Shown: positions 1 through 64,000 of the stretch, in pieces
Layout: each line of letters opens with the position of its first letter
Numbering within the stretch: position 1 is the stretch's first letter
NCBI GenBank assembly: GCA_001189095.1
Contig: LFCK01000004.1
Coordinates: 5,674-69,673 of the forward strand
Reading direction: 5' to 3'
Length of the DNA: 64,000 nucleotides
DNA from: Parcubacteria bacterium C7867-001
GTDB lineage: Bacteria > Patescibacteriota > Minisyncoccia > Phycocordibacterales > Phycocordibacteraceae
Position numbers and translations under genes: made by a program
The notes under the pieces: generated by a model
The model's input: only the letters and a program-made list of their open reading frames with translations
Told to the model about the DNA's origin: nothing
The model's database searches: none

Positions 1-152
1 ATTCGCTGCACTACGCTACTTTGGCGCGTCAGTCTTCGGACTCTTCTTCGCGCTCCAGTTTTATTACGCCTGGGCAATTGCACACATTCTTCTCTCGTTT
101 GTCTCAGCAAAATGGCATTCGTAGACCTGCTACTATATACCTATCCGCAGTC

Positions 153-2264
153 ATGAAAAAAGACGAACTCCCTACGGCTGGAAAAGACTCGCTCATCACG
201 CTCGCGCTCGGGGCCGTCGCTGTCGTAACGTCACTTGCCGCAGGTTGGATAGCACTTTCGCCCACTGACCACACTCCGCGTAAGCCGTTGCCAGCTATTG
301 AGCAACAGATAGCGGCGCTCCGCGGTAAGCAAATAATAAGCTCCGAGCACTACAAAGAAGGGAATGAAACGAGAGTCCGGTATAGCTACATAGGAGAGCC
401 ACTCCCAGCAAAACTCTCTGTCGACGAAGTGGTTGGGAAGCGAACTCCAACCTCCTATACGCGCGATCTTGGAAAAGGGAACGACGGATCGCCGAAACTA
501 CAAGCGCTCGTCTATCCAAAACCCCAGTTCTTCAATAAAGAGGGTACCTGGTACTACCAAGAGTACGGTGTCGCTTCGCAAAAAGCTTTTGATACCGTAT
601 TCCCGAAAGCATTTCTTTCGTCATGGATTCCTGTCGCGTACGCAAAGACGGACTCGGCATACACCAAAGCATCAGGCGACGGGGATGTATATACGAGTGT
701 AGACACCACCGATACCGGCTATGACTGGACTACCGCACACGATTCAAGTAGCGGGTACTCATATGATACGTCTTCAACAATTTTTGGCGTCGGTATCAAT
801 CTGGTCCAGTTTCCGGGTCCGGAAGGTTGTGACGACATAAAGGTCGCTTGTCACACGTACTACACTACGCAGATATTCCGTGGATTCTTACCGTTCGATA
901 CGTCGTCCATACCGTATGGTTCGAAGATTAGCTCCTCAACGCTAATCCTCGTTGAGTCGGGTTCCCTCTCGGATTCTCACAACGATACCAAAGATTATTT
1001 TACGCTCGTGCAGACCACCCAGAATTCCGATCAAGGACTTGAAGTGGGTGATTTCGATCAGGCGGGTTCTGTTACGAGTCCAACCGAGGGAATAGATTCG
1101 GGTCAACGCAAAGATATTAGCTCTATGGTAGCGAATACGTCGTACGCAATGACACTTAATTCAACAGGTCGCAGCTGGATCAAAACGAATGGCCAGCAGA
1201 GCGTGTGTAGTGCGGCAAGCTCTGGAACTGGACAGATCTTTCTTACCTCAGGATCGAGCTGGGTCGTTCCTCCAAACTGGGGCGGCACCAATACCATTGA
1301 AACAATCGGTGGTGGAGGCGGCGGCTCAGCATTCAATTCAGGCGGTGTCGGCGAAGGCGGCGGTGGTGGTGGCGCATATTCGAAAGCAACGAATGTTAGC
1401 CTTGTGCCAGGGAGTACGGTTACCTATGCAATAGGTGCAGGCGGCGGCTTTTCAACCGCTGGCGGGGATACGTATTTCTGTAACTCAACCTCAAATTGCG
1501 CCTCTATTGCTGGTAGTGCAGTGGTGGTTGGTGCAAAAGGAGGTAGCGGCGCTTCGGTCGGAACCGGTGGTGCTGGCGGCGCGTCTGGATCTGGTATTGG
1601 GACTACAAAGGTATCTGGCGGTACAGGAGGGAGTGCTGGGTCATGGGGTGGGGGTGGGGGTGGGGGTGCCGGGGGCCCTTCTGGTGCAGGTGCTAACGGA
1701 GGCTTAAGTAGCACGGGTGGGGGTGGGGGTGGGGGTGCGAGCGGCGGCGCTGCAGGAAGTGCTGGATCTGGCAGTACTGGCGGCGCTGGCGGCAATGGTC
1801 CTCTTGGTTCTGGTGGCGGCGCGGCAAATACAGGCGGCACGAACGGAGGCGGAGGCGGAGGCGGCGATGGCACTGTTGGTGGCGGAGCGGGTGGCGATGG
1901 CACGGATTGGAATAGTACGCATGGCGCAGGCGCAGGCGGTGGCGGTTCAGGAGACAATTCGTTCGTATATGGTGCTAATGGAGGTCTCTATGGCGGCGGC
2001 GGCGGCGGCGCGCCTGATGACTCTGGTTCTGGTGGCGGCTCAGGCGCCGGCGGTATTATTGTCATGAGTGGTTCTGGTTTTGGAAGCGGTATTACCTGTC
2101 TCGGTATTCGGGAAGGACACGACACGACCAACACGAATCCGGGCACAGTCGGAGGAACCTATGCAAACCCGTACTCTTCAGAACAGACGGGGACAAGCCA
2201 AGATCCTGTTCTTGCGGTTACCTACACACCGCCGTTTGCGTTCTGGCAGTTCCAAGATTTCTAA
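153..2264 (+). CDS. Secreted/surface protein with N-terminal signal-anchor, globular domain and long Gly-rich C-terminal repeat region (GGxGGxG)
   Basis: ORF 21..2264; likely start at ATG 153 (MKKDEL...) followed by a hydrophobic helix; C-terminal ~400 aa is poly-Gly/Ala/Ser low complexity; the antisense Pro-rich ORFs are a mirror artefact. Confidence 0.55.
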   Translation: MKKDELPTAGKDSLITLALGAVAVVTSLAAGWIALSPTDHTPRKPLPAIEQQIAALRGKQIISSEHYKEGNETRVRYSYIGEPLPAKLSVDEVVGKRTPTSYTRDLGKGNDGSPKLQALVYPKPQFFNKEGTWYYQEYGVASQKAFDTVFPKAFLSSWIPVAYAKTDSAYTKASGDGDVYTSVDTTDTGYDWTTAHDSSSGYSYDTSSTIFGVGINLVQFPGPEGCDDIKVACHTYYTTQIFRGFLPFDTSSIPYGSKISSSTLILVESGSLSDSHNDTKDYFTLVQTTQNSDQGLEVGDFDQAGSVTSPTEGIDSGQRKDISSMVANTSYAMTLNSTGRSWIKTNGQQSVCSAASSGTGQIFLTSGSSWVVPPNWGGTNTIETIGGGGGGSAFNSGGVGEGGGGGGAYSKATNVSLVPGSTVTYAIGAGGGFSTAGGDTYFCNSTSNCASIAGSAVVVGAKGGSGASVGTGGAGGASGSGIGTTKVSGGTGGSAGSWGGGGGGGAGGPSGAGANGGLSSTGGGGGGGASGGAAGSAGSGSTGGAGGNGPLGSGGGAANTGGTNGGGGGGGDGTVGGGAGGDGTDWNSTHGAGAGGGGSGDNSFVYGANGGLYGGGGGGAPDDSGSGGGSGAGGIIVMSGSGFGSGITCLGIREGHDTTNTNPGTVGGTYANPYSSEQTGTSQDPVLAVTYTPPFAFWQFQDF

Positions 2265-2283
2265 TTTCATCTTTCGGTAGGCG

Positions 2284-3819
2284 TTACGGGATAGTGGTCG
2301 AGAGAAACGATACGGTATGACCATCGGAGCGAGTCACGACTCGTCCTGTTGGATCGATGATGAACGAAGGAGAGGCATTCGCTGATTGGAGATACCATGC
2401 ACGGTTCCGGACGGCATGCACTTTTCCTATCTGCTCCATTTTCTCTGAGAGCGTACGTGAACCGCGGAACCATGCTGGGTTGAATAGCTCAACGAGGACT
2501 GAAGCGCCTTTGTTCGCTGCAAGGTCGTGAAAGAGGTACGGCGATATGGATTCGGAGCAGAGTAACGCGCCTACTATCTTTCCGTTCCATGGCACCGCAA
2601 CTGTCTCCGAGCCGCGCACGAGCGAACGCAGACGGGTAAGATACTGATCTATTTCGGGGTCCCCGAACAGGGAAAGTACCGGTGACGTCGTGTATGGTTG
2701 GTACTCGCCGAGCGGCATCAAGAACATTTTTGCGTACGAAGCAATTTTCCCATGGACGGTGCTGTAGTAATAGAGCGTCGCATGCTCTACGGAACCGGGT
2801 TTCGTCGGCGCTATATATCGGTCATACGATGTTGTGCCTTCAGTTTCAGTCACGCTACGATACTCAGAGTTCACAATGAGAATGTCCTTTCCTTTGAAGA
2901 GGTTAAGAACGCTGTCGTGAAGTTCTATCGAAGAATATGCTTGGTCGAGACTGAATCCTTCAGGAACCACTATCATATCTGGATACGGTTCTCCCTGCGC
3001 GGCTATTTCTTCCATGAGCAGTCGAACTCGGCCGGCGTTATAAGAATCGTCGATTGGTGCTACAGGACTTGCTATCGTCACCTTAAACGGGTTGCTCGTG
3101 TTTTGAGAGGGCGCTGGCACGGTAAGGAATGCGGGAACACAAAGAAGGAGCGCCCCAGCGCACGCAACTTCCACTACATGCTTCGGAGAGTGTTTATTCC
3201 CAAGTAGGAGGGTTGCAGCACATGCGGCAAGAAATCCTACAACGAAATCGAGTACGGTGATGCCGCCGAGTCTCGAAAATTGAAGAAGGTACGGGTTCTC
3301 AGCTAGGGTGTAGCCGAGGGAGGTAACTGAAAAGTGCGGACCGAAGAGCGATTCACGGCCGAGGGTAATAAGGGCGAATCCCCACATACGTCCGTGACCC
3401 TCGAGGGTCCAAAGAAATGCTGCGCTGAGCGGACCAAAACGGCTTTTTCGTATGAGGAAAAGAAGCACTGCAGTGAGAGCGGTTGCGAGAGCCATGCTCG
3501 CCGACGCCATAAACCACATGGAGCCGACCGCGAGTCCCTCAATCCATGGGTCGCTCACATGAAGCCAATTGAGCGGAATGGTATCCCAGAACCATACGAT
3601 ACCCGCTCCTGCCGTTGCGATGCCGAAGAGGAATCCGCGCCACGCAGCACTCGTCTTGTTTTTTGCGGTATGCCAGATGTCGACGAAGAAAAGCGTTAAC
3701 CCGATTGGTGCACAAAACCAGAGAATGGAAAAAGACTCACCGAGCGCTCCTAGCGTGCTCGCAAGAAGAATGAGAAGAACCGAACTCTTTCGCACAGAGT
3801 CTACAAGGTAGTGGTACAT
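2284..3819 (-). CDS. lnt: Apolipoprotein N-acyltransferase-like protein (polytopic N-terminal domain + CN-hydrolase domain)
   Basis: About 6 N-terminal TM helices followed by a nitrilase-fold region with VVPEG (Glu) and LLCSE (Cys) motifs typical of Lnt. Confidence 0.55.
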   Translation of the reverse strand: MYHYLVDSVRKSSVLLILLASTLGALGESFSILWFCAPIGLTLFFVDIWHTAKNKTSAAWRGFLFGIATAGAGIVWFWDTIPLNWLHVSDPWIEGLAVGSMWFMASASMALATALTAVLLFLIRKSRFGPLSAAFLWTLEGHGRMWGFALITLGRESLFGPHFSVTSLGYTLAENPYLLQFSRLGGITVLDFVVGFLAACAATLLLGNKHSPKHVVEVACAGALLLCVPAFLTVPAPSQNTSNPFKVTIASPVAPIDDSYNAGRVRLLMEEIAAQGEPYPDMIVVPEGFSLDQAYSSIELHDSVLNLFKGKDILIVNSEYRSVTETEGTTSYDRYIAPTKPGSVEHATLYYYSTVHGKIASYAKMFLMPLGEYQPYTTSPVLSLFGDPEIDQYLTRLRSLVRGSETVAVPWNGKIVGALLCSESISPYLFHDLAANKGASVLVELFNPAWFRGSRTLSEKMEQIGKVHAVRNRAWYLQSANASPSFIIDPTGRVVTRSDGHTVSFLSTTIP

Positions 3820-3821
3820 GG

Positions 3822-5165
3822 TTATTGGCTCGGAATGAGCAGAAGTTTTACAACGAGTTCGTCTACCAGCTTTTTATCTTTTGGGGAGAGAACGGGATGC
3901 AAACCCAAATCTTGCTGCTCACTAGGATCGGTATCGATGCGGTACAGATGCACCCCGCCGTCCGGCGTTCGAAGTGCGTGCCAAGGCCACGAAACGGCCG
4001 AGGCAGTCCGTGCGAACCGTGCGCCACCCGGTATCAGTACGGACTGTACCGATGTAGCCATAGAATTCTGTAGATACACGGAGAGGAAGTGGGAGCGAGT
4101 CTCTCCGGTCTGCGCCATACTTATGCTTTGAGGAGCGGTTTCCGTACGCATGGCTTCCACAAGGGAAGCACCTTCGAACGCAGGTTCTTCAGGAAGGTTG
4201 AGAATGTCGAGCAGGGTAGCTGGAAGACTTCGCAGCTCCACATTTCCTCCAATACGCTTTGCGGTTTTTTGTGGAAGAATAATCATGAGCGGTACATGTA
4301 TGCTTTCGTTGTAGAGCGAAAATGCATGCAGGCCGACGCTGCCGTGTTCTCCGAATTCAGCTCCTGCTCCTGAGGTGATAATGACTACTGTATTTGAACG
4401 AAGTCCACTTGCGGCGAGGCGGCCGAAGAATTCTTTGAGTGCTGTGTCGACTGATCGCACGTCTTCCTTATATCCGGCGAGCGAGCGCGCAGCCTCTTCG
4501 CGTGTCGGGCCTCTGGCCTGTGAATTTATTGCTCCAATTTCTGACGACGAAACGTAGGTACCTGATTCGCGCGATCCGTAGGGAATGAAAACTTCGAGCG
4601 GATGGATGAAAAGGAAAAAAGGCGTCTGGGTATCTGTGCGCGCGCTGAGCCACGAAGTCGCCTCAGTAAATATCTTGGGTATGTCGCTTGTTCCGGCCGG
4701 AACAGGTTTGCTTACAAATTCATCGAATCCAGCTCGGACTCGGTATGCCTGACTCGGAAGCGCTGTATTAGAGAAGGCCGCCGTATCGTATCCGGAGGCG
4801 CGCAGGACTTTTGCGATTGTTAGCGTGGAGCTTGCAATAGCGTCTTTGTCCGTCCATATGCCGAGATCCCAAGGATAGCGTCCGGTAAACATCGAGACAT
4901 GGGACGCGAAATCCCAAGGAGCTTGTACGTATGCGTGATCGAATACGATACTCTGGTCGGCAAGCGAAGCAAGAAACGGTGTTGTATCAAGCGTCGGGTC
5001 AAAGAGTGATGTGTACTTCGCCCCGAGGTTTTCAATGGAAATGACAATGACGTTGCAGTTCTTACAAGAAAAGGAGTTTGAAACAGCCGCTCGGTTGAGA
5101 AGGGTAGTAAGCGCCACGCCGACGCCGACGAGAATGATGAGGATGAAAACGGCCCGCGGAATCAT
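3822..5165 (-). CDS. Membrane-anchored alkaline-phosphatase-superfamily enzyme (sulfatase / LTA-synthase-like)
   Basis: N-terminal TM, then a sulfatase-like core (…FDHAYVQAPWDFASHVSMFTGRYP…); its stop overlaps the lnt start (ATGA). Confidence 0.5.
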   Translation of the reverse strand: MIPRAVFILIILVGVGVALTTLLNRAAVSNSFSCKNCNVIVISIENLGAKYTSLFDPTLDTTPFLASLADQSIVFDHAYVQAPWDFASHVSMFTGRYPWDLGIWTDKDAIASSTLTIAKVLRASGYDTAAFSNTALPSQAYRVRAGFDEFVSKPVPAGTSDIPKIFTEATSWLSARTDTQTPFFLFIHPLEVFIPYGSRESGTYVSSSEIGAINSQARGPTREEAARSLAGYKEDVRSVDTALKEFFGRLAASGLRSNTVVIITSGAGAEFGEHGSVGLHAFSLYNESIHVPLMIILPQKTAKRIGGNVELRSLPATLLDILNLPEEPAFEGASLVEAMRTETAPQSISMAQTGETRSHFLSVYLQNSMATSVQSVLIPGGARFARTASAVSWPWHALRTPDGGVHLYRIDTDPSEQQDLGLHPVLSPKDKKLVDELVVKLLLIPSQ

Positions 5166-5248
5166 GAGTGTAATTCTATACTATGCGCTTTTGAGCGCAG
5201 CGACGTCTCAGCCACCGTGGGTGTCGTCTCGAAGTTCCTCCATTCCTG

Positions 5249-6109
5249 TTGATATACTCTAGATACATGACCGAAAGCCGCGCCCTGCAGTATCCTGTTG
5301 GTCCTCTCCGGGAGCTCCTGCTCCCCGCACTATGCGGAGTCTTCTTTTTTCTCCCTTACATATGGGCTGGGTACGCGTTCGTGGTATTCGGGTACACGCA
5401 CTTTTTCATGGCGGCACTGTATCAGTATCGGGCAGGAAAGGTGCTGACGCCGCGATATCTCCTCACCGCAGCAGTTCTCGCGGTTGGCATCGTGGTGTAT
5501 TTTCTGTTTTTTAACCACGGACCACTACCTCTTTTTATTGCAGCAAGCGTAATGTTCGCAGCGCACTTTTCATTCGACGAGTTCACTCTTCATGGTGAGC
5601 GGCTTTCGCTTGCGGGTGTCACGACTGTCATCGGCTTCACAGCACTCTATGCGCTCATCGTCTTTTCGATTCCATTCCCGCAACTTACAAACTTCGTGCC
5701 GCTCTTCGGGCTCTCGCTTCTCGTCGGTGCCGGAGTTCGCTACGTAGCGAAGTCTTCGTCCGTTACCCGCGCGGAACGCTATATATTTCTTATTGAACTT
5801 GTATCAGTCGTTGGGTTTGTCGTCTTTTCAGATCCGGTCAAAGTTGTCGTCGTTATGACGCTCTTGCATTTCGCGAACTGGGCGGTGGCGTATGGTTTCC
5901 GTTTGCGAACTGACCCGGTTCGTGCACGGAAGTATTGGACGGAAACCCTCCTTGCGACACTGTTCGTGCTGCCGTTCTTCGTATTCTATGAGCTAAATAA
6001 TCAGACTCCGTGGCTCGCGTTCTTCTTTGCGCTCTCAACCTATCAAGCTTGGACGCTGGTGCATATAACCTTGTCCTTTGTATCGACTCCATGGCGTCTT
6101 CGCTCGTAA
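5249..6109 (+). CDS. Polytopic membrane protein, paralog 1 of a tandem triplicated family (unknown function; conserved His/Glu/Asp motifs)
   Basis: 7-8 TM helices; motifs YQYRAGKV, HFSFDEFTLHGE, LLHFANW, YQAWTLVH shared with the next two genes. Confidence 0.6.
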   Translation: MIYSRYMTESRALQYPVGPLRELLLPALCGVFFFLPYIWAGYAFVVFGYTHFFMAALYQYRAGKVLTPRYLLTAAVLAVGIVVYFLFFNHGPLPLFIAASVMFAAHFSFDEFTLHGERLSLAGVTTVIGFTALYALIVFSIPFPQLTNFVPLFGLSLLVGAGVRYVAKSSSVTRAERYIFLIELVSVVGFVVFSDPVKVVVVMTLLHFANWAVAYGFRLRTDPVRARKYWTETLLATLFVLPFFVFYELNNQTPWLAFFFALSTYQAWTLVHITLSFVSTPWRLRS

Positions 6110-6144
6110 TTCGTCTCCCAGCGCTTCAGTCAAAAGAGGCCATA

Positions 6145-6951
6145 ATGCTTGCTCGCGACATCGGGCTGCCGCTCGCGCTTTTTTCTATTGCGCACGCTCT
6201 GCCGGAATCCACGGTTCTCCTAATCTATATCTGTATCGGGTGGGGCCATCTGTACATGGCGCCTTTGTATCAGTATCGTTCCGGAAAGGTGAATGCGCGT
6301 TACTTGAGTGTTGTTGCGGTACTGGTGGTGCTGACACTCGCTTATTTCGTATTATTTGACAGCAATATATCGCTCTTTGTATTGACTGTCGCGTTCTTCG
6401 GGCTCCATGGAGCAGTCGACGAGTTCTATCTGCACGGGGAGACGCTTACGTGGCGTGGTGCCATAACCGTCGCCGCCTTCGCCGCCCTGTTCGCCGTGGT
6501 CTCTCTTCTTCCGCGCTGGCCTGTCTTTGCGGTCTTCTTGCCGTATATTGCAGCAATCGTGGGCGTTGCATTCTTGCTTCGGTTACTTGTGCTCAAGGAG
6601 CTTCCTTCCCGTACTGAACTCTACTTGCTCTACATGGGTCTTCTTATAGGAGCATTTACCTACAACGCATCTCTCTATACGACTATCGCAGTGGTGAGTT
6701 TGCTGCATTACGCGAACTGGTACATTGGCTACGGTATCAAGGTTAACGATATGCCGCCGCGGCGAGTCCAGTATTGGAGGGAAGTAGCGCTATTTACTGT
6801 CGCTGGTTTCGGTTTTTATTATCTCTACATGCTTGGCGTTCCAGCACTCAAGTATTTCTTCGATCCGTACTATTACACGGCATGGACGCTCTGGCATTTC
6901 GTGCTTTCAAGCCGCTGGGTAAGCGGGCTCAAAAAACCTCTCTTTGGCTGA
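6145..6951 (+). CDS. Polytopic membrane protein, paralog 2 (alternative start 6091)
   Basis: ORF 6010..6951; the homologous region begins MLARDIGLP; motifs YQYRSGKV, DEFYLHGETL, LLHYANW, SSRWVSGLKKPLFG. Confidence 0.6.
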   Translation: MLARDIGLPLALFSIAHALPESTVLLIYICIGWGHLYMAPLYQYRSGKVNARYLSVVAVLVVLTLAYFVLFDSNISLFVLTVAFFGLHGAVDEFYLHGETLTWRGAITVAAFAALFAVVSLLPRWPVFAVFLPYIAAIVGVAFLLRLLVLKELPSRTELYLLYMGLLIGAFTYNASLYTTIAVVSLLHYANWYIGYGIKVNDMPPRRVQYWREVALFTVAGFGFYYLYMLGVPALKYFFDPYYYTAWTLWHFVLSSRWVSGLKKPLFG

Positions 6952-6952
6952 T

Positions 6953-7804
6953 ATGACCAGTCTTTCCATTTCAATCATTCGTTCTCAGGGCTTTCTGATG
7001 CTTCTTCGCGATATCGGGCTGCCATTCGCGCTCTTCGCGCTCTTCGCGCTCCTCCCGAATGACTGGATACTCATGACCTTCGTTATTGTTGCGTGGGGTC
7101 ATATCAATCTCGCGATGCTGTATCAATATCGAGCAGGGAAGATTACCTCCCGGTATGCACTGGTCGCCGCGGCATCTATCGCCCTTGGCGTTGGGTATTT
7201 TCTCTGGGTCGGTTACGAATTCCCGATCTATGTGCTTGGTATTGCGGCGTTCGCACTCCATTTCAGCGTAGATGAATTCTATTTGCACGGAGAGACGCTT
7301 ACGTGGAAGAACGGGATCATTGCAGGCATCGTTACGGCCCTCTTTACCTCAATATCGCTCCTTCCCTCATCTCCCGTATATCAAACGGTCATCATGCTTC
7401 TTGTTGGTTTCGGTCTCGCCGTTCTGGCTCTGCGTTCGGTGGTAGCCCGAATACCGCCCTCACGCACCGAGGTGTATCTTTGCTATGTGGGAGCCCTTCT
7501 CATGGTATTTAAGTTCGGTACGCATTTCTATACAGCGTTCGGTGTCTTAAGCCTCCTGCATTTCGTAAATTGGTACATCGCGTACGGGATGAAGGTATCA
7601 GGTACTGCGCGTGCACTTCGTTACTGGAGCGAGGTCGCGCTCTGTACGGTGATGGGGGCAACACTATTCTTTCTCTACTTCATCGATGCCATATCCTTCC
7701 TTAAATATTTGTTCGGTCCGCTCTACTACACCGCTTGGTCCATATTGCACTTCATTCTTTCGAGTCGGTGGGTGAGTGGGCTGAAGAGGCCGCTGTTCGG
7801 ATAG
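6953..7804 (+). CDS. Polytopic membrane protein, paralog 3
   Basis: ATG 2 nt after the paralog 2 stop (the ORF track used TTG at 6944); motifs YQYRAGKI, DEFYLHGETL, LLHFVNW, SSRWVSGLKRPLFG. Confidence 0.6.
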   Translation: MTSLSISIIRSQGFLMLLRDIGLPFALFALFALLPNDWILMTFVIVAWGHINLAMLYQYRAGKITSRYALVAAASIALGVGYFLWVGYEFPIYVLGIAAFALHFSVDEFYLHGETLTWKNGIIAGIVTALFTSISLLPSSPVYQTVIMLLVGFGLAVLALRSVVARIPPSRTEVYLCYVGALLMVFKFGTHFYTAFGVLSLLHFVNWYIAYGMKVSGTARALRYWSEVALCTVMGATLFFLYFIDAISFLKYLFGPLYYTAWSILHFILSSRWVSGLKRPLFG

Positions 7805-7945
7805 GTTTTAGAAAATGGCTTATATAAAGGCTATTCAGTCGGTAAGGCTATCCACAAGGAACTCGTTTACCCAGTCGGCCCTACATAAAGCGGCTATACT
7901 TATAGGGGTAAGGCCGCTACGGCCTCTTATAAACTAAAGAATCAT

Positions 7946-8362
7946 ATGGCTAAGAAGCTTGCTCTCGTGCTCGGTGTGGTGTTTGTTCTCGTGGGTCTTC
8001 TCGGTATGTTCGTCCCGAATCCGCTCGTCGGTGCAGGTGCGATTTTCGATACCAACACGCTCCACGACATCGTGCATCTCGTGTTCGGCATTATCCTTAT
8101 TGTCGTTGCGCTCAAGGCGCCGATGAAGTCAGGCCTCTGGCTCAAGATCCTCGGCGTCGTGTACCTCCTCATCGCGGTACTCGGCTTCGTGCTTATCCCG
8201 ACCGGTGGAATGCTCCTCGGTCTTGTTGAGGCAAACGATGCGGACCACTGGCTCCATGTCGTGCTCGGCGTCGTGCTTCTTGCTGCAGGTTTCCTCGGCG
8301 GCAAGGGCAAGGCACCGGCTGCTCCTGCAGCTCCCGCTGCTCCGGCAGGTCCGTCGATGTAG
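7946..8362 (+). CDS. Small membrane protein (DUF4383-like), C-terminal PAAPAAPAAP tail
   Basis: 138 aa with 4 hydrophobic helices; followed by an intrinsic terminator. Confidence 0.5.
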   Translation: MAKKLALVLGVVFVLVGLLGMFVPNPLVGAGAIFDTNTLHDIVHLVFGIILIVVALKAPMKSGLWLKILGVVYLLIAVLGFVLIPTGGMLLGLVEANDADHWLHVVLGVVLLAAGFLGGKGKAPAAPAAPAAPAGPSM

Positions 8363-8427
8363 TCGATGTGCCTTTAGAAAACGCGTCTCGTCGGTTCACC
8401 GGCGGGACGTGTTTTCGTATTGCCAAA

Positions 8428-8456
8428 CAAAAACCGGACGCGAAGCGTCCGGTTTT
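8428..8456. terminator. Intrinsic terminator hairpin (ccggacgc-gaa-gcgtccgg + T-run)
   Basis: Perfect 8-bp stem flanked by an A-run upstream and a T-run downstream. Confidence 0.6.
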
Positions 8457-8881
8457 GGTTAGTCGAACTTACGGCTGAGGCAGATGAAAAGCGTGAGCAT
8501 TCGCAATGAGCGCAGATGCGGCCATGGCGGATGATTCAGCGCCGTTCAAGAATGCGACAGCGGTGTGTTCGATGTGCGAGAAGACCTCGGGGACCGATGC
8601 TTTGAGAACAAGAATCGTGAGTCCGAGACCGAGTGCCTGAAGTATACCCATAGGATAATCTGGTAATCGGATAAATCGTGAGCGAATGCGCACGATAAGA
8701 CTGCAGTAACGCGGTCTCGATGGTTCTTATTCTCAATGTCCGGTCCCTCTAGTCTCTAGAACCCTTAGTATAGAAATAAGGTTGCTCTCCAGCTCTCTAC
8801 GAAAACGAGAAGGCCCACCGAGGCGAACCTTTCGCCTGGGTGGGCCCAGAGTTCAGGAGCTAGTCGGCCTGAACGTTGTAT

Positions 8882-9598
8882 TTAATGCAGGGGCACAAGG
8901 GGATTGCGAGTGAAGTACTCCTCACGCCCATGGACGCCCGATGAGATGATTCTCAAGAACTGTCTGTTGAAGTTCTCAAGGACTGGCAGGCTTTCGTGCG
9001 GCGTCAGGATGCCGATGCGGTGCACTTCGCCCGCTTTGAGGAAGGTCGCGTCGCTGTATGGATACATATCGGCAGCGTGTCCGATATCGCCGTCGAGCGA
9101 GGTGTCTTCGTGTTCCGCATCCCACACAGCGCAACTGTCGTCGAGGTTATTCGCGAGCAGAATTTTGACATCCCGATCGAGTGTAACAAGACTTTTGTTG
9201 TTTGAGCCCCACCGATACGGAGAGGGTCTGCCCCATCCCCATTCGATCGGAGCGGGAGTTGGAGTCTGTCGAGGAGGTGGGGAACCCCAACCGTACCCGG
9301 GGGTGGGTTGCCCTCCCCACATGTACAACGGGTTGACTGGGTGCTTCCCAGCTTCGGTATGAAGTGCCCTCTCGTACTGCGCCCGCTGTCCGCGGTGCGG
9401 TTTTCCTGCCGAAGCGAGAGACTCGTCGATGGTCAGGAAGCCGAGATCGCCCTTCTTCACGAACACTGATTCAACGATGTCCTGATAGGGGGCATAGATA
9501 TCTGGAATCGATGCTGCGTCGCCCTGAATGTAGGGCATCATGAGGCATCTAATTCCAGAAAATTGAGGGAACACTACTACTTGTCCAGTTGCGGTCAT
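8882..9598 (-). CDS. Hypothetical protein with a central Trp/Pro/Gly-rich low-complexity segment
   Basis: ATG at 9598 preceded by AAGGAGG; the segment GGQPTPGYGWGSPPPRQTPTPAPIEWGWGRPSPYRWG; followed by a hairpin at 8812-8847. Confidence 0.5.
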   Translation of the reverse strand: MTATGQVVVFPQFSGIRCLMMPYIQGDAASIPDIYAPYQDIVESVFVKKGDLGFLTIDESLASAGKPHRGQRAQYERALHTEAGKHPVNPLYMWGGQPTPGYGWGSPPPRQTPTPAPIEWGWGRPSPYRWGSNNKSLVTLDRDVKILLANNLDDSCAVWDAEHEDTSLDGDIGHAADMYPYSDATFLKAGEVHRIGILTPHESLPVLENFNRQFLRIISSGVHGREEYFTRNPLVPLH

Positions 9599-9673
9599 TA
9601 CCGCCTCCTTTAGTTTGAGTCCGGGTGATTTATAGTACAAGTTCTACTATTTGTCGAATGCTTTTGGGGTAAG

Positions 9674-10231
9674 TTATGTATGCTTCGAGGCGTCGTTAAG
9701 AAGATCGGCAAACTGCTTCTGCACCTTCTGGAGTTTCGGCGCGATGATCACTTGGCAGTATCCCTGATTCGCGTTGTTTGCGAAGTAGTCCTTATGGTAG
9801 TCCTCTGCGGTGTAGTAGTTGGTGAGCGGTTCGACAGTGGTTACGATAGGGTCGCCGCCTGCTGCTGAAACTTGGAGCTCGGCGATGAATTCGTCGGCGT
9901 CGTGTTTCTGCTCATCGGTCGTATAGAAAATTACCGAGCGATATTGAGTCCCGACGTCATTGCCTTGTTGATTGAGTTGCGTCGCGTCATGGCTCCCAAA
10001 GAAAACGGTCATAAGATCGCGGAAACGGATCTGAGAAGGATCGTATTCAACACGTGCGACTTCGACGTAGTCCGTGTTTCCATTCGCGACCTCAAGATAG
10101 GTCGGGTTCGGCTTTTCTCCACCCGCATAGCCCGGCTCAACCGCCCTCACGCCGCGCAGCATCTTGAACACTGCTTCCGTGCACCAGAAGCAACCCCCGC
10201 CAAATACTGCGATCTCAGTCTTATTTTCCAT
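9674..10231 (-). CDS. msrA: Peptide methionine sulfoxide reductase A
   Basis: GGGCFWCTE active-site motif near the N-terminus. Confidence 0.9.
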   Translation of the reverse strand: MENKTEIAVFGGGCFWCTEAVFKMLRGVRAVEPGYAGGEKPNPTYLEVANGNTDYVEVARVEYDPSQIRFRDLMTVFFGSHDATQLNQQGNDVGTQYRSVIFYTTDEQKHDADEFIAELQVSAAGGDPIVTTVEPLTNYYTAEDYHKDYFANNANQGYCQVIIAPKLQKVQKQFADLLNDASKHT

Positions 10232-10640
10232 CCTCTTCAAATCCTAAGCATACGGAATTGATGCAGTAATGCTTCTGGTCCTTTCCTTCTATGTGTTCGT
10301 CAAAGACGTGGCCTAAGTGGCTGCCGCAGTGCTTACAGTAGACTTCCGTGCGGTGCATGCCGAGTGAATCGTCGGGGCGCAAGCCAATGTTTTCAGCGAC
10401 CGCTGGGTCGGAGAAGGAGGGCCAACCCCGCAACCCCGCACCGCTTTTTTCGGAGTCGAGTTTATCCTTCGAGTTGAAAAGGGGATTGCCACATACTTTG
10501 CAGGTATACATGCCGGAAGCGGTGTGGTTGAGGAATTCACCGGAATATGGTGCTTCTGTCCCGCCCTCCCGTAGGACTTTATACTCCTCAGGAGTCAACT
10601 CCTGTTTGAGTTGCTCATCGCTTTTTTTCATCGGTTCCAT
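10221..10640 (-). CDS. msrB: Peptide methionine sulfoxide reductase B
   Basis: SelR fold: two CxxC zinc pairs, HLGHVF and RYCINS catalytic Cys; overlaps the msrA start by 11 nt. Confidence 0.85.
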   Translation of the reverse strand: MEPMKKSDEQLKQELTPEEYKVLREGGTEAPYSGEFLNHTASGMYTCKVCGNPLFNSKDKLDSEKSGAGLRGWPSFSDPAVAENIGLRPDDSLGMHRTEVYCKHCGSHLGHVFDEHIEGKDQKHYCINSVCLGFEEDGK

Positions 10641-10699
10641 ATAGAGGAAGTATACCCCGTCGTTGATTTCATTGGTTGGGAAGGGTAGTATGGGTTTCC

Positions 10700-11149
10700 A
10701 TGAAGAAAGGGGTTCTCATTGGGCTTTTCATTTTCCTTTGTTTGTTCGGGGTTGCCGACTCGTGGTACATCTACGCAAACGAAGAGAACCAGACCGCGCT
10801 CACCTGCGATATTACGGGGCTTGATGGCTGCAATGCTGTTGCACAGAGTCAGTATTCGCAGGTCTTGGGTATCCCACTCGCACTCTACGGTGTTCTATTC
10901 TATGGCCTCCTCTTTACGCTGGTCGCTTCTACCGCGTTTACGCACAAGCGCCTCGCGTATCGTTCGCTCTACTGGCTTACCGCGGGCGGGGCCGTAGCGT
11001 CCTTCGTGTTCATTCTCATACAGCTGCTCATCATCAAAGCCATCTGCATTTACTGCTTTGCCTCGGCGGGGGCCTCCTTCCTCCTTCTCGGCATCGCGTT
11101 TGTTCTCTATCGCCGGTACGCTCCTCCACCGCTTGCTGTGGTAGGATAG
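10700..11149 (+). CDS. Vitamin K epoxide reductase (VKOR)-family thiol oxidoreductase
   Basis: 4 TM helices, a loop Cys pair (CDITGLDGC) and a CIYC active-site motif in the last helix. Confidence 0.65.
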   Translation: MKKGVLIGLFIFLCLFGVADSWYIYANEENQTALTCDITGLDGCNAVAQSQYSQVLGIPLALYGVLFYGLLFTLVASTAFTHKRLAYRSLYWLTAGGAVASFVFILIQLLIIKAICIYCFASAGASFLLLGIAFVLYRRYAPPPLAVVG

Positions 11150-11155
11150 TTTCGT

Positions 11156-12304
11156 ATGAAGCTGCGGATTTTCCTCATCGCGGCCCTCGTCTTCCTCCTT
11201 CCGGATGTTTCTTTTGCTGCTACCTTCCTCGGTAAGCAGACCGTACTTTTTGCCGACGCCTCTTCCACGAACGTGTATCTCACGGGTGGCGACGTCCGAA
11301 TTGCGACCGCGACGCCTGCTGATCTTTCGATTGCGGGTGGTACGTTGTCCATCTCGGCACCCGTTGGGGGCGACGCGCTTCTTTTCGGAGGTTCGATAGA
11401 TGTTCAGCGTCCAGTGAAAGGGGACGTACGCGCCGTGGGCGGCAGTGTGGTTATCGAAGATACGGTTGGCGGGGATGTTGTTGCGCTTGGTGGGGCCATA
11501 ACCGTTTCCGGACATCCAAAAGACGCATTTCTCGCTGGTGGAACGGTAGCGCTTACTAATGGCGCGTCGGGTCCCGTGACTATTTATGGCGCTGGCGTCC
11601 TTCTCGCAGGAACATTCGAGGATGACGTGCGTGTCACGGCAAGCGATCATATTACGCTTGCCGAAGGAACAATTATTAAAGGTTCGCTCGTGTATGACGC
11701 GCCGCAGCAGGCTGAAATTCCTGCGTCCGCGACTATCGGCAGCGTTGAATACACCGGTTCATCATCCTTTCTTCCAACGAACGCAGAAGCGAAGACTTTT
11801 GCGGTCGCCGGCGCGGGCGTCTTCCTTGTCGTAAGTGTTCTTTCGGCGATGCTTCTCTCGGGACTTGTTGCTGGACTCTTCCCAGACTTCACACAAACAG
11901 TTGCTCAGTTCGCGTTGCGCGGCTCGCTGCGCCGGTTCGTGCTTACGGCGCTCCTCGGATTTGCTGCTTTTGTCGCAACTCCCGTCTTTATTCTTCTGCT
12001 CCTCGCCTCGTTTGTTGGCATGGGTGTGGCGATGCTTGCCGGCGTGTTGTACCTCCTCCTCCTCACCCTTTCGTATGTATATGCAGCCGTTCTTGCGGGT
12101 AGCGCGCTTGCGCGTTCAGTATGGAAACGGGAGACCGTGTTCTGGCGTGACGTCGTGCTCGGCATGCTCGTCCTGCAGCTCATCGGGCGGGTCCCCGGCA
12201 TAGGACCGCTTATCGCGCTCGTACTTTCTGCAGCTGCTGCGGGCACACTCCTTACGCTCGCGTTCCGCTTCGCCTTCAAGCGTGAAGGTCCAGAGGAGTT
12301 ATAA
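11156..12304 (+). CDS. Signal-peptide protein with beta-helical GGDV-type repeats (bactofilin/DUF4097-like) and a C-terminal multi-TM anchor
   Basis: Repeats VGGDALLFGGSIDV / VGGSVVIEDTVGGDVVALGGAITV, then about 4 C-terminal TM helices. Confidence 0.45.
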   Translation: MKLRIFLIAALVFLLPDVSFAATFLGKQTVLFADASSTNVYLTGGDVRIATATPADLSIAGGTLSISAPVGGDALLFGGSIDVQRPVKGDVRAVGGSVVIEDTVGGDVVALGGAITVSGHPKDAFLAGGTVALTNGASGPVTIYGAGVLLAGTFEDDVRVTASDHITLAEGTIIKGSLVYDAPQQAEIPASATIGSVEYTGSSSFLPTNAEAKTFAVAGAGVFLVVSVLSAMLLSGLVAGLFPDFTQTVAQFALRGSLRRFVLTALLGFAAFVATPVFILLLLASFVGMGVAMLAGVLYLLLLTLSYVYAAVLAGSALARSVWKRETVFWRDVVLGMLVLQLIGRVPGIGPLIALVLSAAAAGTLLTLAFRFAFKREGPEEL

Positions 12305-12367
12305 ACCTCGTGTTCGTTGACGCGTGTGCTTCTGTCCCTAAGAGTAAGGGCAGAAGGGAGACGTGAC

Positions 12368-12739
12368 ATGAAGAAAAAGAATGCGCTCGCCATTCCTAAA
12401 TCAGTGAAGCTTCTCGATTTGTCGTACTACCTCGCGCGGGTGTATCGCGAACATGAGTCATGCGAAGATCCGATATTCATCGGTGAGCTCGGCATGCTTC
12501 TGTTCAGCAAGTTTCTCGGTCAGCACCCACCGTTCGACGGAACCTACCGCTCGCAAGCGTATGCGTTTCTCGAATATGTTGATGCCGGCATTCATGAGTG
12601 GCTTGAGAAGCACGACTTGTATCCGATGTATCACGCGCTCGGCGACGCTCGCATCTACGCTGATATGCTGCGTAGCCTCGCGTATCAAATGCAGCTCGCC
12701 GCGCTTCCTGAGCAAAGGAAAACTGCGTTCGTTGCATAA
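12368..12739 (+). CDS. Hypothetical protein
   Basis: ORF with GGAGA RBS; followed by the hairpin terminator at 12742-12768. Confidence 0.4.
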   Translation: MKKKNALAIPKSVKLLDLSYYLARVYREHESCEDPIFIGELGMLLFSKFLGQHPPFDGTYRSQAYAFLEYVDAGIHEWLEKHDLYPMYHALGDARIYADMLRSLAYQMQLAALPEQRKTAFVA

Positions 12740-12786
12740 AAGACCGCCTCGCCTCTGGCGAGGCGGTTATATGCTATCGTTCCCGC

Positions 12787-13458
12787 ATGAAATCGATGTC
12801 GACACCTGCAGAACGAAAGACTCGAGCAAAGAAGATGCTCGCGTACCTTAAGAAGGCGTATCCTGTTCCTAAAACCGAACTCAACTACACAACACCGATG
12901 CAAATGCTCGCATCCGTCATGCTCTCAGCGCAAACGACCGATAAGCAGGTGAACAAAGTAACGGCAACCCTTTGGAAGAAATATAAAACAGTGAAGGATT
13001 TTGCGAGCGCGAAGTACGCGACCCTCGATAAGGAAATAAGCTCAGTCTCGTTCCATCGCAATAAGGCAAAAGCCATCATCGCAAGCGCGCAAAAGATCAT
13101 CGATGATTTCGGTGGCAAGGTTCCGAAGACCGAGCCCGAGCTCGTGACGCTTCCCGGTGTCGCCTACAAAACTGCACATGTCGTTCTTGGGGAGCTCTAC
13201 AACATCTGGGAAGGTATTCCGACCGACACGCACGTAAAGCGCTTTGCGCTCAGGTTCGATCTGACAAAGCATACGGATCTTAAAAAAATCTCGAAGGATC
13301 TCGAAGCCCTCATACCAAAAAAGGATTGGCGGTACGTCAATAATGGTCTGGTTCTCTACGGTCGTTATGTGTGTCCGGCTCGGCCTCACGACTGCGCTAT
13401 GCACCCGCTCACCAAGATCTGGCCAGAGGCCCAAAAGCGCTGGCCTCGCGCATCCTAA
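12787..13458 (+). CDS. nth: Endonuclease III-like HhH-GPD DNA glycosylase
   Basis: HhH motif LPGVAYKTAHVVL and a C-terminal Cys cluster (CPARPHDC...). Confidence 0.7.
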   Translation: MKSMSTPAERKTRAKKMLAYLKKAYPVPKTELNYTTPMQMLASVMLSAQTTDKQVNKVTATLWKKYKTVKDFASAKYATLDKEISSVSFHRNKAKAIIASAQKIIDDFGGKVPKTEPELVTLPGVAYKTAHVVLGELYNIWEGIPTDTHVKRFALRFDLTKHTDLKKISKDLEALIPKKDWRYVNNGLVLYGRYVCPARPHDCAMHPLTKIWPEAQKRWPRAS

Positions 13459-13462
13459 TTCG

Positions 13463-13490
13463 TTGACCCAAGGTGCTCGAGGTATACAAT
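13463..13490 (+). promoter_or_regulatory. Near-consensus sigma70 promoter (TTGACC - 16 nt - TACAAT)
   Basis: TTGACC at 13463-13468 and TACAAT at 13485-13490. Confidence 0.5.
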
Positions 13491-13496
13491 GTCCCT

Positions 13497-13710
13497 CAGA
13501 CTCTGGCTACGTGGTATCCCGGCATTCCGGAGTGAGAAGGTCGGAGCGTGAAGGGAATCGGGAGCTCTTGCGAGCTCACGGCAGACCGCAGGCGGTTCAG
13601 CCACCATTGCCCCCGCCGACCAATGCTAGCAATATGTTGGGCAGTATCACTCGCGCCAGAGTAGCGCCCCTCGTTTGGTTTCCGGCCGGAACCTGCGAGG
13701 GGCGTTTTGC
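13497..13710 (+). ncRNA. Candidate ~210-nt small RNA (6S-like or SRP-like) with its own promoter and terminator
   Basis: No ORF longer than 16 aa; 5'/3' long-range pairing (ctctggc...gccagag); internal hairpin gagctc-ttgc-gagctc; terminator cgcccctcg...cgaggggcg + T-run. Confidence 0.35.
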
Positions 13711-13727
13711 TTTGCTAGGATAGACCG

Positions 13728-14537
13728 ATGACGATAGCGGCGTTCAGAAAAAGGGTACTCGATTTTCATGCGGCGCAGGGGAGGCACGCGCTTCCATGGC
13801 GCGAGAGCAACGATCCGTACCGCGTACTAGTCTCCGAGATCATGCTGCAGCAGACGCAGGTGGAACGCGTCATTCCGTTTTATAAGGCGTGGATAAAAAA
13901 GTTTCCAATCGTTCGCTCGCTCGCAAAAGCCCCGCTCGCGGATGTTCTCAAACTCTGGCAAGGACTTGGCTACAATCGTCGCGCTCGGCTTCTTCTCGAA
14001 ACCGCAAAAGCGGTGGTTCGTGAAAACAAGGGAGTTTTTCCAAAGACACCGGAAGAGCTCGAAAAACTTCCCGGCATTGGCCCCTATACCGCCCGAGCTG
14101 TTGCGGCTTTTTCATATAATCAGGACGTGGTGTTCATCGAGACAAATATCCGTACGGCGGTGACACATCACTTTTTCCCGCATAAGAAGAAAGTAGAGGA
14201 TAAAGAACTGATCGCGATTCTTGCGAAAGCGCTTCCGAAAGGAAAAAGCAGAGAATGGTACTCAGCGCTCATGGATTACGGTTCGTATCTGAAGCGAAGC
14301 GGCGTTCGTATTAATGCAAAAGCAAAGGGGTACACGAAGCAGCCGAAGTTTGAAGGCTCTCCGCGCCAAGCGCGTGGCGCTATTCTCAAAGCTCTCGTGA
14401 AGGGTCCGCAAGACGAGGCGTTTCTTATTGAACTTCTTGGTTCATCTCGCCGTGTGCAGATGTGCGCTCAGCTAGCAGTACTCACGAAAGAGGGAATGAT
14501 AGAGCTCTCGCGAGGCAAATTCAGGCTTCCCAAATGA
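13728..14537 (+). CDS. HhH-GPD glycosylase, MutY-like N-terminal catalytic domain, with no FeS Cys cluster and no NUDIX C-terminal domain visible
   Basis: LPWRESNDPYRVLVSEIMLQQTQV...LPGIGPYTARAV motifs. Confidence 0.7.
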   Translation: MTIAAFRKRVLDFHAAQGRHALPWRESNDPYRVLVSEIMLQQTQVERVIPFYKAWIKKFPIVRSLAKAPLADVLKLWQGLGYNRRARLLLETAKAVVRENKGVFPKTPEELEKLPGIGPYTARAVAAFSYNQDVVFIETNIRTAVTHHFFPHKKKVEDKELIAILAKALPKGKSREWYSALMDYGSYLKRSGVRINAKAKGYTKQPKFEGSPRQARGAILKALVKGPQDEAFLIELLGSSRRVQMCAQLAVLTKEGMIELSRGKFRLPK

Positions 14538-14565
14538 AAACGCGGCGCCAGAGGCGCCGCGTTTT
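14537..14565. terminator. Bidirectional intrinsic terminator between convergent genes
   Basis: aaaacgcggcgcc-agag-gcgccgcgtttt. Confidence 0.65.
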
Positions 14566-14580
14566 CATTTGCATGTAGTA

Positions 14581-16488
14581 CTAGACCCCGATCAGCACTG
14601 GAATGACCATCGGTGCTTTATTCGTTCGCGAGAAGAGGTAGCCCGCCATGGTGTCGGTGAGCTGGTTCTTCACATAGTCGAGGTCGACGGGGTTCATACC
14701 GCGAGTAGAATCCTCGACGGTCTTCTTGATGAGAAGGCGACCTTGATTGAGGAGATCCTGAGACTCACGCAGATACACGAAGCCGCGGGAAATAATGTCC
14801 GGTGACTTGCGGAGCTTGCCGGTCTTCAGGTTAATCGTGGCGATGATGACGAACATTCCGTCTTTCGCGAGCATCTGGCGATCGCGAATGACCACTTCCT
14901 GCATATCCCCGATAGCGAAGCCGTCGACAATAAGCGGAGAGTTCGGAACCTTTTCCTTGTGGATGGTAAGCGTCTCGCCGTCGATGATGTCGGCGACCGT
15001 GCCGTTCTCCGCGAGGATGATGTTTTCCTTCGGGAAGCCGGACTGCTCGACCGCCTTTGCGTGGCAGAAGGTCATCGAGTAGTAGCCGTAGGCTGGAAGG
15101 AAGAACTTCGCACCCACTTTCTTGTTTATCCAGACGAGCTCTCCTGTGTGGCCGTGGCCGCCCGAGTGAACATCGCTTGAGCGATAGTGAATGAGGGATA
15201 CTTTGTTGTGATAGAGATTGTCCTTGAGTTTCTGGACGGAGATCTCGTTGCCCGGAATGACGGATGACGAGAGGACGACCGTATCGCGCTCGGTAAGCGT
15301 GATGTTCTTGTGCTGCTTGGTTGCGATGCGCATGAGCGCAGCAAACTCTTCACCCTGCGCGCCAGTAGCGAGCACAACAATCTTGTCAGGTGGGTAATCG
15401 CCAATTTCCTGAGCAGGGATGATGGTGTCCTTAGCGAGCTTCACGAGCCCGAGCTTCTGCGCGATTTCAAGGTTTGTCTTTATCGAGCGTCCCTCGAGCA
15501 CGAGCTTCTTTCCGTATTTCTCGGAAATCTCGATGATGCTCACCATGCGTTCGAACTGGGACGCGAAGGTGCCGATGATGAGGCGGCCCGAAACGGTCTT
15601 GATGATGCCTTCGAGCGTCTCATTCACTTTCTTGTCGGGAATGGAGAATCCGTCCACTTCCGCACGCGTTGAATCGCCGATGAAGAGCAGGTTCTTCTGT
15701 TCGCCTATTTTCGACCAGCGCTTTTCTTCTTCGGGCACCGGAATGCCATCCACGTGCTCGAGCTTAAGGTCGCCGGTGATCACGATGTTGCCATAGGGCG
15801 TATCAATGAGAATGCCCATCGAGTCCGGAATCGAGTGCGTAACGGGGAAGAAGGTGCACTTGGTCGAACCAATGGTGTGTGTCTGCCAATCGTCGACGAT
15901 GACGAGATTCGCTGCTGGCATCTCAGGATATTCTTCCTGACGTTTCTGGATCATGGTCGCCGAAAGCTGCTTCGTGTAGATCGGCGGATTGCCGAAACGA
16001 TTCATGAGGAATGGGATACCGCCGATGTGGTCGAGGTGGCCGTGCGTGATGAATACGGCACGGACACGATCCGCGTTCTTCTCGAGGTATTTCGTATTCG
16101 GAAGGATGTAGTCGACGCCCGGAGAAGAATCTTCCGAGGTGAACTGGAAGCCGACGTCGGACACAAAGATGTCGTTGCCGACTTCAAACGCAAGCATGTT
16201 GCGGCCGACTTCTTCGACGCCGCCTAAAGGCACGACGCGAACGACGTTTGATTCGACTGGTGCAGGAATATAGTCTGCACCGCGTTTTACTGCGGGCGAG
16301 GGACCCATGTCGCGACGCATCGGGCCGCGCATCGAACGATCGCGTCCTCCGCGACCGCGACCTCCGCGCGCAGGTGGGCGTCCGCCGGCGCGATTGCCGC
16401 GGAAGCCACCTCCTCGGCGAGGGCCGTCTTTTTGTGGAGCGCCGTGCCCTCGGTTGTCAGGGGCGGGCGCTGGTGCTGGTGCTGTCAT
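14581..16488 (-). CDS. rnj: Ribonuclease J (metallo-beta-lactamase / beta-CASP) with an Arg/Gly-rich N-terminal extension
   Basis: HGHLDHIGG motif; about 60-aa N-terminal RGG/RGR-rich tail. Confidence 0.85.
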   Translation of the reverse strand: MTAPAPAPAPDNRGHGAPQKDGPRRGGGFRGNRAGGRPPARGGRGRGGRDRSMRGPMRRDMGPSPAVKRGADYIPAPVESNVVRVVPLGGVEEVGRNMLAFEVGNDIFVSDVGFQFTSEDSSPGVDYILPNTKYLEKNADRVRAVFITHGHLDHIGGIPFLMNRFGNPPIYTKQLSATMIQKRQEEYPEMPAANLVIVDDWQTHTIGSTKCTFFPVTHSIPDSMGILIDTPYGNIVITGDLKLEHVDGIPVPEEEKRWSKIGEQKNLLFIGDSTRAEVDGFSIPDKKVNETLEGIIKTVSGRLIIGTFASQFERMVSIIEISEKYGKKLVLEGRSIKTNLEIAQKLGLVKLAKDTIIPAQEIGDYPPDKIVVLATGAQGEEFAALMRIATKQHKNITLTERDTVVLSSSVIPGNEISVQKLKDNLYHNKVSLIHYRSSDVHSGGHGHTGELVWINKKVGAKFFLPAYGYYSMTFCHAKAVEQSGFPKENIILAENGTVADIIDGETLTIHKEKVPNSPLIVDGFAIGDMQEVVIRDRQMLAKDGMFVIIATINLKTGKLRKSPDIISRGFVYLRESQDLLNQGRLLIKKTVEDSTRGMNPVDLDYVKNQLTDTMAGYLFSRTNKAPMVIPVLIGV

Positions 16489-16582
16489 ACTGATAGCTAG
16501 TTAATGTTCTCGTATAATTTTTTTGTCTGTTGCACCTGATGTGCAATTGATAGGGAACGGTTACTCGAAAGTATACCGCGCA

Positions 16583-18313
16583 CTATCGACTGCTCACCTG
16601 TGAAAAAACGGGCCAGACGCGTTCCGTCTGTCGATACCATCCCCACACACCCGCAAAGCGATCCGATGGTTCCGCAATCTGCGCAAACGCGACGCCTCCA
16701 AGTCCTTTTGGAATCACGTACACGAAGTCTGGTGTGTGTGTGAAGACCGCAGGGTAGTCAGCGGTGATGAGCGCACTCGCTTTCGCGAGGTCATCCTTGC
16801 GGGTCTCTGCATTCCCTTCAGTGCGCATCTTCTCGAGGAGGTCGTCGACGCTCTTGTTCGCGTACATTGCGATGTTGAGCCCCGGATCGTTGCGTTCTGC
16901 GGAATCCCAGAAGGCGAAGAGGTCTGCGTCGCGGCCAACCACCATACCGAAGAGCAGCGCATCATACTTACGCGGGCGAATAACGTTCTGAGTGAGATCA
17001 CCGGGCTCATAGAGCTCGATAGATACTGGCACATTAAGCGCTGCCCACTGCTCTTTGAGCGCCGTCGCGACGGCCTTCAATTCAGGAACGTTGCTGGTGC
17101 GAAGCGTAACAGTGAGCTCCAATTTGCTCTTTGCGTTCTTCCACGTGTTCGATTCAGTATCGAGTTTCCAGCCGTTGTTCGTAAGCGTCTTCGTCGCTGC
17201 GGCAACGCGTTCCTCCTGCGTTATCGGCGTCGTGCTCGATTGCGGGACTACGATGCCGCTTCCTGGCGGAAGCGGTCCTTCCACTGGCGTCGCAAACCCG
17301 CCAAGCGCGTCTTTCACGATGCTTCCACGATCCGTCATAAGCGAAAGTGCTTTACGGACCTCGATGTGCGTGAACAAAGGATTCTGGTTTCCATTCCAGA
17401 AGACGCCGAACACCTGCGCGTACGGAGCGGTCACCGCGCCCGCTTTCGCAATGCCGTAGGCGCTTTCGATACGACCGTTCTTGAGGGCGGCTTCAAGGTC
17501 TCGCTGCTGAGCGAAGAAATAGAAGCGTATCGAATCGAGGTGTGGGCGGCCGAGCGCGAATTCGCGCGAGGCGACCAAATCCATACGATCGATGATGCCG
17601 CTTCCGTTCCTATGTACGTTCGAAACACGGAAGGGACCTGCACCAACTGGATGCGTCATCAAGGTTGAGAAGGCGAACTCTTCATCAGAAACCGTGCGCC
17701 ACAAGTGCGCGGGAAGGATACCGAGTGTCGTATCTTCGATGAAGGGTGCGTATGGTTTCGGAAGTGTGAAGCGAATCGTTCGCGCGTCGACTGCCTCGGC
17801 GCGGATGTTTGCCCAGTTCGCGAATTCAGGTGATTTAAGCGTCGGATCCTGCGCCTTCTCGACGGTGAACACGACATCGTCTGCGGTCACGGGCGTCCCG
17901 TCTGAGAAGCGGACGCCACTCTTCATAATGAAGGTATAAACGGTGCCATCCTCCGAAACTTCGTAGCTCTCGGCAAGAACCGGAACAAGCGCGCCGTTGG
18001 TGCCTTCGCCCATAAGGCCTGCGTAGGTGAGAGACGAGAGGTCGCGGTCGGTGTCGGAAATTGCAAGCAGCGGATTCACGAAACGAGGTGAGCCAACGAT
18101 GCCCTCAGTGAGCTTCCCTCCATCGGTTGGCTTTTCTATAAGAAAAGAACTTTCAAGCGCGTAGAGCGCCCCGAGGCTTGCTGCTATTGCGAACCCTGCG
18201 AGCACACCAGCGATGAGCTTATCGCCCGCCGAAAGCTTCTCGAGGAAACTCTCGAGTTTGTGCGCGAATGGAACGCGAATAGAAGAAAAGAATCGAGACA
18301 GTCGCTCGAACAT
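16583..18313 (-). CDS. ABC transporter substrate-binding protein, family 5 (peptide/nickel type), N-terminal TM anchor
   Basis: SBP_bac_5-like length and motifs; no adjacent permease or ATPase genes. Confidence 0.55.
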   Translation of the reverse strand: MFERLSRFFSSIRVPFAHKLESFLEKLSAGDKLIAGVLAGFAIAASLGALYALESSFLIEKPTDGGKLTEGIVGSPRFVNPLLAISDTDRDLSSLTYAGLMGEGTNGALVPVLAESYEVSEDGTVYTFIMKSGVRFSDGTPVTADDVVFTVEKAQDPTLKSPEFANWANIRAEAVDARTIRFTLPKPYAPFIEDTTLGILPAHLWRTVSDEEFAFSTLMTHPVGAGPFRVSNVHRNGSGIIDRMDLVASREFALGRPHLDSIRFYFFAQQRDLEAALKNGRIESAYGIAKAGAVTAPYAQVFGVFWNGNQNPLFTHIEVRKALSLMTDRGSIVKDALGGFATPVEGPLPPGSGIVVPQSSTTPITQEERVAAATKTLTNNGWKLDTESNTWKNAKSKLELTVTLRTSNVPELKAVATALKEQWAALNVPVSIELYEPGDLTQNVIRPRKYDALLFGMVVGRDADLFAFWDSAERNDPGLNIAMYANKSVDDLLEKMRTEGNAETRKDDLAKASALITADYPAVFTHTPDFVYVIPKGLGGVAFAQIAEPSDRFAGVWGWYRQTERVWPVFSQVSSR

Positions 18314-18320
18314 AGGTGGG

Positions 18321-18551
18321 TTAGATGAGGAACCCGGCGATTGCGCTTACGACGAAAAGGATAGCGACAACAATAGTTGCACGAAACAGGAAGCTTTCAG
18401 CTCCGCGTCGCTTGTAGAACGTCGATGAGAAATTATCGCCGCCGAATGCTCCTCCAAGGGACGCTCCACGATTCTGGAGCACGATCCCGATGATGAGGAG
18501 AAGGGAAAGGATGATTTCTATGTTGGGCAATGCTGCCTTGAGGGTCTCCAT
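18321..18551 (-). CDS. secG: Preprotein translocase subunit SecG
   Basis: About 77 aa, two TM helices with a Gly-rich loop LQNRGASLGGAFGGDNFSS. Confidence 0.55.
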   Translation of the reverse strand: METLKAALPNIEIILSLLLIIGIVLQNRGASLGGAFGGDNFSSTFYKRRGAESFLFRATIVVAILFVVSAIAGFLI

Positions 18552-18696
18552 CTGTACGGGATACCGTAACACAGCTGGAACGAGCCTTCAACTGCTGTCC
18601 CCATTGACATTCTTATTTTAAATTTCATATCTATTCCTTGCTCGGTTTCCGCTGGCGGCGTACGCTTTGGAAAGGATAGTTCCAACGGAGGTTCAA

Positions 18697-19392
18697 ATGT
18701 CATCAGGACATGGAAGAGATGGGCGTCGCGTGACGCTCTGGGGCGACGGTCAATCGGTCACGTATCTCGAAGTTTCCGAAGAGGAAGCGAGGGGCACCGG
18801 TTTCTTCGTTATGGCGGTCGGCTTCATTGCGTTCTTATTCGCGATATGTGCATCGACCGCACTTACTCATGGGCACTGGCCGCTCAAGGTTAGTCCCTTC
18901 GACGAGGCGCTCAACGGGGGATTCATCTTCCTCGGTCTCTTACTCTTCGTCCTCGGGCTGCGCAGTAATGCGCAGCGCGGGTTCATCCCGGCCCTTTGCT
19001 ACATGCTCGTTCTTTCAGCAGCAATCTCGCATGGCGCGGGCATCCTCCCTCACAGCATGAGCGATAGTGAGGCGACCAAAAAAATCCTCATTCTGTTCGG
19101 ATTGGGAACTGTGGCGTTTCCGGCAGGAGTCGTCTGGCTCTACCCGTATCCACATAAAATCGGCCTCGCGGTGGTGTGGATGATGAGCATGACCGCTCAA
19201 CTTCTCATCATCATTTCGTGGGCTGAGACTGATACGGGAACATTTCTCGGCATCAGTGCGGATTGGGTGCGAATCGTCTTTGCAGGTTTCATCGGCCTCG
19301 GAATCTCACTCTACGGCGCAGGCTACCTCTCCCATCTTCACCGGATGCAGCACGATGCGTGGTCGAACTGGTTCATCCGGCACGGTGACTAA
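18697..19392 (+). CDS. Hypothetical polytopic membrane protein
   Basis: 6 hydrophobic helices; a terminator follows. Confidence 0.45.
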   Translation: MSSGHGRDGRRVTLWGDGQSVTYLEVSEEEARGTGFFVMAVGFIAFLFAICASTALTHGHWPLKVSPFDEALNGGFIFLGLLLFVLGLRSNAQRGFIPALCYMLVLSAAISHGAGILPHSMSDSEATKKILILFGLGTVAFPAGVVWLYPYPHKIGLAVVWMMSMTAQLLIIISWAETDTGTFLGISADWVRIVFAGFIGLGISLYGAGYLSHLHRMQHDAWSNWFIRHGD

Positions 19393-19433
19393 CTCGTTAC
19401 GCCGCAGGCAAAGCCTGCGGCGTTTTCCATATA

Positions 19434-19462
19434 TTGACCAAAATATATATTAATGATATAAT
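19434..19462 (+). promoter_or_regulatory. Consensus sigma70 promoter (TTGACC - 17 nt - TATAAT)
   Basis: Perfect -35 and -10 boxes upstream of the 19511 gene. Confidence 0.55.
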
Positions 19463-19510
19463 AAAATTAGCCTTATCTCCGGGTTCAGGAGAGGTTCTCT
19501 TTTTGGGAGA

Positions 19511-19855
19511 ATGCATATGACGGAATCAATGATGATGGTCGGCTGCGCGCTTGCTTTGATGGCCGCGTCGGGCTTCGCGCTCGGCGTCGCTGTTCACTGC
19601 ATCGGCTGCACCTCGATCATCTTCCGTGACGCCACCTTGCTCGTGGCGACAGGGGTGCTCTTGGCGGTGGCGGGCAGTGCGATCATGCAGCTAGCAACCG
19701 ACTCGCTCAGCTCCGGCTGGATCATGTATCAGGTCGCCGGCTTCGCCGCGTGGGCCACGGGCTTTTCGCTCTTCTGGCTTGCTCGTGAGGCGTACTTCCG
19801 GCTTGCGTCGGCCATGGTCGTGGCTAAAAGCCGCGGTCCGTGGGGCGACGAATAA
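19511..19855 (+). CDS. Small membrane protein
   Basis: 114 aa, 3 TM helices, GGGAGA RBS. Confidence 0.45.
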   Translation: MHMTESMMMVGCALALMAASGFALGVAVHCIGCTSIIFRDATLLVATGVLLAVAGSAIMQLATDSLSSGWIMYQVAGFAAWATGFSLFWLAREAYFRLASAMVVAKSRGPWGDE

Positions 19856-19983
19856 TCGCTCCGATTTCCGCATAATTAAGCGCCGCCCAGAATGGGCGGC
19901 GCTTTTGTTGTAGGCGAAACTTGCTTTGCCTCTCTCACATTCATATACTGCGAGCACCTTTTACAAGCGCATAAAAATTTCCC

Positions 19984-20295
19984 ATGGCAAAATCTGACAC
20001 CCCCGCATTCAGCATCATCCCTCGCGGCGATCGCGTGATTGTGAAGCCGATGAAGAAGGAAGAGAAGACTGCGTCCGGCATCATCATCCCGGACACCGTG
20101 AAGAGCGAGAAGCCCGAGCGCGGCACTATCGTTGCGGTCGGACAGGGCCGCATGGAGGACGGCAAGCTCATTCCGATGGATCTTAAAGTCGGCGACAAGG
20201 TCCTCTTCGAACAAACGTATCGCGATCCTATAAAGGTGGACGGCGAAGAGTACTACATTTTTAACGAGGCAAGCATATTAGCGAAAATAAAATAA
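19984..20295 (+). CDS. groES: Co-chaperonin GroES
   Basis: Full-length Cpn10 similarity. Confidence 0.95.
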   Translation: MAKSDTPAFSIIPRGDRVIVKPMKKEEKTASGIIIPDTVKSEKPERGTIVAVGQGRMEDGKLIPMDLKVGDKVLFEQTYRDPIKVDGEEYYIFNEASILAKIK

Positions 20296-21936
<1,641 letters not shown>

Positions 21937-21956
21937 GAAAAAGCAAAAGGCAAAAG

Positions 21957-21986
21957 AAAAAAGGCGCGCCTCTGGCGCGCCTTTTG
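21957..21986 (+). terminator. Intrinsic terminator after groEL
   Basis: aaaaaggcgcgcc-tctg-gcgcgcctttt. Confidence 0.7.
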
Positions 21987-22024
21987 CTTGTGGATTCTGA
22001 ACGCGGGCGAGTGCCGCGTACAGA

Positions 22025-22558
22025 TTACTGGCAACCGGCCGAAGAGAACGAGCCGGTGTTGCAGCTGCCAGCGCCGACGGTCTGGGCGTTACCGCCTTCA
22101 CCGCCGAGACCGACACCGATCGGAATGTTCGTGTTGTTGTTCACGTTCACCGGATCGGCGACGGCAACCGCCCCCGAGCTGCTGCTTTGAACAACCGTTG
22201 TGTTGTTGGTCTCTTGATCGGTCGCTCGGTGCCGCACCGCATCATTCCAGATGCCAGCGACACCGAGGTCGGCGATCGGTTTCGCAACAATGCCGAGGCC
22301 GCTCGAGCCAGCGGAGGTCTTGGTGGCGCCTTCGATTGGTTTGCAGGCGCCGCCGGTCGGGCAGTGGAAGGCGAGCGATTGAACGGAACTGGGGGCAATG
22401 AAGCCGCCCTTCTTGTTCGTGATCAGCTCCACCTTTGAGCCGTCAGGAAGAATAACTTCCTCGGTCAGCGGTTTAGCGTAGGCCGTCGTCGTCATGGCGG
22501 CGGCGAGCGCAATGCCGGTGAAGGAGGCGAGCAATTTCTTCATTTCGTACTTCTCCAT
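22025..22558 (-). CDS. Secreted hypothetical protein (signal peptide, Cys-containing, Asn/Ser/Gly-rich C-terminus)
   Basis: MEKYEMKKLLASFTGIALAAAMTTTAYA signal peptide. Confidence 0.5.
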   Translation of the reverse strand: MEKYEMKKLLASFTGIALAAAMTTTAYAKPLTEEVILPDGSKVELITNKKGGFIAPSSVQSLAFHCPTGGACKPIEGATKTSAGSSGLGIVAKPIADLGVAGIWNDAVRHRATDQETNNTTVVQSSSSGAVAVADPVNVNNNTNIPIGVGLGGEGGNAQTVGAGSCNTGSFSSAGCQ

Positions 22559-22755
22559 GGTGGCCTTTCTGCCCCCGGCCACAAAAGGGGATTGCCGGCG
22601 CATATGCCGGCAAATAGAAACGCCGCTTGGCTTTTGCTAAGCCAAGCGGCTCTAAAATCGACCCTAACCTAGGCTGTATTTTCTGTCAAATATGGGTCAT
22701 AAAACAAAACCCCGCGCCGGTAGGCGCGGGGTCGGTTTGTTGGGCGTCGGTGGGG

Positions 22756-22908
22756 TTAGCCGCCGTCATCCATTCGTGGGTTCTCGGAGCGGCCGAAGAC
22801 CCCGTAACGGATCACGCCGAACGCGAGCACCGCGAGGATGCAGGCGCCGAAGATCCTTCCCGGCAGGGTCGGATCGCTGAGATCAACGTGAACACCAAAA
22901 ATGTCCAT
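22756..22908 (-). CDS. Small (50 aa) membrane protein, not in the ORF track
   Basis: ATG with a GGAGG RBS 5 nt upstream; one TM helix (IFGACILAVLAFGVIRYGVF); intrinsic terminator ccccgcgcc-tacc-ggcgcgggg + T-run downstream. Confidence 0.4.
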   Translation of the reverse strand: MDIFGVHVDLSDPTLPGRIFGACILAVLAFGVIRYGVFGRSENPRMDDGG

Positions 22909-23037
22909 TCAAACCTCCATCAGGCCGGAAATCAGCCTTTATTTCATAGTATCATATAAAGTGCTTGTTGTCAATGTGGTGTCTATAAAAGAGGCGTAAG
23001 GATTTGGTATACTACTCGTCACTAACCCTACATACTT

Positions 23038-23601
23038 ATGATCATTCTTTGGATTGTGCTCGGCATCGTGGTCGTCCTCGCGTTCTGGCTCGCGGGCGCC
23101 TACAACGGCTTCGTTTCTCTCAAGAACCGCGCGAAGGAAGCGTGGGCAGATATCGATGTGCAGCTGAAACGCCGCTATGACCTCATCCCTAATCTTGTGG
23201 AGACGGTGAAGGGCTACGCGACGCATGAATCGCAGGCATTCGAGAATGTCACCAAGGCACGCTCCGCTGCTATGGGCGCAACGTCTGTCGCCGGTCATGC
23301 TGAAGCGGAAAACATGCTTACGGGCGCACTCAAATCAATCTTCGCTATTTCGGAAGCATATCCAGATCTTAAGGCGAACGAGAACTTCCTTCAGCTCCAG
23401 CGCGAGCTCGGCGACACGGAAGACAAGATTCAGGCAGCTCGCCGCTTCTACAACCAGAACGTAATGCAGCTCAACACCTCTATTGAGTCTTTCCCCGGTA
23501 ACCTTGTCGCTGGTGCGTTCAAGTTCACGAACATGGAACTCTTCCAGCTTTCCGAAAGTGAAAGCGCGGCGAAGGAGCCGGTGAAAGTTAGCTTCAAGTA
23601 A
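23038..23601 (+). CDS. lemA: LemA family protein
   Basis: N-terminal TM and the LemA core (WADIDVQLKRRYDLIPNLVETVKGYA...). Confidence 0.85.
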   Translation: MIILWIVLGIVVVLAFWLAGAYNGFVSLKNRAKEAWADIDVQLKRRYDLIPNLVETVKGYATHESQAFENVTKARSAAMGATSVAGHAEAENMLTGALKSIFAISEAYPDLKANENFLQLQRELGDTEDKIQAARRFYNQNVMQLNTSIESFPGNLVAGAFKFTNMELFQLSESESAAKEPVKVSFK

Positions 23602-23634
23602 TACACGCGAAGGCAAAGCCTTCGCGCCCAACTC

Positions 23635-24531
23635 ATGGCAACGCTGTACCAAGAACGCTCAAGCAACATCACTCGAACGTGGATCATGATGATCGGGTTC
23701 GTTTTGGTTGTGTCCGCGGTGGGCTACGCGGCGAGTTGGTACTTCGGTGACTACACCTTCCTCTACGCGGCATTTGGTCTCGCGCTCCTTACGAATGTCT
23801 GGAGTTACTGGAATTCAGACAAGGTAGCGCTCTCGCTCACTCATTCGCGACCTGCAACTCGCGAGGAATTCTTCGACTTCTACACGGTCGCAGAAAATAT
23901 GGCGATAGCTGCGGGCATCCCAATGCCCAAGCTCTATATCATCGATGATCCAGCGCCAAACGCGTTTGCAACCGGTCGCGACGAAAAGCACGCAGTTGTT
24001 GCTGCAACGACCGGACTTCTCTCGATGATGAATCGCGCTGAGCTCGAGGGCGTCATTGCCCACGAGATGAGCCACATCAAGAACCGCGACATTCTCCTCA
24101 TGACCATGGCAGTGGTGCTCGCGGGGTTCGTGGCGATACTCGCGGATATGTTCCTGCGCATGTCGTTTTGGGGCGGAGGGAATCGGGACAATGATCGCGG
24201 GAATGGCGGCGCGATACTCATGGTGATTGCAATCATCGGCATCGTGCTCGCGCCGCTTGCAGCGCAACTCATCCAGTTCGCCATTAGCCGTCGCCGCGAA
24301 TATCTTGCGGACGCTTCCGGCGCACTCCTCACGCGTTATCCGGAAGGTCTCGCTTCTGCGCTCGAGAAGCTCGGCGCGTATCAGGGTCCGATGAAGAATC
24401 CGTCCCATTCGACTGCGCATCTTTTCATCGATAATCCGTTTGGCGACCGTAAGTCTGACTGGATCAATAACATCTTTTCAACGCACCCTCCAGTCCAGAA
24501 AAGAATTGAGGCATTACTCGGAAAGCAGTAG
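23635..24531 (+). CDS. htpX: Zinc metalloprotease HtpX (M48)
   Basis: HEMSHIKNRD (HExxH) and 4 TM helices. Confidence 0.85.
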   Translation: MATLYQERSSNITRTWIMMIGFVLVVSAVGYAASWYFGDYTFLYAAFGLALLTNVWSYWNSDKVALSLTHSRPATREEFFDFYTVAENMAIAAGIPMPKLYIIDDPAPNAFATGRDEKHAVVAATTGLLSMMNRAELEGVIAHEMSHIKNRDILLMTMAVVLAGFVAILADMFLRMSFWGGGNRDNDRGNGGAILMVIAIIGIVLAPLAAQLIQFAISRRREYLADASGALLTRYPEGLASALEKLGAYQGPMKNPSHSTAHLFIDNPFGDRKSDWINNIFSTHPPVQKRIEALLGKQ

Positions 24532-24557
24532 AGTTTCGTGCTATAACAGCCAAGCAC

Positions 24558-24642
24558 GGAGGCGTCGCATAGTGGTCTAGTGCACCACCTTGGAAAGGTG
24601 GCATACCGCAAGGTATCGAGAGTTCGAATCTCTCCGCCTCCG
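24558..24642 (+). tRNA. tRNA-Ser (anticodon GGA)
   Basis: Cloverleaf with a long variable arm; anticodon loop ttGGAaa. Confidence 0.8.
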
Positions 24643-24652
24643 CCCGAAGTAT

Positions 24653-25246
24653 ATGGATCAACAGACAATCGACACATACAACAAAATGGCCAAGGAGTAT
24701 GACGATGAAACCGTTGATTTTTGGGAGCGTTTCCCTCGGACGTTCCTCGATACGTTTATTGAGTTGTCTGGCGAGAAAGTAATTGATATTGGAAGCGGCC
24801 CAGGTAGGGATGGGTTACTGCTTCAGCAAGCAGCTAAAGAAGTTGTTTGTATCGATGCTTCCGAAGCAATGGTAAAACTCTCTTCGGAGAGAGGTCTCAA
24901 GTCTGTCCTTGCGGGGTTTGATAGTCTGCCGTTCGAAAACGAGTCGTTTGATGGAGTGTGGTCGTACACGGCCCTTCTCCACATTCCCAAGAAATCCGTT
25001 GATACTCCTCTTCAAGAAGTCTCACGTATTCTTAAGCCTTCTGGTATTTTTGCCCTCGGTCTCATTGAGGGAGATGTTGAGGAGTACAAAGAAAGTTCCG
25101 GTGTCGATATGCCACGCTGGTTCAGTTTCTACCAGAAAGATGAAGTGGTAGATCTATGTAGAAAGCATGGTTTTGAATTTGTTCATTTTGAAACATTCAA
25201 ACCGGGCTCAAAGAACTATCTAAACTTCATTTTTCGAAAATCATAG
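24653..25246 (+). CDS. Class I SAM-dependent methyltransferase
   Basis: Motif I VIDIGSGPGRDG. Confidence 0.7.
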   Translation: MDQQTIDTYNKMAKEYDDETVDFWERFPRTFLDTFIELSGEKVIDIGSGPGRDGLLLQQAAKEVVCIDASEAMVKLSSERGLKSVLAGFDSLPFENESFDGVWSYTALLHIPKKSVDTPLQEVSRILKPSGIFALGLIEGDVEEYKESSGVDMPRWFSFYQKDEVVDLCRKHGFEFVHFETFKPGSKNYLNFIFRKS

Positions 25247-25294
25247 ATCGAACCCCCTCCGCCGTTTTTGTTTATTTTGTGGTATAATGCACAA

Positions 25295-25645
25295 CGGACC
25301 GATTCAGACGATCGCTCTCAGGATAGGAATGTCCCGAAGGGAGGAAAGTCCGAGCACAGGCATTCGCAAGGATGCAGCAGGGTAGCGGGTAACGCCCGTC
25401 CGCGGAAACGCGCGAGGTGCGAGCAGTGACGTCAAACGCGAAAGCGCGCGACAACCTTCGGGTTGAAGTCCATCGAAAGGTGGAAGTGAAACGGCTAAAT
25501 CCTTACTTCTGTGCAAGGCCGTATCGATAATCTTCGGATATGTCGAGGCGCCGCTTGAGGTGTACGGTAACGTACATCCCAGATAGATGATCGTCCGTGT
25601 AGCAATACGCGACAGAACTCGGCTTATCGAATCGGTATCCACTTC
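25295..25645 (+). ncRNA. rnpB: RNase P RNA (bacterial type A)
   Basis: P4 GGGAGGAAAGTCCGAGCACAG, GGTAACGCCCG, and the 3' element AGATAGATGATCG...ACAGAACTCGGCTTATCG; TATAAT -10 at 25284-25289; terminator at 25652-25673. Confidence 0.9.
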
Positions 25646-25651
25646 ATGAAT

Positions 25652-25673
25652 AAACCCGCCTCACGGCGGGTTT
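25652..25673 (+). terminator. Intrinsic terminator after rnpB
   Basis: aaacccgcc-tcac-ggcgggttt. Confidence 0.65.
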
Positions 25674-25754
25674 ATTCATACCCTTTGAAACTTTAGCCGT
25701 ATCCGTACGGTATACTTTTTGTATTATCGGCAGTAGCAGTAGTTACCTTTATAT

Positions 25755-28214
25755 ATGACTGATTCATCAGCAAAGACGAGTGCGCCGAAGCGCTTCTCGT
25801 TCGATACCGCAGCGTCGATTGCGCTCGCGATTACGGTCGGCCTTGCCGCACTCCTTATTCTCCCAACAAGCACCGTTCCGGCGGGGTACCTCAAGGTGGG
25901 GGCGCTCGCCATCGGTATGCTCGTATCGCTCGTGCTCTTCATCCTCGCTCGTCTTACGCGCGGCAACGTTATCGTTCCGCCGCTCACGCTCCTCGGTGCC
26001 GTCTGGCTTCTTCCGATTGCGTACGGGCTTTCGACGCTCTTTTCAGGAGTGAACCCAGCAAAAGCATTCTTCGGTAACGGCTTCGATACGGACACCTTCG
26101 GCTTCATGCTGCTTGCGGCGCTTCTGGCAACGCTTGCGGCACTCGCCATGCGCCGCCCCGATCAGTACCGTTCTTTCTTCCTTGTGTCGAGCGTTGCTGC
26201 TGCCGTACTCCTCGTTTCTCAGCTCGGCATCGCTTTCATTGGCAAAGTGTCTCCGAGCTTCCTTTCGCCTATTACCTCGCTTGCAGCTTCGTTCGTTGAC
26301 CTTGGAATGCTCGCTGGCCTCACGACGATTACGATACTCGTCGCGCTCCGCTTCCTTTCGTTTGCTGGTCGCATACGCACGGCACTTCTCGTCGGCCTTG
26401 CGCTCGCGCTCTTCGCGCTCGCACTCACCAACACGCTCATCGTCTGGATTCTCGTTGGCCTTGCTGCGCTTGGTCTTTTCATTGAGTCGGTCATGCGTCG
26501 CAAGATCTCTTCGGACGAGGATGATCTTGAGGGAGTCTCTGTTGTCTCCTCAGAGGAGGGCGGTTCCGTGCATCGCGGCGGTAACATGCTCGTCATTCCG
26601 CTTATCGTGTTGGTGGTCTCGCTCTTCTTTGTTATCGGCAATTCGACCATCGGCAACTCGTTCGTGAACTTCTTTGGCACAAGCATCATCGATGCGCGTC
26701 CATCATGGCAGTCCACCTTCGATGTCGGTAGCCACACCTATGCTTCTTCGCCGCTCTTTGGCTCAGGACCGAGCACCTTCGGTCGCGAATGGCTTAAGTA
26801 TCGCGATCGCAGCGTGAACGACACGGTGTTCTGGAGCGTTGATTTCCCAGCAGGTATCGGCTACATCCCGACCTCGGTAGTGACGACTGGCGCTGTTGGT
26901 GCACTCGCATGGCTCGTCTTCATCGGCTTTTTCCTCTACGTCGGTCTGCGCACGCTTCTTCTCCGCGCCTCAAGTGATCGCTTTGTGCGCTTCGTGTCGA
27001 TCTCGTCGTTCGTCGGAGCGCTCTACGTGCTTGTGCTCTCGCTCCTTATGGTGCCGGGTCCCGCGGTGCTTGCGTTCGGATTCGTATTCCTCGGCATCTT
27101 TATTTCGTCCCTTCGCTATGGTGCAAACCGCACGGAATGGGGCGTTATCTTTGCGAAGACTCCGCGTGTCGGATTCGCGATTGTGTTCATCCTCACACTG
27201 TTCCTCCTCGGCTCGGTGCTTTCCGCATACGTTGTGACGGAACGTTACTTTGCGCTCTCATCCTATGGCAATGCCGCTGCAGCGCTTGGAAAGGGCGATC
27301 TTGCGACCGCAGACATGTTGATTGGGCGCTCGCTTCTCTTTGCTCAGACGGATCGTGCGTATCAACTCGCTGCGTCGAGCGGTATCGCGCACATGAACAA
27401 GATTGCGAACGATACGACGCTCCCTGTCTCTTCTGCACAGCAGCAGTTCCAGACAGCACTCAGCAACGCTATCGCGAACGCAAATGCCGCAACGAAGATT
27501 GATCCGTATAACTACCAGAACTGGGCAGTACTCGGAAGCGTGTATCAGACAGTCGTGCCGCTTAAGATTGACGGCGCCTACGATCAGGCAAAAACTGCCT
27601 ATGACAAGGCAATGGCGCTTAACCCGACCAACCCCGTCCTTCCGTTTATTCTTGCGCAGCTCGATATCGCTGCAGGGAACACCAAGCAGGCAGAAGAGAG
27701 TCTCGTGAAGTCCATCAATCTCAAGCACGACTACACGCAGGCCATCTTCCTCCTCTCGCAGCTTGAAGTGCAGCAGGGCAAGGCGAAAGAAGCGCTTCAG
27801 GCAGCCGAAGCAGCAGCATACTTCGCGCCGAACGATCCAACGGTTATGTTCCAAGTCGGTATCCTCCGCTCGGGGAATGGCGATACAAACGGTGCAATTC
27901 AGGCGCTCACGCGCGCAATCGAGCTCAATCCGCAGTATGCGAACGCACGCTTCTTCCTCGGCGTAATGTACGCGCTCAAGGGTCAGAACGACAAGGCGCT
28001 CGCCGAACTCCGCGCGGTCGGAAGTCTCTCGCCAGATAACGCCGCTGCGGTCGCAAGCGATATTGCGGCACTTGAGGCGGGCAAGAATCCGTTCCCAGCT
28101 TCACGGCTCGGCGCACTCGGCATCCCGTCGAGCACTGTTACTGAGCCATCGCCAGCAACGGAGCCAACCAAACCGGCGGCAACCCCAAAGACCACCGAAA
28201 CGAAGAAGCCCTAG
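25755..28214 (+). CDS. Large polytopic membrane protein (O-antigen ligase/polymerase Wzy_C-like) with C-terminal TPR repeats
   Basis: At least 12 TM helices, then a TPR-like helical repeat region (…ELNPQYANARFFLGVMYALKGQNDKA…). Confidence 0.45.
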   Translation: MTDSSAKTSAPKRFSFDTAASIALAITVGLAALLILPTSTVPAGYLKVGALAIGMLVSLVLFILARLTRGNVIVPPLTLLGAVWLLPIAYGLSTLFSGVNPAKAFFGNGFDTDTFGFMLLAALLATLAALAMRRPDQYRSFFLVSSVAAAVLLVSQLGIAFIGKVSPSFLSPITSLAASFVDLGMLAGLTTITILVALRFLSFAGRIRTALLVGLALALFALALTNTLIVWILVGLAALGLFIESVMRRKISSDEDDLEGVSVVSSEEGGSVHRGGNMLVIPLIVLVVSLFFVIGNSTIGNSFVNFFGTSIIDARPSWQSTFDVGSHTYASSPLFGSGPSTFGREWLKYRDRSVNDTVFWSVDFPAGIGYIPTSVVTTGAVGALAWLVFIGFFLYVGLRTLLLRASSDRFVRFVSISSFVGALYVLVLSLLMVPGPAVLAFGFVFLGIFISSLRYGANRTEWGVIFAKTPRVGFAIVFILTLFLLGSVLSAYVVTERYFALSSYGNAAAALGKGDLATADMLIGRSLLFAQTDRAYQLAASSGIAHMNKIANDTTLPVSSAQQQFQTALSNAIANANAATKIDPYNYQNWAVLGSVYQTVVPLKIDGAYDQAKTAYDKAMALNPTNPVLPFILAQLDIAAGNTKQAEESLVKSINLKHDYTQAIFLLSQLEVQQGKAKEALQAAEAAAYFAPNDPTVMFQVGILRSGNGDTNGAIQALTRAIELNPQYANARFFLGVMYALKGQNDKALAELRAVGSLSPDNAAAVASDIAALEAGKNPFPASRLGALGIPSSTVTEPSPATEPTKPAATPKTTETKKP

Positions 28215-28220
28215 GGTTCT

Positions 28221-29912
28221 ATGGTGCAGGAAATCCTCAGATCGCTCGCGGCCCCGATACGCGGGATAGCCCGACCGGTCTCGGGTCTCCATCAAGCTGC
28301 CTACCTACTCGCGATACTCACCCTTGCGTCGCAAGTGCTTTCGTTGGTGCGTGACCGCCTGTTTGCGCATGCGTTTGGTGCGAGCGAGACGCTCGACCTC
28401 TATTACGCAGCGTTCAAGATTCCAGACCTTGTCTTCGCGCTCGTTGCGTCGCTTGTGTCGGCGTACGTGATCATTCCTCTCATTGCGAACACGAACACGA
28501 AGGAATCGCGCGAAACGCTTTCGCATGCAGCGTCGTTTCTTCTGTTCGCCGGAGGTCTGGTGTCCGCAGTTCTTGCGGTGTTCGCTCCGCAACTCGCGTT
28601 CGCTCTTTTCCCGAGCTTCGAACATTCTGCACAAGCGGACACCTTCGTGCTGTTGGTGCGCATCCTCTTAGTGCAGCCGCTTTTGCTCGGTGTTTCTGGT
28701 GTTCTCACCAGCGTGACGCAGGTGAAGCGCCGCTTCATCCTCTTCGCGCTTTCACCCGTGCTCTACAATCTCGGCATTATCGCCGGCGTCGTATTTCTCT
28801 ATCCCATGTACGGCCTTATCGGCATTGGGTATGGCGTTGTCATCGGTGCGCTTCTGCATCTCCTTATTCATGTGCCAGTGGTTCTTGCGTCCGGACTTTT
28901 CCCGCGTCTCGTCATTCCGTCGCCCCGCATCATAGGCGGCATCATTGCCCACTCGCTGCCGCGCTCGCTCGCGCTCTCGATGACGTCCGTTATCGCACTG
29001 GTTCTCGCGACGCTGGCTGCGACGGTGGGGAAAGGCGCCGTATCGGTGTTTTCCTTTGCGGCTAACCTTGCGGCGGTCCCGCTCTCTCTGATTGGCGCTT
29101 CGTATGCAACCGCCGCGTTTCCTGTGCTCGCCGAACAAGCACAGGAGCGACGCTCTAAGGAGTTCGGTCAAACGGTAAGTGCTGCTGCGCGCCACATCAT
29201 CTTCTGGTCGTCAGTCGTTACGGTACTCACTATCGTGCTGCGCGCACACATCGTGCGCTTCGTTCTTGGTACCGGCGCCTTCGATTGGAGTGCAACGCGT
29301 CTTACTGCGGCGGTACTCGCCATTCTTGTCGTTGGACTCACAAGCCAAGGCATTACGCTTCTCTGTGCTCGCGCGTTCTACGCCTCAAAGCGTTCGTGGA
29401 ATCCCTTTTTCATACAGCTCGGCGACATCGGTATCTCGATTGCGGTGGCGTGGGGTCTTCTTAAGGCTGCTGAAGCATATCCGATGCTGCGCTACTTCAT
29501 GGAGTCGCTCTTCCGCGTGAGCGATGTTCCGAACACGGGCATACTCTTCATCGCGTTCGGAGCTGCCCTCGGTCAGGTGCTTGTATCCATCGTAGCGCTT
29601 GCAACCCTTCGCACGGTCGCGCCGGGAGTTGCGCGCTCGCTCACCAAACCGCTCTTTGACGGCTTTGGTGCGGCGATTCTTGGCGGTGCGGCAGCCTATG
29701 GGGTGCTTATCCTCATGGGAAATCTAGCGCCGCTCACCACGCTTCTCGCGGTCTTCACGCAAGGCCTTCTCGCTGGTATCGTAGGCTTTGCGGTCGCCTG
29801 TGGCGTACTTCTCCTCTTGGAAAACAAGGAGCTTAGGGATCTCTGGAACTCGCTTTCGCGCTTCTCGTCTCGTGCCCTTACCCCTTCGGGAGCTGCCACC
29901 CTCGACCGCTAA
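28221..29912 (+). CDS. murJ: Lipid II flippase MurJ/MviN
   Basis: MviN N-terminal signature VRDRLFAHAFGASETLDLYYAAFKIPD; 14 TM helices. Confidence 0.75.
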   Translation: MVQEILRSLAAPIRGIARPVSGLHQAAYLLAILTLASQVLSLVRDRLFAHAFGASETLDLYYAAFKIPDLVFALVASLVSAYVIIPLIANTNTKESRETLSHAASFLLFAGGLVSAVLAVFAPQLAFALFPSFEHSAQADTFVLLVRILLVQPLLLGVSGVLTSVTQVKRRFILFALSPVLYNLGIIAGVVFLYPMYGLIGIGYGVVIGALLHLLIHVPVVLASGLFPRLVIPSPRIIGGIIAHSLPRSLALSMTSVIALVLATLAATVGKGAVSVFSFAANLAAVPLSLIGASYATAAFPVLAEQAQERRSKEFGQTVSAAARHIIFWSSVVTVLTIVLRAHIVRFVLGTGAFDWSATRLTAAVLAILVVGLTSQGITLLCARAFYASKRSWNPFFIQLGDIGISIAVAWGLLKAAEAYPMLRYFMESLFRVSDVPNTGILFIAFGAALGQVLVSIVALATLRTVAPGVARSLTKPLFDGFGAAILGGAAAYGVLILMGNLAPLTTLLAVFTQGLLAGIVGFAVACGVLLLLENKELRDLWNSLSRFSSRALTPSGAATLDR

Positions 29913-29915
29913 TCA

Positions 29916-31715
29916 ATGACTAGCCAGATACGCAATTTTTCAATTATCGCTCACATCGATCACGGGAAGTCGACTTTAGCCGACCGTCTTTTGGAGCGCA
30001 CGGGCACCATCGAAGCGCGCAAGATGCGCGATCAGGTGCTCGACAAGATGGACCTCGAGCGCGAGCGCGGCATCACGATTAAGATGCAGCCGGCGCGCAT
30101 GAAGTACAAAGCGAACGACGGTAACGAATATATTTTGAATCTCATCGACACTCCGGGCCATATTGATTTTGCCTACGAAGTTTCTCGCGCGCTCACCGCA
30201 GTCGAAGGCGTGCTGTTGCTCGTCGATTCGACTCAGGGTGTGCAGGCTCAGACGCTCACTACGCTCTCGATGGCACGGGACGCGGGCTGCACCATCATTC
30301 CGGTCATTTCTAAAATTGATGCGCCAGCTTCGCGTCCGGAGGAAGTGAAGGCAGAGCTCGCAAAGCTTCTTTCGGTATCGGCAGATTCGGTGCTTGCCGT
30401 CTCCGGACGCACCGGAGCGGGTGTTGAGGAATTGCTGCAGGCAATCGTTGACCGCGTTCCTGCACCAGAGAAGGGAGGTACCGAGCCTCGCGCGGGCATT
30501 TTCGATTTTTCGTATTCAACGCATCGTGGTGTCGCGGTGTATGTGCGCGTGTTTGATGGTGTGTTCAAGAAAGGGGACGCATTAACCTTTAGTGCGGCAG
30601 GGAAGAAGTTTGTATCGCTCGATAACGGCATCTTTACTCCAGATGAGACGCCGACTGAAAGTCTTTCGTCCGGAGAAATCGGCTACATCGTGACGGGAAT
30701 TAAGGAGCCGGGTGTTGTTGCGGTCGGCGATACGATTCTCTCTGAGCGCGGCACACTCCCACCACTTGCTGGCTTCGAGCGCCCACGTCCGGTCGTCTGG
30801 GCCTCGGTGTACCCCGAGAGTCAGGACAGTTTGAATGATCTTAAGCAGGCGCTCGAGCGGCTCCGACTTACCGATTCCTCACTTTCCTTTGAAGAGGAAA
30901 GTTCGGGCGTGCTCGGGCGTGGATTTCGCTGCGGATTCCTCGGCATGCTTCATCTTGAAATAGTTACCGAACGGCTTCGTCGTGAATTTACGCTTTCCCT
31001 TGTGGTAACCATACCAACCATCGAATACGTGGTTACGGATACGCACGGAAAGCGTGAGCGTATATATACGCCGTCCAAGTTTCCGGCTTTTGGTGACATC
31101 GAATCCATTGAAGAACCGTGGGCGAAGATAATCCTCATTACGCCCCCCGACTCTCTCTCGGGTCTTCTCCAACTGCTTCATGAGCATGAGGCGAATGTGG
31201 GGGACACACATGCGTATGCCGACGGCCGCATCGAGCTTTCGGCCGAAATGCCGCTACGCGAACTCATGCGCGGCTTCTTCGACCGCGTGAAGAACGTTTC
31301 AAGCGGATACGCTTCGCTTTCCTATGAACTCCTTACGGAGCGTCCGGCGGACGTCGTGCGCCTCGACATCCTTGTTGCCGAAGAGGAGGTTCCAGCATTC
31401 GCGCGCGTCGTGAGCCGTCGCCGAGTTCAAGAAGAAGGCGAGCGCATGGTGGAGAAATTGCACGGCATTCTTCCGAAGCAGCTTATGGTAACGAAGATTC
31501 AGGCGCAGGCGCTCGGTCGCATTCTCTCGAGTCGTACGCTCTCCGCCATGCGTAAAGACGTGACGGGCTATCTCTACGGCGGCGACGTCTCCCGCAAGAA
31601 TAAGCTCCTGCAGAAGCAGAAGAAGGGAAAGAAGCATCGCGCGCAGTTCTCGAAGAATCGCGTGGATATTCCGGAAGATGTCTTCATGAAAATGGTGCAG
31701 GAGTCAGAGCGTTAA
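29916..31715 (+). CDS. lepA: Elongation factor 4 (LepA)
   Basis: IRNFSIIAHIDHGKSTLADRLL G-domain and the LepA C-terminal domain. Confidence 0.95.
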   Translation: MTSQIRNFSIIAHIDHGKSTLADRLLERTGTIEARKMRDQVLDKMDLERERGITIKMQPARMKYKANDGNEYILNLIDTPGHIDFAYEVSRALTAVEGVLLLVDSTQGVQAQTLTTLSMARDAGCTIIPVISKIDAPASRPEEVKAELAKLLSVSADSVLAVSGRTGAGVEELLQAIVDRVPAPEKGGTEPRAGIFDFSYSTHRGVAVYVRVFDGVFKKGDALTFSAAGKKFVSLDNGIFTPDETPTESLSSGEIGYIVTGIKEPGVVAVGDTILSERGTLPPLAGFERPRPVVWASVYPESQDSLNDLKQALERLRLTDSSLSFEEESSGVLGRGFRCGFLGMLHLEIVTERLRREFTLSLVVTIPTIEYVVTDTHGKRERIYTPSKFPAFGDIESIEEPWAKIILITPPDSLSGLLQLLHEHEANVGDTHAYADGRIELSAEMPLRELMRGFFDRVKNVSSGYASLSYELLTERPADVVRLDILVAEEEVPAFARVVSRRRVQEEGERMVEKLHGILPKQLMVTKIQAQALGRILSSRTLSAMRKDVTGYLYGGDVSRKNKLLQKQKKGKKHRAQFSKNRVDIPEDVFMKMVQESER

Positions 31716-31920
31716 AAGCGCTCGGACAGAGTTCTGCCGGACAAAGAGTCGTTCTCTGCACCGAAACCAACGTAGCTCAGTACGAAAAATCGGAAAACTC
31801 GCTACGCTCAAACAGTTCCGATTTTTCTATTCGCTTTACGCTGGTTACGGCGCCTCCACTCCAAGGTCCGGCAGAACTCCATCCTCGCTTAGGGGATGAG
31901 TAGAAAGGTATAATCGGAGG

Positions 31921-32274
31921 ATGAACCGACGTCGTCGAGTCACCATGCGCGAATACCTTATCGTGGGTGTTTTGAGCGTGCTGGTGTTGGGGCTCCTCAT
32001 TCAGATCTGGAGCATCGGCACTAAGGAAGAAATAGCACGTCATGCCGCGGACGACGCTAAACGCCAGCTGGTCGCCCTTACGAAGCAACAAGAAGAACTC
32101 AAAGGGAATCTTGATGAGCTCGCAACCAAGCGCGGGGAAGAGGCGACACTGCGGGCTACCTACGGCGTTGCGAAGCCCGGTGAAGAGGTTATTATCGTCG
32201 TACCACCGTCAGACGTAAGCGCGACTTCGACGGCGTCATGGTGGCAGCAGCTTCTGGGCTTCTTTAAATTCTAG
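31921..32274 (+). CDS. Septum-formation-initiator (FtsB/DivIC-like) protein
   Basis: Single TM then coiled coil, about 100 aa. Confidence 0.45.
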   Translation: MNRRRRVTMREYLIVGVLSVLVLGLLIQIWSIGTKEEIARHAADDAKRQLVALTKQQEELKGNLDELATKRGEEATLRATYGVAKPGEEVIIVVPPSDVSATSTASWWQQLLGFFKF

Positions 32275-32316
32275 CGGGTATAGTTTAGTGGTAGAACTTT
32301 CGGTCAGAGAAAAAGT

Positions 32317-32387
32317 GCGGGATTGGTTTAGTGGCAGGACGCGACCTTCCCAAGGTTGAGGCACGAGTTCGATTCTCGTATCCCGCA
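32317..32387 (+). tRNA. tRNA-Gly (anticodon CCC)
   Basis: Acceptor gcgggat/atcccgc; anticodon loop ttCCCaa; T-arm acgag-ttcgatt-ctcgt; D-stem pairing is atypical. Confidence 0.7.
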
Positions 32388-32569
32388 CTTTTTCCCCGTA
32401 CCGATGAATTGGGTCCCACCCCAATCCATTTCCCAAGCACCAAGTAGGGGTTCGATTCTCCTATCCCGCACCCTTTTTGTTTAAATTCCTAAGGCACCTC
32501 GACTCCTCTTTACTTAATAGAATAATTATTCTATTATTTTTAGTAGTCACCAGAACTGGAGTGAAATTG

Positions 32570-32794
32570 ATGTTGAAGAAGTTGTTAGAAAATACCGCTT
32601 TTTGGGCAGTGCTCGTCGTTGTCTTTAGCGCTGCGGAAGCTGGGCTCGCTGTATATTTCGAACAAACGAACTATACCGCTGACTGGACCCTCATTCCGGT
32701 GTCGGTTTGCGGGCTTATCGCGGTTGGTTCGGTTATTCGGGCCACACTGCTCACCGAGCGCAAACTCAGTCGCGCAGGACAGAAAATCGGTTAA
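32570..32794 (+). CDS. Small membrane protein
   Basis: 2 TM helices; alternative upstream start at 32477. Confidence 0.35.
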   Translation: MLKKLLENTAFWAVLVVVFSAAEAGLAVYFEQTNYTADWTLIPVSVCGLIAVGSVIRATLLTERKLSRAGQKIG

Positions 32795-32900
32795 CACGAA
32801 CGAGCGCCCAGTACTTACTGGGCGCTCGAATTGTTTTAGACATATATGCATCGTAGGACCGGAGTACCTGTTGATAACTGAAATGGTATAATTTCGGGAT

Positions 32901-33164
32901 ATGGAACCCACAAAGAAGAACGTTCAGATTTACACGACCCCGACGTGCCACTTCTGCCAGATGAGCAAGGAGTACTTCAAGGAGCACGGCGTTGAGTACA
33001 GCGAGCATAACGTTGCCGCAGACCTCTCTAAGCGTCAGGAGATGATCGACAAGAGCGGTCAGATGGGTGTGCCGGTCATCCTCGTCGATAACGAGATGAT
33101 CATCGGTTTTGATAAGAGGAAGCTCGATTCCTTGTTCGCTCCGGCACCCGCTCCGGCTGCGTAA
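32901..33164 (+). CDS. Glutaredoxin-like (NrdH/Grx) thioredoxin-fold protein
   Basis: CHFC redox motif near the N-terminus, about 87 aa. Confidence 0.8.
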   Translation: MEPTKKNVQIYTTPTCHFCQMSKEYFKEHGVEYSEHNVAADLSKRQEMIDKSGQMGVPVILVDNEMIIGFDKRKLDSLFAPAPAPAA

Positions 33165-33232
33165 TCTCCTCTCCTACGGAAACCGCGCGGGATCTCGTGT
33201 CCTGCGCGGTTTTCATGCTAGTCTCTTTCCAC

Positions 33233-33304
33233 GCCCCGATAGTTCAATGGATAGAACCCCTCACTCCTAACGAGGAAATCCATGTTCGACTCATGGTCGG
33301 GGCA
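33233..33304 (+). tRNA. tRNA-Arg (anticodon CCT)
   Basis: Acceptor gccccga/tcggggc; anticodon loop ctCCTaa. Confidence 0.75.
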
Positions 33305-33330
33305 CTCGCGTAGCATGTATACTGAAGAGC

Positions 33331-33597
33331 ATGCAAACACAGACAGATTACCTGTCGCTCGGCGACCAGATAAAGCACCTCACGCAGCTTACGGAGGAAA
33401 ATAATAAGCTACTAAAAGCAATGCGTCGCGATAAGTGGATTGCCCTCATCGTGAACATCGTGTTCTGGGGCGTCCTGTTCTACTTCTCCTATGTCCTCAC
33501 GATGCAGTTCATGGGCCCGCTCATGAGCCAAATGGGCTCGGGCTCGGCTGACTTCCAGAACCTCATTCAGCAATATCAAAGCCAGCTCGGCAAATAA
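33331..33597 (+). CDS. Hypothetical small protein with one TM helix
   Basis: ORF followed by the terminator at 33597-33624. Confidence 0.4.
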   Translation: MQTQTDYLSLGDQIKHLTQLTEENNKLLKAMRRDKWIALIVNIVFWGVLFYFSYVLTMQFMGPLMSQMGSGSADFQNLIQQYQSQLGK

Positions 33598-33634
33598 CAA
33601 AAAGCGGCCGTAGGCCGCTTTTTGTTATTTTCGG

Positions 33635-33707
33635 TGCTTGGACCCGGGCTCGAACCGGGGACCCCTTCCTCTTCAGGGAAGTGCTCTACCAACTGAGCTA
33701 TCCAAGC
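33635..33707 (-). tRNA. tRNA-Phe (anticodon GAA)
   Basis: Reverse complement gives gcttgga...ctGAAga...tccaagc. Confidence 0.8.
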
Positions 33708-33878
33708 AACTGCGCTATCCTACCACAAACCCGTTCTCGCGTGCAGTCTTGACGAGAAACTCCTGTAATCGATGAGATGCAAGGCGCGGAGCTAAGACTT
33801 CTCGACGCGTATCAAGCATACGAAGAGAGAAGTCGGGAGGCTCCGCAACGAAGCAGATCGCGATTACCGGAGTTTCTT

Positions 33879-34388
33879 CTAGCCCGCTTTGACGCGGAGT
33901 TTCGTCTGGCGAGTACGATCAAGCTTCGGAAGGGTAATGCTCAAAAGGCCATCCTTGCACGAGGCAACTGAATTATCGACGTCGATTTCCTGAGGAAGCA
34001 GTACGGTGCGGGTGAAGCTGCCCCAGAAGAGTTCCTGGCTGAAGTAGTCAGGGCCGGAGATGCGTTCGCGCTCTTCGCGCGAACCTTCAATGACGACCAT
34101 ATCGCGGCTGATAGAAACATTCAGTTCGTCCGGGCGGACGCCTGCGACAAAGGAGCGAATGATGATTTCATTCTGCGTCTGGTACACGTCTACCGGAAGC
34201 TGTCCTTCTGCAGCCTGCGGCTCTTCTTCGTGCACCATTGGCTGCGGCGCGGCCGCCTGCTGGTTCAAGGAGAGCTTCTTCACACCACCTTCACGCTTGG
34301 GAGCGGCGACCTCTTCGTCGAACGAATCGTATTCGTCCGAAAGGGGGACGGCACCTGAAATGCGCTGGAAGAACGAGCCTTTTTTCAT
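33879..34388 (-). CDS. Hsp20 / alpha-crystallin small heat-shock protein
   Basis: ACD core (…DVYQTQNEIIIRSFVAGVRPDELNVSISRDMVVIEGSR…). Confidence 0.8.
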   Translation of the reverse strand: MKKGSFFQRISGAVPLSDEYDSFDEEVAAPKREGGVKKLSLNQQAAAPQPMVHEEEPQAAEGQLPVDVYQTQNEIIIRSFVAGVRPDELNVSISRDMVVIEGSREERERISGPDYFSQELFWGSFTRTVLLPQEIDVDNSVASCKDGLLSITLPKLDRTRQTKLRVKAG

Positions 34389-34412
34389 GGTAATGAGGGG
34401 ATAAGGGGGTGG

Positions 34413-35123
34413 TTAACAAACGTTTCTCGGGGCGTTTTGATACTGAATGAATTTTAGTACCTCAAACACCGCAAGGAACACGACGGTACCGGTCCAGACG
34501 ACAAAGAACGAGAGGAGTGTCGCGGAACCGCTCGCATTAATTATAAAAAAGTTGAAGAGGGCATGCAATGCGATCGCAAGGATAAGTCCTATCGATGCGG
34601 TTATCGCGCGAGCGCGCGGGGACCATGTGTAGGAGAAGGCGAGCGCAAAGCCGATCGTCGCCGAGGCGATTGCATGGAGAAGGGTCGAGCCGATGAAGCG
34701 GAGATTATCGGTGGCGATGCCGGCGAGGAACTGTCCCTGCGAGAATGGCTGTATGAGGAAGAGGGTGTTCTCGAGTGCCGCGAATCCAAGAGCAACGGTG
34801 AGCATGTAAATGACGAGGTCGAGGGATTCGTTTACCTGCTTCCTCCAGAGAATGACGAGCGCAGCGAGTCCGTATTTTACCGTCTCTTCGATAGTCGCCC
34901 ACGCAATGATGGTGCCGAGAGTGCCCTCACCAAGCTTTTGAATGGCATAGCTTTCAAGTGGCAGCACGATGGGCACGGCAATCATGCCCGTTATGAAGGC
35001 AAGGCCAACAAGCCAGCGCGGCTCAGGGCAACGGGAGTCTTCCTTATTCATGAAGTAGAGCCACACCAGCGGCGGAAGAATTCCGCCTACAAGCGCGTAC
35101 CCTATGCTCTCAAGGAGAGGCAT
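34413..35123 (-). CDS. PrsW-family intramembrane metalloprotease
   Basis: EExxK-like (ATIEETVKYG), FAALEN and LLHAIAS motifs on TM helices. Confidence 0.55.
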   Translation of the reverse strand: MPLLESIGYALVGGILPPLVWLYFMNKEDSRCPEPRWLVGLAFITGMIAVPIVLPLESYAIQKLGEGTLGTIIAWATIEETVKYGLAALVILWRKQVNESLDLVIYMLTVALGFAALENTLFLIQPFSQGQFLAGIATDNLRFIGSTLLHAIASATIGFALAFSYTWSPRARAITASIGLILAIALHALFNFFIINASGSATLLSFFVVWTGTVVFLAVFEVLKFIQYQNAPRNVC

Positions 35124-37224
35124 GCGTTCCCGTTGGCCAGCTGGTAATCATAAGTAGGTTGGAGCGATCAGGCATCGAAGACCAAATCTCTTCTGTAATG
35201 AACGGCATGAAAGGGTGCAGAAGTTTCAGAATGTCCGCAAGGGCGACACGCAAAAACTTCTGGCGTGACTGTTTAGCGTCAAGGTTCTCACCGTTCAGTA
35301 TCGGCTTCGACTCCTCTAGGATAGCATCCGCAAGTCGGTTCCATGTGTAGTGATACAGCTTCTCAGCGGCGAGATAGAAGCGGTACTCTTCGAGGTCCTT
35401 GGTAACGTCTTCCGCAAGTTCGAAAAACTCAGCGTGGAGCGCTTGGTCGGCGTCCGCGAATTCCACCGACATATCTGCGTCTTCCGTATTTTCAAGAATG
35501 AAGCGGGAAATGTTCCAGAGTTTGTTTGCGAAGTGCTTGTAGCCCTTCACTTTATCCTCGCGCATCGCGAGGTCGGTCCCCGGCGTGTTGCCGACGACAA
35601 GCGCCATACGAAGAGCGTCGGTACCGTATTTATCGGTGAGGTCGAGCGGCGCAATCACATTGCCTTTCGATTTACTCATCTTCTTGCCATTTGCGTCGTT
35701 CACAAGGCCATGGAGATAGACGGTATGGAAAGGAACTTCGTTCGTCAGGTAGAGACTGAAGCAGAGCATGCGTGCGACCCAGAAGAAAAGGATGTCGTGC
35801 GCTGTTTCCATCACTGAGGTGGGGAAGTGTGTCGCAAAATCGGTTCCGTCAGGATAACCAGTCGTCATCAAAGGCCACTGGCCTGAGGAGAACCACGTGT
35901 CGAAGGTGTCGGTGTCTTGCGTCCATCCTTCTCCGGGGCTCTGGGCACTCGCAACCCATTCGCCGTCCTTCTCCCATGCAGGAATGGGGATGCCCCAAAT
36001 GATTTGGCGGCTGATGTTCCAGTCGAGCGTATTTTCCATCCAGTTGCGGAAGATCTTTGCCTCATGGTCAGGGATGAAGCGAACACGCCCGGAGTTTGCC
36101 GCCTCAAGTGCGCGTTCAGCAAGTGGTGCCATCTTTACGAACCACTGATCCTTTATCTGCGGCTCGATCATTGTGTTGCACTTGTAGCAGCGCTTTACGA
36201 CGTTCTTATAGCTCTCATCAGTTTTTGCAAGGAGTCCTTTTGCATTGAGTTTCTCCACTATCTTCGCGCGCGCGTCCGTAATCTTCATTCCTTCGAATTC
36301 GCCCGCGATAGGGAGGAGTTTTCCGCGCCAGTCGATAATCTGCTCGATGTCGAGGTTGTGACGCTTCGCGATTTCAAAGTCTATTTGGGAGTGCCATGGT
36401 GTAATGGTCATCACGCCCGTTCCAAACTCCATGTCGACTGCTTCGTCCTTGATGACGGTCGCGGTGATTGGGCCGTTGATCCACTCAAGGTCGAGCTGCT
36501 GGCCGTGCACGTACTCTTTGTAGCGCGGGTCCTCGGGGTGCATTACGACGTACTTGTCGCCAAACTTTGTCTCGGGACGCACGGTACCGATAGTGAACGG
36601 TCCGTACTTAAAGTAATAGAAAGGGGTCGTCTCTTCGACGCTCTCGGTTTCAATATCGGAAAGGGAGGTCTGGTGCTTCGGACACCAGTTGATGGTGCGT
36701 TGACCGCGATAGATGAGGCCGTCGCCAAACATCTTCACAAACGTCTTTTGTACCCGCTCCACCACATCCGGATCAAGGGTGAATTTCTCGCGCGACCAGT
36801 CACAGGACGCTCCGAGCTTCCGCACCTGATCCTCCATATTCTTCTTGTTGCTCTGCGTGAATTCGAAAATTTCCTTGTAGAGGTCTTTTGGGTCCATGGA
36901 GAAGCGTGAACGACCTTCCTTCTCAAGAATGCGTTCATAGACAACTTGAGTTTCAAAGCCTGCGTGGTCGGCACCGGGGATCCAGAGCGCGCGCTTCCCG
37001 CGCATACGAGCGAAGCGGGTAAGAATATCCTGCACGGTAGTGCCAAGCGCGTGGCCGACATGGAGATTGCCGTTGGCGTTTGGTGGGGGCATCACGATAG
37101 TGAACGGCTCGCCGTTCTTTTGGGGGAGGTTATCCGGATTGAAGTAGCCGCTCTCTTCCCACTCCTTATATATGCGGGGTTCGGTCTCAGAGGGCTGATA
37201 CGGCTTGAGGAATTTAGCGTCCAT
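35110..37224 (-). CDS. valS: Valine--tRNA ligase (compact form)
   Basis: HIGH-type HVGH, KMSKS, WNISRQIIWGIPIPAW and TDALR motifs. Confidence 0.75.
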   Translation of the reverse strand: MDAKFLKPYQPSETEPRIYKEWEESGYFNPDNLPQKNGEPFTIVMPPPNANGNLHVGHALGTTVQDILTRFARMRGKRALWIPGADHAGFETQVVYERILEKEGRSRFSMDPKDLYKEIFEFTQSNKKNMEDQVRKLGASCDWSREKFTLDPDVVERVQKTFVKMFGDGLIYRGQRTINWCPKHQTSLSDIETESVEETTPFYYFKYGPFTIGTVRPETKFGDKYVVMHPEDPRYKEYVHGQQLDLEWINGPITATVIKDEAVDMEFGTGVMTITPWHSQIDFEIAKRHNLDIEQIIDWRGKLLPIAGEFEGMKITDARAKIVEKLNAKGLLAKTDESYKNVVKRCYKCNTMIEPQIKDQWFVKMAPLAERALEAANSGRVRFIPDHEAKIFRNWMENTLDWNISRQIIWGIPIPAWEKDGEWVASAQSPGEGWTQDTDTFDTWFSSGQWPLMTTGYPDGTDFATHFPTSVMETAHDILFFWVARMLCFSLYLTNEVPFHTVYLHGLVNDANGKKMSKSKGNVIAPLDLTDKYGTDALRMALVVGNTPGTDLAMREDKVKGYKHFANKLWNISRFILENTEDADMSVEFADADQALHAEFFELAEDVTKDLEEYRFYLAAEKLYHYTWNRLADAILEESKPILNGENLDAKQSRQKFLRVALADILKLLHPFMPFITEEIWSSMPDRSNLLMITSWPTGTHASP

Positions 37225-37274
37225 TCAAAAAATATAGCAGATACGGGCTTTTTTCGGCATTGCTAAGGGGTCTA

Positions 37275-37303
37275 TTGACTAATAGACCACAAAATGTTAC
37301 AAT
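37275..37303 (+). promoter_or_regulatory. Consensus sigma70 promoter (TTGACT - 17 nt - TACAAT) overlapped by a 7-bp inverted repeat gtctatt/aatagac
   Basis: Seen upstream of the 37351 gene. Confidence 0.5.
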
Positions 37304-37350
37304 GCAGTTTGAGTCGGCATAGGGCCGATTCTGTTCAGTGGGAGAAAGCG

Positions 37351-37887
37351 ATGACTTCATCGCGAACGCGTGATGTGTTACGGAAAACGTCCCGTGTAAG
37401 GGACGTCAACGACGACACGGATGAAAATGTTCCGTTCGTTCCCCGAGGCGCCGTCGTCGAGCGATTGACGATCTGGGGCGCTGAAAACGCTCCGACCTTC
37501 CTGATGACCATTCCGGAGGGCGCGCTTCTGCGCGAGACGGATCATGCTGGCGTGTACCTTGAGTGGTCCACCGCCGGCGTCCAATTCTTCCTGCGCGCGG
37601 ATAATCCGGAAGCCTTCGCAGGCAAACGGGTTCGCGTGCGCGGCGAGATCAACGAGAAGCGGTACGAGAACGGCGACATCAGCCTCTATCTCGACTTCTT
37701 CGATCCTGTCGACTTCGTCAACGACGGCACGACGCAGCCCACCCATGACGTGGTGGTGCACAATCGTGCCGATCAGATGCGCCGCGCGCCGCCGGTGTTT
37801 TCGGTTCCCATCCCAGGGATGCCGGGCGCCATCGCGGTGTATGACCATGTGGTCAGCGCCTACAAACAGAAGAGCGGGGCAGCGTAG
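37351..37887 (+). CDS. Hypothetical protein
   Basis: ORF with GGAGA RBS; terminator at 37921-37950. Confidence 0.45.
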   Translation: MTSSRTRDVLRKTSRVRDVNDDTDENVPFVPRGAVVERLTIWGAENAPTFLMTIPEGALLRETDHAGVYLEWSTAGVQFFLRADNPEAFAGKRVRVRGEINEKRYENGDISLYLDFFDPVDFVNDGTTQPTHDVVVHNRADQMRRAPPVFSVPIPGMPGAIAVYDHVVSAYKQKSGAA

Positions 37888-38018
37888 AACATACGCGCGT
37901 AAGCCCCGCAAAACCTTAACGGGCCGCCCTTCGGGCGGCCCGTTTTTCATACCTATCCTCTTGCGAACATGCCGGTTGCGGTACATAGTCTCGGAAGGTC
38001 AGGACAAAGGAGAAATAC

Positions 38019-38267
38019 ATGGCCGACGGCATCGTCGAAACATGGCTTGAAAATCACGTCGTGCTGAAGATTGGGGGTCGTCTCGTGCAAGTGCCGAAAG
38101 CGGCACTTACGAAAAAGGGCGACCGCTACATCCTTTCGCCGGACGCGCGAATTGAGCATATCTTTCCGCCAAGGAAAGAACCTGATGTCGATATTGTCGA
38201 GGTTCCCGAGGAATTCGGGCGTCGACTTTCGGAATATCTCGCCGGCACGAACGTGTCTGCGGCATGA
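38019..38267 (+). CDS. Hypothetical small protein
   Basis: 82-aa ORF. Confidence 0.35.
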   Translation: MADGIVETWLENHVVLKIGGRLVQVPKAALTKKGDRYILSPDARIEHIFPPRKEPDVDIVEVPEEFGRRLSEYLAGTNVSAA

Positions 38268-38306
38268 AATGGGCCGGAATCGCAGAGCGATTCCGGCCTC
38301 GTTCGT

Positions 38307-39482
38307 TTATGCCGAGAGCGAAAGATTGCCGTCGGCGCGCAGGGTGGCGATGTCAGCGAATTGCTTTTTCAGTGCACGGAAGTAGCCGGCGACGCCGATC
38401 ATAATGGCATTGTCGCCAGTGAGCGACGCTCTCGGTATGAAGAGCGAGACGTCAGGACGTTCATCACGGAGTTTATCGGTGAAGACGCGGCGTATGTGCG
38501 TATTTGCGGACACACCACCACCGATGATAAGAGCCCGAGCGCCAGTTTCTTCAAGTGCGCGCAGTGTTTTTGCATACAGTACATCTGCCGCGGCATCTTC
38601 AAATGCCATCGAGAGCTGTTCTTTCTGGAGCTCAGAAAGTTCGCCGATTTCTTTTACTTTATAGAGGACGGATGTTTTGAGTCCGCTGAAAGAGAAATCG
38701 CAATTGTCCTCGTGGATCATTGGTCGAGGGAGTTGGAAGGGGTTGGTCGAGGAATCCTCTCGGTGGCGCTCGGCAAGCTTAGAAACTTCAGGACCGCCGG
38801 GATACGGAAGGTCCATCATACGTGCCACCTTATCGAAGGCTTCGCCGACCGCATCGTCTCGTGTCTGCCCGAGCAGCTTATAACTTCCGTCTTCCATGCG
38901 GAGATCAAGCTCAGTGTGTCCGCCTGAAATAAGAAGACCGAGCGTTTTTTCTGGAATGGAAACCGAGAGCGCCCCATCTTTTTCTTCGGCGAGCGCAACG
39001 AGGAAGTGGCCCTCCATATGGTTTACGCCGACGACGGGGATATCCCAAAGGACAGAAAGTGCGCGGGCGAAATTCACGCCGACCCAGAGCGCTGGCTCGA
39101 GTCCTGGTCCGTGCGTCACGGTAATTGCATCGATAGCCGGCTTCTCGCATTCATTTACGAACGCAAAAAATGCACCCGTAAGATCGGGTTCGCGGGAAAG
39201 AATCTCGACGATGCGTTCGTACTTTTCGGGAGAAATAACCTGAGTGTCTTCACGAAGCATTTCGGCCTCTTCGAGTGCGGCCTCCAAGAGCGGGACGAGA
39301 TTTTTTGCGTGTTCGCGCTTAGCGATAGCAGGGAACACGCCACCGTACTCTTTATGGATATCAATTTGAGAAATGAGTGCGTTTCCGAGAACGTTGAAGG
39401 TTGCCCCCGCTTCGTCGCCGTTCGCTTCCAGAACGGCGACCGCCGTTTCATCGCACGAGGTCTCAATCGCGAGGAGTTTCAT
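38307..39482 (-). CDS. tsaD: tRNA N6-adenosine threonylcarbamoyltransferase TsaD
   Basis: Kae1/TsaD motifs IETSCDETAVAV, HMEGH, LLISGGHT. Confidence 0.85.
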   Translation of the reverse strand: MKLLAIETSCDETAVAVLEANGDEAGATFNVLGNALISQIDIHKEYGGVFPAIAKREHAKNLVPLLEAALEEAEMLREDTQVISPEKYERIVEILSREPDLTGAFFAFVNECEKPAIDAITVTHGPGLEPALWVGVNFARALSVLWDIPVVGVNHMEGHFLVALAEEKDGALSVSIPEKTLGLLISGGHTELDLRMEDGSYKLLGQTRDDAVGEAFDKVARMMDLPYPGGPEVSKLAERHREDSSTNPFQLPRPMIHEDNCDFSFSGLKTSVLYKVKEIGELSELQKEQLSMAFEDAAADVLYAKTLRALEETGARALIIGGGVSANTHIRRVFTDKLRDERPDVSLFIPRASLTGDNAIMIGVAGYFRALKKQFADIATLRADGNLSLSA

Positions 39483-40326
39483 CTTCAGCAATAATTGTCC
39501 ATGGGAATGGACCTTCACGCCGGATAAGGAATCCTGCGGAGTTTGGATGGCCGTTGCCGCCGAATTTCTGCGCGATTTTCGATACGTCTACCGAACCGTC
39601 GCCCCGAATAGAAACACCGTACCCGTTCGGGTGTGCCGAGATGACCAAGGCGCACGGACCCTTTTTCTTTGCAAGAAGATTCCCGACAAGAGATTTCATC
39701 GACTTCAGTGGATGTGCTTGTGCGAAATATACTTCGTGTCCTTCAAATGACACGAGTTTCGCATGCTCTACGGAGATAGCTGCGAGCCGTTCGAAATATT
39801 CGCGATAGACAGTCGCCCGTGAGAGCATCGTCTCTCTTGTCGATGGGTTGTCGAGGGCTTGAGCAATTTCATCCCATACCTGAAATTCAAATGGCTGCAC
39901 TTCAAGAAAGGTGATAATCGCGCGAGTGTCAGGAAGTGAAAAACGGAATAGGTCGTCGTCCTCAACATGCTGGAGAAGCGTCGGAAAGGGGGTCTCGGGA
40001 TGGAAATAGTCCCACGCAATTGCAGCTCCTGAATGGTCGCTGGCGTAGCGGTATTCCGGCATGCTACGTATGACATCTTCAACACCCTCGTGGTGGTCGA
40101 GCATCGTTACGCTTTTCGCAATTGTGATGAACTGATCCATTACCTCTTTCGTATAGCAGAAATCGATGAAGTAAAGGTTTGCACCCGTGCATGCTTCGTA
40201 CGGCGGCTCACCGTTTCGTGAAAGTGGAATATATTCAGCAGCGTCGCCGAATTTCTTCCATGCGGCATACGCGCCGCCGAATCCGTCGGGGCAGTTGCCG
40301 TGATAAAGAATGATCGTTTTTTCCAT
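39463..40326 (-). CDS. DHH-family phosphoesterase (nanoRNase/pAp phosphatase-like)
   Basis: GNCPDGFG and LDHHEG (DHH) motifs. Confidence 0.65.
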   Translation of the reverse strand: MEKTIILYHGNCPDGFGGAYAAWKKFGDAAEYIPLSRNGEPPYEACTGANLYFIDFCYTKEVMDQFITIAKSVTMLDHHEGVEDVIRSMPEYRYASDHSGAAIAWDYFHPETPFPTLLQHVEDDDLFRFSLPDTRAIITFLEVQPFEFQVWDEIAQALDNPSTRETMLSRATVYREYFERLAAISVEHAKLVSFEGHEVYFAQAHPLKSMKSLVGNLLAKKKGPCALVISAHPNGYGVSIRGDGSVDVSKIAQKFGGNGHPNSAGFLIRREGPFPWTIIAEDETPRD

Positions 40327-40335
40327 AAAGTTAGT

Positions 40336-41193
40336 TTATCGCACGAAGCGGACGTACATGCCGGCGGGGATGAAGCGAGTTGAGTCGGTCTCAGGAATGC
40401 GGAGTTCACCATACTGTACTTCGTTGTTCGCAAAAACGCTCTGAACCAGCTGCTTGAACGAAAGTGGGGAATAGCCAGCGGCATAGCCGTTCAAAAGGAA
40501 GAATGAGCCGGAAGCATCTCCAAGAAGCTCCTTCAGCTGCTCCATGAGCGGGAGGAGATCTTCTTCTATTTTCCACACCTCGTCTTTGGCGCCGCGGCCG
40601 AACGCAGGTGGATCAAGAAGGATGCCATCATACTTCGCGCCGCGCTTCACTTCGCGCTTTACGAAGGTGCGCACATCTTCGTGTATGTAGCGGATTGCGT
40701 CTTCCGCAAGGCCGGATGCTTCTGCGTTTTCTTTGCACCACGCGAGGCTCGCCTTCGACGAATCAACATGGGTAACTTCGGCACCAGCTTTTGCAGCAAG
40801 TACGCTCGCAGCGCCGGTATAGCCGAAAAGATTGAGCACTTTTGGCTTCTTGAGCGTCTTGATGCGTTCGTCGGTCCACGACCAGTTCGCCGCTTGCTCG
40901 GGAAAGAGTCCCACATGCTTAAAGTTGGTGAGCTTCGCGTAGAGCAGCGCGTCTGTATATGCGACGGTCCACGATTCAGGCACATCGGAATTCTTCTTCC
41001 ATGCGCCTTTGCCGTTTTCCCATACGAACTCCGCATTCGCGTTTCCCCAGAGCTCGGGCTTACTTTTTTTCCAGATGGCCTGCGTATCAGGACGCGAAAG
41101 GACGAGATAGCCAAAACGCTCGAGCTTCATGTGGTCTCCCGAGTCGAGGAGTTCGTAACCACTGAAGTCTTCTATCGAAAGATGTTTCTCCAT
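40336..41193 (-). CDS. Class I SAM-dependent RNA methyltransferase (RlmI/YccW-like)
   Basis: GYTGAASV motif I and LDPPAF motif. Confidence 0.55.
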   Translation of the reverse strand: MEKHLSIEDFSGYELLDSGDHMKLERFGYLVLSRPDTQAIWKKSKPELWGNANAEFVWENGKGAWKKNSDVPESWTVAYTDALLYAKLTNFKHVGLFPEQAANWSWTDERIKTLKKPKVLNLFGYTGAASVLAAKAGAEVTHVDSSKASLAWCKENAEASGLAEDAIRYIHEDVRTFVKREVKRGAKYDGILLDPPAFGRGAKDEVWKIEEDLLPLMEQLKELLGDASGSFFLLNGYAAGYSPLSFKQLVQSVFANNEVQYGELRIPETDSTRFIPAGMYVRFVR

Positions 41194-41195
41194 GC

Positions 41196-41951
41196 CTAGG
41201 CGCGAAGTGCGTGCGGGTGTTTACCACTCCATGCATGGAAAACGATTCCCGCTGAGACGGCGACGTTCAAGGATTCGGTGCGGGGATGCATCGGAATAGA
41301 AAGAGTGATGTCGCAGGTCTCGAGCGTCTTTTCGCGGATGCCGTCGCCTTCGTTGCCGAAAACAAACACTGCTGGCGCGTCGAAGTTTTCATTCTGAATT
41401 TGTTCGCCGTCCATGGCGAGGCCGTAGATCCAGAAGCCTTTGTCCTTGAGTGTTCGGAGCGTTGTATTCACGTTGCCTATTGAAACGAGCGGAATGCGGA
41501 ATGCCATGCCGGCCGAAGTCTTCACGACGGTACCGGTCACCTGTGCTTGGTTGTGTTCAGGAATGAGAACGCCAGCGAGTCCGAAGGCGGCAGCCGAACG
41601 GATGATGGCTCCCACATTATGGGGATCTTGTACTTCGCCAAGAACCGCGAGCGCCGTCGCCTTGGTCGGCGTAAGTTCGCGAATGAAATCATCGAATGAG
41701 CGAACAAGGAGGCCGGTGTCGACAACTGCGATGACGCCCTGATGCGTCTTGTCGTCACCGACCTTGCGGTTTGCTTCGCCAGCTTTGAGCTCGCTTACGG
41801 GAATGCCGCGCTGCTTCAGCTTGCTGCGAAGTGCAGCATCGGAAACGTCGGGCGAAAGGTGGACACGCTTAATGACCTGCGGTGCGCTCTCAAGCGCTTC
41901 CATCAGTGCGTTCTTGCCGTATATGTATGCTTTTTCGAGGGGTTTGGGCAT
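41196..41951 (-). CDS. rlmB: 23S rRNA 2'-O-methyltransferase RlmB (SpoU/TrmH family)
   Basis: SpoU motifs GAIIRSAAAFG, VFGNEGDGI, SLNVAVSAGI. Confidence 0.8.
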   Translation of the reverse strand: MPKPLEKAYIYGKNALMEALESAPQVIKRVHLSPDVSDAALRSKLKQRGIPVSELKAGEANRKVGDDKTHQGVIAVVDTGLLVRSFDDFIRELTPTKATALAVLGEVQDPHNVGAIIRSAAAFGLAGVLIPEHNQAQVTGTVVKTSAGMAFRIPLVSIGNVNTTLRTLKDKGFWIYGLAMDGEQIQNENFDAPAVFVFGNEGDGIREKTLETCDITLSIPMHPRTESLNVAVSAGIVFHAWSGKHPHALRA

Positions 41952-42044
41952 GGGAAAAGGGTTAGTCGCCTACGGCTTTCGGATCCTGTATCGCGCTACA
42001 AAAACAATAGTCGCATATTGCTACGCAATCGGCTCCTTTGTTTT

Positions 42045-42117
42045 GTGCGCGATACAGGATTCGAACCTGTGACCCTCCCCACGTCAAGGGGATGCTCTAC
42101 CAACTGAGCTAACCGCG
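42045..42117 (-). tRNA. tRNA-Val (anticodon GAC)
   Basis: Reverse complement gives gcgcggt...ttGACgt...atcgcgc. Confidence 0.8.
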
Positions 42118-42163
42118 CGTATGCGTCGCACTTTAACCCAAAAATGGCTACTATTCAATATAT

Positions 42164-42961
42164 ATGGAGCCGTACGTAGTCCTCGAGAAGAAGGTGGGGG
42201 AGACGCCGCTCATGGCCATGGAGACATGGAAGCGCTCGCGTCCGGACCTTAAGAACGTTCCCGTTACCTATGCGGGCAGGCTCGACCCGATGGCGAGTGG
42301 GAAGCTGCTCGTGCTGCTTGGTGAGGAGTGCAAGAAGAAGGACTCGTACTTGAATCTCGATAAGGAGTATGAGATCGAGGTCTTGCTCGACATTGGAAGC
42401 GATACAGGCGACGCACTCGGTCTTGTTACCTACTCGAATCTCGAAGTGCGTACGAACCCGAAGATGCTCGCAAGTATTCTCAAGAATGAAGAGGGTGCGC
42501 ACATGCGCTCGTATCCTGCTTTTTCTTCGAAACCCGCAGGCGGTATCCCACTTTTCAAGCGTGCGCTTATGGGAACTCTCGACGAAGTCGAAACTCCCGA
42601 GCACATGGAAGTCATACGTAGTATCAAATACACCGGCTCGTACACACTCAGTACCGATGAGCTCAAGAAGGGAATAGAAGAATATCTCGAGAAAGTTCCG
42701 AAGAATGATGAGCGCTCGAAGGAGGTTGGTGCCGACTTTCGCATACATGACGTACGAGCCTCGTGGAAAGAGCTGTGGAGCGGGATGCGTGAGCGCGAAT
42801 TTCGTGTGCTGCGGTTGCGTGTTTCCTGCGGAAGCGGATCGTATATGCGTACGCTCGCGGGACGCATTGGTGAAGCGCTTGGTACCAAATCGCTTGCACT
42901 CTCCATACGTCGTACGAAGCTCGGTCGAGAATGGAATGGCGTCTGGCTGAAATCATACTGA
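42164..42961 (+). CDS. truB: tRNA pseudouridine synthase TruB-like
   Basis: YAGRLDPMASGKL catalytic Asp motif. Confidence 0.6.
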   Translation: MEPYVVLEKKVGETPLMAMETWKRSRPDLKNVPVTYAGRLDPMASGKLLVLLGEECKKKDSYLNLDKEYEIEVLLDIGSDTGDALGLVTYSNLEVRTNPKMLASILKNEEGAHMRSYPAFSSKPAGGIPLFKRALMGTLDEVETPEHMEVIRSIKYTGSYTLSTDELKKGIEEYLEKVPKNDERSKEVGADFRIHDVRASWKELWSGMREREFRVLRLRVSCGSGSYMRTLAGRIGEALGTKSLALSIRRTKLGREWNGVWLKSY

Positions 42962-43190
42962 TATTCATACTCGCTTCACACGGAAAGGCACATGATTGAG
43001 AAGTTCGGACGCGCGGCGGGGCTGCGTGCTCTGAGCACCTCTGTTCTTTCTCCTTAGAGCGCTCAAAATAGCTGCCGCGCGTATCGCGGTATGCAAACGG
43101 GGACACGCGCAGATTCAATCTGCGCGTGTCCCCGCGTATGCCAGCGTTCGCTGGCGCGCTTTTGATCCGCATGTTGCATACTACCTACAT

Positions 43191-44435
43191 ATGAAAACCA
43201 GACAGGTTCTTATCGTCATCGCGTTCCTCCTCGTTATTGGTGGTGGATACGGTACGTATACGTATCTAAAGGAGAAACCGCCACATTGGTTGATTGGTCT
43301 CCTCACGCGCACTGCACCGCCGCCGCCACTTCCCGAAGGAGAGACGGCGCCGCTTACGCTACCGGAAGGTTTTGTAGCAACCATTTTTGCACGGGACATC
43401 ACGGGTGCACGTGTCATGCTTCGTGACCCAAAAGGCACGCTACTCGTTTCTGAAACGGGGGTAGGGAAGGTTGTCGCGCTCCCTGATGTAAATAGCGATG
43501 GAGTTGCAGACAAAACAGTTACGGTGCTCGAGGGTCTGAGACAACCGCACGGCCTTTCCATCATTTGTGCTGACACAGGAAACGCGAGCGCCGATCAGGA
43601 TGCCTGCATGCTCTACGTTGCGGAAACAGGTTCACTCAAGTCGTATGCGTATGACGCCGACACCATGAAAGCGTCGAGTCCAACAGAGCTTGCCCAATTT
43701 CCAGCGGGTGACGGCCACTTTACTCGCACACTGCTTCCCGCGAAGGATAACTCGGGACTCTTCATTTCAATTGGATCTTCGTGCAACGTTTGCAACGAGA
43801 AGAATCCGTTACGTGCGACCGTACAGCTCTTTGATTTCGCAACGCAGAAGCTGACGACGTATGCAACGGGGCTACGCAACACGGTCTTTATGGCGTATGA
43901 CCCCGTGACCGGCGCGCTCTGGGGAACGGACAATGGGCGTGATGTCATTGGTGAGGATATTCCACCGGACGAAGTAAATATCATCAAACAAGGCGGCAAT
44001 TACGGGTGGCCCGTTTGTTACGGCGCAAACATAAACGATCGCGACTTTGATAAAAACGTCTACATTCAGAATCCTTGTAACGGAAAAATCGCACCGCATA
44101 TTGAGCTTCAGGCGCACTCAGCGCCGCTCGGACTCGCGTTCATTCCCGAAGAAGGTTGGCCGGCGGATATGCGTAACGACCTTCTCGTCGCGTATCACGG
44201 CTCATGGAATAGGTCCGTACCAACTGGCTACAAAGTTGTGCGCTTCAATCTCGACGGTTCGCGCAAAGCGTCGGGAGGTCCTATCGACTTCGTTACCGGC
44301 TTTCTTGCTGCAGGAGCAGAAGAAGACGCTGCAATAGGAAGGCCGGTCGGACTTCTTGCAGAGCCAGGTGGCGTCGTGTATCTCTCCGATGATCGAGCGA
44401 ACGCCATCTACAAGATTCGCTACGCAGGGAACTAA
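43191..44435 (+). CDS. PQQ-dependent sugar dehydrogenase-like beta-propeller protein
   Basis: Signal anchor and a GGNYGWP motif. Confidence 0.65.
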   Translation: MKTRQVLIVIAFLLVIGGGYGTYTYLKEKPPHWLIGLLTRTAPPPPLPEGETAPLTLPEGFVATIFARDITGARVMLRDPKGTLLVSETGVGKVVALPDVNSDGVADKTVTVLEGLRQPHGLSIICADTGNASADQDACMLYVAETGSLKSYAYDADTMKASSPTELAQFPAGDGHFTRTLLPAKDNSGLFISIGSSCNVCNEKNPLRATVQLFDFATQKLTTYATGLRNTVFMAYDPVTGALWGTDNGRDVIGEDIPPDEVNIIKQGGNYGWPVCYGANINDRDFDKNVYIQNPCNGKIAPHIELQAHSAPLGLAFIPEEGWPADMRNDLLVAYHGSWNRSVPTGYKVVRFNLDGSRKASGGPIDFVTGFLAAGAEEDAAIGRPVGLLAEPGGVVYLSDDRANAIYKIRYAGN

Positions 44436-44510
44436 GCATCCATCGTTCACGACAAATTGTTATAGTATCTGAGAGCGTTCATTACGAATGCTTTCACGAG
44501 GAGTGAGTGA

Positions 44511-44771
44511 ATGTACGGACTCTTGAAAGATGCTCCGGTTCCGGAAACGGAACGTACGGAACCACCGCGAAAGGTTGCTCCGCTCGATTCGAATGAGACG
44601 CGTGCTATGGAAGCGCGCATCCAAGAGCTCGTCGAGAAGACGGGTCAGAGCAGGCAAACCATTCTGCAGCGGGCGATCCGCATTGCGATGGGGCAACTGC
44701 CAACGGGCTGTCCGGGGACAAACCTCGACTGTCCACATCGGGCAACGTGTCTTGCGAATGCGCAGGACTAA
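44511..44771 (+). CDS. Hypothetical small protein
   Basis: 86-aa ORF; terminator at 44786-44812. Confidence 0.35.
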   Translation: MYGLLKDAPVPETERTEPPRKVAPLDSNETRAMEARIQELVEKTGQSRQTILQRAIRIAMGQLPTGCPGTNLDCPHRATCLANAQD

Positions 44772-44904
44772 CGTCCTAAAAATACGAGCCGGCGCCATAG
44801 GCGCCGGCTTTTCCAATTTCAGAAACTTTACAAGAAACAGGGAATGGGGCATAGTGCGAATCAGTTGAACGTGCCGCACCCTGCGGCTTATTCAGGAGGT
44901 AGTA

Positions 44905-45216
44905 ATGCCCAAGATTGAAAAAGTGGAAGGCGAAACCTTTTCGCTGCGCGTGACGCGTCGCAAAAGCCGCAAACGTTCGAAGCGCACTTCTGAGAGCGCG
45001 CGTATCCGCGTGAAGTGCGGCTGCTGCGACGAGGCTGTCGAGATTTCGCATGACGATCGTCTCATCAGTCCGGCGAGTAATTTCCTCGAGATCAACGGGG
45101 TCATGGGCACCGTCCAGGAGTGGAGGCACGTTTTCGCCCCGCTGCTTGGCTTCCAACCGGTGGTTTCGACCGCGAAGGGCGGCGCCAAGAAGACGACGTG
45201 GGAAAGCCTCATCTAG
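44905..45216 (+). CDS. Hypothetical basic protein with a CGCC motif
   Basis: 103-aa ORF; terminator at 45237-45267. Confidence 0.35.
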   Translation: MPKIEKVEGETFSLRVTRRKSRKRSKRTSESARIRVKCGCCDEAVEISHDDRLISPASNFLEINGVMGTVQEWRHVFAPLLGFQPVVSTAKGGAKKTTWESLI

Positions 45217-45302
45217 GCTCCACCGACAAGAATACAAAGCACGGCCAGAATGGCCGTGCTTTCTTTGTCTATATACGATTTTGTGTTATGTTTTCTTACT
45301 AC

Positions 45303-45374
45303 GGCCCTATCGTCTAACGGTTAGGACAGATCCCTTTCACGGATCAAATCGGGGTTCGATTCCCCGTGGGGTCA
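45303..45374 (+). tRNA. tRNA-Glu (anticodon TTC)
   Basis: Acceptor ggcccta/tggggtc with G-U pairs; anticodon loop ctTTCac. Confidence 0.7.
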
Positions 45375-45377
45375 CAA

Positions 45378-45546
45378 GGAGAGGTGGCTATGAATATAGT
45401 GGGATTATATTCATCCGCGTAGACGGGAGTGTCCGAGGAGGACACGAAGTCACCGAACCGATGAAATACGGAGAGGTGGCTACGAACATGATGGGATCGT
45501 GTTCGTCCCCGAAGAGGGGAGTGTCCGAGGAGGACACGAAGTCACC
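45378..45546 (+). repeat. Two tandem ~77-nt cloverleaf-like repeats (R1 45378-45454, R2 45470-45546), each starting with the first 12 nt of tRNA-Ser (GGAGAGGTGGCT)
   Basis: Closing stem ggtggc/gtcacc plus three hairpins; R1 versus R2 differences are compensatory within the stems. Confidence 0.6.
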
Positions 45547-47214
45547 TCGATTGAGTGAAGCGAAGGAGAGGTGGCTGAGTGGTCGAAGGCACCACACTCG
45601 AAATGTGGCGTACGGGAAACTGTACCGAGAGTTCGAATCTCTCCCTCTCCGCAATACTGGTGAAGAGGTGGCGAAAGCTACCTCTTTTCCTTTATCTACT
45701 TGGGTTTTTAGCAGTTCGTAATCTTTATTCAGCTTCGGTACCCACTCAACCAATAATTGAGCCGCATCTGTGTAGAATCTCCTTATTTCAAGCCTGTTTT
45801 GCTGTAAGTTCGTAAAGATTTGTGAAAAGAGTAATCGCTTCTCATCATTGTTGGCTTTCTCATAGATTTCCCGTGCCTTGTACGCGAGTTCGTGCACAGC
45901 AACTCCTAACTGTAGGTATTCATCGTTCTTATCACCACAACGAACCAGGGCGCTTTCAAGAGCCTCTTCCTCGGTTATCAAATCTCCAATCTTTCTCTCG
46001 AAAAATTCTGCTGGAGCCTCACGATTTATCTTTGCTTCATAGAGCTTATCCTTTTGGGCGCGAACACCTTGCAGCAATCCGTTGAGACGCTTCACATCAC
46101 TTTCGCGTTCAGTAATCTGCTCACTGTGTTGGCTTCTTAAAATATCTTCAATAGCCGAAAGCACACGCTCATCTTTTGGAGCGATGCTATCAAAAATATC
46201 AATAAGCTGTAATTCAACTCTATCCTCTCGAATGCCTGTCTTTTGAGGACAGTTCTTAAAGGCGGTACTGTTATTACAATGCCCGTACCAATTACCTTTC
46301 TTTTGATACCACGTAACCATCCCACCGCATCCCTCACAGAAAATCTTGCTCTTAAATAAAGCGTTGTGCTTTTGATACTTTGGATTCTTCATCTGTCGTC
46401 TCAAGACAAGCTGCACTTTCTCAAAAACATCCCTAGCGACAAGCGGCTCGTGAGTTCCAGGGTACACTTCTCCTAGCCATCGTATTTTGCCGATATAGAA
46501 AGGGTCTTGCAGTAAGTTATAGATTCGGGATTTCAATAGCATCTTGCCGCTCGTATTGCGCAATCCAGCATCGTAAAACTCTTTTTCCAGTCGCTTGAGT
46601 GAATAATCTCCCGTTGCGTACAACTCAAACATTTTCTTTATATGAAAAGCAACAGCCTCATTAGGCGCGTGGATTTTATGTCCTTTTTCTCCCACACACT
46701 TGTAGCCAATAAGAGGCTTGGCAGGTAGTCCGCCTTGTGCGATTTTTTCCTTTTGCCCCTTCTTCACTTCTTCTGAAAGATTTGTAACGTACTTTTTCGC
46801 AAGCACAATTTCAATATCCCACCTAAACTTCTCATCAGATTTAGCATTTTTGTGAATGACAAGATTTTGTTTTACGAAATGGATTTGTCTTTCTTCGTTA
46901 GCCTCAAGCCAGTCATTGATAGCTAGAGCATCTTTAAGGTTTCTGGTAAGTCGGTCAACTTTTTCGCAGAGGATATTAGTGACTCTATTTTTCTCTGTGA
47001 ATTTAATCATCTCATCGAATACCTTGCGTTGCTTGGCTCCGCTTGCTGATTCTGCCATCGAAAATATCTTTACGACGGTCAACTTTCTTTTATCAGCATG
47101 TTCTTTAAGTAATTTTTCCTGTGAATCGAGGGAATATCCAGTTTCTTCCTGTTCTCTTGAGGAGACTCGACAGTAGAGTACAGCTTTTGGTTTTAATTCT
47201 TTGTTAGTAGTCAT
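45388..47214 (-). CDS. Large serine recombinase (resolvase domain + recombinase domain + zinc ribbon + coiled coil); the last ~90 codons run antisense through tRNA-Ser and the repeats
   Basis: N-terminal AVLYCRVSSREQ (catalytic Ser), a CEGCGG...HCNN zinc ribbon and a long coiled coil. Confidence 0.8.
   Translation of the reverse strand: MTTNKELKPKAVLYCRVSSREQEETGYSLDSQEKLLKEHADKRKLTVVKIFSMAESASGAKQRKVFDEMIKFTEKNRVTNILCEKVDRLTRNLKDALAINDWLEANEERQIHFVKQNLVIHKNAKSDEKFRWDIEIVLAKKYVTNLSEEVKKGQKEKIAQGGLPAKPLIGYKCVGEKGHKIHAPNEAVAFHIKKMFELYATGDYSLKRLEKEFYDAGLRNTSGKMLLKSRIYNLLQDPFYIGKIRWLGEVYPGTHEPLVARDVFEKVQLVLRRQMKNPKYQKHNALFKSKIFCEGCGGMVTWYQKKGNWYGHCNNSTAFKNCPQKTGIREDRVELQLIDIFDSIAPKDERVLSAIEDILRSQHSEQITERESDVKRLNGLLQGVRAQKDKLYEAKINREAPAEFFERKIGDLITEEEALESALVRCGDKNDEYLQLGVAVHELAYKAREIYEKANNDEKRLLFSQIFTNLQQNRLEIRRFYTDAAQLLVEWVPKLNKDYELLKTQVDKGKEVAFATSSPVLRRGRDSNSRYSFPYATFRVWCLRPLSHLSFASLNRGDFVSSSDTPLFGDEHDPIMFVATSPYFIGSVTSCPPRTLPSTRMNIIPLYS
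45565..45651 (+). tRNA. tRNA-Ser (anticodon CGA)
   Basis: Long variable arm; anticodon loop ctCGAaa; followed by the hairpin at 45671-45695. Confidence 0.8.
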
Positions 47215-47230
47215 AAATTTATTTGGAATG

Positions 47231-47575
47231 TTATTTCTTGGAGAAGTGTTTTGTGAGAATCACTGTCACAAGAATCGTTATTATTAAAATAAGCGCAAAC
47301 ACGATTACATTTCCATATTCATTTATGCCTGCTTGCGAAGGCGCGTTCTCTGCGGTAGTTGTCGGTTGAATTTTCAAGGCATCAAGCTCACTTCGGATTT
47401 CTTGGACTTGCGTTTTCAGTTCAGTATTTTCTTGCTGGAGATTTGAGCTTGGTTGCTGATTCTGCTGTCTTTGATAGTAAGTCTGTATACACGTTTGAAG
47501 CGCAGCCTCATCAGTGGTCTTACAACCTGTTGCAGTATCTTGATATTGTTTTTGAAACTGTAGAATTTTTGCCAT
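47231..47575 (-). CDS. Tail-anchored coiled-coil membrane protein, element-encoded (ORF extends to 47731)
   Basis: Gln-rich coiled coil and a C-terminal TM (VIVFALILIITILVTVILT). Confidence 0.4.
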   Translation of the reverse strand: MAKILQFQKQYQDTATGCKTTDEAALQTCIQTYYQRQQNQQPSSNLQQENTELKTQVQEIRSELDALKIQPTTTAENAPSQAGINEYGNVIVFALILIITILVTVILTKHFSKK

Positions 47576-47772
47576 AGGTGCTAGCACCTGTAGCAGTCCG
47601 TTACGCAAAAAGGGACAGCCCAGGAGCCTGCTACCCACAAGATTGAATTGCACGAGGCAACCAATTGCGGAGGTCTGGACTGCCCCTTTTCGCCCACAAT
47701 TGGGGCTTAAAAAAGCAGAGACCTCGTGCACTATTCAAAACTTATGGGTAGCATAGTAAGTATAGCAAGATG

Positions 47773-47988
47773 TCAGCTTTTGGCAAGTTCAATATCACTA
47801 CTTTTTATTGCCATTTTTATTGCGCTTGCTAATAGCTGAGTTCTTGACCAGCAAACATCCTCGTCGAGGTACCAAGACATCTTAATTTCATCCAACTCTA
47901 CCTTTGTGAGTTCTCGTCCAAAATTTGCTTCAGCAAAACTTTGGATTTCATCCGTATCAAACTCAACTGTAAGTAATATTTCTTCCAT
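47773..47988 (-). CDS. Small acidic hypothetical protein, element-encoded
   Basis: 71-aa ORF, pI acidic by eye. Confidence 0.4.
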   Translation of the reverse strand: MEEILLTVEFDTDEIQSFAEANFGRELTKVELDEIKMSWYLDEDVCWSRTQLLASAIKMAIKSSDIELAKS

Positions 47989-48031
47989 TTTTTTGGTTAG
48001 TTAAATTTATAAATCTCTATATGATGAAATT

Positions 48032-49768
48032 TTACCCATCATCAGCACTAAAGGGTACGAGGGAGCAGAAGACGCTGTTTTTACCACCCTTCTTTGTGAA
48101 AAGTTGTGAATCTTTAATCATCTCTTCTATGGCTGTCTTGAATGTTGAGTGACCTGTTTTAATCCCAGTCTTTTCGACCAACTTCCATATCTCACTTTTG
48201 ATTAAGGGGGTGCCAGTGTCCTCTAATGCTAGTTGGATAGAGGTTTTCAATTCCTCCTTTTTATTTGTTCTACCTTTGCTCTGTCCTCCATATTTGAAGT
48301 AACCTTTTTCACCGTCACTGTGCAAGCGAACTACAAAAGGTTCCATTTCTTGCCCCTCTCGTAATTTGTTTTGCTGGATGGTTACACTAGCGTCATTGCC
48401 ACGTCTATCAACGGCGAGGTGACAATCCACTTGGGCAAGAATATCTGATGAGCCGCGCATATCCTGTGACGCGTTACTCCTGTCAGCTCCTTTCTTGCGA
48501 TGATGATGGATAACAATGACCGCAATGCCATGATTGGTAACTTCCTTAAAGTGCTTCATTACTTCTCTCATTTCGCTTGCTACATTTTCATCTGAATCGT
48601 GGATACAGATGAGGGAGTCGAAAATCACAAGCTCGATATTTTTGCTTTTCGCAAATTCAATAACTTTTCCTACACTCTCCTTAGTGAGCAAAAAGTCTTT
48701 TTTGGAAGCAATGAAAATAGGCAGCTCGTTATTCTGCAAAAGCAGCTTCGCTCTATCTTTCAGAATCCGTGGATGATTCTCTTCGTCAATAATCAGCACA
48801 GGGCTTTGCCTGGTCTGAAATTCGTCAAATAGCTTCTCACCGCCAGCTATCTTTAGTGCAATATCTAGAGTAATAAAAGTTTTATAAGACCTGGGTGCTC
48901 CAGAAATGATAGTGACAGCTTCGTGTGGAATCAGTCTCTCAACAAGCCATTTAGTATTTTTGTATTCAGTTACAAGTAGTTGTGAAAGCGGTACCGCATC
49001 TATGCCACGGCTAGTTTTAGGTTCGCTTTTTTCTGCTCTCTGTTTCAGCTCTCGATTGGCAATACTGTTGAAGACATTTTTTAATTCTGCATCTGGAAGA
49101 GGTGGTTTGTTGTTTTGATTCCAGCGTTGCATACCAAGCCATACCAGCTCCCAGGTATCCTCTGGAAGATAACCCAGCATTTTTCCTGCCATCTGCGCCG
49201 ATACCTCATTTCTACTTCCTTCCATTACTGGTTTTGCAATGGTTGCTTTCCAGTCAGCATCTTTTTCTTCCTCTCCGAAAGCCCAGTGCGGTAGTTCTGC
49301 AAGTTCCATTTCGCCTGGAGGGATGTTCCAAACGTATTGATTGCCAGATGAAAGTAAAGAGGGTGGCACTACCACGTATCCACCATCAGCTCTAATATCA
49401 ACATTGGGTACAATGCGCACTCGATTCTTCACTTCTCGACCAGGGTGTTTGCAAAATATGTGCCGTCCGCCGCTTGCAGTTTGAGATGCAACAGTAAGAG
49501 GCAGTGGGTAGTCAATTTTTTCTGGAGTATCTATATCAATGACAACAATTCCAGAGATAGCGCCTGTAACGATTCCCACATTCGCATCTGGGTATCTTGT
49601 GAACCACGCCTCAATCTCTTTTTTCGTGGCTCTGGTACGTTGGTAGACTTCCCACTTAATGAGAGCTTTCTTATCTTTGCCGATTGGTATAACAGACCAG
49701 CCTAAATCAGCATATTGAAGCGCGGCTATGAGGTTTTGATTTTCATTTTTCATAAAATTATTTGGCAT
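48032..49768 (-). CDS. Bifunctional PrimPol-domain primase + AAA_25/RecA-like ATPase (replicative primase-helicase of a mobile element)
   Basis: PrimPol motifs GIVVIDIDTP, GGRHIF, DIRADGGYVVVPPS; Walker A GAPRSYKT; Walker B ELVIFDS. Confidence 0.75.
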   Translation of the reverse strand: MPNNFMKNENQNLIAALQYADLGWSVIPIGKDKKALIKWEVYQRTRATKKEIEAWFTRYPDANVGIVTGAISGIVVIDIDTPEKIDYPLPLTVASQTASGGRHIFCKHPGREVKNRVRIVPNVDIRADGGYVVVPPSLLSSGNQYVWNIPPGEMELAELPHWAFGEEEKDADWKATIAKPVMEGSRNEVSAQMAGKMLGYLPEDTWELVWLGMQRWNQNNKPPLPDAELKNVFNSIANRELKQRAEKSEPKTSRGIDAVPLSQLLVTEYKNTKWLVERLIPHEAVTIISGAPRSYKTFITLDIALKIAGGEKLFDEFQTRQSPVLIIDEENHPRILKDRAKLLLQNNELPIFIASKKDFLLTKESVGKVIEFAKSKNIELVIFDSLICIHDSDENVASEMREVMKHFKEVTNHGIAVIVIHHHRKKGADRSNASQDMRGSSDILAQVDCHLAVDRRGNDASVTIQQNKLREGQEMEPFVVRLHSDGEKGYFKYGGQSKGRTNKKEELKTSIQLALEDTGTPLIKSEIWKLVEKTGIKTGHSTFKTAIEEMIKDSQLFTKKGGKNSVFCSLVPFSADDG

Positions 49769-49940
49769 TGTCTTTGCTTGCTTCTTGATGGAGACGCAAA
49801 TTGATTTTGGCGAGCGTAACGTAAAAAGTAGCGAAGTCTTTTAGAAGTTTCTGTATCTCGCTTTCAGAACGTCCTTCAAAAACACCTGTCTCTTCAATAG
49901 GGATTCGCAGCTTCGCAAGTTGTTGCGGTGTGAACTCCAT
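49758..49940 (-). CDS. Small hypothetical protein (60 aa), element-encoded
   Basis: Internal ATG of ORF 49758..50021; abuts the stop of the 49942..50181 ORF. Confidence 0.25.
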   Translation of the reverse strand: MEFTPQQLAKLRIPIEETGVFEGRSESEIQKLLKDFATFYVTLAKINLRLHQEASKDNAK

Positions 49941-49941
49941 A

Positions 49942-50181
49942 TTATTTGAGAGCGTACAGACGATTCTTGAGCTGCTTTTGATTACTAAAGAGGCTCTGTA
50001 TCGAAACAGAGATTTCAGCACCAGCCCAATAATCGCTTACAGCTTTTTCAAATCCTTCTGCGCGGCGAAATAGAAAGTTTATTCGTTTCGCATCTGCACG
50101 CTCCAAGCCGACCAAATCAAATTGGAGAGTAAGCAAAAGGGTTGCGAGTCCCAGGTCACTAATTTTTTCTGTATCTTCCAC
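49942..50181 (-). CDS. Small hypothetical protein (79 aa), element-encoded
   Basis: ORF only. Confidence 0.3.
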   Translation of the reverse strand: MEDTEKISDLGLATLLLTLQFDLVGLERADAKRINFLFRRAEGFEKAVSDYWAGAEISVSIQSLFSNQKQLKNRLYALK

Positions 50182-50321
50182 ATAGAGATTGTCCCAATAA
50201 TCGCCGCCGTTTTTTAGTGTTTGTCAGCAATATTTCTCTTTTGAAATACACTCACAAAAACAGCCGCCATACGGCGACTAATTCGAGTTATCAACAAACG
50301 GAAGTAAATGGTAATAAAAAT

Positions 50322-51023
50322 CTACTTCTTTGGAGGGTTATGGAGCGCAATGCCTACTCTTGGCTCAATGCGAACGTAGCCCTTGATGAAATCTCCCGCT
50401 TGGCGATAAAGACCGTTATGAACAGCATTTTTGATACGCTCAATTTTCTTTTCTTTCTCCTCCAGCTTCGACTGATTATAAAGCGGCTTTTCAAGCTCGT
50501 CATTCAATTCTTCGTAAGTCATTGACCTGCTCAAGCCATCATCGCCGTAGAGGATATTTAGAACAAAATAATGAATCGAAGAATAAGTATCAAATGGAAT
50601 TTTTCTGTCGTTGCAATAAAAATCATTTCCGTGTTTTTCGATTGTGCGGATTACAGTATGGGCAGACGCTAGGGAGGCGATATGTTTTTTTAGCTTCGAT
50701 TCATCAACCTCTATCACGTAAACCTCTTCCTCTTTTCCTGCCTGGTCTCCATCATCAAATTGCGACTCGCTCCCAGTTTCTTCAAAAATCTGATGCTTTT
50801 CTTCCGCCTTCTTTATAAAAAATCCCCATCGTGCGCGGTACTCTTTGACAGCCCCCACTTTTTTCAATCGCTCCAGTGATACCTCAACTTCTTCTTTTGT
50901 AACTCCTCGGACATTGAAATCTTTTACCTTGATAGCAAGAGGGCGAACGCTCTTGGAGTCGTTCGCAACAATTTTGGCTACTATTATTTCGCTATCTTCA
51001 ATACTCATTCCCATAATAATCAT
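50322..51023 (-). CDS. Hypothetical protein, element-encoded, with an acidic central region
   Basis: 233-aa ORF divergent from the xis-like gene. Confidence 0.45.
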   Translation of the reverse strand: MIIMGMSIEDSEIIVAKIVANDSKSVRPLAIKVKDFNVRGVTKEEVEVSLERLKKVGAVKEYRARWGFFIKKAEEKHQIFEETGSESQFDDGDQAGKEEEVYVIEVDESKLKKHIASLASAHTVIRTIEKHGNDFYCNDRKIPFDTYSSIHYFVLNILYGDDGLSRSMTYEELNDELEKPLYNQSKLEEKEKKIERIKNAVHNGLYRQAGDFIKGYVRIEPRVGIALHNPPKK

Positions 51024-51091
51024 AGTCTAACAGAACTTGCCAAAACTTGCCACACACAACCAAAAGAGCTAAACTGTAAGGACATAACATT

Positions 51092-51268
51092 ATGAAACAA
51101 GAAAAGTATTTAACACTGCAAGAAGCAGCAAAAATCTTAGACGTTAGTGAGCGCTCAATGTTCCGCTACATCCATAGTGGAAGGCTTAAAGCCAGCAAGA
51201 TTGGTTCCTGGCGTATCAAAGAAAAAGACCTTGAAGATTTTATTAAAAAAAGTTCCAACCTTTCTTAG
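51092..51268 (+). CDS. Excisionase-family HTH (HTH_17/Xis-like) DNA-binding protein, 58 aa, not in the ORF track
   Basis: LTLQEAAKILDVSERSMFRYIHSGRLKASKIGSWRIKEKDLEDFI; its stop TAG is immediately followed by the PHP-ATPase start. Confidence 0.65.
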   Translation: MKQEKYLTLQEAAKILDVSERSMFRYIHSGRLKASKIGSWRIKEKDLEDFIKKSSNLS

Positions 51269-51280
51269 GTGTCTGATTTT

Positions 51281-54200
51281 ATGAGTAAATCACTTTACAA
51301 CCGAGGTTCAGAGTGGAGAAAATGGGATTTACATATTCATACCCCAGCTTCTTTTCATTGGAACGGTGGAAAGAGATTTTTCGAGATGACTGCGCCAGAA
51401 AAAGAGCAGGCATTTCAGAAAATGCTTGAGACTATAAATAATTCCGATGTTGCTGCTTTCGCAATGACTGATTATTGGACGTTTGATGGATATTTAGAAT
51501 TTAAGGATTATATAAAAAGGAAAAATCTAAAACTTAATAAGACCGTATTTCCTGGAATGGAGTTGAGAGTAGAAGCACCCGTAGACTACCGATTAAATAT
51601 CCAGGTAATTCTTTCAGACGAGCTGACTGCTCAACAACTCAAGGACTTTAAAGCAAAGTTAAGAATAGGTAGCCTTAATAGGAGTCTTTCAGATGATGCC
51701 ATAAAAGAATTCGCCCAAACTCTGGACGACAGCAAAGCAAAAACTCACGGTTTTAAATCACCTTCGACTCTTAACGACACAGAACTACTTGAACTTGGTT
51801 CTAAGACTGTAGTAGTCACAAAAGAATCTCTTTGCAGAGATGCTTTTACTGCAATTCCACCAAAGTGCGGGTACATTCTTTTACCTTATGACACATCAGA
51901 CGGCTTGGTGAAGTTGGATTGGGCTACTCACCCTCACGATGACAACTACTTTATGCAGTCCGCTCATATTTTTGAATCGCGCAATGATGAGTGTATTGAT
52001 TTGTTTTTATGCAAAGAGACACCCAAAAATAAGAGTTTTATCAAGAATTTTATTAAGACGATAGGGGGTAAACCAAAACCAGTTGTCTCTGGTAGTGATG
52101 CCCATAAAATTGAAGACTACGGAAATTATCCTAGTGGGAAAATTACTTGGATAAAAGCTGATGTTACTTTTCAGGGTTTAAGACAAGTTGTTAATGAACC
52201 TGCGGATAGAGCATATGTTGGAACTTCTCCACTTAAGCTTATTGAAGTAGCGAATAATAAATCTAAATACGTAGACTCAATTAAGATTGCACACACTTCA
52301 CCAGGCACCACGCCTGCTTGGTTTTCCAGTAAACTGCCACTAAACAGTGGTTTCGTTGCTATTATTGGTAAAAAAGGAAGCGGTAAAAGTGCACTTGCGG
52401 ACATCGTGAGTCTTTGTGGTGACAGTAAGATAAACCCAAAGGATTATTCATTTCTCACAACCCAGAAGTTTAAAAAGCGTAGCTTGGCAAAAAATTATGA
52501 GGCTAATCTCACGTGGCTTGATGCCCAAGAAATATCTAAAAACTTGGACAGCGAGGTTGAGGTTGCTACCTCTGTTGAAAGAATAAAATACCTACCGCAG
52601 CAATATGTTGAAACTATCTGTAATGAGGAAGGTGTTAGTATTTTGTTTCAGCAAGAGATTGATAAAGTAATTTTTTCTTATGTCCCAGATGAGAGCAGGC
52701 TTGGCACAAATAGCTTGGCAGAGTTGATAAAAACAAAAACAGAATCAGTGGACGGTTCTATTTCTGTGTTACGTACAGAGTTGCATAGAATTAACGAAAA
52801 AATAACTTTACACGAAGACAAAGAAGCTCCTAAGTATGAGGAATCTTTAAATAAGAAACTTGAAGAGAAGCAACGTGAACTCAAGAATCTCCCTCAGCCG
52901 AAAGTTGTTAAGAAGCCTAAGACTACTTTAAACAAAGCAACGGAAGCCAAGATTAAAAGGCTCACCGCGTCCATTACTAAGTTTGATGAACAAATAACAG
53001 TTGCAAAGCAAGAGTTAAAAGATGTTAACGGCAGACTCCATAAACTTGAGAAGATTACTGATAAAGTTACTTCTCTTGGTGGAGATGTTGAAGCATTTAT
53101 TGAAACTTTCCAAGAAGATGCAACTGGAATGGGCATTGACCTTACCAAAGTCCTAAGTCTCAAAATAAATGACGGAGTCCTTAAGACGAAGAAGACGGAG
53201 CTGTCTGCGGAAAAAGAAAAATTGGATGAGAAGCTAGAACAGAACAATCCTAAATCAACGACAAGTTTTTATATCAAGAAGGCAAAGCAGGAAGCAGAGT
53301 TGGCGAAGATTACAGCTACACTTGATGCAGACCAAAAACAATACAAGGAGTATTTGCAAGCACTCAAGGAGTATGGAGAGAAAAAGCAAGCAATTGAAGG
53401 GAAAAAGGGTGATACAAGTTTGGATACTATAATTTCCCTTGAAGAAGAAATTGATTTTGTTAAAAACAAGCTCAAGGGTTTTTTGCAGCAAGGATATAAG
53501 AAACGCGAGGAAACCCTAAAAAAAGTTTTTAAAGAGCTGGGACAAAAAATTAAGTTCTACCAAGAAATCTATACCCCAATCGTTAGTTTTATTGAAAGTG
53601 AAAAAGAAACCCAAGAAAAATCTGGTAATGTTTTAAGTTTCAGTGCGGGGCTTGTCTTTGGGCGACCCAAATTTGTTGATGACTTCTTTTCTTTTGTGAA
53701 TCAAGGCAAGGACGGAAGTTTTCAAACTGTTGCGGGTGGTCAAAAAATACTCAACGCAATTATGGATAAGTATGACCTCACTAAAGAGGACGGGGTATGT
53801 GGATTTACCGAAGACCTTTTGACTCACCTTAGAAATGACAATACTGGAACAACTCCAAAAACAAATCACATCAAGTCTCAACTCAAGAAAGACCAGACTG
53901 ACTTCTACGATTATGTATTCAACCTTGATTACCTAGATGTGAAGTACAAAATCCTTTTCAACGGGAAGGATTTGAACGCCAATGAATTTTCGCCTGGAGA
54001 GAAAGGTGCGCTACTGCTCATTTTCTATTTACTGATTGATAAGGAGAACATACCTCTAGTGATTGACCAGCCAGAAGAAAACCTTGATAACGAATCAGTC
54101 TATACATTACTTGTCCCGTACATTAAAAAAGCAAAGAGTAGACGACAAATTATTGCCGTTACTCATAACCCCAACCTTGCCGTGGTATGTGACGCGGAGC

Positions 54201-54358
54201 AGATTATCTGTGCATCAATGGATAAGAAGAAGTCGGAAGTAAAATATGTTTCTGGAAGTATTGAGGACTCGGATATTAACAAAAAAATTGTAGACATTCT
54301 GGAGGGTACGTTACCTGCCTTTACGGTAAGAGATAGAAGTTATATTAGGAGAAACTAA
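51281..54358 (+). CDS. PHP-domain phosphoesterase fused to an SMC/OLD-like ABC ATPase with a long coiled-coil insertion (alternative GTG start 51269)
   Basis: PHP motifs WDLHIHT, MTDYW, GSDAH; Walker A GKKGSGKS; coiled coil about aa 480-800; ABC signature FSPGEKG; Walker B LVIDQPEENLD; H-loop VTHNPN. Confidence 0.7.
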   Translation: MSKSLYNRGSEWRKWDLHIHTPASFHWNGGKRFFEMTAPEKEQAFQKMLETINNSDVAAFAMTDYWTFDGYLEFKDYIKRKNLKLNKTVFPGMELRVEAPVDYRLNIQVILSDELTAQQLKDFKAKLRIGSLNRSLSDDAIKEFAQTLDDSKAKTHGFKSPSTLNDTELLELGSKTVVVTKESLCRDAFTAIPPKCGYILLPYDTSDGLVKLDWATHPHDDNYFMQSAHIFESRNDECIDLFLCKETPKNKSFIKNFIKTIGGKPKPVVSGSDAHKIEDYGNYPSGKITWIKADVTFQGLRQVVNEPADRAYVGTSPLKLIEVANNKSKYVDSIKIAHTSPGTTPAWFSSKLPLNSGFVAIIGKKGSGKSALADIVSLCGDSKINPKDYSFLTTQKFKKRSLAKNYEANLTWLDAQEISKNLDSEVEVATSVERIKYLPQQYVETICNEEGVSILFQQEIDKVIFSYVPDESRLGTNSLAELIKTKTESVDGSISVLRTELHRINEKITLHEDKEAPKYEESLNKKLEEKQRELKNLPQPKVVKKPKTTLNKATEAKIKRLTASITKFDEQITVAKQELKDVNGRLHKLEKITDKVTSLGGDVEAFIETFQEDATGMGIDLTKVLSLKINDGVLKTKKTELSAEKEKLDEKLEQNNPKSTTSFYIKKAKQEAELAKITATLDADQKQYKEYLQALKEYGEKKQAIEGKKGDTSLDTIISLEEEIDFVKNKLKGFLQQGYKKREETLKKVFKELGQKIKFYQEIYTPIVSFIESEKETQEKSGNVLSFSAGLVFGRPKFVDDFFSFVNQGKDGSFQTVAGGQKILNAIMDKYDLTKEDGVCGFTEDLLTHLRNDNTGTTPKTNHIKSQLKKDQTDFYDYVFNLDYLDVKYKILFNGKDLNANEFSPGEKGALLLIFYLLIDKENIPLVIDQPEENLDNESVYTLLVPYIKKAKSRRQIIAVTHNPNLAVVCDAEQIICASMDKKKSEVKYVSGSIEDSDINKKIVDILEGTLPAFTVRDRSYIRRN

Positions 54359-54501
54359 TTTCTGAATCATAATTCTAAAGGCGGATACTCTCCAAAAGTT
54401 GTATATACTCAAGGCGATATGCCTTGTATAATTTTCAAATAAATTTTACCTATAGATATTTGAACACTTGCAAACATATAACTATGTAGTAATATGTTTG
54501 T

Positions 54502-54816
54502 ATGAGTAGAAACCAAGTAGAACTTGAAGCCAAACTATTTAAAGGCTTTGCTGACCAATCCCGCCTCTTAATACTATCCACTATTTTAGGCCAACCAAAA
54601 ACTGTAAGTGAAATTGTTGATGAAACAAAACTTTCTCAACCAAACACTTCGGCTCATTTAGCGTGTCTTTTGGAATGTGGTCTTATTCGTAACGAAAAGA
54701 AAGGACGAGAGGTTTTTTATGAAGTTTCAGGCAAAGAAGTTGTGGGTATGCTTCAACAGGCACAAAAAGTTTTGAAAAAACACTCCAAGGAGATTTATGA
54801 ATGCACAAACTACTAA
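54502..54816 (+). CDS. ArsR/SmtB-family metalloregulator
   Basis: wHTH and a Cys pair LACLLEC. Confidence 0.7.
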   Translation: MSRNQVELEAKLFKGFADQSRLLILSTILGQPKTVSEIVDETKLSQPNTSAHLACLLECGLIRNEKKGREVFYEVSGKEVVGMLQQAQKVLKKHSKEIYECTNY

Positions 54817-55439
54817 CTATGTGTAAAGAAGATAACGACAATTTAGACCTTTCCCATATAAACCCCGCATATAAGCGGGCACTATGGATAGTGGTCATAC
54901 TCAATCTAGGTTATGGAATAGCCGAAATGATTGGTGGGTTTTTAGCTAACTCTCAAGCTCTTAAAGCTGATGCTTTAGATTTCCTTGGAGACGGTTCAAT
55001 TACATTTATAGGACTGCTTGCTATAGGTTGGTCATTGAGATGGCGTGCTCGTTCTGCTCTTACCCAAGGCATATTCCTAGGAATTATGGGTCTTGGAGTA
55101 ATAACGACTACAGCGTATAAGATATTTGTGCTAAACACACCTGAAGCAGAACTTATGGGCATATTAGGAGTTATTGCTCTTGTTATAAATGTGATTTCGG
55201 CTGTCGTGCTAATTCCTCATCGCCACGGAGACGCTAATATGCGGTCAGTATGGCTTTTCAGCCGTAATGATGCCTTTGGCAATTTAGCTGTGGTTATTGC
55301 TGCAGGTATAGTTTATTGGACAAACACCTCTTGGCCAGACCTTGTAGCCGCACTTATCATCGCAGGATTATTTCTTCATTCGTCTTGGTCGATTATCAAA
55401 GACGCACGAAGAGATTTAAGTAAAATTAACAACAAATAA
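54801..55439 (+). CDS. Cation diffusion facilitator (CDF) transporter, membrane domain only (no C-terminal cytoplasmic domain)
   Basis: 6 TM helices; HRHGD and ExxxD-like motifs; overlaps the arsR stop. Confidence 0.6.
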   Translation: MHKLLTMCKEDNDNLDLSHINPAYKRALWIVVILNLGYGIAEMIGGFLANSQALKADALDFLGDGSITFIGLLAIGWSLRWRARSALTQGIFLGIMGLGVITTTAYKIFVLNTPEAELMGILGVIALVINVISAVVLIPHRHGDANMRSVWLFSRNDAFGNLAVVIAAGIVYWTNTSWPDLVAALIIAGLFLHSSWSIIKDARRDLSKINNK

Positions 55440-55450
55440 TAAATAAAATT

Positions 55451-55645
55451 ATGTCTATAAAAAGTGCCCTCAATTTTGACCGTCATCACATTTTTCTTAC
55501 TAACGCCAGCCATCTTGCTCTTGGGTTTGGATTAGCTTTAGTTTTGCAGCATTATATTTCTGGCAATGCCTTTCTTCCAGTTGTCATAGGTTGGGTTTTG
55601 ATAGGGTTTGGTTTACTTACTCACTTGGTTGCGTGGACAAAATAA
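55451..55645 (+). CDS. Small membrane protein
   Basis: 64 aa, 2 TM helices. Confidence 0.35.
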   Translation: MSIKSALNFDRHHIFLTNASHLALGFGLALVLQHYISGNAFLPVVIGWVLIGFGLLTHLVAWTK

Positions 55646-55766
55646 ATGTTTCTAAATAGGGTTTATGCTTGGTGTATAGAGCGGTTAAAATTAGCATCTA
55701 TAGGTATATAGAATTTTACCCATAAGAAAGAGAGGTCTACGCCCTTTTGTATGCATCTGTTTGTTT

Positions 55767-55901
55767 TTGGTACTAAATGGTACAAAACTACACACCTGAT
55801 AGTAATTTTGCCAGTACCATGTCTGTATTTGATGCTAGTCCTATGGTACTAACTGATAGTGGAAAGATGGTACATATAGAACTGTACATACCAGTACGTA
55901 C
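55767..55901. repeat. Cluster of (A)TGGTAC iterons (at least 5 copies, one inverted) near the right end of the low-GC element
   Basis: Copies at 55767, 55776, 55814 (reverse complement), 55843, 55867, plus degenerate gtaca/gtacgtac. Confidence 0.5.
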
Positions 55902-56200
55902 CCAGACAAGAAAATTTTTCCTAAAAATAGCTCCTGGGATATGGGCTGTCCCCCCTAAAATAAAATCTCACGCCAGGGAAACACCCACCACCCCAAATAC
56001 GAAAAATGGAGCTTCTATGCTCCTTTCCTTGAACCGAGTATAATAAGCCCATTAGGGGGCTGTTTAAGCCACAATAGCGAGCAACTGACGCATCTGTTGC
56101 AGGGAGACGCTAGGATAAGGGAAGATTTCTTCCCATTTAACAGTTCGTACATAGTCCCCCCAAGCCCGCAGATGACAAAGAAGGCGCGCAAGCGCCTCTT

Positions 56201-57070
56201 TTGTTTGGTGTAAGATTCTATATATATCCGTATGGAACTCCTTTCCTACACATGGACGTACTTGGCGCAGGCACCAGCAGTATGGAATTAATTGCAGGCG
56301 ATAAAGAGCTTGAAGCGCTCAATATTCAGCTCAACGATCCAACGCAGCTTGCGGCGTACAAGGGACCGCTGGATACCTACCGGCCGCACCTCCTCCCGAG
56401 GGTATTCGGATCTTTTTTGGTGTTTTGCGGCAACCTTGTGTACGGGCGCGAACCGTCCTATCTAAAGTTTCGAGCGGTTGAGATAATTGCGCGCGTGCCA
56501 TATCACTCGTGGTCATCTGCTGCTTTTACGCTCCTGACTCTGTTCTTTTCGAATGAGAAAAAAGCCTTGCGGCTGTCGAATGTTGCGCGCTACTCGCGTA
56601 TTGCTTCTGACAACGAAACCATGCATGTGGTTGTTATTTCCCAGCTTGCGAGAAAAGAAGTAAAAGCGGGTTATGTTCGGCACACCCTTGTTCCGATGCT
56701 GTTCGCCTTTTTCTACTTCTGGGCTTCCTATTGGATGTACCTTATCCGTCCGCGCTGGTCATATGAACTGAACTATCTGTTCGAATCACATGCGTTTGCG
56801 CAGTACGACAGATTCCTTGAATTGCATGACGAGGAGTTGCGACACAAAGCAGTCGAAAGCGATTTCCTCGCATGGTACGGACGTACGCCGATACATCAGT
56901 ATGACTTCTTCCGCTCGGTACGTAATGATGAGATTGTGCATCGAAATCAGTCTATTCACGACATCGACGAGGAAGCGGATCTGCGCCGCATTCGTCTCCT
57001 GAAACGCATCGCGCTTTTCGTTGTTGGGGTACTGCTGGTGCTCGTTGCCGCCGCTGTTCTGCTTGTTTGA
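56201..57070 (+). CDS. Alternative oxidase (AOX/PTOX)-like diiron carboxylate protein
   Basis: Four helix motifs matching the AOX iron-ligand motifs: AVEIIARVP, NETMHVV (NERMHL), FESHAFAQY (LEEEA..Y), RNDEIVHR (RADEAHHR). Confidence 0.6.
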   Translation: MFGVRFYIYPYGTPFLHMDVLGAGTSSMELIAGDKELEALNIQLNDPTQLAAYKGPLDTYRPHLLPRVFGSFLVFCGNLVYGREPSYLKFRAVEIIARVPYHSWSSAAFTLLTLFFSNEKKALRLSNVARYSRIASDNETMHVVVISQLARKEVKAGYVRHTLVPMLFAFFYFWASYWMYLIRPRWSYELNYLFESHAFAQYDRFLELHDEELRHKAVESDFLAWYGRTPIHQYDFFRSVRNDEIVHRNQSIHDIDEEADLRRIRLLKRIALFVVGVLLVLVAAAVLLV

Positions 57071-57122
57071 GAAGAAACCATAGGTGCGGTTTCTTCTGGT
57101 ATGTAGGGTATATACTTTTTGT

Positions 57123-57284
57123 ATGGAAAAGATAAAAATCGAACAACATACGGTTTCGGGCGGCGCATGGATTGCGGCGTGGATGTTCACTATCGGCTAC
57201 CTCCATCTTTCATTCTGGAACGGAGTACTTGCGGTGGTCATCTGGCCGTATTTCCTCGGTGCGTATTTCGCAGCACCAATGTAA
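57123..57284 (+). CDS. Small membrane protein
   Basis: 53 aa, 2 TM helices; bidirectional terminator at 57293-57327. Confidence 0.35.
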   Translation: MEKIKIEQHTVSGGAWIAAWMFTIGYLHLSFWNGVLAVVIWPYFLGAYFAAPM

Positions 57285-57334
57285 GGAAAATAAAAACACC
57301 CGGCCGCGAAAGCGGCCGGGTGTTTTTTAATCGT

Positions 57335-57763
57335 TTATACCCACGCCGTGAGAATGGCGCCCATGAGGATGAGGGAGACTAGATAGTAGCCGCCTTGGAT
57401 AAGCCAGAGCTTCCATGGTTTTCCTTCCCAGATCACGACGCCGAGTGTCACTGGTGCGATAAAGCCAAGCCAGCTCCAGAACGCCCCTTGAAGGGCTGAA
57501 GGGAATCCGCCGATACCAAGATAGCTTTGAGCGAAGACGAGACTGTGAGCAAAAACGTACGCCATGATGAAGGTTGTAATCGCCATCCCAAGATAGCTCA
57601 TCATCATTTTTCGCTTTATCGCCTTTGTTAGTACGGCTGGCTTTTCAATACCAACGAGCTTCATCCACTGCTTGCCGAAGAGGGGGCCGTACCACAACGT
57701 TCCGAGAACGATGGCGGCAAGCGTGGCTCCGAATACGGAGAGATAATTAATGGGTACTTCCAT
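57335..57763 (-). CDS. DUF1761-like membrane protein
   Basis: 142 aa, 4 TM helices. Confidence 0.45.
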   Translation of the reverse strand: MEVPINYLSVFGATLAAIVLGTLWYGPLFGKQWMKLVGIEKPAVLTKAIKRKMMMSYLGMAITTFIMAYVFAHSLVFAQSYLGIGGFPSALQGAFWSWLGFIAPVTLGVVIWEGKPWKLWLIQGGYYLVSLILMGAILTAWV

Positions 57764-57820
57764 AGGGAAATGTTAGGTTGCTATGCTTCCAGTATATCGC
57801 CGCAGGAGGGCAGTGGGTTC

Positions 57821-58282
57821 ATGGGCGTGCACAATGTCTTGCGTAGCAAAAATTTTGGTTCATACTCCGTGCTTATGGACGGTTTTCGAATCGTCCTATT
57901 CGATCTTTCACATACGGGGGAACTCCTCATGGGAAAACCGAAAGAAAAAGCAGTGCCGTTCGTTGCGGTGCACGCGAACGAAACGTATCGCATCAGTCGC
58001 GGAAACGGCGGCGCTGCAGTGTTCCATCTGGAAAGCAAGAAGCCGAACGAGCAAATCGCTATTCCGCTTCCACAGCAGCTGTTCACGCTCATTCTCTCGG
58101 GCTCGAAGCCCGTCCGTAACAGATACAAGCTGAAGAACGAAGAGCTCGTCTCTTTTGAGCTTTGCGTTCAGCGCGGTGGTTGTGTCCGTCTCCCAGACGG
58201 ACGGCTCATCCCGCTCGCCGAGATTGCCGGTCGCGGCGTCCTTGCGTATGCGGGGCGTAAACCCCAATTGGCTCTCGCTTGA
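57821..58282 (+). CDS. Hypothetical protein (ORF from 57770)
   Basis: ORF only. Confidence 0.35.
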   Translation: MGVHNVLRSKNFGSYSVLMDGFRIVLFDLSHTGELLMGKPKEKAVPFVAVHANETYRISRGNGGAAVFHLESKKPNEQIAIPLPQQLFTLILSGSKPVRNRYKLKNEELVSFELCVQRGGCVRLPDGRLIPLAEIAGRGVLAYAGRKPQLALA

Positions 58283-58362
58283 ATAGCATGACCCGCGCCA
58301 AAGGCGCGGGTCACTCTTTTTTACGAAAATGGGGCTCGACGCGTTGCGTCGAGCCCCGAGCC

Positions 58363-58638
58363 CTAGTGGGCTTTTTGCGCTTTCTTCTTCGGCCTGAACG
58401 GGTTGCGGAAGATGACACTGCCGATCGCGGTGAAGAGTTCACCGAGACAAAGCAAGATGCCGCCGATGCAGAACTGCACGAGGCCGATATAGAAGGAGGT
58501 GACACTCACAATGCTTTTAACATTCTGAGTGACCGCAATCGCTACTGCCATGCTTATTCCCCAAAAGGCGAGGATGATCGCAAGCAGCAGCGTGAGAATC
58601 TGGCGCAGGTCCAGATTCTGGAGGTCGAGAAAGGTCAT
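58363..58638 (-). CDS. Small membrane protein with a basic C-terminus
   Basis: 91 aa, 2-3 TM helices. Confidence 0.4.
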   Translation of the reverse strand: MTFLDLQNLDLRQILTLLLAIILAFWGISMAVAIAVTQNVKSIVSVTSFYIGLVQFCIGGILLCLGELFTAIGSVIFRNPFRPKKKAQKAH

Positions 58639-58686
58639 GGAAAAGCTCCGTTGCCTGAACTCAGAGTACTATATTTTTAGGAAGTG

Positions 58687-59319
58687 TCAACCTTTCGTTC
58701 GTTGCCCGCGTGCGTTCCATTCAACGCGATCAAGGCCACGGCGTTCGAATATTCCTGCCGGACGAATGAGCTTTTTATTTTTGGCTGGAACGAGCGGGAA
58801 GTGGCGGATATCGTCGAGTGCTGCGCCGATGTCCCACAAGTCTTCCTCCTCAGTCATCCAGCTCGTTCCGTATCCCTTCAGAGAAAAAGGGCGGGAGTAG
58901 GAAACGAGCGTTTTCTTTCCTGAGCTCGAGAGGAAGTATTCATGAAAGTAGGTGAGTGCGAGTTCGCGTATCGAGCGGTGTATGGGATCACGGTAGCGCA
59001 GAATGGCGTGGTTTGTTTTACTTATCGCTCCCCAGTAACCATTCTCCTTGAACAATGCGACGACATGGTCTTGATCGCCGCCAGTTGTTTTAAGATCAAG
59101 AAGAAACGGTGGTTTGCCATGCATCCAGAGCGCTGTGGCTGCAAGGAGTGCGCCTTCGATGCAGTGCGCTTTTCGCTCGCGCAGCACACGCCGCGGACTC
59201 ATGAGCGTATCGTTACCCTCATCAAAATTCTGGGGAAGGGTGTCGAGGAAATCTTGAATGCGGGTCGGTGTCGAAAGTCTCTTCAGTACCGCATTTTCCT
59301 CTTTCGTAAATCCGAACAT
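58687..59319 (-). CDS. Transglutaminase-like / papain-fold putative cysteine peptidase (ORF extends to 59352)
   Basis: AHCIEGALLAA (Cys), DHVV (His) and a downstream Asp, in the usual order. Confidence 0.4.
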   Translation of the reverse strand: MFGFTKEENAVLKRLSTPTRIQDFLDTLPQNFDEGNDTLMSPRRVLRERKAHCIEGALLAATALWMHGKPPFLLDLKTTGGDQDHVVALFKENGYWGAISKTNHAILRYRDPIHRSIRELALTYFHEYFLSSSGKKTLVSYSRPFSLKGYGTSWMTEEEDLWDIGAALDDIRHFPLVPAKNKKLIRPAGIFERRGLDRVEWNARGQRTKG

Positions 59320-59339
59320 TCCTATATAGTAGCTCGATT

Positions 59340-59828
59340 GTGAATAAACCAAAAAAGCGCGTTAGTAAATTCACACCCGGAGACTATCGTCTCCGGGTCG
59401 GACGTTCGTCTGCGGGGCTCGGCCTTTTTGCCGAAGAGGGGATTCCGAAAGGGAAATGCATCATCGAGTACGTTGGTCGCACCGTTTCAAAGGAAGAGGA
59501 GACGACGAGTCGTAGCAAATACCTTTTCGAGGTGAACAAGAACAAGACTATCGACGGAAAGCCGAAGTGGAACAAGGCGGGCTACATCAATCACTCCTGC
59601 AAGCCGAATTGCGAGATAGAGATACGCAACGCACGCGTCTATGTTATGGCGCTCCGGAATATCAAGCCAGGCGAGGAACTCTTTTACGATTATGGCGAGG
59701 AATATTTCGATGAACACATCAAGCCGTTTGGGTGTCGGTGCGTAAAGCACAAAAATAAGAACCGACCCGCGCATGCGCGGGCCGTATTCATGAAGGAAAG
59801 AAGTGGGGAAAAACTACGTCTGCTATAG
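59340..59828 (+). CDS. SET-domain protein (putative lysine methyltransferase)
   Basis: NHSCKPN and ELFYDYG SET signatures plus a C-terminal Cys-rich post-SET-like segment (FGCRCVKHK). Confidence 0.75.
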   Translation: MNKPKKRVSKFTPGDYRLRVGRSSAGLGLFAEEGIPKGKCIIEYVGRTVSKEEETTSRSKYLFEVNKNKTIDGKPKWNKAGYINHSCKPNCEIEIRNARVYVMALRNIKPGEELFYDYGEEYFDEHIKPFGCRCVKHKNKNRPAHARAVFMKERSGEKLRLL

Positions 59829-59835
59829 TGAGCCT

Positions 59836-61065
59836 ATGTCGCATTTCACTCCTCTTTCGCGTGCGTTTATCGGCGTATTTTTCGCTTTCGCGCTTCTTGT
59901 GAGTGCGGCGCCTTCGGCGAACGCAGCAACCTCCTCGTTTGAAATTTCTGGATGGATTCCGTACTGGCGCACAGCGACCGGCACTGCTGACGTGCTCCCA
60001 CATCTTTCCCAGCTTACCGAAGTGAATCCGTTCGGTTACACCGTGAAGCAGGACGGCTCTCTTTATGACGTTGCAAAGTTCACACAAGAACCGTGGACGA
60101 ATTTCTTTGCAAAAGCAAAGGCGGCGAAAGTCCGCGTTATACCGACGGTCATGTGGAGCGACACTGAGTCAATCGACCGCATTCTGCGCGACCCGAAACT
60201 CCGTGCCGAGCACGTGAAGAACATCGTCGCGAAAGTGAACGAGATGGGCTTCGACGGCGTCGATATCGACTACGAAGGCAAGAAAGCAGAAACGAAGCAG
60301 TACTACTCTGCCTTCCTCAAAGAGCTCTATGCAGCTATGGGAAAGAAGTGGGTTATGTGCACCATCGAGGCACGAACACCAGTCGACTCTCGGTATCTCG
60401 GTACGCCGCCAGCGGATGCCACGACCTACGCAAATGATTTCGTCGCTATCAATAAATACTGCGATCGTGTACGGCTCATGACGTATGACCAGCAGTTCGT
60501 CGATCAGAAACTCGTAAAGGCGAATAAGGGTGTGCTCTATGCTCCGGTCGCAGATCCTCTGTGGGTTGAAAAAGTCGTGAAGCTCGTGAAGAAGGACATA
60601 AAGGCGTCGAAGTTGGTGGTCGGCATCGCGACGTACGGCTACGACTACCAAGTCATTCCTAATTCTGATGGTAGCGGGTATTCCTACACGCTCGTTGAGG
60701 CATTCAATCCGAAATACGCACTCGATACTGCGGCTGAATTTGGCATCACGCCAACGCGCAACGCTGCAGGGGAGATGAGCTTCTCGTATGTTCCCTCAAA
60801 TACTCCGTCCATGCTTCCATCGCAACAGTCGCTCGAAGCGCTCGCACCATCGGGAACCACGTCGAGCTATCTCGCTGCTGCGGGTGCCCTCGCGCTCCAG
60901 AAAAATAGCGGCAAGCAGGCGCCGTTCCATGTTCTGTGGTGGAGCGACTCGAAAGCCATTGCGGACAAAGTTGCACTCGCGAAGAAGCTCGGTGTGCGTG
61001 GAGTCGCCGTCTTTAAGTTCGATGGGGGAGCGGATCCCCTCATGTGGAGTGTGTTGAAGAAGTAA
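59836..61065 (+). CDS. Secreted glycoside hydrolase family 18 (chitinase/peptidoglycan hydrolase-like)
   Basis: Signal peptide and GH18 catalytic motif FDGVDIDYEG. Confidence 0.7.
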   Translation: MSHFTPLSRAFIGVFFAFALLVSAAPSANAATSSFEISGWIPYWRTATGTADVLPHLSQLTEVNPFGYTVKQDGSLYDVAKFTQEPWTNFFAKAKAAKVRVIPTVMWSDTESIDRILRDPKLRAEHVKNIVAKVNEMGFDGVDIDYEGKKAETKQYYSAFLKELYAAMGKKWVMCTIEARTPVDSRYLGTPPADATTYANDFVAINKYCDRVRLMTYDQQFVDQKLVKANKGVLYAPVADPLWVEKVVKLVKKDIKASKLVVGIATYGYDYQVIPNSDGSGYSYTLVEAFNPKYALDTAAEFGITPTRNAAGEMSFSYVPSNTPSMLPSQQSLEALAPSGTTSSYLAAAGALALQKNSGKQAPFHVLWWSDSKAIADKVALAKKLGVRGVAVFKFDGGADPLMWSVLKK

Positions 61066-61114
61066 CGTTGAAACGGCGGCCCCGAAGGACCGCCGTTTTT
61101 GTATCTGGTTCGCG

Positions 61115-61483
61115 TTAGTAGCGGTAGCGAACCAAATGATTTGCGGACTCGCCGAAGATCAGTGCGGACGCAAGGCCCACCTTCTCCGGTTCATGGCGAG
61201 TCCGTGTCGGACGCTTGTGTTCGGGGATCCCGAGCATGCGTCGCTCGCTCGCGGTAAGCTCCGCTTCGTCTGCGGCTCGTGTCGCATCGCGCAGTGCATA
61301 CTCGTACCTGCGGCGCTCCGGGGTATCCCAGAACGCATTCTTGAAATGCATGACCGGCGCGAGAATGCGGCGGACATGATTCAAGCGTTGCTTGTACTCG
61401 TGTGCCTCTGCACGGGGACCGATTGCCTTTTGCACACGCTTCCGTTGCCGGTTGCGCGCACGTTTCGTATCGACTTTACGCAT
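61115..61483 (-). CDS. Hypothetical basic protein
   Basis: 122-aa ORF, Arg/Lys-rich. Confidence 0.35.
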   Translation of the reverse strand: MRKVDTKRARNRQRKRVQKAIGPRAEAHEYKQRLNHVRRILAPVMHFKNAFWDTPERRRYEYALRDATRAADEAELTASERRMLGIPEHKRPTRTRHEPEKVGLASALIFGESANHLVRYRY

Positions 61484-61562
61484 GGAACCTCCACGTAAAA
61501 TGACTGAGATTAACTATATCATATATTATGACTATAGTCAATAGTACTGTGAACGGACATGA

Positions 61563-61596
61563 AAAAACACCGCGGCCTTGGCCGCGGTGTTTTCCT
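61563..61596. terminator. Intrinsic terminator hairpin
   Basis: aaaaaacaccgcggcc-ttg-gccgcggtgtttt. Confidence 0.6.
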
Positions 61597-61878
61597 TATG
61601 CTGCTGTTTCTTCTTCAGGTGCAGCTTCTGGCGCTGCGCCTTCCATGGTCTCTTCTGCGGGTGCTGCTGCGACATCGTCAGCAGGAGGCACCATTGCTCC
61701 ATCTCCATCCATAGTAGGTTGGTTATTTAATAATACTCCGGCAGTATAGCACTTTTGCCGGTTCGCAAGTACTAAACAAAATGGAGCCTCCCAAAGGGAG
61801 GCTCCATGCGTAGTTGTGGTAGCGCTGTTACTGCAGCGAGGCGAGAATGGTTTGGACATGGTCCATGTTGCCACTAAG

Positions 61879-62838
61879 TCAGTAGCCGCCATAGACGCCC
61901 GCTGTCCCGAGAACCGTGGTCAGGATGCCGTACGCCCATGCGTTTTCCGGCATCACTTCGTACATCTTCTCGATGATGAACAGGGCACCGAATGCCGCGG
62001 CGATGTAGAGCAGCTGGCCGTTATTGAGGGCCAATCCGCCGAAAACACCGAGGCCGATGATGCCGGCGCCGAGAATGAGCTTAATAGCGTAGGGCGGACG
62101 GCGTTTTTCTTCACTGCCGCCGTACCACCGGCTCGACATGATGAGCACGCCGATACCGGTCACGAACGTTCCCATCCAGAAGGCGCCATCTTTGAAGATG
62201 GCGAACCACGGAGCGGAAACGCCGTACCAGGCCGCGAGCGAAAAGCCGGCGCAAAGTCCGAATGCGGCAATTGTCGCGCCCGGAATGTGGTCGTCATCTT
62301 CGTAGCCAACCGCGTACGACAATCCGCCGCCAATGGCCGTGAAGCCCATCGTCCCGAGGAACGCGATTACGGCAAGAAAGCCGATAGGCGAGCTCACGAG
62401 AAGTCCGGCGGAAATCGTGTAAGCGACCGTCATGATTGCCATGTACACATAGGTCGGACCCGAAGATCCAGACAAGACCGCGGCAACTGATGGCGCCAGC
62501 ACGAGGGCGCCGATGAAGGTCACGACGCCTGCCGGCAGATAGTCGACGAACATCGTGCCCCACAAAGACCCGTAGGTCAGCATGGCGCCGGAGAGGACGC
62601 ATCCGAGGATGCCCCACATATTCGCCGACATCCAATCGAAGTCGATGAGTTTGCTGAGCAGCGTGCCGACGCCGCCGAGCACCAAGAGCGCGCCCAAAAA
62701 GAGGAGCACTCCGGGTGTGTCAATGACGCCAACAGCTTTCTGAAGCGGCGTCAGTTGGACGCAGCTCGGTTCCGCAGCCAAGGCTGGGGTTATAAGAGCA
62801 GTCGCGAATGCGAGTGCCCAGAAGAGCATCTTTTTCAT
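61879..62838 (-). CDS. Signal-peptide polytopic membrane protein (hypothetical)
   Basis: MKKMLFWALAFATALITPALA signal peptide, then about 8 TM helices. Confidence 0.5.
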   Translation of the reverse strand: MKKMLFWALAFATALITPALAAEPSCVQLTPLQKAVGVIDTPGVLLFLGALLVLGGVGTLLSKLIDFDWMSANMWGILGCVLSGAMLTYGSLWGTMFVDYLPAGVVTFIGALVLAPSVAAVLSGSSGPTYVYMAIMTVAYTISAGLLVSSPIGFLAVIAFLGTMGFTAIGGGLSYAVGYEDDDHIPGATIAAFGLCAGFSLAAWYGVSAPWFAIFKDGAFWMGTFVTGIGVLIMSSRWYGGSEEKRRPPYAIKLILGAGIIGLGVFGGLALNNGQLLYIAAAFGALFIIEKMYEVMPENAWAYGILTTVLGTAGVYGGY

Positions 62839-62930
62839 CTGCTGCCTTTCTGTGTAGGTATACAAGAACGCTGCTCCGAGGATGGAACAGACTGCTTAGT
62901 ATATGATCATATTTTTCCATCATGTCAAAT

Positions 62931-63788
62931 TTAGGGTAGATTCTCGAGACGGAAACTGTCGATGCGGACGTCCATGAAGTCCGTTCGAATGCCAGCCGAG
63001 CCCGAGCCGGTAATAGGTATCGTTCCTCCATACTGCCCGCTATCGGTCGCTTCGAGGAGCTTCGTCCACGTATTCGAGCCGATATAGCGCATGAAGAGCG
63101 CAAGCGTGACGTTGCCGTCGGTATTTGTTCGTGTTTCTGAACGGAGCGCAAACCACGTTTGATGGGGCAGGAGATTCTTCGTGTCTTTCGGCGCGTTGTA
63201 CGTTCCGGCGAATACCGGTTTTTGCGCCATGGTGTAATACGTACCGCGATATTTCTTTTTGATCACGGCCGTACCGTCGACGCGTACACCCGTGTAGTAG
63301 AGCGTTTGCGAGTCCTTATAGCGGTTGAAGAGAAGAAGTCCGTTTGATTCGTTGCGGTTCGGCGAAGAAGAGAAATTGTCGCGAACGATGTAGAACGAGG
63401 ACTCAGCGCGAACAGTATCCCACTGGGACTTCGTAATGAGCCGGAAGAGGTTCTGTGGATGAGTACCGTTATCTGTATCGACAGGGTTTGCCGCGGCGTA
63501 AGCGACACGCCACGGATTTAGAAGGGGGGCCGTTCCTTGCATGGTCGCGCCTATGCCGCCATCCATGATGAGCTGTCCGCCGGAATTGATCCACCAATAC
63601 GGACTTGAGCTCTCAAGCAGAGATCCTGTCTCGTTCAAAATACCGGACGTGTTGAAAGAGTACACAAAAGGTGACGTCGTCATTGCGGTTTGCGTGACCG
63701 AAGAGGGAGTGACGGCGACAAGGTTCGCGGCGAGTGCGAGTGCAATAATCATGAGTACAAACCCGATGATATCGAGCTTGATACGCAT
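62931..63788 (-). CDS. Secreted hypothetical protein (possible glycan-binding/lyase-like beta-sandwich)
   Basis: N-terminal signal anchor; no recognisable catalytic motif. Confidence 0.4.
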   Translation of the reverse strand: MRIKLDIIGFVLMIIALALAANLVAVTPSSVTQTAMTTSPFVYSFNTSGILNETGSLLESSSPYWWINSGGQLIMDGGIGATMQGTAPLLNPWRVAYAAANPVDTDNGTHPQNLFRLITKSQWDTVRAESSFYIVRDNFSSSPNRNESNGLLLFNRYKDSQTLYYTGVRVDGTAVIKKKYRGTYYTMAQKPVFAGTYNAPKDTKNLLPHQTWFALRSETRTNTDGNVTLALFMRYIGSNTWTKLLEATDSGQYGGTIPITGSGSAGIRTDFMDVRIDSFRLENLP

Positions 63789-64000
63789 GAACAACTTTTC
63801 GTTCATGAAAAACACACATACTCGCTAACGCGCACTCGTCACGGTTATCTTCGAAGTAGTGAGTGCTGCCGAGCCAAGTGTTGGAGACCACACCTCGATG
63901 CCGACGCTACCGCTTTTTGCGAAGCGTTCCGGCACGCTTGCGGTGAGTGATTCTCCATCCGCCGAACAGGTAACCGATGAGCCGACCGACCGCATCGAGA

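What the first reader, a model, noticed from the sequence alone, without database searches (positions are those of the whole stretch)
5249..7804. Three tandem paralogous polytopic membrane proteins with conserved His/Glu/Asp motifs: an uncharacterised putative membrane-enzyme family
Three consecutive ~270-285-aa genes, with stops and starts 2-40 nt apart, share an 8-TM layout and strictly conserved motifs. These are W.GH, YQYR(A/S)GK, H(F/G).(F/V)DEF.LHGE(T/R)L, SLLH(F/Y)(A/V)NW..YG, and a C-terminal YY.AW(T/S).(L/W)HF.LSSRWVSGLK.PLFG (the last part only in paralogs 2 and 3). The conserved His, Glu and Asp on TM helices suggest a metal-dependent membrane enzyme. Retaining three diverged copies suggests different substrate specificities. 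They lie next to Lnt and a sulfatase/LTA-synthase-like gene, so they may act in envelope lipid or glycan modification.
Basis: seen in the sequence. Interest (0 to 1): 0.65.

Follow-up and report, generated by a model that had tools for sequence, protein, structure and literature searches.

The report
Blh-like four-histidine membrane enzyme paralogs
Three neighbouring genes in a Parcubacteria genome encode an unannotated ten-helix membrane protein family that appears to be a distant cousin of the retinal-making carotene-cleaving enzyme Blh, and that is genomically tied to lipid-transferring envelope enzymes rather than to rhodopsins.

Summary
The three tandem paralogs are real: 5249/5267-6109, 6091/6145-6951 and 6953/6998-7804, + strand, 33-48% identical. 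The window is from Parcubacteria bacterium C7867-001. No Pfam, NCBIfam or PDB sequence match exists. An exhaustive HMM search finds a small family: 333 cluster representatives, all about 270-300 aa, from Paceibacterota, Saccharibacteria, a Myxococcales MAG and unnamed metagenome contigs.

The models show ten helices, not eight. Four His are invariant in 137 members, on helices 2, 4, 8 and 10. These His, the Asp-Glu pair after His2, a Gly before His1 and a Tyr and a Phe further on fall in the same columns as the invariant residues of the Brp/Blh beta-carotene 15,15'-dioxygenases. The literature takes the four Blh His as non-heme iron ligands. Protein length, helix order and hydropathy profile also coincide. 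Profile-profile statistics are weak (P 0.002-0.014), and curated Blh models do not match.

Across 31 loci no rhodopsin gene was detected. A Lnt-like gene lies nearby in 12 loci and a UbiA-type prenyltransferase is adjacent in 8, often with 4-nt overlaps.

Best reading: a new sister family of Brp/Blh, probably a four-His metal enzyme acting on a membrane lipid. The substrate is unknown.

The parts
5267..6109 (+). Paralog 1 (280 aa from ATG 5267; the ORF opens at TTG 5249). It belongs to the main Paceibacterota clade of the family and lacks the C-terminal SSRWVSGLKxPLFG tail.
   Evidence: P0006 is identical; family HMM E 1.6e-66; tree
6091..6951 (+). Paralog 2 (286 aa as called by NCBI, ABA06_04165). 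An alternative start at ATG 6145 is preceded by AAGAGG. It is the sister of paralog 3.
   Evidence: (P0002 is identical)
6998..7804 (+). Paralog 3 (268 aa from ATG 6998; alternative start ATG 6953). This is the sequence modelled with AlphaFold2: ten helices, pLDDT 82.6.
   Evidence: (P0001 is identical)
7100..7750 (+). Span in paralog 3 holding the family's invariant residues. His35 is at 7100-7102 (helix 2), His88 at 7259-7261 (helix 4), Asp92-Glu93 at 7271-7276, His188 at 7559-7561 (helix 8), Tyr209 at 7622-7624 (helix 9) and His251 at 7748-7750 (helix 10). This is the proposed metal site.
   Evidence: invariance in 137 sequences; helices; same columns as Blh G40, H43, H92, F93, E96, D97, H193, Y213, F247, H257
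3822..5165 (-). Single-TM sulfatase / alkaline-phosphatase-superfamily protein, transcribed divergently from paralog 1. The block of Lnt-like and sulfatase-like genes on one strand with the family gene on the other is conserved in L008, L010 and L016, and partly in L015. By eye, DFASH replaces the CxPxR formylglycine motif.
   Evidence: the motif was read from the translation
2284..3819 (-). Lnt-like apolipoprotein N-acyltransferase (LNT_N plus CN_hydrolase; TIGR00546 118.5 bits, below the 132.9 cut-off). By eye the Glu/Lys/Cys triad motifs VPEG, AKM and LCSE are present. It is the most frequently conserved neighbour of the family.
   Evidence: the triad was read from the translation

Best explanation
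The three genes encode members of an unannotated family of ten-helix integral membrane proteins. The family is most likely a remote sister of the Brp/Blh beta-carotene 15,15'-dioxygenases.

By analogy with Blh, four invariant His, one each on helices 2, 4, 8 and 10, would bind one non-heme metal ion. All four helices run from outside to inside, and the His sit in the cytoplasmic half of the membrane. Fe(II) is expected. An Asp-Glu pair one helical turn after His2 lies at the cytoplasmic membrane boundary.

The enzyme would act on a hydrophobic substrate dissolved in the bilayer, most plausibly by O2-dependent cleavage or oxygenation of an isoprenoid or unsaturated lipid chain. It works together with a membrane lipid transferase: a Lnt-like N-acyltransferase here and in many Paceibacterota, and a UbiA-type prenyltransferase or an AT3 acyltransferase in other lineages. 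It is not a retinal-supplying Blh in the usual sense, because no rhodopsin gene was detected in any locus.

Shown: the family, its invariant residues, its collinearity with Blh and its gene neighbourhoods. Inferred: homology rather than convergence, metal binding, oxygenase chemistry and a lipid substrate. The three copies are one member of the main clade (paralog 1) plus a lineage-specific duplicated pair from a second clade (paralogs 2 and 3).
For: Family and invariant residues:
- The exhaustive profile search finds 333 representatives with E<=1e-3, and the 150 listed are mostly 260-300 aa.
- Four His are invariant, and G32, D92, E93, Y209 and others nearly invariant, in 137 sequences.

Collinearity with real Blh proteins (fetched):
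- Invariant His fall at match columns 42, 91, 192 and 256 of 280. The family has them at 39, 92, 196 and 261 of 278.
- hhalign gives one collinear 213-column alignment that pairs all four His. Score is 24.2 and P is 0.014.
- The subgroup closest to the window gives P 0.0024, through the His3-His4 half. Another subgroup aligns through the His1-His2 half, also in register.
- None of 100 block shuffles reach the score of the real comparison.
- Four MAFFT modes, unsupervised, put all four His of both families in the same columns. A reversed-Blh control puts none there.
- The same alignment also pairs G32/G40, F89/F93, D92/E96, E93/D97, Y209/Y213 and F239/F247.
- Hydropathy profiles correlate at r 0.57-0.59, with the optimum at shift -1 to 0 out of +/-60.
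- AlphaFold2 models of both proteins have the same helix order, with His on helices 2, 4, 8 and 10.
- Blh is described as having helical topology and four His for non-heme iron coordination (bioRxiv 10.1101/367102).

Topology: K+R counts put the even-numbered loops inside.

Gene context:
- A Lnt-like gene is nearby in 12 of 31 loci.
- A UbiA-family gene is directly adjacent in 8 of 31, with 4-nt overlaps in L006, L019, L023 and L046.
- An AT3 gene overlaps the family gene by 4 nt in a Myxococcales MAG.
Against: - Statistical support for homology is weak. HH-suite probability is only 3-12%.
- Profile-to-sequence searches in both directions are not significant.
- PF15461 and TIGR03753 each hit only 1 of 137 members, at E about 0.05. 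The Pfam hit was traced to P0074. A Blh profile built here aligns that protein out of register, with the family's His1 helix on the Blh His2 helix.
- The Blh alignment used is not diverse: mostly Pantoea and Sphingomonas, plus one Polymorphobacter sequence.
- The model coordinates could not be inspected, so convergence of the four His on one site is not verified.
- No rhodopsin gene was detected near any member.
- These CPR bacteria are generally fermentative, which sits uneasily with an O2-dependent enzyme.
- Nothing identifies the substrate.
Confidence: 0.55

Rival explanations
1. A membrane-embedded metal-dependent hydrolase or transferase that uses no O2. It might use Zn, with His plus Asp/Glu. 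It would serve the adjacent Lnt-like, UbiA-like or AT3 lipid transferase, for example by handling lysolipid, prenyl-phosphate or acyl intermediates. The Blh-like scaffold would be reused for different chemistry.
For: - There is tight, often translationally coupled, linkage to three different kinds of lipid transferase.
- An invariant His set plus an Asp-Glu pair lies at the cytoplasmic boundary.
- The hosts are mostly CPR bacteria with a presumed fermentative lifestyle (own knowledge).
- There are precedents for polytopic His/Glu proteins assisting lipoprotein N-acylation, such as LnsB (own knowledge, not tested here).
Against: - No similarity was found to any known membrane hydrolase or transferase family in Pfam or NCBIfam.
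- The only family with matching architecture and matching invariant residues is an iron dioxygenase.
Confidence: 0.2
2. A genuine but highly divergent beta-carotene (or other carotenoid) cleaving dioxygenase. It would let CPR cells make retinal or apocarotenoids from host-derived carotenoids.
For: - The four-His architecture is the same as in Blh.
- The family occurs in Saccharibacteria (L009).
- Rhodopsin-bearing Saccharibacteria are reported to lack any detectable blh when searched with thresholded HMMs (bioRxiv 10.1101/2022.02.13.480300). Such searches would miss this family.
Against: - tblastn found no rhodopsin and no canonical blh in the 64-kb window or in loci L001-L035 (E<=1). Pfam annotation of L044-L047 lists none either.
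- Canonical blh genes sit directly next to rhodopsin genes (L036, L037). This family sits next to Lnt-like or UbiA genes instead.
- Three paralogs in one genome are not expected for a single retinal-forming step.
Confidence: 0.08
3. A haem-binding membrane protein. It could be a di-haem b electron carrier, or a CtaA-like haem-modifying enzyme with two bis-His sites (His35/His88 and His188/His251).
For: - Four invariant His sit on four separate TM helices.
- The His spacing of 53/100/63 resembles what I recall for Bacillus CtaA (own knowledge, not tested).
- A UbiA-family gene is adjacent in 8 loci, as ctaB is to ctaA.
- VKOR, MsrA and MsrB lie nearby in the window.
Against: - No significant internal duplication was found between the N and C halves. 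The hit has probability 2%, and the alignment it gives pairs the His2 region with the His3 region rather than His1 with His3.
- No COX15/CtaA hit appears in the listed Pfam results for 137 members.
- No CtaA chain appears among the 50 listed Foldseek matches to the PDB.
- The adjacent UbiA proteins are closest to archaeal-type prenyltransferases, and no protohaem farnesyltransferase model matched them at E<=0.001.
- All four His lie at a similar depth on parallel helices. That fits one site better than two haems at opposite faces.
- CPR bacteria generally lack haem synthesis (own knowledge).
Confidence: 0.07
4. A transporter or structural membrane protein whose conserved His line a channel, with no catalytic role.
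For: - It is a ten-helix polytopic protein.
- The weak Foldseek hits are to nucleotide-sugar transporters (E 0.13, TM 0.2).
Against: - Those hits are not significant.
- Absolute invariance of four His plus an acidic pair across sequences that are only 15-25% identical is typical of a catalytic or metal site.
- No inverted or direct repeat typical of transporters was detected.
Confidence: 0.05

Closest known systems
Brp/Blh family beta-carotene 15,15'-dioxygenase (Pfam PF15461 BCD; NCBIfam TIGR03753)
   Same: - Length is about 270-330 aa, and the fold is polytopic and all-helical.
- AlphaFold2 helix order is the same, with His on helices 2, 4, 8 and 10.
- The four invariant His sit at near-identical positions: columns 39/92/196/261 against 42/91/192/256.
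- Local motifs agree: G-x-A-H at His1, H-F-x-x-acid-acid at His2, a hydrophobic run before His3, a Tyr on helix 9, and a Phe before His4.
- Neither family has a solved relative in the PDB.
   Different: - The family scores below every curated threshold.
- It carries its own signature motifs that Blh lacks, namely YLYQYRxGK, NWY after His3 and W before His4.
- It lacks the fifth conserved His of the Blh set used here (H121).
- No rhodopsin gene was detected near any member. It sits next to Lnt-like, UbiA-like or AT3 genes instead.
- It occurs largely in CPR bacteria.
- The substrate is unknown.
Haem A synthase CtaA/COX15
   Same: Four conserved His lie on separate TM helices with broadly similar spacing, and a UbiA-family partner gene is adjacent (own knowledge).
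   Different: - This family has ten helices, where CtaA has eight (own knowledge).
- No internal duplication was detected.
- There is no listed Pfam or Foldseek match.
- The partner UbiA proteins did not match any haem O synthase model at E<=0.001.
Membrane di-iron desaturase/hydroxylase superfamily (FA_desaturase, FA_hydroxylase)
   Same: These are membrane-embedded, His-ligated iron oxygenases acting on lipid chains.
   Different: Those enzymes use eight or nine His in HxxxH / HxxHH boxes on cytoplasmic loops. Here there are four single His, one per helix, with no His boxes and no listed Pfam match.

Membership tests
[quoted passage not shown] | Scores above the curated cut-off of the family models | tested here: not met
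   None of the three paralogs hits either model at E<=1. Each model hits 1 of 137 family members, at E about 0.05. The Pfam hit was traced to P0074, and a Blh profile built here aligns that protein out of register. True Blh proteins score 69-127 bits.
[quoted passage not shown] | Four conserved His in transmembrane helices, the proposed non-heme iron ligands | tested here: met
   Four His are invariant in 137 members. They co-align with the four invariant Blh His in hhalign and in four MAFFT modes, with a negative reversed control. Column positions are 39/92/196/261 against 42/91/192/256. The ligand role is taken from bioRxiv 10.1101/367102.
[quoted passage not shown] | Same polytopic helical architecture | tested here: met
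   AlphaFold2 models of paralog 3 (pLDDT 82.6) and of a Pantoea-type Blh (pLDDT 89.3) have matching helix order, with His on helices 2, 4, 8 and 10. Hydropathy correlation is r 0.57-0.59 and is best at zero shift. No 3D superposition was possible.
[quoted passage not shown] | Statistically significant sequence or profile similarity | tested here: inconclusive
   hhalign gives P 0.014 (all members) and 0.0024 (closest subgroup), with probability only 3-12%. None of 100 block shuffles reach the real score. HMM-to-sequence searches are not significant.
[quoted passage not shown] | Genomic association with rhodopsin or carotenoid biosynthesis genes | tested here: not met
   tblastn found no rhodopsin or canonical blh in the window or in L001-L035, and Pfam annotation of L044-L047 lists none. 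The conserved neighbours are Lnt-like, sulfatase-like, UbiA and AT3 genes. Canonical blh genes in L036 and L037 abut rhodopsin genes.
[quoted passage not shown] | Fe(II)- and O2-dependent cleavage of beta-carotene to retinal | not testable with these tools
   This needs biochemistry or expression in a carotenoid-producing host.
Haem A synthase CtaA/COX15 | Tandem internal duplication of a four-helix, bis-His haem-binding unit, and a match to the COX15-CtaA model | tested here: not met
   The N-half against C-half hhalign gives probability 2% and pairs the wrong His. No COX15-CtaA hit appears in the listed Pfam results for 137 members. No CtaA chain appears among the 50 listed Foldseek PDB matches.
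Haem A synthase CtaA/COX15 | Partner UbiA-family gene is a protohaem IX farnesyltransferase (CtaB/CyoE) | tested here: not met
   The adjacent UbiA proteins are closest to generic or archaeal-type prenyltransferase models, far below their cut-offs. No haem O synthase model matched at E<=0.001.
Membrane di-iron desaturase/hydroxylase | Three His boxes (HxxxH, HxxHH) | tested here: not met
   No His boxes occur in the alignments, and there is no listed Pfam hit.

The most novel reading that the evidence does not exclude
The family is a previously unrecognised class of membrane-embedded four-His iron oxygenases. It would cleave or oxygenate a prenyl or unsaturated acyl chain as one step of a lipid-anchoring pathway built around Lnt-like, UbiA-like or AT3 transferases. 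That would be a new envelope lipid or lipoprotein modification route in CPR bacteria, which cannot make their own lipids. A sub-variant of this reading: some members are the 'missing' retinal-forming enzyme of rhodopsin-bearing lineages that lack a canonical blh.
Probability: 0.25. Interest if true: 0.75.

Novelty: new variant of a known kind. Interest (0 to 1): 0.55.

Why it matters
Brp/Blh has been treated as a narrow family that makes retinal for rhodopsins. A distant sister family would show that the four-His membrane scaffold has a wider role in lipid chemistry, because this family is found largely in CPR bacteria and is coupled to a Lnt-like N-acyltransferase or a UbiA-type prenyltransferase rather than to rhodopsins.

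CPR bacteria depend on host lipids, and their envelope biochemistry is largely unknown. A conserved enzyme wired to Lnt gives a concrete handle on that biochemistry.

The result also matters for surveys that conclude 'no blh' from thresholded HMM searches. Such searches are blind to this family.

Tried and rejected
- Pfam and NCBIfam scans of the three paralogs and of 137 family members gave only chance-level hits.
- The one weak BCD (Brp/Blh) hit first looked like support. The Pfam hit was traced to P0074, and a local Blh profile aligns that protein out of register, so it was discarded as evidence.
- PDB sequence searches with family and Blh profiles found nothing.
- Foldseek of both AlphaFold2 models against the PDB, and of the family model against BFVD, found nothing significant.
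- No significant internal repeat was found by hhalign of the N half against the C half.
- The word-indexed protein search is nearly blind to this family, returning 5-6 hits.
- The genome-contig scan returned only 2 loci. Alignments A3 and A4 were too diverse for pattern scans.
- Looking for more diverse Blh proteins next to plasmid-borne rhodopsins gave only two usable sequences.
- The promoter and terminator scan of 5000-8600 was at background level.
- The CtaA-like, di-haem, desaturase and transporter readings were considered and judged less likely (see rivals).
Full report
OBSERVATION

The window carries three consecutive + strand ORFs at 5249-6109, 6010-6951 and 6944-7804. Public gene calls use ATG 5267 (P0006, 280 aa), ATG 6091 (P0002, 286 aa, 'hypothetical protein ABA06_04165 [Parcubacteria bacterium C7867-001]') and ATG 6998 (P0001, 268 aa). 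These calls also identify the source genome.

Identity is 33-35% between paralog 1 and the other two, and 48% between paralogs 2 and 3. Three corrections apply. W.GH and SLLH are not shared by paralog 1 (it has YTH and TLLH). The AlphaFold2 model has ten helices, not eight. K+R counts per loop across the family put the N terminus, the even-numbered loops and the C terminus inside.

The neighbours are a Lnt-like N-acyltransferase (2284-3819, -) and a single-TM sulfatase-family protein (3822-5165, -), transcribed divergently.

THE FAMILY

Neither Pfam nor NCBIfam recognises any paralog. PDB sequence searches find nothing. The word-indexed search finds only five relatives.

The exhaustive profile search of 1.84 billion representatives finds 333 proteins at E<=1e-3, of which 273 are below 1e-10. 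The 150 listed are mostly 260-300 aa and single-domain. Named members are all 'hypothetical protein'. They come from Paceibacterota, Saccharibacteria, a Myxococcales MAG and a MAG labelled Bacillota.

In an alignment of 137 members whose identity falls to 15-25%, four His are invariant. In the numbering of paralog 3 from 6998 these are H35, H88, H188 and H251. G32, F36, Y42, F85, D92, E93, W192, Y209 and W247 are at least 90% conserved. The four His lie on helices 2, 4, 8 and 10. All four helices run from outside to inside, and the His sit in the cytoplasmic half. No significant internal repeat is detectable.

A distance tree puts paralogs 2 and 3 as sisters, a lineage-specific duplication. 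Paralog 1 falls in a different clade, the main Paceibacterota one.

WHAT IT RESEMBLES

One member in 137 gave a chance-level hit to the Brp/Blh models. I treated this as a lead only. The Pfam hit was later traced to P0074. A Blh profile built here aligns P0074 out of register, so the hit is not evidence.

To test the lead properly I fetched annotated Brp/Blh genes that lie next to rhodopsin genes on plasmids: Pantoea soli, L037:5594-6409, and Polymorphobacter, L036:4518-5507. I then built a Blh alignment from them. The comparison gave these results:

- Both families have about 280 match columns. The invariant His fall at columns 39/92/196/261 in this family and 42/91/192/256 in Blh.
- hhalign returns a single collinear 213-column alignment that pairs all four His, with score 24.2 and P 0.014.
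- The subgroup closest to the window gives P 0.0024 through the C-terminal half. Another subgroup aligns through the N-terminal half. Both are in register.
- None of 100 block-shuffled Blh profiles reach the real score. The null has mean 15.5, sd 3.1 and maximum 20.5.
- Four MAFFT modes, run unsupervised on a mixture of both families, place all four His of both families in the same columns. A reversed-Blh control shares none.
- That alignment also pairs G32/G40, F89/F93, D92/E96, E93/D97, Y209/Y213 and F239/F247. The motifs G-x-A-H and H-F-x-x-acid-acid are therefore common to both.
- Smoothed hydropathy profiles correlate at r 0.57-0.59, with the optimum at a shift of -1 to 0 out of +/-60.
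- An AlphaFold2 model of Blh (pLDDT 89.3) has the same order of helices, with its His on helices 2, 4, 8 and 10.

GENOMIC CONTEXT

I collected 31 non-redundant loci. I labelled their neighbours by clustering and by Pfam and NCBIfam.

- A Lnt-like gene lies within about 8 kb in 12 loci. The block of Lnt-like and sulfatase-like genes on one strand with the family gene on the other, as in the window, recurs in L008, L010 and L016, and partly in L015. In L018, L020, L029, L030 and L045 the Lnt-like gene directly follows the family gene on the same strand, with 4-nt overlaps in L029 and L045. In a Saccharibacteria contig (L009) two family genes flank a Lnt-like gene.
- A UbiA-family prenyltransferase is directly adjacent in 8 loci (L006, L019, L022, L023, L034, L035, L046, L047), with 4-nt overlaps in L006, L019, L023 and L046. 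These proteins are closest to generic or archaeal-type prenyltransferases, and no haem O synthase model matched them at E<=0.001.
- In the Myxococcales MAG, an AT3 acyltransferase overlaps the family gene by 4 nt.
- tblastn found no rhodopsin and no canonical blh in the whole window or in L001-L035. Pfam annotation of L044-L047 lists none either.

MECHANISM

Shown: a ten-helix membrane protein with four invariant His and an acidic pair, collinear with Blh, and recurrently coupled to membrane lipid transferases.

Inferred: the four His bind one Fe(II) in the cytoplasmic leaflet half of the bilayer. The enzyme oxygenates or cleaves a hydrophobic, probably isoprenoid or unsaturated, lipid. It cooperates with whichever lipid transferase is encoded next to it. 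I hold this at about 0.55.

The main rival keeps the scaffold but proposes chemistry without O2, as a hydrolase or transferase accessory to Lnt-like or UbiA-like enzymes (0.2). A cryptic retinal-forming Blh (0.08), a haem protein or CtaA-like enzyme (0.07) and a transporter (0.05) are less likely, for the reasons listed under rivals.

NOVELTY AND VERDICT

The family is unannotated, and it fails the membership test for PF15461/TIGR03753 on score and on genomic context. It meets the test on architecture and on the defining four-His set. I therefore class it as a new variant of a known kind, that is, a sister family of Brp/Blh with a different biological setting.

Interest is moderate at 0.55. 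The relation to a carotenoid dioxygenase and the tight coupling to Lnt-like or UbiA genes in lipid-auxotrophic CPR bacteria are unexpected and testable. The substrate is unknown, and the homology still needs a structural comparison.

Noticed in passing
window 45388-54358: This looks like an integrated mobile element. It holds a large serine recombinase (45388-47214, -; Resolvase + Recombinase + Zn_ribbon_recom), a Prim-Pol/PriCT_1/AAA_25 primase-helicase (48032-49768, -) and a 1029-aa AAA_21/SMC_N ATPase (51269-54358, +).
   Followed up: partly
window 9674-11149: A cluster of envelope and redox repair genes: MsrA-like (9674-10240, -) and MsrB-like (10221-10640, -), both read from their translations only, next to a VKOR-family protein (10676-11149, +; Pfam). 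A VKOR implies a quinone-like cofactor in an organism not expected to make quinones.
   Followed up: partly
window 21-2264; L008 2603-3823; L010 964-3231: A 747-aa protein with long Gly-rich GGxGG runs and no Pfam domain lies beyond the Lnt-like gene. Homologues occupy a nearby position relative to the Lnt-like gene in two other Paceibacterota loci.
   Followed up: partly
window 7946-8362: A DUF4383 small membrane protein (138 aa) lies 142 nt after paralog 3 on the same strand. Whether it belongs to the same unit is unknown. It was not among the recurrent neighbours.
   Followed up: partly
L006 8847-9821 (-): A very divergent second family member (324 aa, family HMM E 2e-14) converges on the UbiA-coupled family gene. 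By eye it keeps all four His and has HALENE at His2.
   Followed up: partly
window 3822-5165: By eye, the sulfatase-family neighbour has DFASH where sulfatases carry the CxPxR formylglycine motif. It is therefore probably not a true sulfatase (read from the translation; family hits).
   Followed up: no
window 59340-61065: A bacterial SET-domain protein (59340-59828, +) overlaps the start of a GH18 glycosyl hydrolase (59803-61065, +).
   Followed up: no
L001 5275-5781, L007 1705-2229, L017 8850-9431: A roughly 170-190-aa secreted or anchored protein with no Pfam match recurs within about 2.2 kb of the family gene in three loci. It lies directly next to the gene in L007 and L017. In L007 it follows a weak cupredoxin-like gene.
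   Followed up: no

Follow-up and report, generated by a model that had tools for sequence, protein, structure and literature searches.

The window (the whole 64,000-nt stretch of DNA analysed here) contains a candidate RNA gene in the 269-nt gap between nth and a mutY-like gene. The two flanking genes had been taken for glycosylase genes in a preliminary description of this DNA, and Pfam assigned both products to the HhH-GPD glycosylases. The gap and its flanks comprise the following features, given with their coordinates in the window.

12787-13458, + strand: nth, EndoIII-like HhH-GPD glycosylase (Pfam); stop codon TAA at 13456-13458
13463-13490, + strand: sigma-70-type promoter, -35 TTGACC (13463-13468), 16-nt spacer, -10 TACAAT (13485-13490); 10 of 12 consensus positions matched
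13497-13713, + strand: predicted transcript of about 216 nt, placed from the promoter and terminator positions, with its start about 7 nt past the -10 box and its end in the U-run
13500-13507, + strand: P1, 5' strand (ACTCTGGC), partner 13655-13662 (MFE fold; covariation)
13511-13525, + strand: P2, 5' strand (GTGGTATCCCGGCAT), partner 13634-13650 (MFE fold; cognate-end pairing)
13526-13538, + strand: large internal loop, 5' strand (TTCCGGAGTGAGA), containing the stretch earlier likened to SRP RNA (MFE fold)
13539-13621, + strand: variable head, a GGTCGG/CCGACC helix (13539-13544/13616-13621) around two hairpins (MFE fold)
13622-13633, + strand: large internal loop, opposite strand (AATGCTAGCAAT) (MFE fold)
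13634-13650, + strand: P2, 3' strand (ATGTTGGGCAGTATCAC) (MFE fold; cognate-end pairing)
13655-13662, + strand: P1, 3' strand (GCCAGAGT) (MFE fold; covariation)
13663-13713, + strand: intrinsic terminator, hairpin 13663-13706 (core CGCCCCTCG/CGAGGGGCG) followed by TTTTGCTTT; -30.2 kcal/mol
13714-13730, + strand: extended -10 box TGcTAGGAT of the mutY-like gene itself, outside the RNA; -10 at 13716-13721, 6 nt before the ATG (13728)
13728-14537, + strand: mutY-like gene for a short MutY-like HhH-GPD/HhH glycosylase (Pfam)

Other annotated neighbours encode MsrA, VKOR, a DUF8173 protein, RNase J and an SBP_bac_5 protein. Functions connected with oxidative damage (MsrA, VKOR, nth and the mutY-like gene) are clustered at 9674-14537; among the homologous loci of relatives, which are designated by L numbers, MsrB (SelR) is present in the neighbourhoods of L081 and L172, and a peroxiredoxin (AhpC/Redoxin) in that of L084/L085. 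The mutY-like product ('A/G-specific adenine glycosylase'), 100% identical to the NCBI protein of Parcubacteria bacterium C7867-001 (CPR), is 269 aa long with HhH-GPD and HhH domains, and no Pfam match to the C-terminal NUDIX-like domain of canonical MutY was obtained in this protein (13728-14537). A faint match to the winged-helix family PF25213 was seen in some of its homologs. An ORF of 140 aa (12317-12739, + strand) without Pfam or PADLOC match is located between the DUF8173 gene and nth, and is followed by a GC-rich 11-bp hairpin (12743-12767), the U-run of which is on the - strand; unlike in the window, the DUF8173 gene and nth adjoin directly in relatives, e.g. in L082 and L166. RNase J (14581-16488, - strand) carries an N-terminal extension of about 80 aa that is rich in Gly, Arg and Pro, RGG-like and of low complexity, and its metallo-beta-lactamase domain begins after this extension at about residue 133. 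Elsewhere in the window, RNase P RNA of the bacterial type A was recognized at 25296-25642 (+ strand) with 121 bits against a gathering score of 100, indicating a divergent CPR version.

The predicted promoter begins 5 nt past the stop codon of nth and is the best promoter-like site within 12500-15000. Matches to the pattern TTGACN-16/17-TAnnnT occurred at a background of 3.7e-5 per nt in 1.9 Mb of fetched sequence and three times in the 64-kb window. Another of these three full-consensus promoters is TTGACT-17-TACAAT at 37275-37302. The hairpin of the terminator has TTTTGCTTTG directly on its 3' side, and is overlooked by a simple terminator scan because its stem is interrupted. A terminator belonging to nth itself was not present.

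In the MFE fold of 13497-13712, the ends of the RNA are joined by P1 and P2, the latter helix containing four G-U wobbles and a 2-nt bulge. This closing helix starts a few nt from the predicted transcript start and stops just ahead of the terminator. Part of the large internal loop is closed by a weak 4-bp helix in the MFE structure, and a comparable loop was found in L169 only. The two hairpins of the head are GAGCTC-TTGC-GAGCTC (13562-13577) and 13580-13602. Four elements of the preliminary description were recovered in this way: the TTGACC-16-TACAAT promoter, the closing helix of 5' and 3' segments with an internal loop, the perfect internal GAGCTC-TTGC-GAGCTC hairpin, and the strong terminator (hairpin plus U-run) ahead of the mutY-like start. 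The fold that it had suggested computing gave a z-score of -3.27 for 13497-13712, owed mostly to the terminator; the body without terminator reached z = -1.15. The closing helix was confirmed, whereas the body of the window RNA alone lacks significant structure and the window copy is therefore unconvincing when taken alone.

The earlier statement that no ORF longer than 16 aa follows the promoter was incorrect, as a GTG-initiated ORF of 38 aa is present at 13548-13664 and one reading frame is open over 13343-13723. No conserved ORF was detected among the relatives, and tblastx matches were confined to the promoter and the terminator and occurred in all frames. The conclusion that the segment is non-coding stands because none of the ORFs is conserved in relatives. 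A small protein gene was rejected on the same ground; a remnant of HAD, PspC or another neighbouring gene was also rejected, as no similarity was found.

Many relatives of the mutY-like protein at 60-75% identity were found in a protein database, and the contigs of twelve of them were examined. Ten relatives, with flanking proteins 69-75% identical to those of the window, were used for comparison. Gene order is conserved as DUF8173 - nth - [X] - mutY-like - RNase J, and at ten distinct loci a non-coding gap of 220-390 nt lies directly after nth. Since the gap precedes a HAD hydrolase gene and not mutY in most relatives, the element goes with the 3' end of nth rather than with the 5' end of mutY. 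It is missing after nth at L083, L084/L085 and L002, and is therefore dispensable or able to move.

A TTGACN-16/17-TAnnnT promoter is located 0-13 nt past the nth stop codon in the window and in 9 of the 10 relatives, and is the sole match to this pattern in each of the 9 related loci bearing it; L169 has an extended -10 only at the promoter position. All nine single-copy homologs (9/9) end in a hairpin of between -11 and -33 kcal/mol with a U-run behind it. In the tenth relative, L176, a weaker hairpin with a U-run was found, and the last hairpin is without a U-run. At the same locus (L176, 2005-2054), the first part of the RNA (GGTTCTTGG) has two possible pairing partners, CCAAGAACC on the upstream side of the promoter and AGAGAACC on its downstream side, and one of these alternative helices encloses the promoter itself. 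At L170 (1640-1700), the HAD hydrolase gene was called with a start that falls within the terminator hairpin of the sRNA (AAGCGCCTTATGGGCGCTTTT); the gene more likely starts about 30 nt further on, at an ATG preceded by a TACCAT box.

Pairing of the ends was assessed by a cognate-end test, in which the first 40 nt of each RNA were paired with the last 40 nt of every RNA in a set of nine. The cognate duplex ranked first of nine in 7 of the 9 RNAs, the exceptions being the two-module RNAs of L167 and L174, and the mean energy was -30.8 kcal/mol for cognate versus -18.9 kcal/mol (sd 4.9) for non-cognate duplexes. The closing helix of the window (-31.5 kcal/mol) exceeds the non-cognate 5'/3' combinations. 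Covariation in P1 was counted in the five RNAs with recognisably homologous P1 strands (alignment A4): 97.5% of the cells were paired, a percentage inflated because the register was set by hand using pairing, and both sides were changed in 6 of 8 pairs. None of 500 shuffles scored as high, and slid registers were 17-50% paired. Further compensatory changes were seen in pairwise alignments.

Helix energies favoured the + strand. The asymmetry is modest when averaged over the RNAs (-30.8 kcal/mol on the + strand versus -28.6 kcal/mol on the - strand) and clearest for the window and L169, where the helices are 9-10 kcal/mol weaker on the other strand; the P1+P2 duplex of the window has -31.5 kcal/mol on the + strand versus -22.8 kcal/mol on the - strand. 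The small average difference, inverted repeats of 8-21 bp around a variable interior, and ORFs of 29-70 aa that can be drawn through the segment would agree with a DNA-level inverted repeat, a decayed mobile element or a small protein gene that yields no functional RNA. Such an origin is considered highly improbable, however, given the conserved orientation of promoter and terminator, the pronounced strand difference of the G-U-rich helices in the window and L169, and the failure to find either a conserved ORF or similarity to neighbouring genes. In addition, a repeat search identified the element as single-copy within the 64-kb window, and no match was found in plasmid and phage collections, so that a mobile element was rejected.

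The relation of the element to the downstream gene was evaluated from start-site signals in the window. Among 51 genes (window ORFs of at least 120 aa), Shine-Dalgarno-like motifs precede 6, and a TAnnnT box is located 5-9 nt before the start of 14, versus a background of 4.4% (about six-fold enrichment; e.g. 11138-11155 and 13714-13727). The enrichment of the box and the rarity of Shine-Dalgarno motifs suggest that this Parcubacteria genome commonly uses extended -10 promoters that give rise to leaderless mRNAs. In the terminator-bearing homologs, the downstream gene has TAGGAT, TACGAT or TACCAT 6-8 nt before its ATG. L176 is the exception, with a TAGGAG box and a HAD gene preceded by an AGGAG Shine-Dalgarno sequence; its promoter may drive a leadered HAD mRNA, which makes this locus a possible exception to the verdict reached below.

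These observations bear on the proposal that the segment acts in cis, as an internal promoter for the downstream genes and as their 5' leader or attenuator, combined with the 3' UTR and terminator of nth. Transcripts of nth must enter the segment, as nth lacks a terminator of its own; the arrangement at L176 resembles a leadered mRNA, and a spacer-like role would more readily explain why the sequence is not conserved. Evidence to the contrary comes from the strong canonical terminators in 9/9 other homologs and the downstream genes' own TAnnAT box 6-8 nt before the ATG; a conserved aptamer or anti-terminator was not detectable, and a plain terminator or spacer needs no covarying long-range helix joining the exact ends. 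A role in cis is therefore regarded as rather unlikely. The preliminary description had allowed for a long 5' leader of the mutY-like gene as a fallback. This also appears unlikely, because the downstream gene varies, HAD following in most relatives, and because the mutY-like gene has its own leaderless-type box TGcTAGGAT. A riboswitch or attenuation leader was discarded as well, since no conserved core and no Rfam cis-regulatory match were found and the downstream gene varies. The strong terminators and the downstream genes' own boxes mark the element as a separate transcription unit.

Within this unit, layout and interior differ in their conservation. The expectation that the intergenic region would be conserved in relatives held for the layout of promoter, terminator and stalk, but not for the interior sequence. 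Bodies could not be aligned even where the flanking proteins are 80-86% identical, and the variable head of the window (13539-13621) was unalignable with any homolog; the exception is the pair L167 and L174, with 69% identity over about 190 nt. When nhmmer and blastn were applied to 165 distant loci and the close loci, alignments were obtained only at the promoter and at the terminator with the downstream leader (L167/L174 excepted). Scans of species-representative genomes and JGI metagenomes with the mutY-like protein gave, among the matches listed, only relatives of at most 55% identity, and these distant relatives were without nucleotide similarity to the element; the scans are uninformative for the RNA because the generic peptide EIMLQQTQ dominated the matches listed. 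No shared k-mers above shuffle expectation were found in the bodies, motifs picked by eye (GGGGRGC, CUGAC, CAUAUG and UUGC loops) did not exceed this expectation either, and a sequence-based multiple alignment of nine bodies revealed no common core.

The interiors of the homologs are nevertheless better folded than shuffled sequences (z between -1.7 and -4.8). RNA length ranges from about 110 to 340 nt across the homologs and branching also varies widely, a spread that fits weak constraint. According to MFE predictions only, most homologs contain 3-6 hairpins without a central bubble, and L081, L082, L166, L170 and L172 are multi-branched. L167 (1514-1830) and L174 (1531-1830) consist of two tandem modules, each with a long closing stem, and a single terminator.

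Rapid sequence turnover is normal at this divergence for base-pairing sRNAs, and a classical sRNA of this kind, encoded at the 3' end of an mRNA, transcribed from a promoter of its own and acting on clade-specific targets, would account for the variable interior and for a promoter and terminator immediately 3' of a coding gene. A single perfect 14-nt complement of the sRNA (13536-13549) was located in the window at 37487-37500, but with E = 0.05 this match does not rise above chance, and the site falls within an uncharacterised ORF. It is situated about 190 nt downstream of the promoter at 37275, in a region of overlapping ORFs without Pfam match. A conserved single-stranded seed was not found, even between loci with flanking proteins 80-86% identical, and a long stalk closing the 5' and 3' ends is unusual for such sRNAs. 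Base pairing with clade-specific targets is accordingly judged very doubtful as the function of the element.

The features common to independent sRNA genes in general, i.e. a promoter and a terminator of their own, covarying pairs and no conserved ORF, are all predicted at this locus. Across the loci compared, alignments and predicted folds show a conserved putative promoter, a terminator and a covarying stalk around an interior that changes fast and appears to be well folded, and this arrangement occupies a fixed site in a family-level clade of Parcubacteria. Taken as a whole, these data are best explained by a real, clade-restricted, independently transcribed structured sRNA outside the catalogued families, for which we estimate a probability of about 0.55. 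In kind, the gene is an ordinary bacterial sRNA candidate with promoter, terminator and stalk, and with a narrow distribution. Because CPR genomes are tiny and dense and the promoter is among the few full-consensus ones, a retained non-coding unit of 220-390 nt is probably functional.

As an independent sRNA, the element would be a stand-alone RNA gene of about 216 nt, with a promoter abutting the nth stop codon, an intrinsic terminator ending the unit, and the P1/P2 stalk joining the ends of the RNA. The transcript would be made at a high level, and read-through from nth would probably also yield the RNA as a 3' extension of the nth mRNA. The terminal stalk together with the terminator hairpin would confer resistance to exonucleases. 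We would guess that the RNA acts via its shape, e.g. by protein binding or titration. Such a mode appears most likely because only the stalk and the foldedness are kept in relatives, whereas a single-stranded motif, an aptamer-like core and a fixed branching pattern are absent; by the same guess, a base-pairing seed or a ligand pocket is less likely.

If expressed, the RNA would provide a handle on RNA-based regulation in Parcubacteria, and would illustrate how expression signals and a terminal stalk can persist in a molecule of which all other parts are exchanged. Its present practical value is that of a computational candidate for Rfam-style curation and RNA-seq checks. A literature search retrieved no report of an sRNA or 6S RNA for CPR, Patescibacteria or Parcubacteria.

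The element was compared with known RNA families and named systems. The preliminary description had proposed a structured RNA of some 200 nt that has a dedicated promoter and terminator and resembles 6S or SRP RNA in layout; the first part is strengthened by the recurrence of the arrangement with a covarying helix in ten relatives, and the identity with 6S or SRP RNA was not upheld. At gathering thresholds, Rfam 15 gave no match to 6S, SRP or any other family near the locus in the 64-kb window. With E<=10, the only matches in 13400-13780 were one of 14 bits to the opposite strand and one to rdlD (16.9 bits), the latter being due to the hairpin of the terminator, and permissive thresholds gave no match in the gaps of eight homologous loci. 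The models for 6S (RF00013) and SRP RNA (RF00169), which had been named for a scan, matched neither the window nor the eight loci.

SRP RNA (4.5S/ffs; RF00169, RF01854) was rejected, as no covariance-model match and no GNAR-capped helix 8 hairpin were found; the likeness is limited to a stable RNA with paired ends, in which UCCGGAGUGAGAAGG loosely recalls the region of helix 8. The comparison of UCCGGAGUGAGAAGG with SRP domain IV was likewise abandoned, since the stretch is without Rfam support, forms no helix 8 hairpin and is absent from the homologs. A tmRNA or tRNA-like RNA was rejected because ARAGORN detected no tRNA or tmRNA in the window segment 12000-15000 or in five homologous loci. 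A CsrB-like sponge was dropped, as the frequent GGA motifs lie in stems and not in hairpin loops. An RNA-containing defence system was discarded, PADLOC having reported generic HhH-GPD homology only.

The position of the gene recalls sRNAs encoded at mRNA 3' ends with their own promoter, such as DapZ and MicL of enterobacteria, which are placed at the 3' end of a coding gene and share the terminator with the upstream mRNA. Those sRNAs, however, are short and Hfq-dependent with a conserved seed, whereas the candidate RNA has a conserved long terminal stalk and no seed.

6S RNAs (SsrS, RF00013) are typically poor in sequence conservation but retain their outline, and the candidate resembles them as a stand-alone, promoter-driven RNA of 150-200 nt with paired ends. 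One alternative is a 6S-type RNA that has diverged, in which the central bubble of a stable rod imitates an open promoter, so that the sigma-70 holoenzyme is bound and sequestered. The strong housekeeping-type promoter and a length of about 165 nt without the terminator agree with this idea, as does the predicted architecture of the window and L169 copies, where about 23 bp of stalk lead into a large internal loop (13-16 versus 12-15 nt) and then a terminal domain; a -10-like UAUGYU was noticed by eye on the 3' loop strand of the window, L169 and L172. On the other hand, RF00013 and other 6S-like models remained without a match in the window and eight loci when the threshold was relaxed to E<=10, most homologs are predicted to be multi-branched and L167 and L174 to consist of tandem stalked modules, lengths vary from about 110 to 340 nt, and the element is missing from the locus in close relatives. 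Because the model test failed and the architecture is not common to the other homologs, membership in the 6S family is considered quite improbable.

A broader conception is a hitherto undescribed, CPR-specific stable RNA that is constrained only in its terminal stalk and expression signals and that, as a functional analogue of 6S, Ms1 or Y RNA, could associate with one of the core enzymes, for example RNA polymerase or a ribonuclease. This is put forward tentatively and considered unlikely. If true, the head of such an RNA would be free, or driven, to turn over at a near-neutral rate, and a CPR-specific stable RNA would reside within an oxidative-damage repair cluster (MsrA, VKOR, nth and mutY-like).

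In Y RNAs and bacterial YrlA, which associate with Ro/Rsr, the 5' end pairs with the 3' end to give a stalk that carries a variable head, and it is mainly the stalk that is conserved. The candidate RNA was not assigned to them, since it has no Rfam match and no TROVE/Rsr gene was found among the Pfam-annotated neighbours; it differs further in that ARAGORN finds no tRNA-like module. In general plan it nonetheless resembles these RNAs, with a stalk built from both ends of the molecule and a variable head above it.

Follow-up and report, generated by a model that had tools for sequence, protein, structure and literature searches.

Two tandem repeats, R1 and R2, lying between the tRNA-Glu(TTC) and tRNA-Ser(CGA) genes of Parcubacteria bacterium C7867-001 are probably copies of a small, uncatalogued RNA element that is neither a tRNA nor part of the recombinase gene whose reading frame runs across it. 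We consider this probable because each unit (collectively, R) combines pieces of tRNA-Ser with three hairpins, because the differences between copies preserve pairing, and because one relative exists in another lineage. The analysis covered a 64-kb stretch of this genome (the window), in which ARAGORN detects seven tRNAs. All four public assemblies of C7867-001 carry the same two copies of R, and the region is 100% identical among them. The features of the locus are as follows.

44905–45216, + strand: upstream host gene (context), a 103-aa hypothetical protein identical to ABA06_04410 of Parcubacteria bacterium C7867-001; no Pfam match
45236–45262, + strand: terminator-like hairpin ending the 103-aa gene, a 12-bp stem and then a T-rich tail
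45303–45375, + strand: tRNA-Glu(TTC), putative first gene of the transcription unit (ARAGORN and Rfam, 59.5 bits)
45376–45454, + strand: R1, including the leading AA, then GGAGAGGTGGCT, with terminal GAAGTCACC
45383–45388/45449–45454, + strand: R1 closing helix, P1
45390–45398/45406–45414, 45415–45417/45424–45426 and 45429–45434/45440–45445, + strand: R1 hairpins H1, H2 and H3
45455–45469, + strand: spacer 1, 15 nt, whose sequence has no relation to that of spacer 2 (read from sequence)
45470–45548, + strand: R2
45473–45481/45540–45548, + strand: R2 closing helix, P1, 9 bp
45482–45490/45498–45506, 45507–45509/45516–45518 and 45521–45526/45532–45537, + strand: R2 hairpins H1, H2 and H3
45549–45564, + strand: spacer 2, between R2 and tRNA-Ser (read from sequence)
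45565–45652, + strand: tRNA-Ser(CGA) (ARAGORN and Rfam)
45649–45653, no strand: putative attL core CCGCA, left junction of the island, outside R
45654–56170, no strand: low-GC integrated island of ~10.5 kb (recombinase, prim-pol/AAA_25, cargo), not part of R
45662–45687, + strand: island-borne terminator-like hairpin, AGAGGTGGC-GAAA-GCTACCTCT plus a T-run
45388–47214, − strand: large serine recombinase ORF, 608 aa in a mechanical reading (Pfam Resolvase, Recombinase, Zn_ribbon_recom)

The repeat search delimited a 77-nt direct repeat (R1, 45378–45454; R2, 45470–45546) with 86% identity and a distance of 92 nt from start to start. An earlier note on this DNA had described two tandem repeats with compensatory changes, each folding into a closing stem and three hairpins, and computed folds reproduce this architecture for both units. 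The + strand folds have energies of −31.3 kcal/mol for R1 and −45.3 kcal/mol for R2 (z = −4.1 and −6.8), and the minus-strand folds are weaker (−25.3 and −35.0 kcal/mol). Standard pairing is found at all 24 of 24 pairs in both units. The 11 differences between them comprise four double-changed pairs, one pair that goes from U-A to U-G, and two loop differences, so that none is disruptive; when 11 random substitutions were simulated, all 24 pairs survived in about 4–6 of 10,000 trials (p about 5e-4). The spacers 3′ of R1 and R2 are unalignable, whereas the helices of both units are all intact. G-U pairs are compatible with the + strand only, which is the strand of the tRNAs. The hairpins are kept as structures, and the junctions, H3 and the closing helix are kept as sequence within C7867-001. 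Three stretches stay unpaired when R1 and R2 are folded: the 5′ tail (AAGGAGA) and the loops of H1 (UGGGAU) and H3 (GAGGA).

Another Parcubacteria lineage (locus L142) has a 121-nt homologue of R, R3, which precedes tRNA-Ser by 31 nt; a neighbouring protein there is only 63% identical to its counterpart in the window. R1 and R3 have in common GGAGAGGTGGCTATGAA...TTCATCC...GGGAG, and the H1 and junction motifs are kept between C7867-001 and L142, while the H1 and H3 loops of R3 differ (ACCUUCGU and UUU). The helices of R3 contain a single U-U mismatch, and its + strand fold, as for R1 and R2, is more stable than the minus-strand one. The compensatory pattern from which selection on structure had been proposed thus holds, and R3 adds five double-changed pairs to it, for a total of 9 of 24 over R1, R2 and R3. 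In this alignment, which was fitted to the model and holds three sequences from two lineages, so that covariation statistics are weak, 98.6% of cells are paired; 0 of 500 shuffles of the same three fitted sequences reach the observed values.

R resembles nt 1–28 of tRNA-Ser with the 8-nt D-loop swapped for 56 nt of three hairpins, as judged by aligning the two. The string GGAGAGGTGGCT has exactly three matches in the 64-kb window, in R1, in R2 and at the start of tRNA-Ser at 45565, against a chance expectation of 0.24. The earlier note had put the sequence shared with tRNA-Ser at 12 nt; the identity at 45565 stands, but the actual extent is 14 nt between R1 and the tRNA (AAGGAGAGGTGGCT, tRNA-Ser nt −2 to 12), with AAGGAGAGGTGGCT, ACGGAGAGGTGGCT and AAGGAGAGGTGGCT at 45376, 45468 and 45563, and a second tRNA-Ser segment was present as well. 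This segment, GAAGNCACC, ‘GAAG(T/G)CACC’, corresponds to tRNA nt about 20–28, and its near copy pairs with nt 1–12 to form the closing helix of R. Indeed, under the R covariance model tRNA-Ser aligns like an R that has lost its hairpins: AAGGAGAGGUGGCU-[8 nt]-GAAGGCACC in the tRNA against AAGGAGAGGUGGCU-[56 nt]-GAAGUCACC in R. Similarly, GAAAGCACC in the L142 tRNA corresponds to AAAGCCUCC in R3. R may have originated by partial duplication of the tRNA-Ser gene.

Searches for further relatives gave a narrow distribution. Rfam, at gathering thresholds and at E<=10, returned no family on R1/R2 (45376–45548), with rtT, ribozymes, riboswitches and Y-RNA-like families included, and no family overlapped R3 at E<=5. 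There were no further copies in the 64-kb window and no copy outside it in about 1.1 Mb of related loci, and neither motif nor covariance-model searches detected R ahead of the tRNA-Ser(CGA) gene of about 120 further genomes from many phyla, ~22 Patescibacteria among them. A search pattern taken from the constant 3′ half of R had 0 matches in species genomes and 0 in JGI metagenomes. One built on its two tRNA-like ends had 0 viral and 10 metagenome matches, the latter all due to chance, without the three-hairpin fold and mostly in apparent coding regions; GGAGAGGTGGCTAYGAA had one chance match in viral contigs, with no tRNA nearby. R was absent from five contigs with homologues of the 103-aa protein (L147–L151), synteny via the upstream dehydrogenase gene reached no relatives of R (downstream gene order is not conserved), and no specific counterpart was found in the literature. 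We conclude that R is not broadly required, since it is absent at about 120 tRNA-Ser(CGA) loci and from two metagenome pattern scans. Several other candidates were rejected. Dispersed palindromic repeats of the MITE or REP-like kind need many dispersed copies, and the 64-kb window holds two adjacent ones only. A mini-ORF (Shine-Dalgarno sequence, AUG and 10 codons in R1; 37 codons in R3) is conserved neither in length nor in sequence, R2 having ACG, and a promoter in R1 (GTCACA-18-TATAGT) is not conserved in R2.

The recombinase ORF does cover R2 and most of R1, much as the earlier note had it in placing the array antisense inside that frame, but the overlap is not a property of the gene. Judged by comparison of sequences, the ORF tail across tRNA-Ser, R2 and R1 is non-conserved read-through: recombinase homologues are 520–555 aa long, the conserved protein ends near residue 520–530 (about 45627–45657), and the closest homologue, 94% identical, has an unrelated tail past the tRNA T-arm. 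The 3′ end of the recombinase gene appears to change upon integration. The island to which this gene belongs has a GC content of about 0.40 versus 0.54, and its right end is conserved with that at locus L126. The sequence common to the islands of the window, L125 and L126 begins directly after CCGCA, which also occurs at the right junction; in all three, this pentamer at the tRNA-Ser 3′ end is where the recombinase junctions fall. No displaced tRNA-Ser 3′ fragment was found at the right end of the island, and no second integrase was seen near R beyond the adjacent serine recombinase. The hairpin just inside the left junction (45664–45685) had been taken for a fourth, degenerate copy of the repeat. 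It is island DNA, as the same hairpin, with pairing kept, lies beside other hosts' tRNA-Ser in L125 and L126, and hence there is no single array with a period of 92–105 nt. The tRNA-Ser gene is an integration hot spot: the window, L125 and L126 each have an island there, comparison of L142 with L144 reveals chimeric tRNA-Ser 3′ parts, and L067 and L148 retain remnants flanked by repeats.

Given such a locus, R could be debris, i.e., decaying partial tRNA-Ser duplicates (pseudo-tRNA 5′ fragments plus an insertion) produced by slippage or recombination at an integration-prone tRNA gene, with hairpins persisting by chance or through palindrome correction at the DNA level. The tRNA-Ser segments in R, the remodelling of this hot spot (islands, chimeric 3′ parts and remnants alike) and the narrow distribution of R would all fit. 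So would an apparently decayed partial tRNA-Glu in L142 (nt 1–12, a 15-nt insert, nt 13–29), 62 nt upstream of tRNA-Glu, and, in L020 (Elusimicrobiota), a pseudo-tRNA-Ser that precedes tRNA-Ser by 112 nt; the latter two indicate that partial tRNA duplicates may be mere debris at such loci. Against debris, R1 and R2 have no broken helix and R3 a single U-U mismatch, while the spacers beside them are unalignable; H1 and the junction motifs have been kept across lineages that differ as much as the 63% protein identity indicates; and all non-Watson-Crick pairs are G-U on the strand predicted to be transcribed. Small, gene-dense genomes of this kind also rarely retain junk. We therefore regard debris as a serious but somewhat unlikely explanation. 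A related reading, which we find decidedly unlikely, takes R for a remnant or miniature site-specific integrative element with 92–95-nt units and 12–14-nt core direct repeats (AAGGAGAGGTGGCT), accreted in tandem and moved by an integrase acting in trans. The layout (core, body, core, body, core plus tRNA) leaves each unit core-flanked, tandem accretion of decayed elements at tRNA/tmRNA att sites is well documented, serine-recombinase islands included (PMC5704250, PMC3146451), and horizontal spread could account for the occurrence of R in two distant hosts. R units also resemble the remnants of such elements in being bracketed by tRNA-end direct repeats, in tandem, with a serine-recombinase island at the same tRNA. 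But in the known examples considered (PMC5704250, PMC3146451) it is the 3′ end of the target tRNA/tmRNA gene that is repeated, whereas R repeats the 5′ end and pairs it with another segment taken from the tRNA, and its helices show compensatory change. Moreover, the sole nearby recombinase acts at CCGCA, at the tRNA 3′ end; no other copy was found in the 64-kb window or the 1.1 Mb of related loci; and the four assemblies of the strain agree on two copies.

The remaining alternatives fare worse. Release from a tRNA precursor could yield a trans-acting small RNA that sponges an RNA-binding protein or RNAs through exposed purine-rich GGA/GAGG motifs. The single-stranded AAGGAGA tail and UGGGAU and GAGGA loops would suit this role, and regulatory RNAs derived from spacers of E. 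coli tRNA operons, such as 3′ETS-leuZ, are a precedent. Since these loops are not kept in R3 (ACCUUCGU, UUU), the 5′ motif is merely the tRNA-Ser 5′ end, and neither a partner protein nor a target has been identified, we find it very unlikely. The notion that R is a DNA-level site serving the island, be it an origin, attachment or recombination site of the serine recombinase, has an antecedent in the hairpin-rich origin or recombination-site structure proposed in the earlier note and draws on the adjacency of R to the recombinase and prim-pol island and on the match of the island hairpin arm AGAGGTGGC to the 5′ end shared by R and tRNA-Ser. It is largely refuted by L125, in which the same island (94% identical recombinase) lies beside a tRNA-Ser without R, and we give it hardly any credence: the recombinase junctions are at CCGCA, R lies beyond the island junction, in host DNA, and covarying palindromes point to hairpin formation rather than to a protein-binding sequence. 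Large serine recombinases use attachment sites of about 40–50 bp, in which imperfect inverted repeats flank a central dinucleotide; in R, by contrast, 56 nt with three further palindromes lie between the inverted arms (GAGGTGGCT / AGTCACCTC). Lastly, R shares with tRNA (RF00005) a four-helix junction, a similar size (77 nt) and 5′ 12 nt identical to tRNA-Ser, and the 7-nt H1 loop of R1 and R2 reads N-U-GGG-A-U, with U in second and a purine in sixth place, as if R were an aberrant tRNA, e.g., without a D-arm and with anticodon GGG. Neither ARAGORN nor the Rfam tRNA model, even at E<=10, gave a call on R1/R2. H1 is 9 bp long, three hairpins take the place of the D-loop, there is no T-loop (the H3 loop is 5 nt, GAGGA) and no acceptor stem for nt 1–7, with no CCTCTCC 3′ of R1 or R2 and the closing helix using nt 4/6–12, and the anticodon-like loop is not conserved in R3. 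Hence the tRNA-like RNA once proposed is derived from tRNA-Ser but is not a tRNA; the aberrant-tRNA reading is refuted for practical purposes.

Our preferred reading is that R is a structured RNA derived from tRNA-Ser, co-transcribed in a tRNA-Glu/tRNA-Ser precursor and possibly cis-acting on tRNA-Ser maturation; we give it about an even chance. The terminator-like hairpin at 45236–45262 ends the upstream gene, so that the tRNA unit would begin after it, and such hairpins are found only 5′ of tRNA-Glu and 3′ of tRNA-Ser, with none between the two. The + strand precursor would hold tRNA-Glu, R1, R2 and tRNA-Ser, and R would be freed from it by the usual tRNA end-processing enzymes. The 3′ strand of the closing helix is equally complementary to its own partner, to the 5′ end of the next unit and to the 5′ end of tRNA-Ser, which makes a cis-acting leader with strand exchange our preferred mechanism. 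In one state, the 3′ strand would stay paired inside R, leaving tRNA-Ser free to fold and RNase P to cut; in the other, it would be passed to the tRNA-Ser 5′ end, and maturation would be blocked. When the whole precursor is folded, with nearest-neighbour energies that ignore tRNA tertiary structure, each 3′ strand finds its partner one unit further on, that of R1 in the 5′ strand of R2 and that of R2 in the 5′ strand of tRNA-Ser, at a probability of about 0.99, and the L142 precursor gives the same register-shifted pairing. A register-shifted fold is expected of any tandem repeat of stem-closed units. In such models, strand exchange between R and tRNA-Ser is energetically possible. A bolder proposal is that R is the founding case of a tRNA-derived cis-regulatory leader, in which a decoy 5′ end would compete for the strand and so gate both the cutting of tRNA-Ser(CGA) by RNase P and its supply in some Parcubacteria; it strikes us as speculative and unlikely.

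The repeats of the E. coli tyrT operon (rtT RNA, RF00391) are 178-nt downstream units containing the last 19 nt of tRNA-Tyr; they are transcribed with the tRNA and freed by tRNA processing, and their function is still unclear. R units are likewise in tandem, between tRNA-Glu and tRNA-Ser, each with tRNA-Ser fragments and with no intervening terminator, and the likeness may extend to co-transcription and release by tRNA processing. Unlike rtT units, those of R are 92–95 nt long and upstream, with tRNA-Ser nt 1–12 and about 20–28 placed around three hairpins. The enterobacterial 3′ETS-leuZ and ITS-metZWV, by-products of pre-tRNA processing, are short, mostly unstructured, Hfq-dependent sponges. 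R, from a Parcubacteria genome, may by analogy be such a by-product, but it derives from the tRNA itself and forms a compact junction of several helices.

Should R prove to be debris, the locus would still document heavy remodelling of tRNA-Ser by integrating elements, including chimeric tRNAs. If R is functional, it would be a new structured RNA made by partial duplication of a tRNA gene and subsequent expansion of one loop, and an uncatalogued motif would join the few non-coding RNAs, poorly known as they are, of the candidate phyla radiation. If strand exchange does take place, R would be a leader that controls the maturation of a tRNA, not of an mRNA; we know of no description of such a leader.

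The two tandem 77-nt repeats R1 and R2, copies of an element that we call R, lie between tRNA-Glu and tRNA-Ser. Features of this part of the window are:

44905-45216, + strand: 103-aa ORF
45236-45262, + strand: first terminator-like hairpin
45303-45375, + strand: tRNA-Glu(TTC)
45378-45454, + strand: R1, followed by a 15-nt spacer
45470-45546, + strand: R2, followed by an 18-nt spacer
45565-45652, + strand: tRNA-Ser(CGA)
45662-45687, + strand: second terminator-like hairpin
45654-56170: 10.5-kb low-GC island at the 3' end of tRNA-Ser(CGA), with a large serine recombinase, a prim-pol/AAA_25 helicase, a 1029-aa ORF and others

No terminator separates tRNA-Glu from tRNA-Ser in the window. The upstream ORF encodes a 103-aa protein that matches ABA06_04410 of Parcubacteria bacterium C7867-001 without a difference, and the four public assemblies of C7867-001 are 100% identical to the window here, both R copies being present in all that reach the region. 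For the dehydrogenase gene at 43191-44435, a word-based protein search gave 74% as the best identity and missed the identical entry, which is present in public assemblies of C7867-001 (L138-L141); "no close hit" in this search did not mean that the genome was absent.

R1 and R2 are 86% identical across 77 nt. The motif GGAGAGGTGGCT occurs three times in the window (in R1, in R2 and at the tRNA-Ser start; 0.24 expected by chance), and the 28-nt 3' part of R, identical in both copies, is confined there to R1 and R2. The fold described in the earlier note is confirmed: in both repeats a closing helix (P1) encloses three hairpins (H1, H2 and H3). Fold energies on the + strand are -31.3 kcal/mol for R1 and -45.3 kcal/mol for R2 (z = -4.1 and -6.8), and the reverse-strand folds are weaker (-25.3 and -35.0). 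In the R1/R2 alignment (A1), neither copy has a non-standard pair among the 24: both sides have changed in three H1 pairs and one H2 pair, one H1 pair goes from U-A to U-G, and the remaining two differences sit in loops, none being disruptive. All 11 differences fall within 45390-45425, the other 13 + 30 nt being identical; the spacers after R1 and R2 cannot be aligned with each other, whereas the R ends are identical. When 11 random substitutions were simulated, all pairs were kept in only about 4-6 of 10,000 trials, which supports the earlier proposal that the structure is under constraint. The changes in H1 are transitions throughout and both G-U pairs are compatible with the + strand only, a pattern that would suit an RNA read in the tRNA direction. 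We conclude that the + strand carries a multi-helix fold that is conserved between R1 and R2.

R derives from tRNA-Ser. A covariance model built from R1 and R2 aligns tRNA-Ser, from the window and from other genomes, as R minus its hairpins, and R therefore shares with tRNA-Ser nt -2 to 12 and approximately nt 20-28.

Segments of tRNA-Ser and R
tRNA-Ser: 5' segment AAGGAGAGGUGGCU; middle GAGUGGUC; 3' segment GAAGGCACC
R: 5' segment AAGGAGAGGUGGCU; middle H1-H2-H3, 56 nt; 3' segment GAAGUCACC

P1 is the pairing between the two tRNA-derived segments of R, and the three hairpins occupy the position of the tRNA D-loop. The earlier label of tRNA-like RNA thus holds as to origin; R as a true tRNA was rejected, since it is matched by no tRNA detector (ARAGORN) and no Rfam family.

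Pattern scans with the constant parts of R gave no match in one genome per species or in JGI metagenomes, and a scan on its two tRNA-like ends returned chance matches only. None of 120 fetched tRNA-Ser(CGA) loci, all with the same tRNA 5' half and about 22 of them from Patescibacteria, contains anything like R, whether judged by motif or by model. In related Parcubacteria, Val(GAC), Glu(TTC) and Ser(CGA) are clustered; Glu and Ser are divergent, or Ser precedes Glu, with plain spacers. An R homologue, R3, came to light through relatives of the 103-aa protein at 63% identity (Logan runs DRR438488-91); it lies at three loci of another Parcubacteria lineage (L142, L143 and L144). R3 is 121 nt long (24.7 bits with the model, E = 4e-4) and lies 31 nt upstream of a tRNA-Ser with the same 5' end. 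Its 5' start, GGAGAGGTGGCTATGAA, is identical to R1 over 17 nt; H1 (10-12 bp) differs from that of R1/R2 in loop and stem letters, the middle is enlarged and has two hairpins, GGGAG is present as a motif, H3 is short, and the 3' end AAAGCCUCC closes P1. In an alignment of R1, R2 and R3, which comprises three sequences only and had been fitted to the model, pairing holds in 98.6% of cells and 9 of 24 pairs are changed on both sides, values attained by no shuffle. R thus sits in the tRNA-Ser leader in two lineages. The 3' segment of R3 resembles its own tRNA (GAAAGCACC) where the window tRNA and R both read GAAG, a hint of common descent or of gene conversion with the adjacent tRNA. Comparison with the R3 locus contradicted a mini-ORF, and that candidate was rejected. 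In L142 the tRNA-Ser leader has three further stable hairpins ahead of R3 (4547-4620), the first of which (GUGGGGUCCGAUUUAUCGAAUCCCAC) resembles a tRNA T-arm with a loop insertion.

Downstream of tRNA-Ser, GC content falls from ~0.54 to ~0.40 across roughly 45.7-56 kb, and this low-GC segment opens with the large serine recombinase and the prim-pol/AAA_25 gene. A 94% identical recombinase (P0121, locus L125) lies beside tRNA-Ser(CGA) of a different host, and a 72% relative (L126) beside tRNA-Ser(TGA). At all three loci island sequence starts directly after ...CTCCGCA, with a hairpin, AGAGGTGGC-GAAA-GC(T/C)A(C/T)CTCT, in which pairing is kept. The earlier note had counted this hairpin as a fourth copy of the repeat and deduced a period of 92-105 nt; because it is common to the three islands, whatever the host tRNA 5' sequence, it is island DNA, and the period does not hold. 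At its right end the island remains conserved with that of L126 as far as ...GCCCGCA at 56170, and from this and the common left start we infer CCGCA junction cores at 45649-45653 and 56166-56170. Beyond the right core lies a host terminator-like hairpin (~56182-56207).

The array had also been placed antisense within the recombinase ORF. Family members are 520-555 aa long, with C-termini that all run antisense through a tRNA T-arm ("DSN" motif), versus 608 aa for the window ORF, whose tail beyond "DSN" is unrelated to that of P0121. Where the ORF overlaps tRNA-Ser, R2 and R1, it reads through into host DNA. Its frame is still open at the junction (45388-45700, - strand), so the codons for the recombinase C-terminus span attL on the strand opposite the host tRNA, which gives the "RDSNS/DSNP/DSNQ" tails that recur in homologues (P0121-P0141); the integrated and excised forms should have different C-termini. 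R as a DNA site of the island was rejected: the L125 island lies beside a tRNA-Ser without R, and R is therefore not part of the island system.

R might instead be debris, that is, decayed partial tRNA duplicates at loci that are recombination hot spots. L142 carries a partial tRNA-Glu copy (4413-4474, - strand) 62 nt upstream of the real tRNA-Glu, in which 15 nt are inserted between nt 1-12 and nt 13-29 and the anticodon stem has collapsed; the insert after nt 12 repeats the layout of R relative to tRNA-Ser. Similarly, an Elusimicrobiota single-cell genome (L020, 3320-3431) has a hairpin-rich pseudo-tRNA-Ser-like element whose start, 112 nt ahead of tRNA-Ser(CGA), repeats the first 18 nt of that tRNA; it includes a T-arm-like piece, GGGTTCGA, and receives no ARAGORN call. 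However, the helices of R are intact and conserved across lineages, which argues against pure decay. A remnant of a miniature integrative element would fit both the core-body-core layout and published cases of tandem accretion (PMC5704250, PMC3146451), but nearby there is no integrase for a 5' core and the window has no dispersed R copies.

Two other tRNA-Ser neighbourhoods are of note. L142 (4769-4841) and L144 (2957-3044) come from strains of one sample series (Logan runs DRR438489 and DRR438491) and do not differ in the leader or in tRNA-Ser as far as the anticodon loop; from there on, the anticodon is CGA in one and TGA in the other, the variable and T arms differ, and in L144 the acceptor stem contains an A-C mismatch. 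This looks like a chimeric tRNA with a foreign 3' part from an integrating element. At L067 (~7473-7690) and L148 (~4054-4245), a direct repeat of the tRNA 3' end brackets a ~190-nt segment downstream of tRNA-Ser, and the two genomes have a conserved stretch in common, TTCGAGCGACGGCGAGAA..TTAT.C.TGACCGAATC; the segment may be what remains of a tiny integration, or else a mobile mini-element.

As a tRNA-Ser-derived RNA, R would be co-transcribed with tRNA-Glu and tRNA-Ser and released by tRNA 3' and 5' processing. Since the P1 5' strand is identical to the tRNA 5' end, each P1 3' strand can pair equally well with the next unit or the tRNA. The whole-precursor fold adopts a shifted register, in which the 3' strands of R1 and R2 take up the 5' strand of R2 and the 5' end of tRNA-Ser, respectively, and the first GGAGAGG pairs with the tRNA 3' acceptor strand (predicted pair probabilities ~0.99); the L142 leader behaves alike. 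Given this register shift, R could conceivably act in cis as a switch that governs how tRNA-Ser folds and is cut by RNase P; this step is speculative, because any tandem array of stem-closed units can shift register in this way and the energies take no account of tRNA tertiary structure. The bacterial class A RNase P RNA at 25296-25642 scores only 121 bits (gathering score 100), which suggests that the RNase P RNA of C7867-001 is divergent. R, narrow in its known distribution, has no match among catalogued families and is akin to tRNA-operon repeat/spacer RNAs and tRNA-derived elements.

What the first reader, a model, noticed from the sequence alone, without database searches (positions are those of the whole stretch)
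51269..54358. 1029-aa PHP phosphoesterase fused to an SMC/OLD-like ABC ATPase on a mobile element: candidate single-gene defence or DNA-processing module
The N-terminus carries a complete PHP-domain metal-binding set (DLHIHT, MTDYW, GSDAH). The rest is an ABC-type ATPase split by a ~300-residue coiled coil: Walker A GKKGSGKS, then at the C-terminus signature SPGEKG, Walker B VIDQPEENLD and H-loop VTHNPN. That is the Rad50/SbcC/OLD/RecN architecture. A PHP nuclease fused to a Rad50-like ATPase is, in effect, a one-polypeptide SbcCD analogue in which PHP replaces the Mre11 phosphoesterase. There is no CxxC zinc hook in the coil and no anticodon-nuclease-like tail, so it is not RloC. It sits on a low-GC integrative element next to xis and a PrimPol-helicase, the usual location of anti-phage cargo. 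Single-gene PHP+ATPase systems (the Ppl family of Gao et al. 2020) are the closest described analogue I can recall. This PHP + coiled-coil ABC layout in a CPR-like host may be a distinct lineage.
Basis: partly seen in the sequence, partly recalled or inferred. Interest (0 to 1): 0.85.

Follow-up and report, generated by a model that had tools for sequence, protein, structure and literature searches.

The report
TrlF-family PHP–ABC ATPase on a mobile island
The gene is real and has the predicted nuclease-plus-ATPase build, but it belongs to the large, already named TrlF family, a sister of the anti-phage protein Ppl, so it is an ordinary new member of a known but functionally untested kind of likely defence gene.

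The parts
51281..54358 (+). trlF coding sequence (1025 aa plus stop). The mechanical ORF starts at GTG 51269; ATG 51281 is the likely start.
   Evidence: ORF list and translation. Identical 1025-aa database protein P0001. NCBIfam TrlF_fam_ATP 646.7 bits over residues 12-1025 (GTG-start numbering, as scanned) against model 1-943/944. Purifying selection: pN 0.094 against pS 0.78 versus the 83% relative.
51281..52285 (+). N-terminal PHP phosphoesterase domain (aa 1-335) with a helical insertion at about aa 115-195. HxH at 51326-51343, TDY at 51464-51478, GSDAH at 52091-52105.
52286..52714 (+). ABC ATPase N-lobe (aa 336-478). Walker A GKKGSGKS at 52367-52390; Q-loop LPQ at aa 438-440.
52715..53623 (+). 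Helical (coiled-coil) insert of about 300 aa (aa 479-781): helices 479-535, 552-617, 632-706 (broken) and 717-781. No Cys and no hinge domain.
53624..54355 (+). ABC ATPase C-lobe (aa 782-1025). Signature SPGEKG at 53990-54007, Walker B VIDQPEENLD at 54059-54088 (Gln930 sits where Rad50 has the catalytic Glu), H-loop VTHNPN at 54158-54175.
   Evidence: Pfam AAA_21 4.3e-11. Rad50 alignment. Invariant S904, G906, E907, D929, Q930, P931, E932, H962. 31% identity to Ppl over 862-1017.
51092..51268 (+). 58-aa HTH_17 (excisionase/MerR-like) gene ending 12 nt before the trlF ATG. Probable first gene of a bicistronic HTH_17-trlF unit.
   Evidence: Called gene with Pfam HTH_17. PHROGs excisionase families at 1.5e-10. 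67% identical orthologue heads the HTH_17-Mod-Res-TrlF operon in L086. HTH_17 homologues head trlF-containing operons in L015, L039, L066, L076.
51047..51075 (+). Promoter-like site upstream of HTH_17, in the divergent intergenic region.
   Evidence: Consensus scan TTGCCA-17-TAAACT. Weak evidence: the number of such sites equals the shuffle expectation.
54410..54426 (+). Terminator-like hairpin with a T-rich tail, 52 nt after the trlF stop.
   Evidence: 9 terminator-like sites against 3.0 expected in shuffles.
45388..47214 (-). Large serine recombinase of the integrative element. Its ORF's 3' end overlaps tRNA-Ser antisense at the left junction.
   Evidence: Pfam Resolvase 2.1e-20, Recombinase 1e-10, Zn_ribbon_recom. 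tRNA positions. GC drop at about 45.6 kb.
48032..49768 (-). PrimPol + PriCT_1 + AAA_25 replication protein of the element.
   Evidence: Pfam 4.2e-34, 4.2e-9 and 1.7e-27.
49942..51023 (-). Element backbone genes: DUF5659 (49942-50181) and a 233-aa protein of unknown function (50322-51023), divergent from HTH_17-trlF.
   Evidence: 56% and 52% identical to the corresponding genes of L086, which carries the same backbone; L089 shows the same backbone gene set (DUF5659 and a ~240-aa protein).
54502..55439 (+). ArsR/SmtB regulator (54502-54816) and CDF cation-efflux gene (54801-55439): further low-GC cargo downstream of trlF, not part of the TrlF module.
   Evidence: GC stays at 0.35-0.45 up to about 55.9 kb.

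Best explanation
The gene encodes a TrlF-family protein: a PHP-fold metal-dependent phosphoesterase fused to an SMC/Rad50-class ABC ATPase whose two head lobes are separated by a helical arm of about 300 aa. It is a full-length sister of the single-gene anti-phage protein Ppl. Here it is cargo of a roughly 10.5-kb serine-recombinase/PrimPol integrative element inserted beside tRNA-Ser in a Parcubacteria genome, and it is probably co-transcribed with a small HTH_17 gene. It most likely acts as a stand-alone nucleic-acid-targeting defence (or inter-element conflict) module. Two heads would dimerise around ATP, as in SMC, Rad50, JetC or LmuB. The helical arms and heads would sense or clamp foreign DNA, and that would license the PHP domain to cut it. 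The invariant Gln at the catalytic-Glu position suggests a slow, switch-like ATPase. Shown here: domain folds, motif conservation, family membership, homology to Ppl, mobile and defence-island context, purifying selection. Inferred: nuclease activity, DNA (not RNA) as the target, dimerisation, and the defence phenotype itself.
Against: No TrlF-family protein has a demonstrated anti-phage or nuclease activity. In the founding Photorhabdus TRL operon all temperature-tolerance mutations mapped to trlG and none to trlF. The PADLOC and NCBIfam Ppl models are matched far below threshold and mainly at the C-terminus. Three of nine canonical PHP ligand positions are substituted in this protein (Tyr65, Gln108, no mid-domain His), so catalysis is not assured. 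The nearest PHP structures include an RNase (RNase AM), and a Ro60-like phage protein counters Ppl, so the substrate could be RNA. 47 of 74 loci show no recurrent defence partner under my crude neighbour clustering. In this window the only cargo neighbours are metal-resistance genes.
Confidence: 0.62

Rival explanations
1. TrlF is primarily an accessory of type III restriction-modification. It either finishes off DNA after Res cleavage or acts as a PrrC-like guard that fires when the R-M enzyme is inhibited. On this view the copy in this window is an orphan left after loss of Mod-Res, with reduced or altered function.
For: Mod and/or Res lie within four genes in 22 of 74 diverse loci, in two different gene orders, often with overlapping or abutting reading frames. 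Relatives at 71-72% identity on sister elements have (HTH_17)-Mod-Res-TrlF, and the window has HTH_17 directly abutting trlF with no Mod/Res remnant. Established precedent (my knowledge): the ABC-ATPase anticodon nuclease PrrC is embedded in, and controlled by, a type I R-M locus.
Against: Most loci (47 of 74), many plasmids and the Photorhabdus operon lack R-M neighbours. The sister Ppl is described as a single-gene system. The orphan copy is under purifying selection. All Res subunits next to trlF keep their own PD-(D/E)xK motif, so TrlF is not needed as their nuclease.
Confidence: 0.2
2. TrlF is an element-maintenance or growth-arrest factor (an addiction or stress-triggered toxin, or an SMC-like partition aid) that benefits the plasmid or integrative element and does not defend the host against phage.
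For: The founding TRL operon causes growth arrest at 36 C. The TrlF and Ppl genes on two E. coli plasmids lie next to parM or stability genes. Some records call relatives 'chromosome segregation protein SMC'. The gene here rides on a mobile element.
Against: The TRL phenotype maps to trlG, not trlF. There is no kleisin, hinge or ParB-type partner. The recurring neighbours are restriction and abortive-infection genes, not partition genes. A conserved PHP catalytic core is not expected for a purely structural SMC-like role.
Confidence: 0.1
3. TrlF is a housekeeping double-strand-break processing enzyme, a one-polypeptide SbcCD/Mre11-Rad50 substitute for a reduced CPR genome.
For: Rad50-like head and helical arm. 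PHP domains act as exonucleases in PolX and PolC (and my knowledge). The database name is 'ATPase involved in DNA repair'.
Against: It lies on a low-GC mobile island. It is patchy across phyla and common on plasmids. No repair genes recur nearby. There is no zinc hook. Neighbourhoods differ even among relatives of 63-83% identity.
Confidence: 0.03

Closest known systems
TrlF family AAA-like ATPase (NCBIfam NF045780), named after trlF of the Photorhabdus laumondii temperature-restriction locus trlR-trlF-trlG (PMC7554251)
   Same: Full-length match far above the curated cutoff. Same PHP + ABC + helical-insert layout, and a small upstream regulator-like gene. PGAP annotates homologues of 26-36% identity under this name.
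   Different: No trlG (Schlafen/AlbA_2 + HATPase_c_4) partner anywhere in the window. The host is a Parcubacteria bacterium and the gene rides on a serine-recombinase element. This clade has Gln108 where most members have His. The family has no tested molecular function.
Ppl, the single-gene anti-phage system of Gao et al. 2020 (NCBIfam NF042955, PADLOC PDLC02208)
   Same: Same domain order. Collinear pairwise homology over the PHP-plus-Walker A region (24%) and the C-lobe (31%). Shared GS.W.K.D.H.HTPAS, SDAH and DQPE(D/E).LD motifs. Mobile-element location.
   Different: Fails both Ppl models: 95.7 bits against a cutoff of 1000, and 79 bits with the best stretch in the C-terminal part for PADLOC. 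About 135 aa longer (1025 against 891 aa). The alignment shows Ppl gapped across part of the PHP helical region (about aa 130-175). Ppl keeps the canonical 'SDH' His where TrlF has Tyr65.
SMC-like defence ATPases coupled to nucleases: Wadjet JetC (+JetD) and Lamassu LmuB (+LmuA)
   Same: Top Foldseek neighbours of the head-plus-arm part. Same concept of an SMC-like DNA sensor paired with a nuclease effector.
   Different: In those systems the nuclease is a separate protein of a different fold, and kleisin-like or other subunits are required. TrlF carries a PHP domain in cis and has no recurrent kleisin-like partner.
SbcCD / Mre11-Rad50
   Same: ABC head split by a long helical insert and paired with a metal-dependent phosphoesterase. 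Sequence and fold similarity of the head.
   Different: No CxxC zinc hook. The phosphoesterase is a PHP fold, not a calcineurin-like Mre11 fold, and it is fused. Gln replaces the catalytic Glu. The context is mobile and defence-linked.
OLD / Gabija GajA / PARIS AriA / Septu PtuA (AAA_15/AAA_21-type defence ABC ATPases) and PrrC/RloC
   Same: Pfam AAA_21 hit on the C-lobe. Weak PADLOC hits to AriA, HEC-01A and mad3. Defence-island setting. PrrC is likewise embedded in an R-M locus.
   Different: No TOPRIM, HNH or anticodon-nuclease domain. The insert is much longer. All hits are far below family level.

Membership tests
TrlF family (NCBIfam NF045780) | Whole-protein score at or above the curated cutoff (350 bits) with end-to-end model coverage | tested here: met
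   646.7 bits; protein 12-1025 (GTG-start numbering) against model 1-943/944. N-terminal and middle fragments each also hit only this model strongly.
TrlF family (NCBIfam NF045780) | N-terminal PHP-type phosphoesterase domain | tested here: met
TrlF family (NCBIfam NF045780) | ABC-type ATPase head with Walker A, Q-loop, signature, Walker B and H-loop | tested here: met
TrlF family (NCBIfam NF045780) | Operon with trlG (AlbA_2 + HATPase_c_4) and trlR, as in the founding TRL locus | tested here: not met
   No TrlG-like sequence in the 64-kb window. TrlG-like neighbours occur in only 3 of 74 loci, so this is not a family-wide feature.
Ppl (Gao et al. 2020) | Match to the Ppl HMMs at family level | tested here: not met
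   NCBIfam 95.7 bits against a cutoff of 1000. PADLOC 79 bits, best stretch covering model positions 742-888 of 894.
Ppl (Gao et al. 2020) | PHP + ABC ATPase in one polypeptide, homologous over both halves | tested here: met
   BLASTP against an annotated Ppl: residues 9-378 at E 2e-8 and 862-1017 at E 6e-15, collinear. Alignment A2.
Ppl (Gao et al. 2020) | Single gene sufficient for anti-phage protection | not testable with these tools
   Needs a heterologous expression and plaque assay.
SbcCD / Mre11-Rad50 | CxxC zinc hook at the coiled-coil apex | tested here: not met
   No Cys between residues 479 and 781.
SbcCD / Mre11-Rad50 | Mre11/SbcD calcineurin-like phosphoesterase partner | tested here: not met
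   The phosphoesterase is a fused PHP fold. No SbcD-type gene is adjacent.
SMC / MukB / JetC | Hinge dimerisation domain and a kleisin partner | tested here: not met
   Only about 14 non-helical residues (618-631) lie at the middle of the insert. No recurrent kleisin-like neighbour.
OLD / GajA | C-terminal TOPRIM nuclease domain | tested here: not met
RloC / PrrC | C-terminal anticodon-nuclease domain | tested here: not met
   No sequence lies beyond the ABC C-lobe, and there is no PrrC/RloC hit in PADLOC.

The most novel reading that the evidence does not exclude
TrlF is a widespread, so far unrecognised effector that is functionally coupled to type III restriction-modification and SNF2-helicase modules. 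For example, it could be a guard that fires when restriction is blocked, or a processive destroyer of restricted DNA. Under this reading its naturally 'EQ-locked' ABC head (invariant Gln at the catalytic-Glu position, shared with Ppl) works as an ATP-binding switch and not as a motor. The Parcubacteria copy would then be a recently uncoupled orphan showing that the module can be shed from, or added to, an R-M operon behind the same HTH_17 leader gene.
Probability: 0.2. Interest if true: 0.55.

Novelty: new member of a known kind. Interest (0 to 1): 0.3.

Why it matters
The gene itself adds only another member, from a CPR host, to a family that NCBI already names and annotates. The wider point is that this family is very common (more than 1,600 clusters at 50% identity, and many conjugative plasmids of Enterobacteriaceae) yet has no tested function. 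PADLOC-DB v2.0.0 has no model that matches it at family level. It is repeatedly wired into type III R-M operons. If TrlF is shown to defend like its sister Ppl, a large block of 'AAA-like ATPase' annotations would become interpretable. The comparison of sister elements with and without Mod-Res would also give a natural experiment on how defence operons gain and lose modules.

Tried and rejected

2. Sequence and profile searches of the PDB found only Rad50/SMC head matches and nothing for the N-terminus.

3. I asked whether a small TrlR-like gene is universally present upstream of trlF. The small ORFs found upstream in 38 loci are unrelated and mostly look spurious. HTH_17 leaders occur in only about 6 of 74 loci.

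4. I asked whether Mod/Res remnants or any other recurrent partner are hidden in the window. There are none.

5. I tested the idea that TrlF supplies the nuclease for nuclease-less Res subunits. It is rejected, because all seven Res proteins examined keep a PD...(D/E)xK motif, although Pfam's RE_endonuc model misses most of them.

6. I looked for direct repeats marking the island ends and found none convincing, as expected for a serine recombinase. The right border is placed only by GC, at about 55.9-56.2 kb.

7. I looked for mechanistic literature on TrlF or Ppl. Only the Photorhabdus TRL paper and statements that Ppl is uncharacterised turned up. Krishnan et al. 2020 and Gao et al. 2020 are not in the held library.

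8. Phage genomes hold only six partial matches (the widest covers 48% of the query).

9. The 3-D arrangement of the four long helices (one long antiparallel arm, or a folded bundle) could not be read because model coordinates are not exposed.
Full report
OBSERVATION

The identical database protein is P0001, from 'Parcubacteria bacterium C7867-001', and it is 1025 aa. Homologues align from that Met. An AGGTG lies 9 nt upstream of ATG 51281, while the GTG directly abuts the stop codon of the preceding gene.

Every quoted motif is present:
- DLHIHT at 16-21
- MTDYW at 62-66
- GSDAH at 271-275
- Walker A GKKGSGKS at 363-370
- signature SPGEKG at 904-909
- Walker B VIDQPEENLD at 927-936
- H-loop VTHNPN at 960-965

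In an alignment of 44 homologues at 41-83% identity, H18, H20, D64, E94, D273 and all ABC motifs are invariant, and H275 is present in 43 of 44. The motifs are therefore under selection and are not chance strings. The gene is intact and constrained: pN is 0.094 against a saturated pS of 0.78 versus the 83% relative.

WHAT THE PROTEIN IS

AlphaFold2 with that alignment gives a confident model (mean pLDDT 87.3, pTM 0.70).

Foldseek over all PDB chains agrees. It places the defence SMC-like ATPases JetC (Wadjet) and LmuB (Lamassu) among the best matches for the head plus arm. No solved chain covers both halves.

Between the two head lobes lie four long helices: 479-535, 552-617, 632-706 (broken) and 717-781. 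This stretch has no Cys and only about 14 non-helical residues at its midpoint, so it has neither a zinc hook nor a hinge. I could not read the 3-D arrangement of these helices.

Pfam alone does not detect the PHP domain here. It does so in 4 of 44 relatives, with a best E-value of 7.2e-10.

The PHP site is not 'complete'. This rests on my own mapping of the alignment onto the nine canonical PHP ligands:
- Tyr65 replaces a His in 40 of 44 members.
- Residue 108 is Gln in this clade (15 of 44) and His elsewhere (25 of 44).
- A third mid-domain His is not conserved.

A second unusual, family-wide feature is Gln930. In the Rad50 alignment it occupies the position of the catalytic Glu. It is invariant in TrlF and also present in Ppl. 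It is thus a trait of the superfamily and not decay. It hints at slow, switch-like ATP turnover (inference).

FAMILY

The protein scores 646.7 bits, end to end, against NCBIfam NF045780 'TrlF family AAA-like ATPase', whose cutoff is 350. The sister models score far below their cutoffs: Spaf_1101 at 121.6 against 475, and Ppl at 95.7 against 1000. PADLOC's Ppl model reaches 79 bits with its best stretch in the C-terminal part.

The name comes from the Photorhabdus laumondii temperature-restriction locus trlR-trlF-trlG. There trlF was 'annotated as a histidinol phosphatase', and all temperature-tolerant mutations fell in trlG and none in trlF (PMC7554251). The family is therefore named but functionally untested.

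A direct BLASTP against a PGAP-annotated Ppl from E. coli plasmid p3575-NDM-5 gives two collinear segments:
- residues 9-378 at 24% identity, E 2e-8
- residues 862-1017 at 31% identity, E 6e-15

TrlF and Ppl are therefore full-length homologues with the same architecture. Ppl is listed among ABC-ATPase defence systems. [quoted passage not shown] PHP domain', countered by a Ro60-like phage protein.

The family is large:
- 1,621 clusters at 50% identity at E <= 1e-30
- at least 452 confirmed loci in species-representative genomes, from Patescibacteria, Omnitrophota, Acidobacteriota, Verrucomicrobiota, Bdellovibrionota, Chloroflexota, Planctomycetota, many Proteobacteria and one Bathyarchaeia
- 78 plasmids with full-length copies, most already labelled 'TrlF family AAA-like ATPase'
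- 1,134 plasmids with the TrlF/Ppl-type C-terminal domain, mostly conjugative plasmids of Enterobacteriaceae
- only partial matches in phage genomes (six records; the widest covers 48% of the query)

SURROUNDINGS IN THE WINDOW

The gene lies in a low-GC block (0.35-0.46 against about 0.54) running from about 45.6 to about 56 kb. It begins next to tRNA-Glu and tRNA-Ser.

The block encodes:
- a large serine recombinase (45388-47214, - strand)
- a PrimPol/PriCT_1/AAA_25 replication protein (48032-49768, - strand)
- DUF5659 and a 233-aa protein of unknown function
- then, divergently, a 58-aa HTH_17 gene (51092-51268) ending 12 nt before trlF
- trlF itself
- an ArsR regulator and a CDF efflux gene

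A promoter-like site precedes HTH_17, and a terminator-like hairpin follows trlF by 52 nt (weak evidence).

RELATED LOCI

I called ORFs in 74 non-redundant homologous loci, clustered the four neighbours on each side, and annotated the cluster representatives with Pfam and PADLOC.
- 27 loci have recurrent partners, and 22 of these carry a type III methyltransferase (PADLOC MTase_III, 724 bits).
- 20 carry a type III Res (REase_III, 658-813 bits).
- 15 carry a DrmD-like SNF2 helicase (683 bits).
- 9 carry DUF2130, always immediately upstream of trlF.
- 6 carry an AIPR/AbiU-like protein.
- 6 carry a YhcG PDDEXK protein (PDC-S02, 433 bits).
- 3 carry a TrlG-like Schlafen/AlbA_2 protein.

Two gene orders recur. 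SNF2-TrlF-(AIPR)-Mod-(YhcG)-Res occurs in Proteobacteria. Mod-Res-TrlF occurs in Patescibacteria, Omnitrophota and Motilimonas. Reading frames often abut or overlap. The other 47 loci show no recurrent partner.

The closest relatives are the most telling:
- P0007 (71% identical) sits in HTH_17-Mod-Res-TrlF-PeptidaseS49-DUF2726 on an element with the same backbone as the window's. HTH_17 is 67% identical, the 233/225-aa protein 52%, and DUF5659 56%.
- P0009 (71%) repeats that arrangement.
- P0003 (72%) has Mod-Res-TrlF beside another serine recombinase.
- P0002 (83%) follows a 1516-aa Mokosh/Hhe-like SF1 helicase.
- P0012 (63%) is solitary among metabolic genes.

In the window, HTH_17 abuts trlF. 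There is no Mod, Res or other partner anywhere in the 64 kb. HTH_17 homologues also head trlF-containing operons in Pacebacteria, Thauera, Accumulibacter and Variovorax. HTH_17 may therefore be an operon leader or regulator and not an excision factor.

MECHANISM

The best-supported reading is a stand-alone, Ppl-like nucleic-acid-targeting defence or inter-element conflict module. It would use ATP-driven head engagement as in SMC, Rad50, JetC or LmuB. The helical arms would sense or clamp the substrate, and the fused PHP phosphoesterase would cut it.

The folds, motif conservation, family membership, homology to Ppl and the mobile, defence-island context are shown. Nuclease activity, the substrate (DNA, or RNA given that RNase AM is a close structural neighbour and a Ro60-like protein counters Ppl), dimerisation and the phenotype are all inferred.

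The main rival is that TrlF is functionally tied to type III R-M, as a post-restriction degrader or a PrrC-like guard, and that this copy is an orphan. The sub-idea that TrlF replaces a missing Res nuclease is rejected. All seven Res proteins examined keep a 'YPDW/F ... hhhVE/DxK' PD-(D/E)xK motif.

A housekeeping SbcCD-like repair role is very unlikely given the mobile, patchy and variable context. An element-maintenance or growth-arrest role cannot be excluded, since the TRL operon arrests growth at 36 C and the plasmid copies lie near parM. It fits the recurrent restriction and abortive-infection neighbours less well.

NOVELTY AND VERDICT

The suggestion of a distinct lineage is not: this is a typical member of a named, widely annotated family. 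I rate it a new member of a known kind, with interest about 0.3.

Three points deserve follow-up beyond this gene:
- the strong, apparently undescribed embedding of TrlF in type III R-M/SNF2 operons
- the natural comparison of sister elements with and without Mod-Res
- the invariant Gln at the catalytic-Glu position, shared with Ppl

Noticed in passing
window 45378-45454 and 45470-45546 (+): Two tandem 77-nt repeats (86% identical) lie between tRNA-Glu and tRNA-Ser, spaced like tRNA genes and sharing the first 12 nt of tRNA-Ser. Each folds into a closed three-arm junction (MFE -33 and -45.3 kcal/mol, z -4.4 and -6.5), with compensatory differences in the long arm between the copies. There is no Rfam match and ARAGORN does not call them.
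   Followed up: partly
window 45388-45652: The last 90 or so codons of the serine-recombinase ORF (- strand) overlap tRNA-Ser(cga) and the two tRNA-like repeats antisense, exactly where GC drops. The ORF seems to run across the element-host junction into host sequence.
   Followed up: no
window 54059-54088 (Walker B, Gln930); also L094 2679-5351 (Ppl): The residue aligned with the catalytic Glu of Rad50 is an invariant Gln ('DQPE') in all TrlF proteins examined and in Ppl. This is the natural equivalent of the hydrolysis-blocking E-to-Q mutation used experimentally in ABC ATPases.
   Followed up: partly
window 54502-55439: An ArsR/SmtB metalloregulator and a CDF cation-efflux gene overlap by 16 nt and share the island's low GC. 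This is metal-resistance cargo on the same element as trlF.
   Followed up: no
window 56201-57070: An ORF with a Pfam alternative-oxidase (AOX) hit (9.9e-9) lies just outside the island in a Parcubacteria genome, a lineage generally thought to lack respiratory chains.
   Followed up: no
L086 11078-17448 (and L087, L089): Downstream of trlF, the sister element carries Peptidase_S49 + DUF2726, an HNH endonuclease with a Dcm-type methylase, a second serine recombinase and an SRA/PvuRts1I-like protein. Together these form a compact defence island.
   Followed up: no
L030, L031, L036, L037, L042, L048, L052, L057, L061 (gene directly upstream of trlF): A DUF2130 protein of about 430 aa is always the immediate upstream, same-strand neighbour of trlF in 9 of 74 loci, with or without R-M genes. 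It may be a dedicated partner of one TrlF subclade.
   Followed up: partly
L094 and L095 (E. coli plasmids p3575-NDM-5 and pEC404/03-2); plasmid collection: The TrlF/Ppl-type C-terminal domain occurs on 1,134 plasmids, mostly conjugative plasmids of Escherichia and Klebsiella. In the two cases inspected, the gene lies within a few kb of parM or partition genes.
   Followed up: partly
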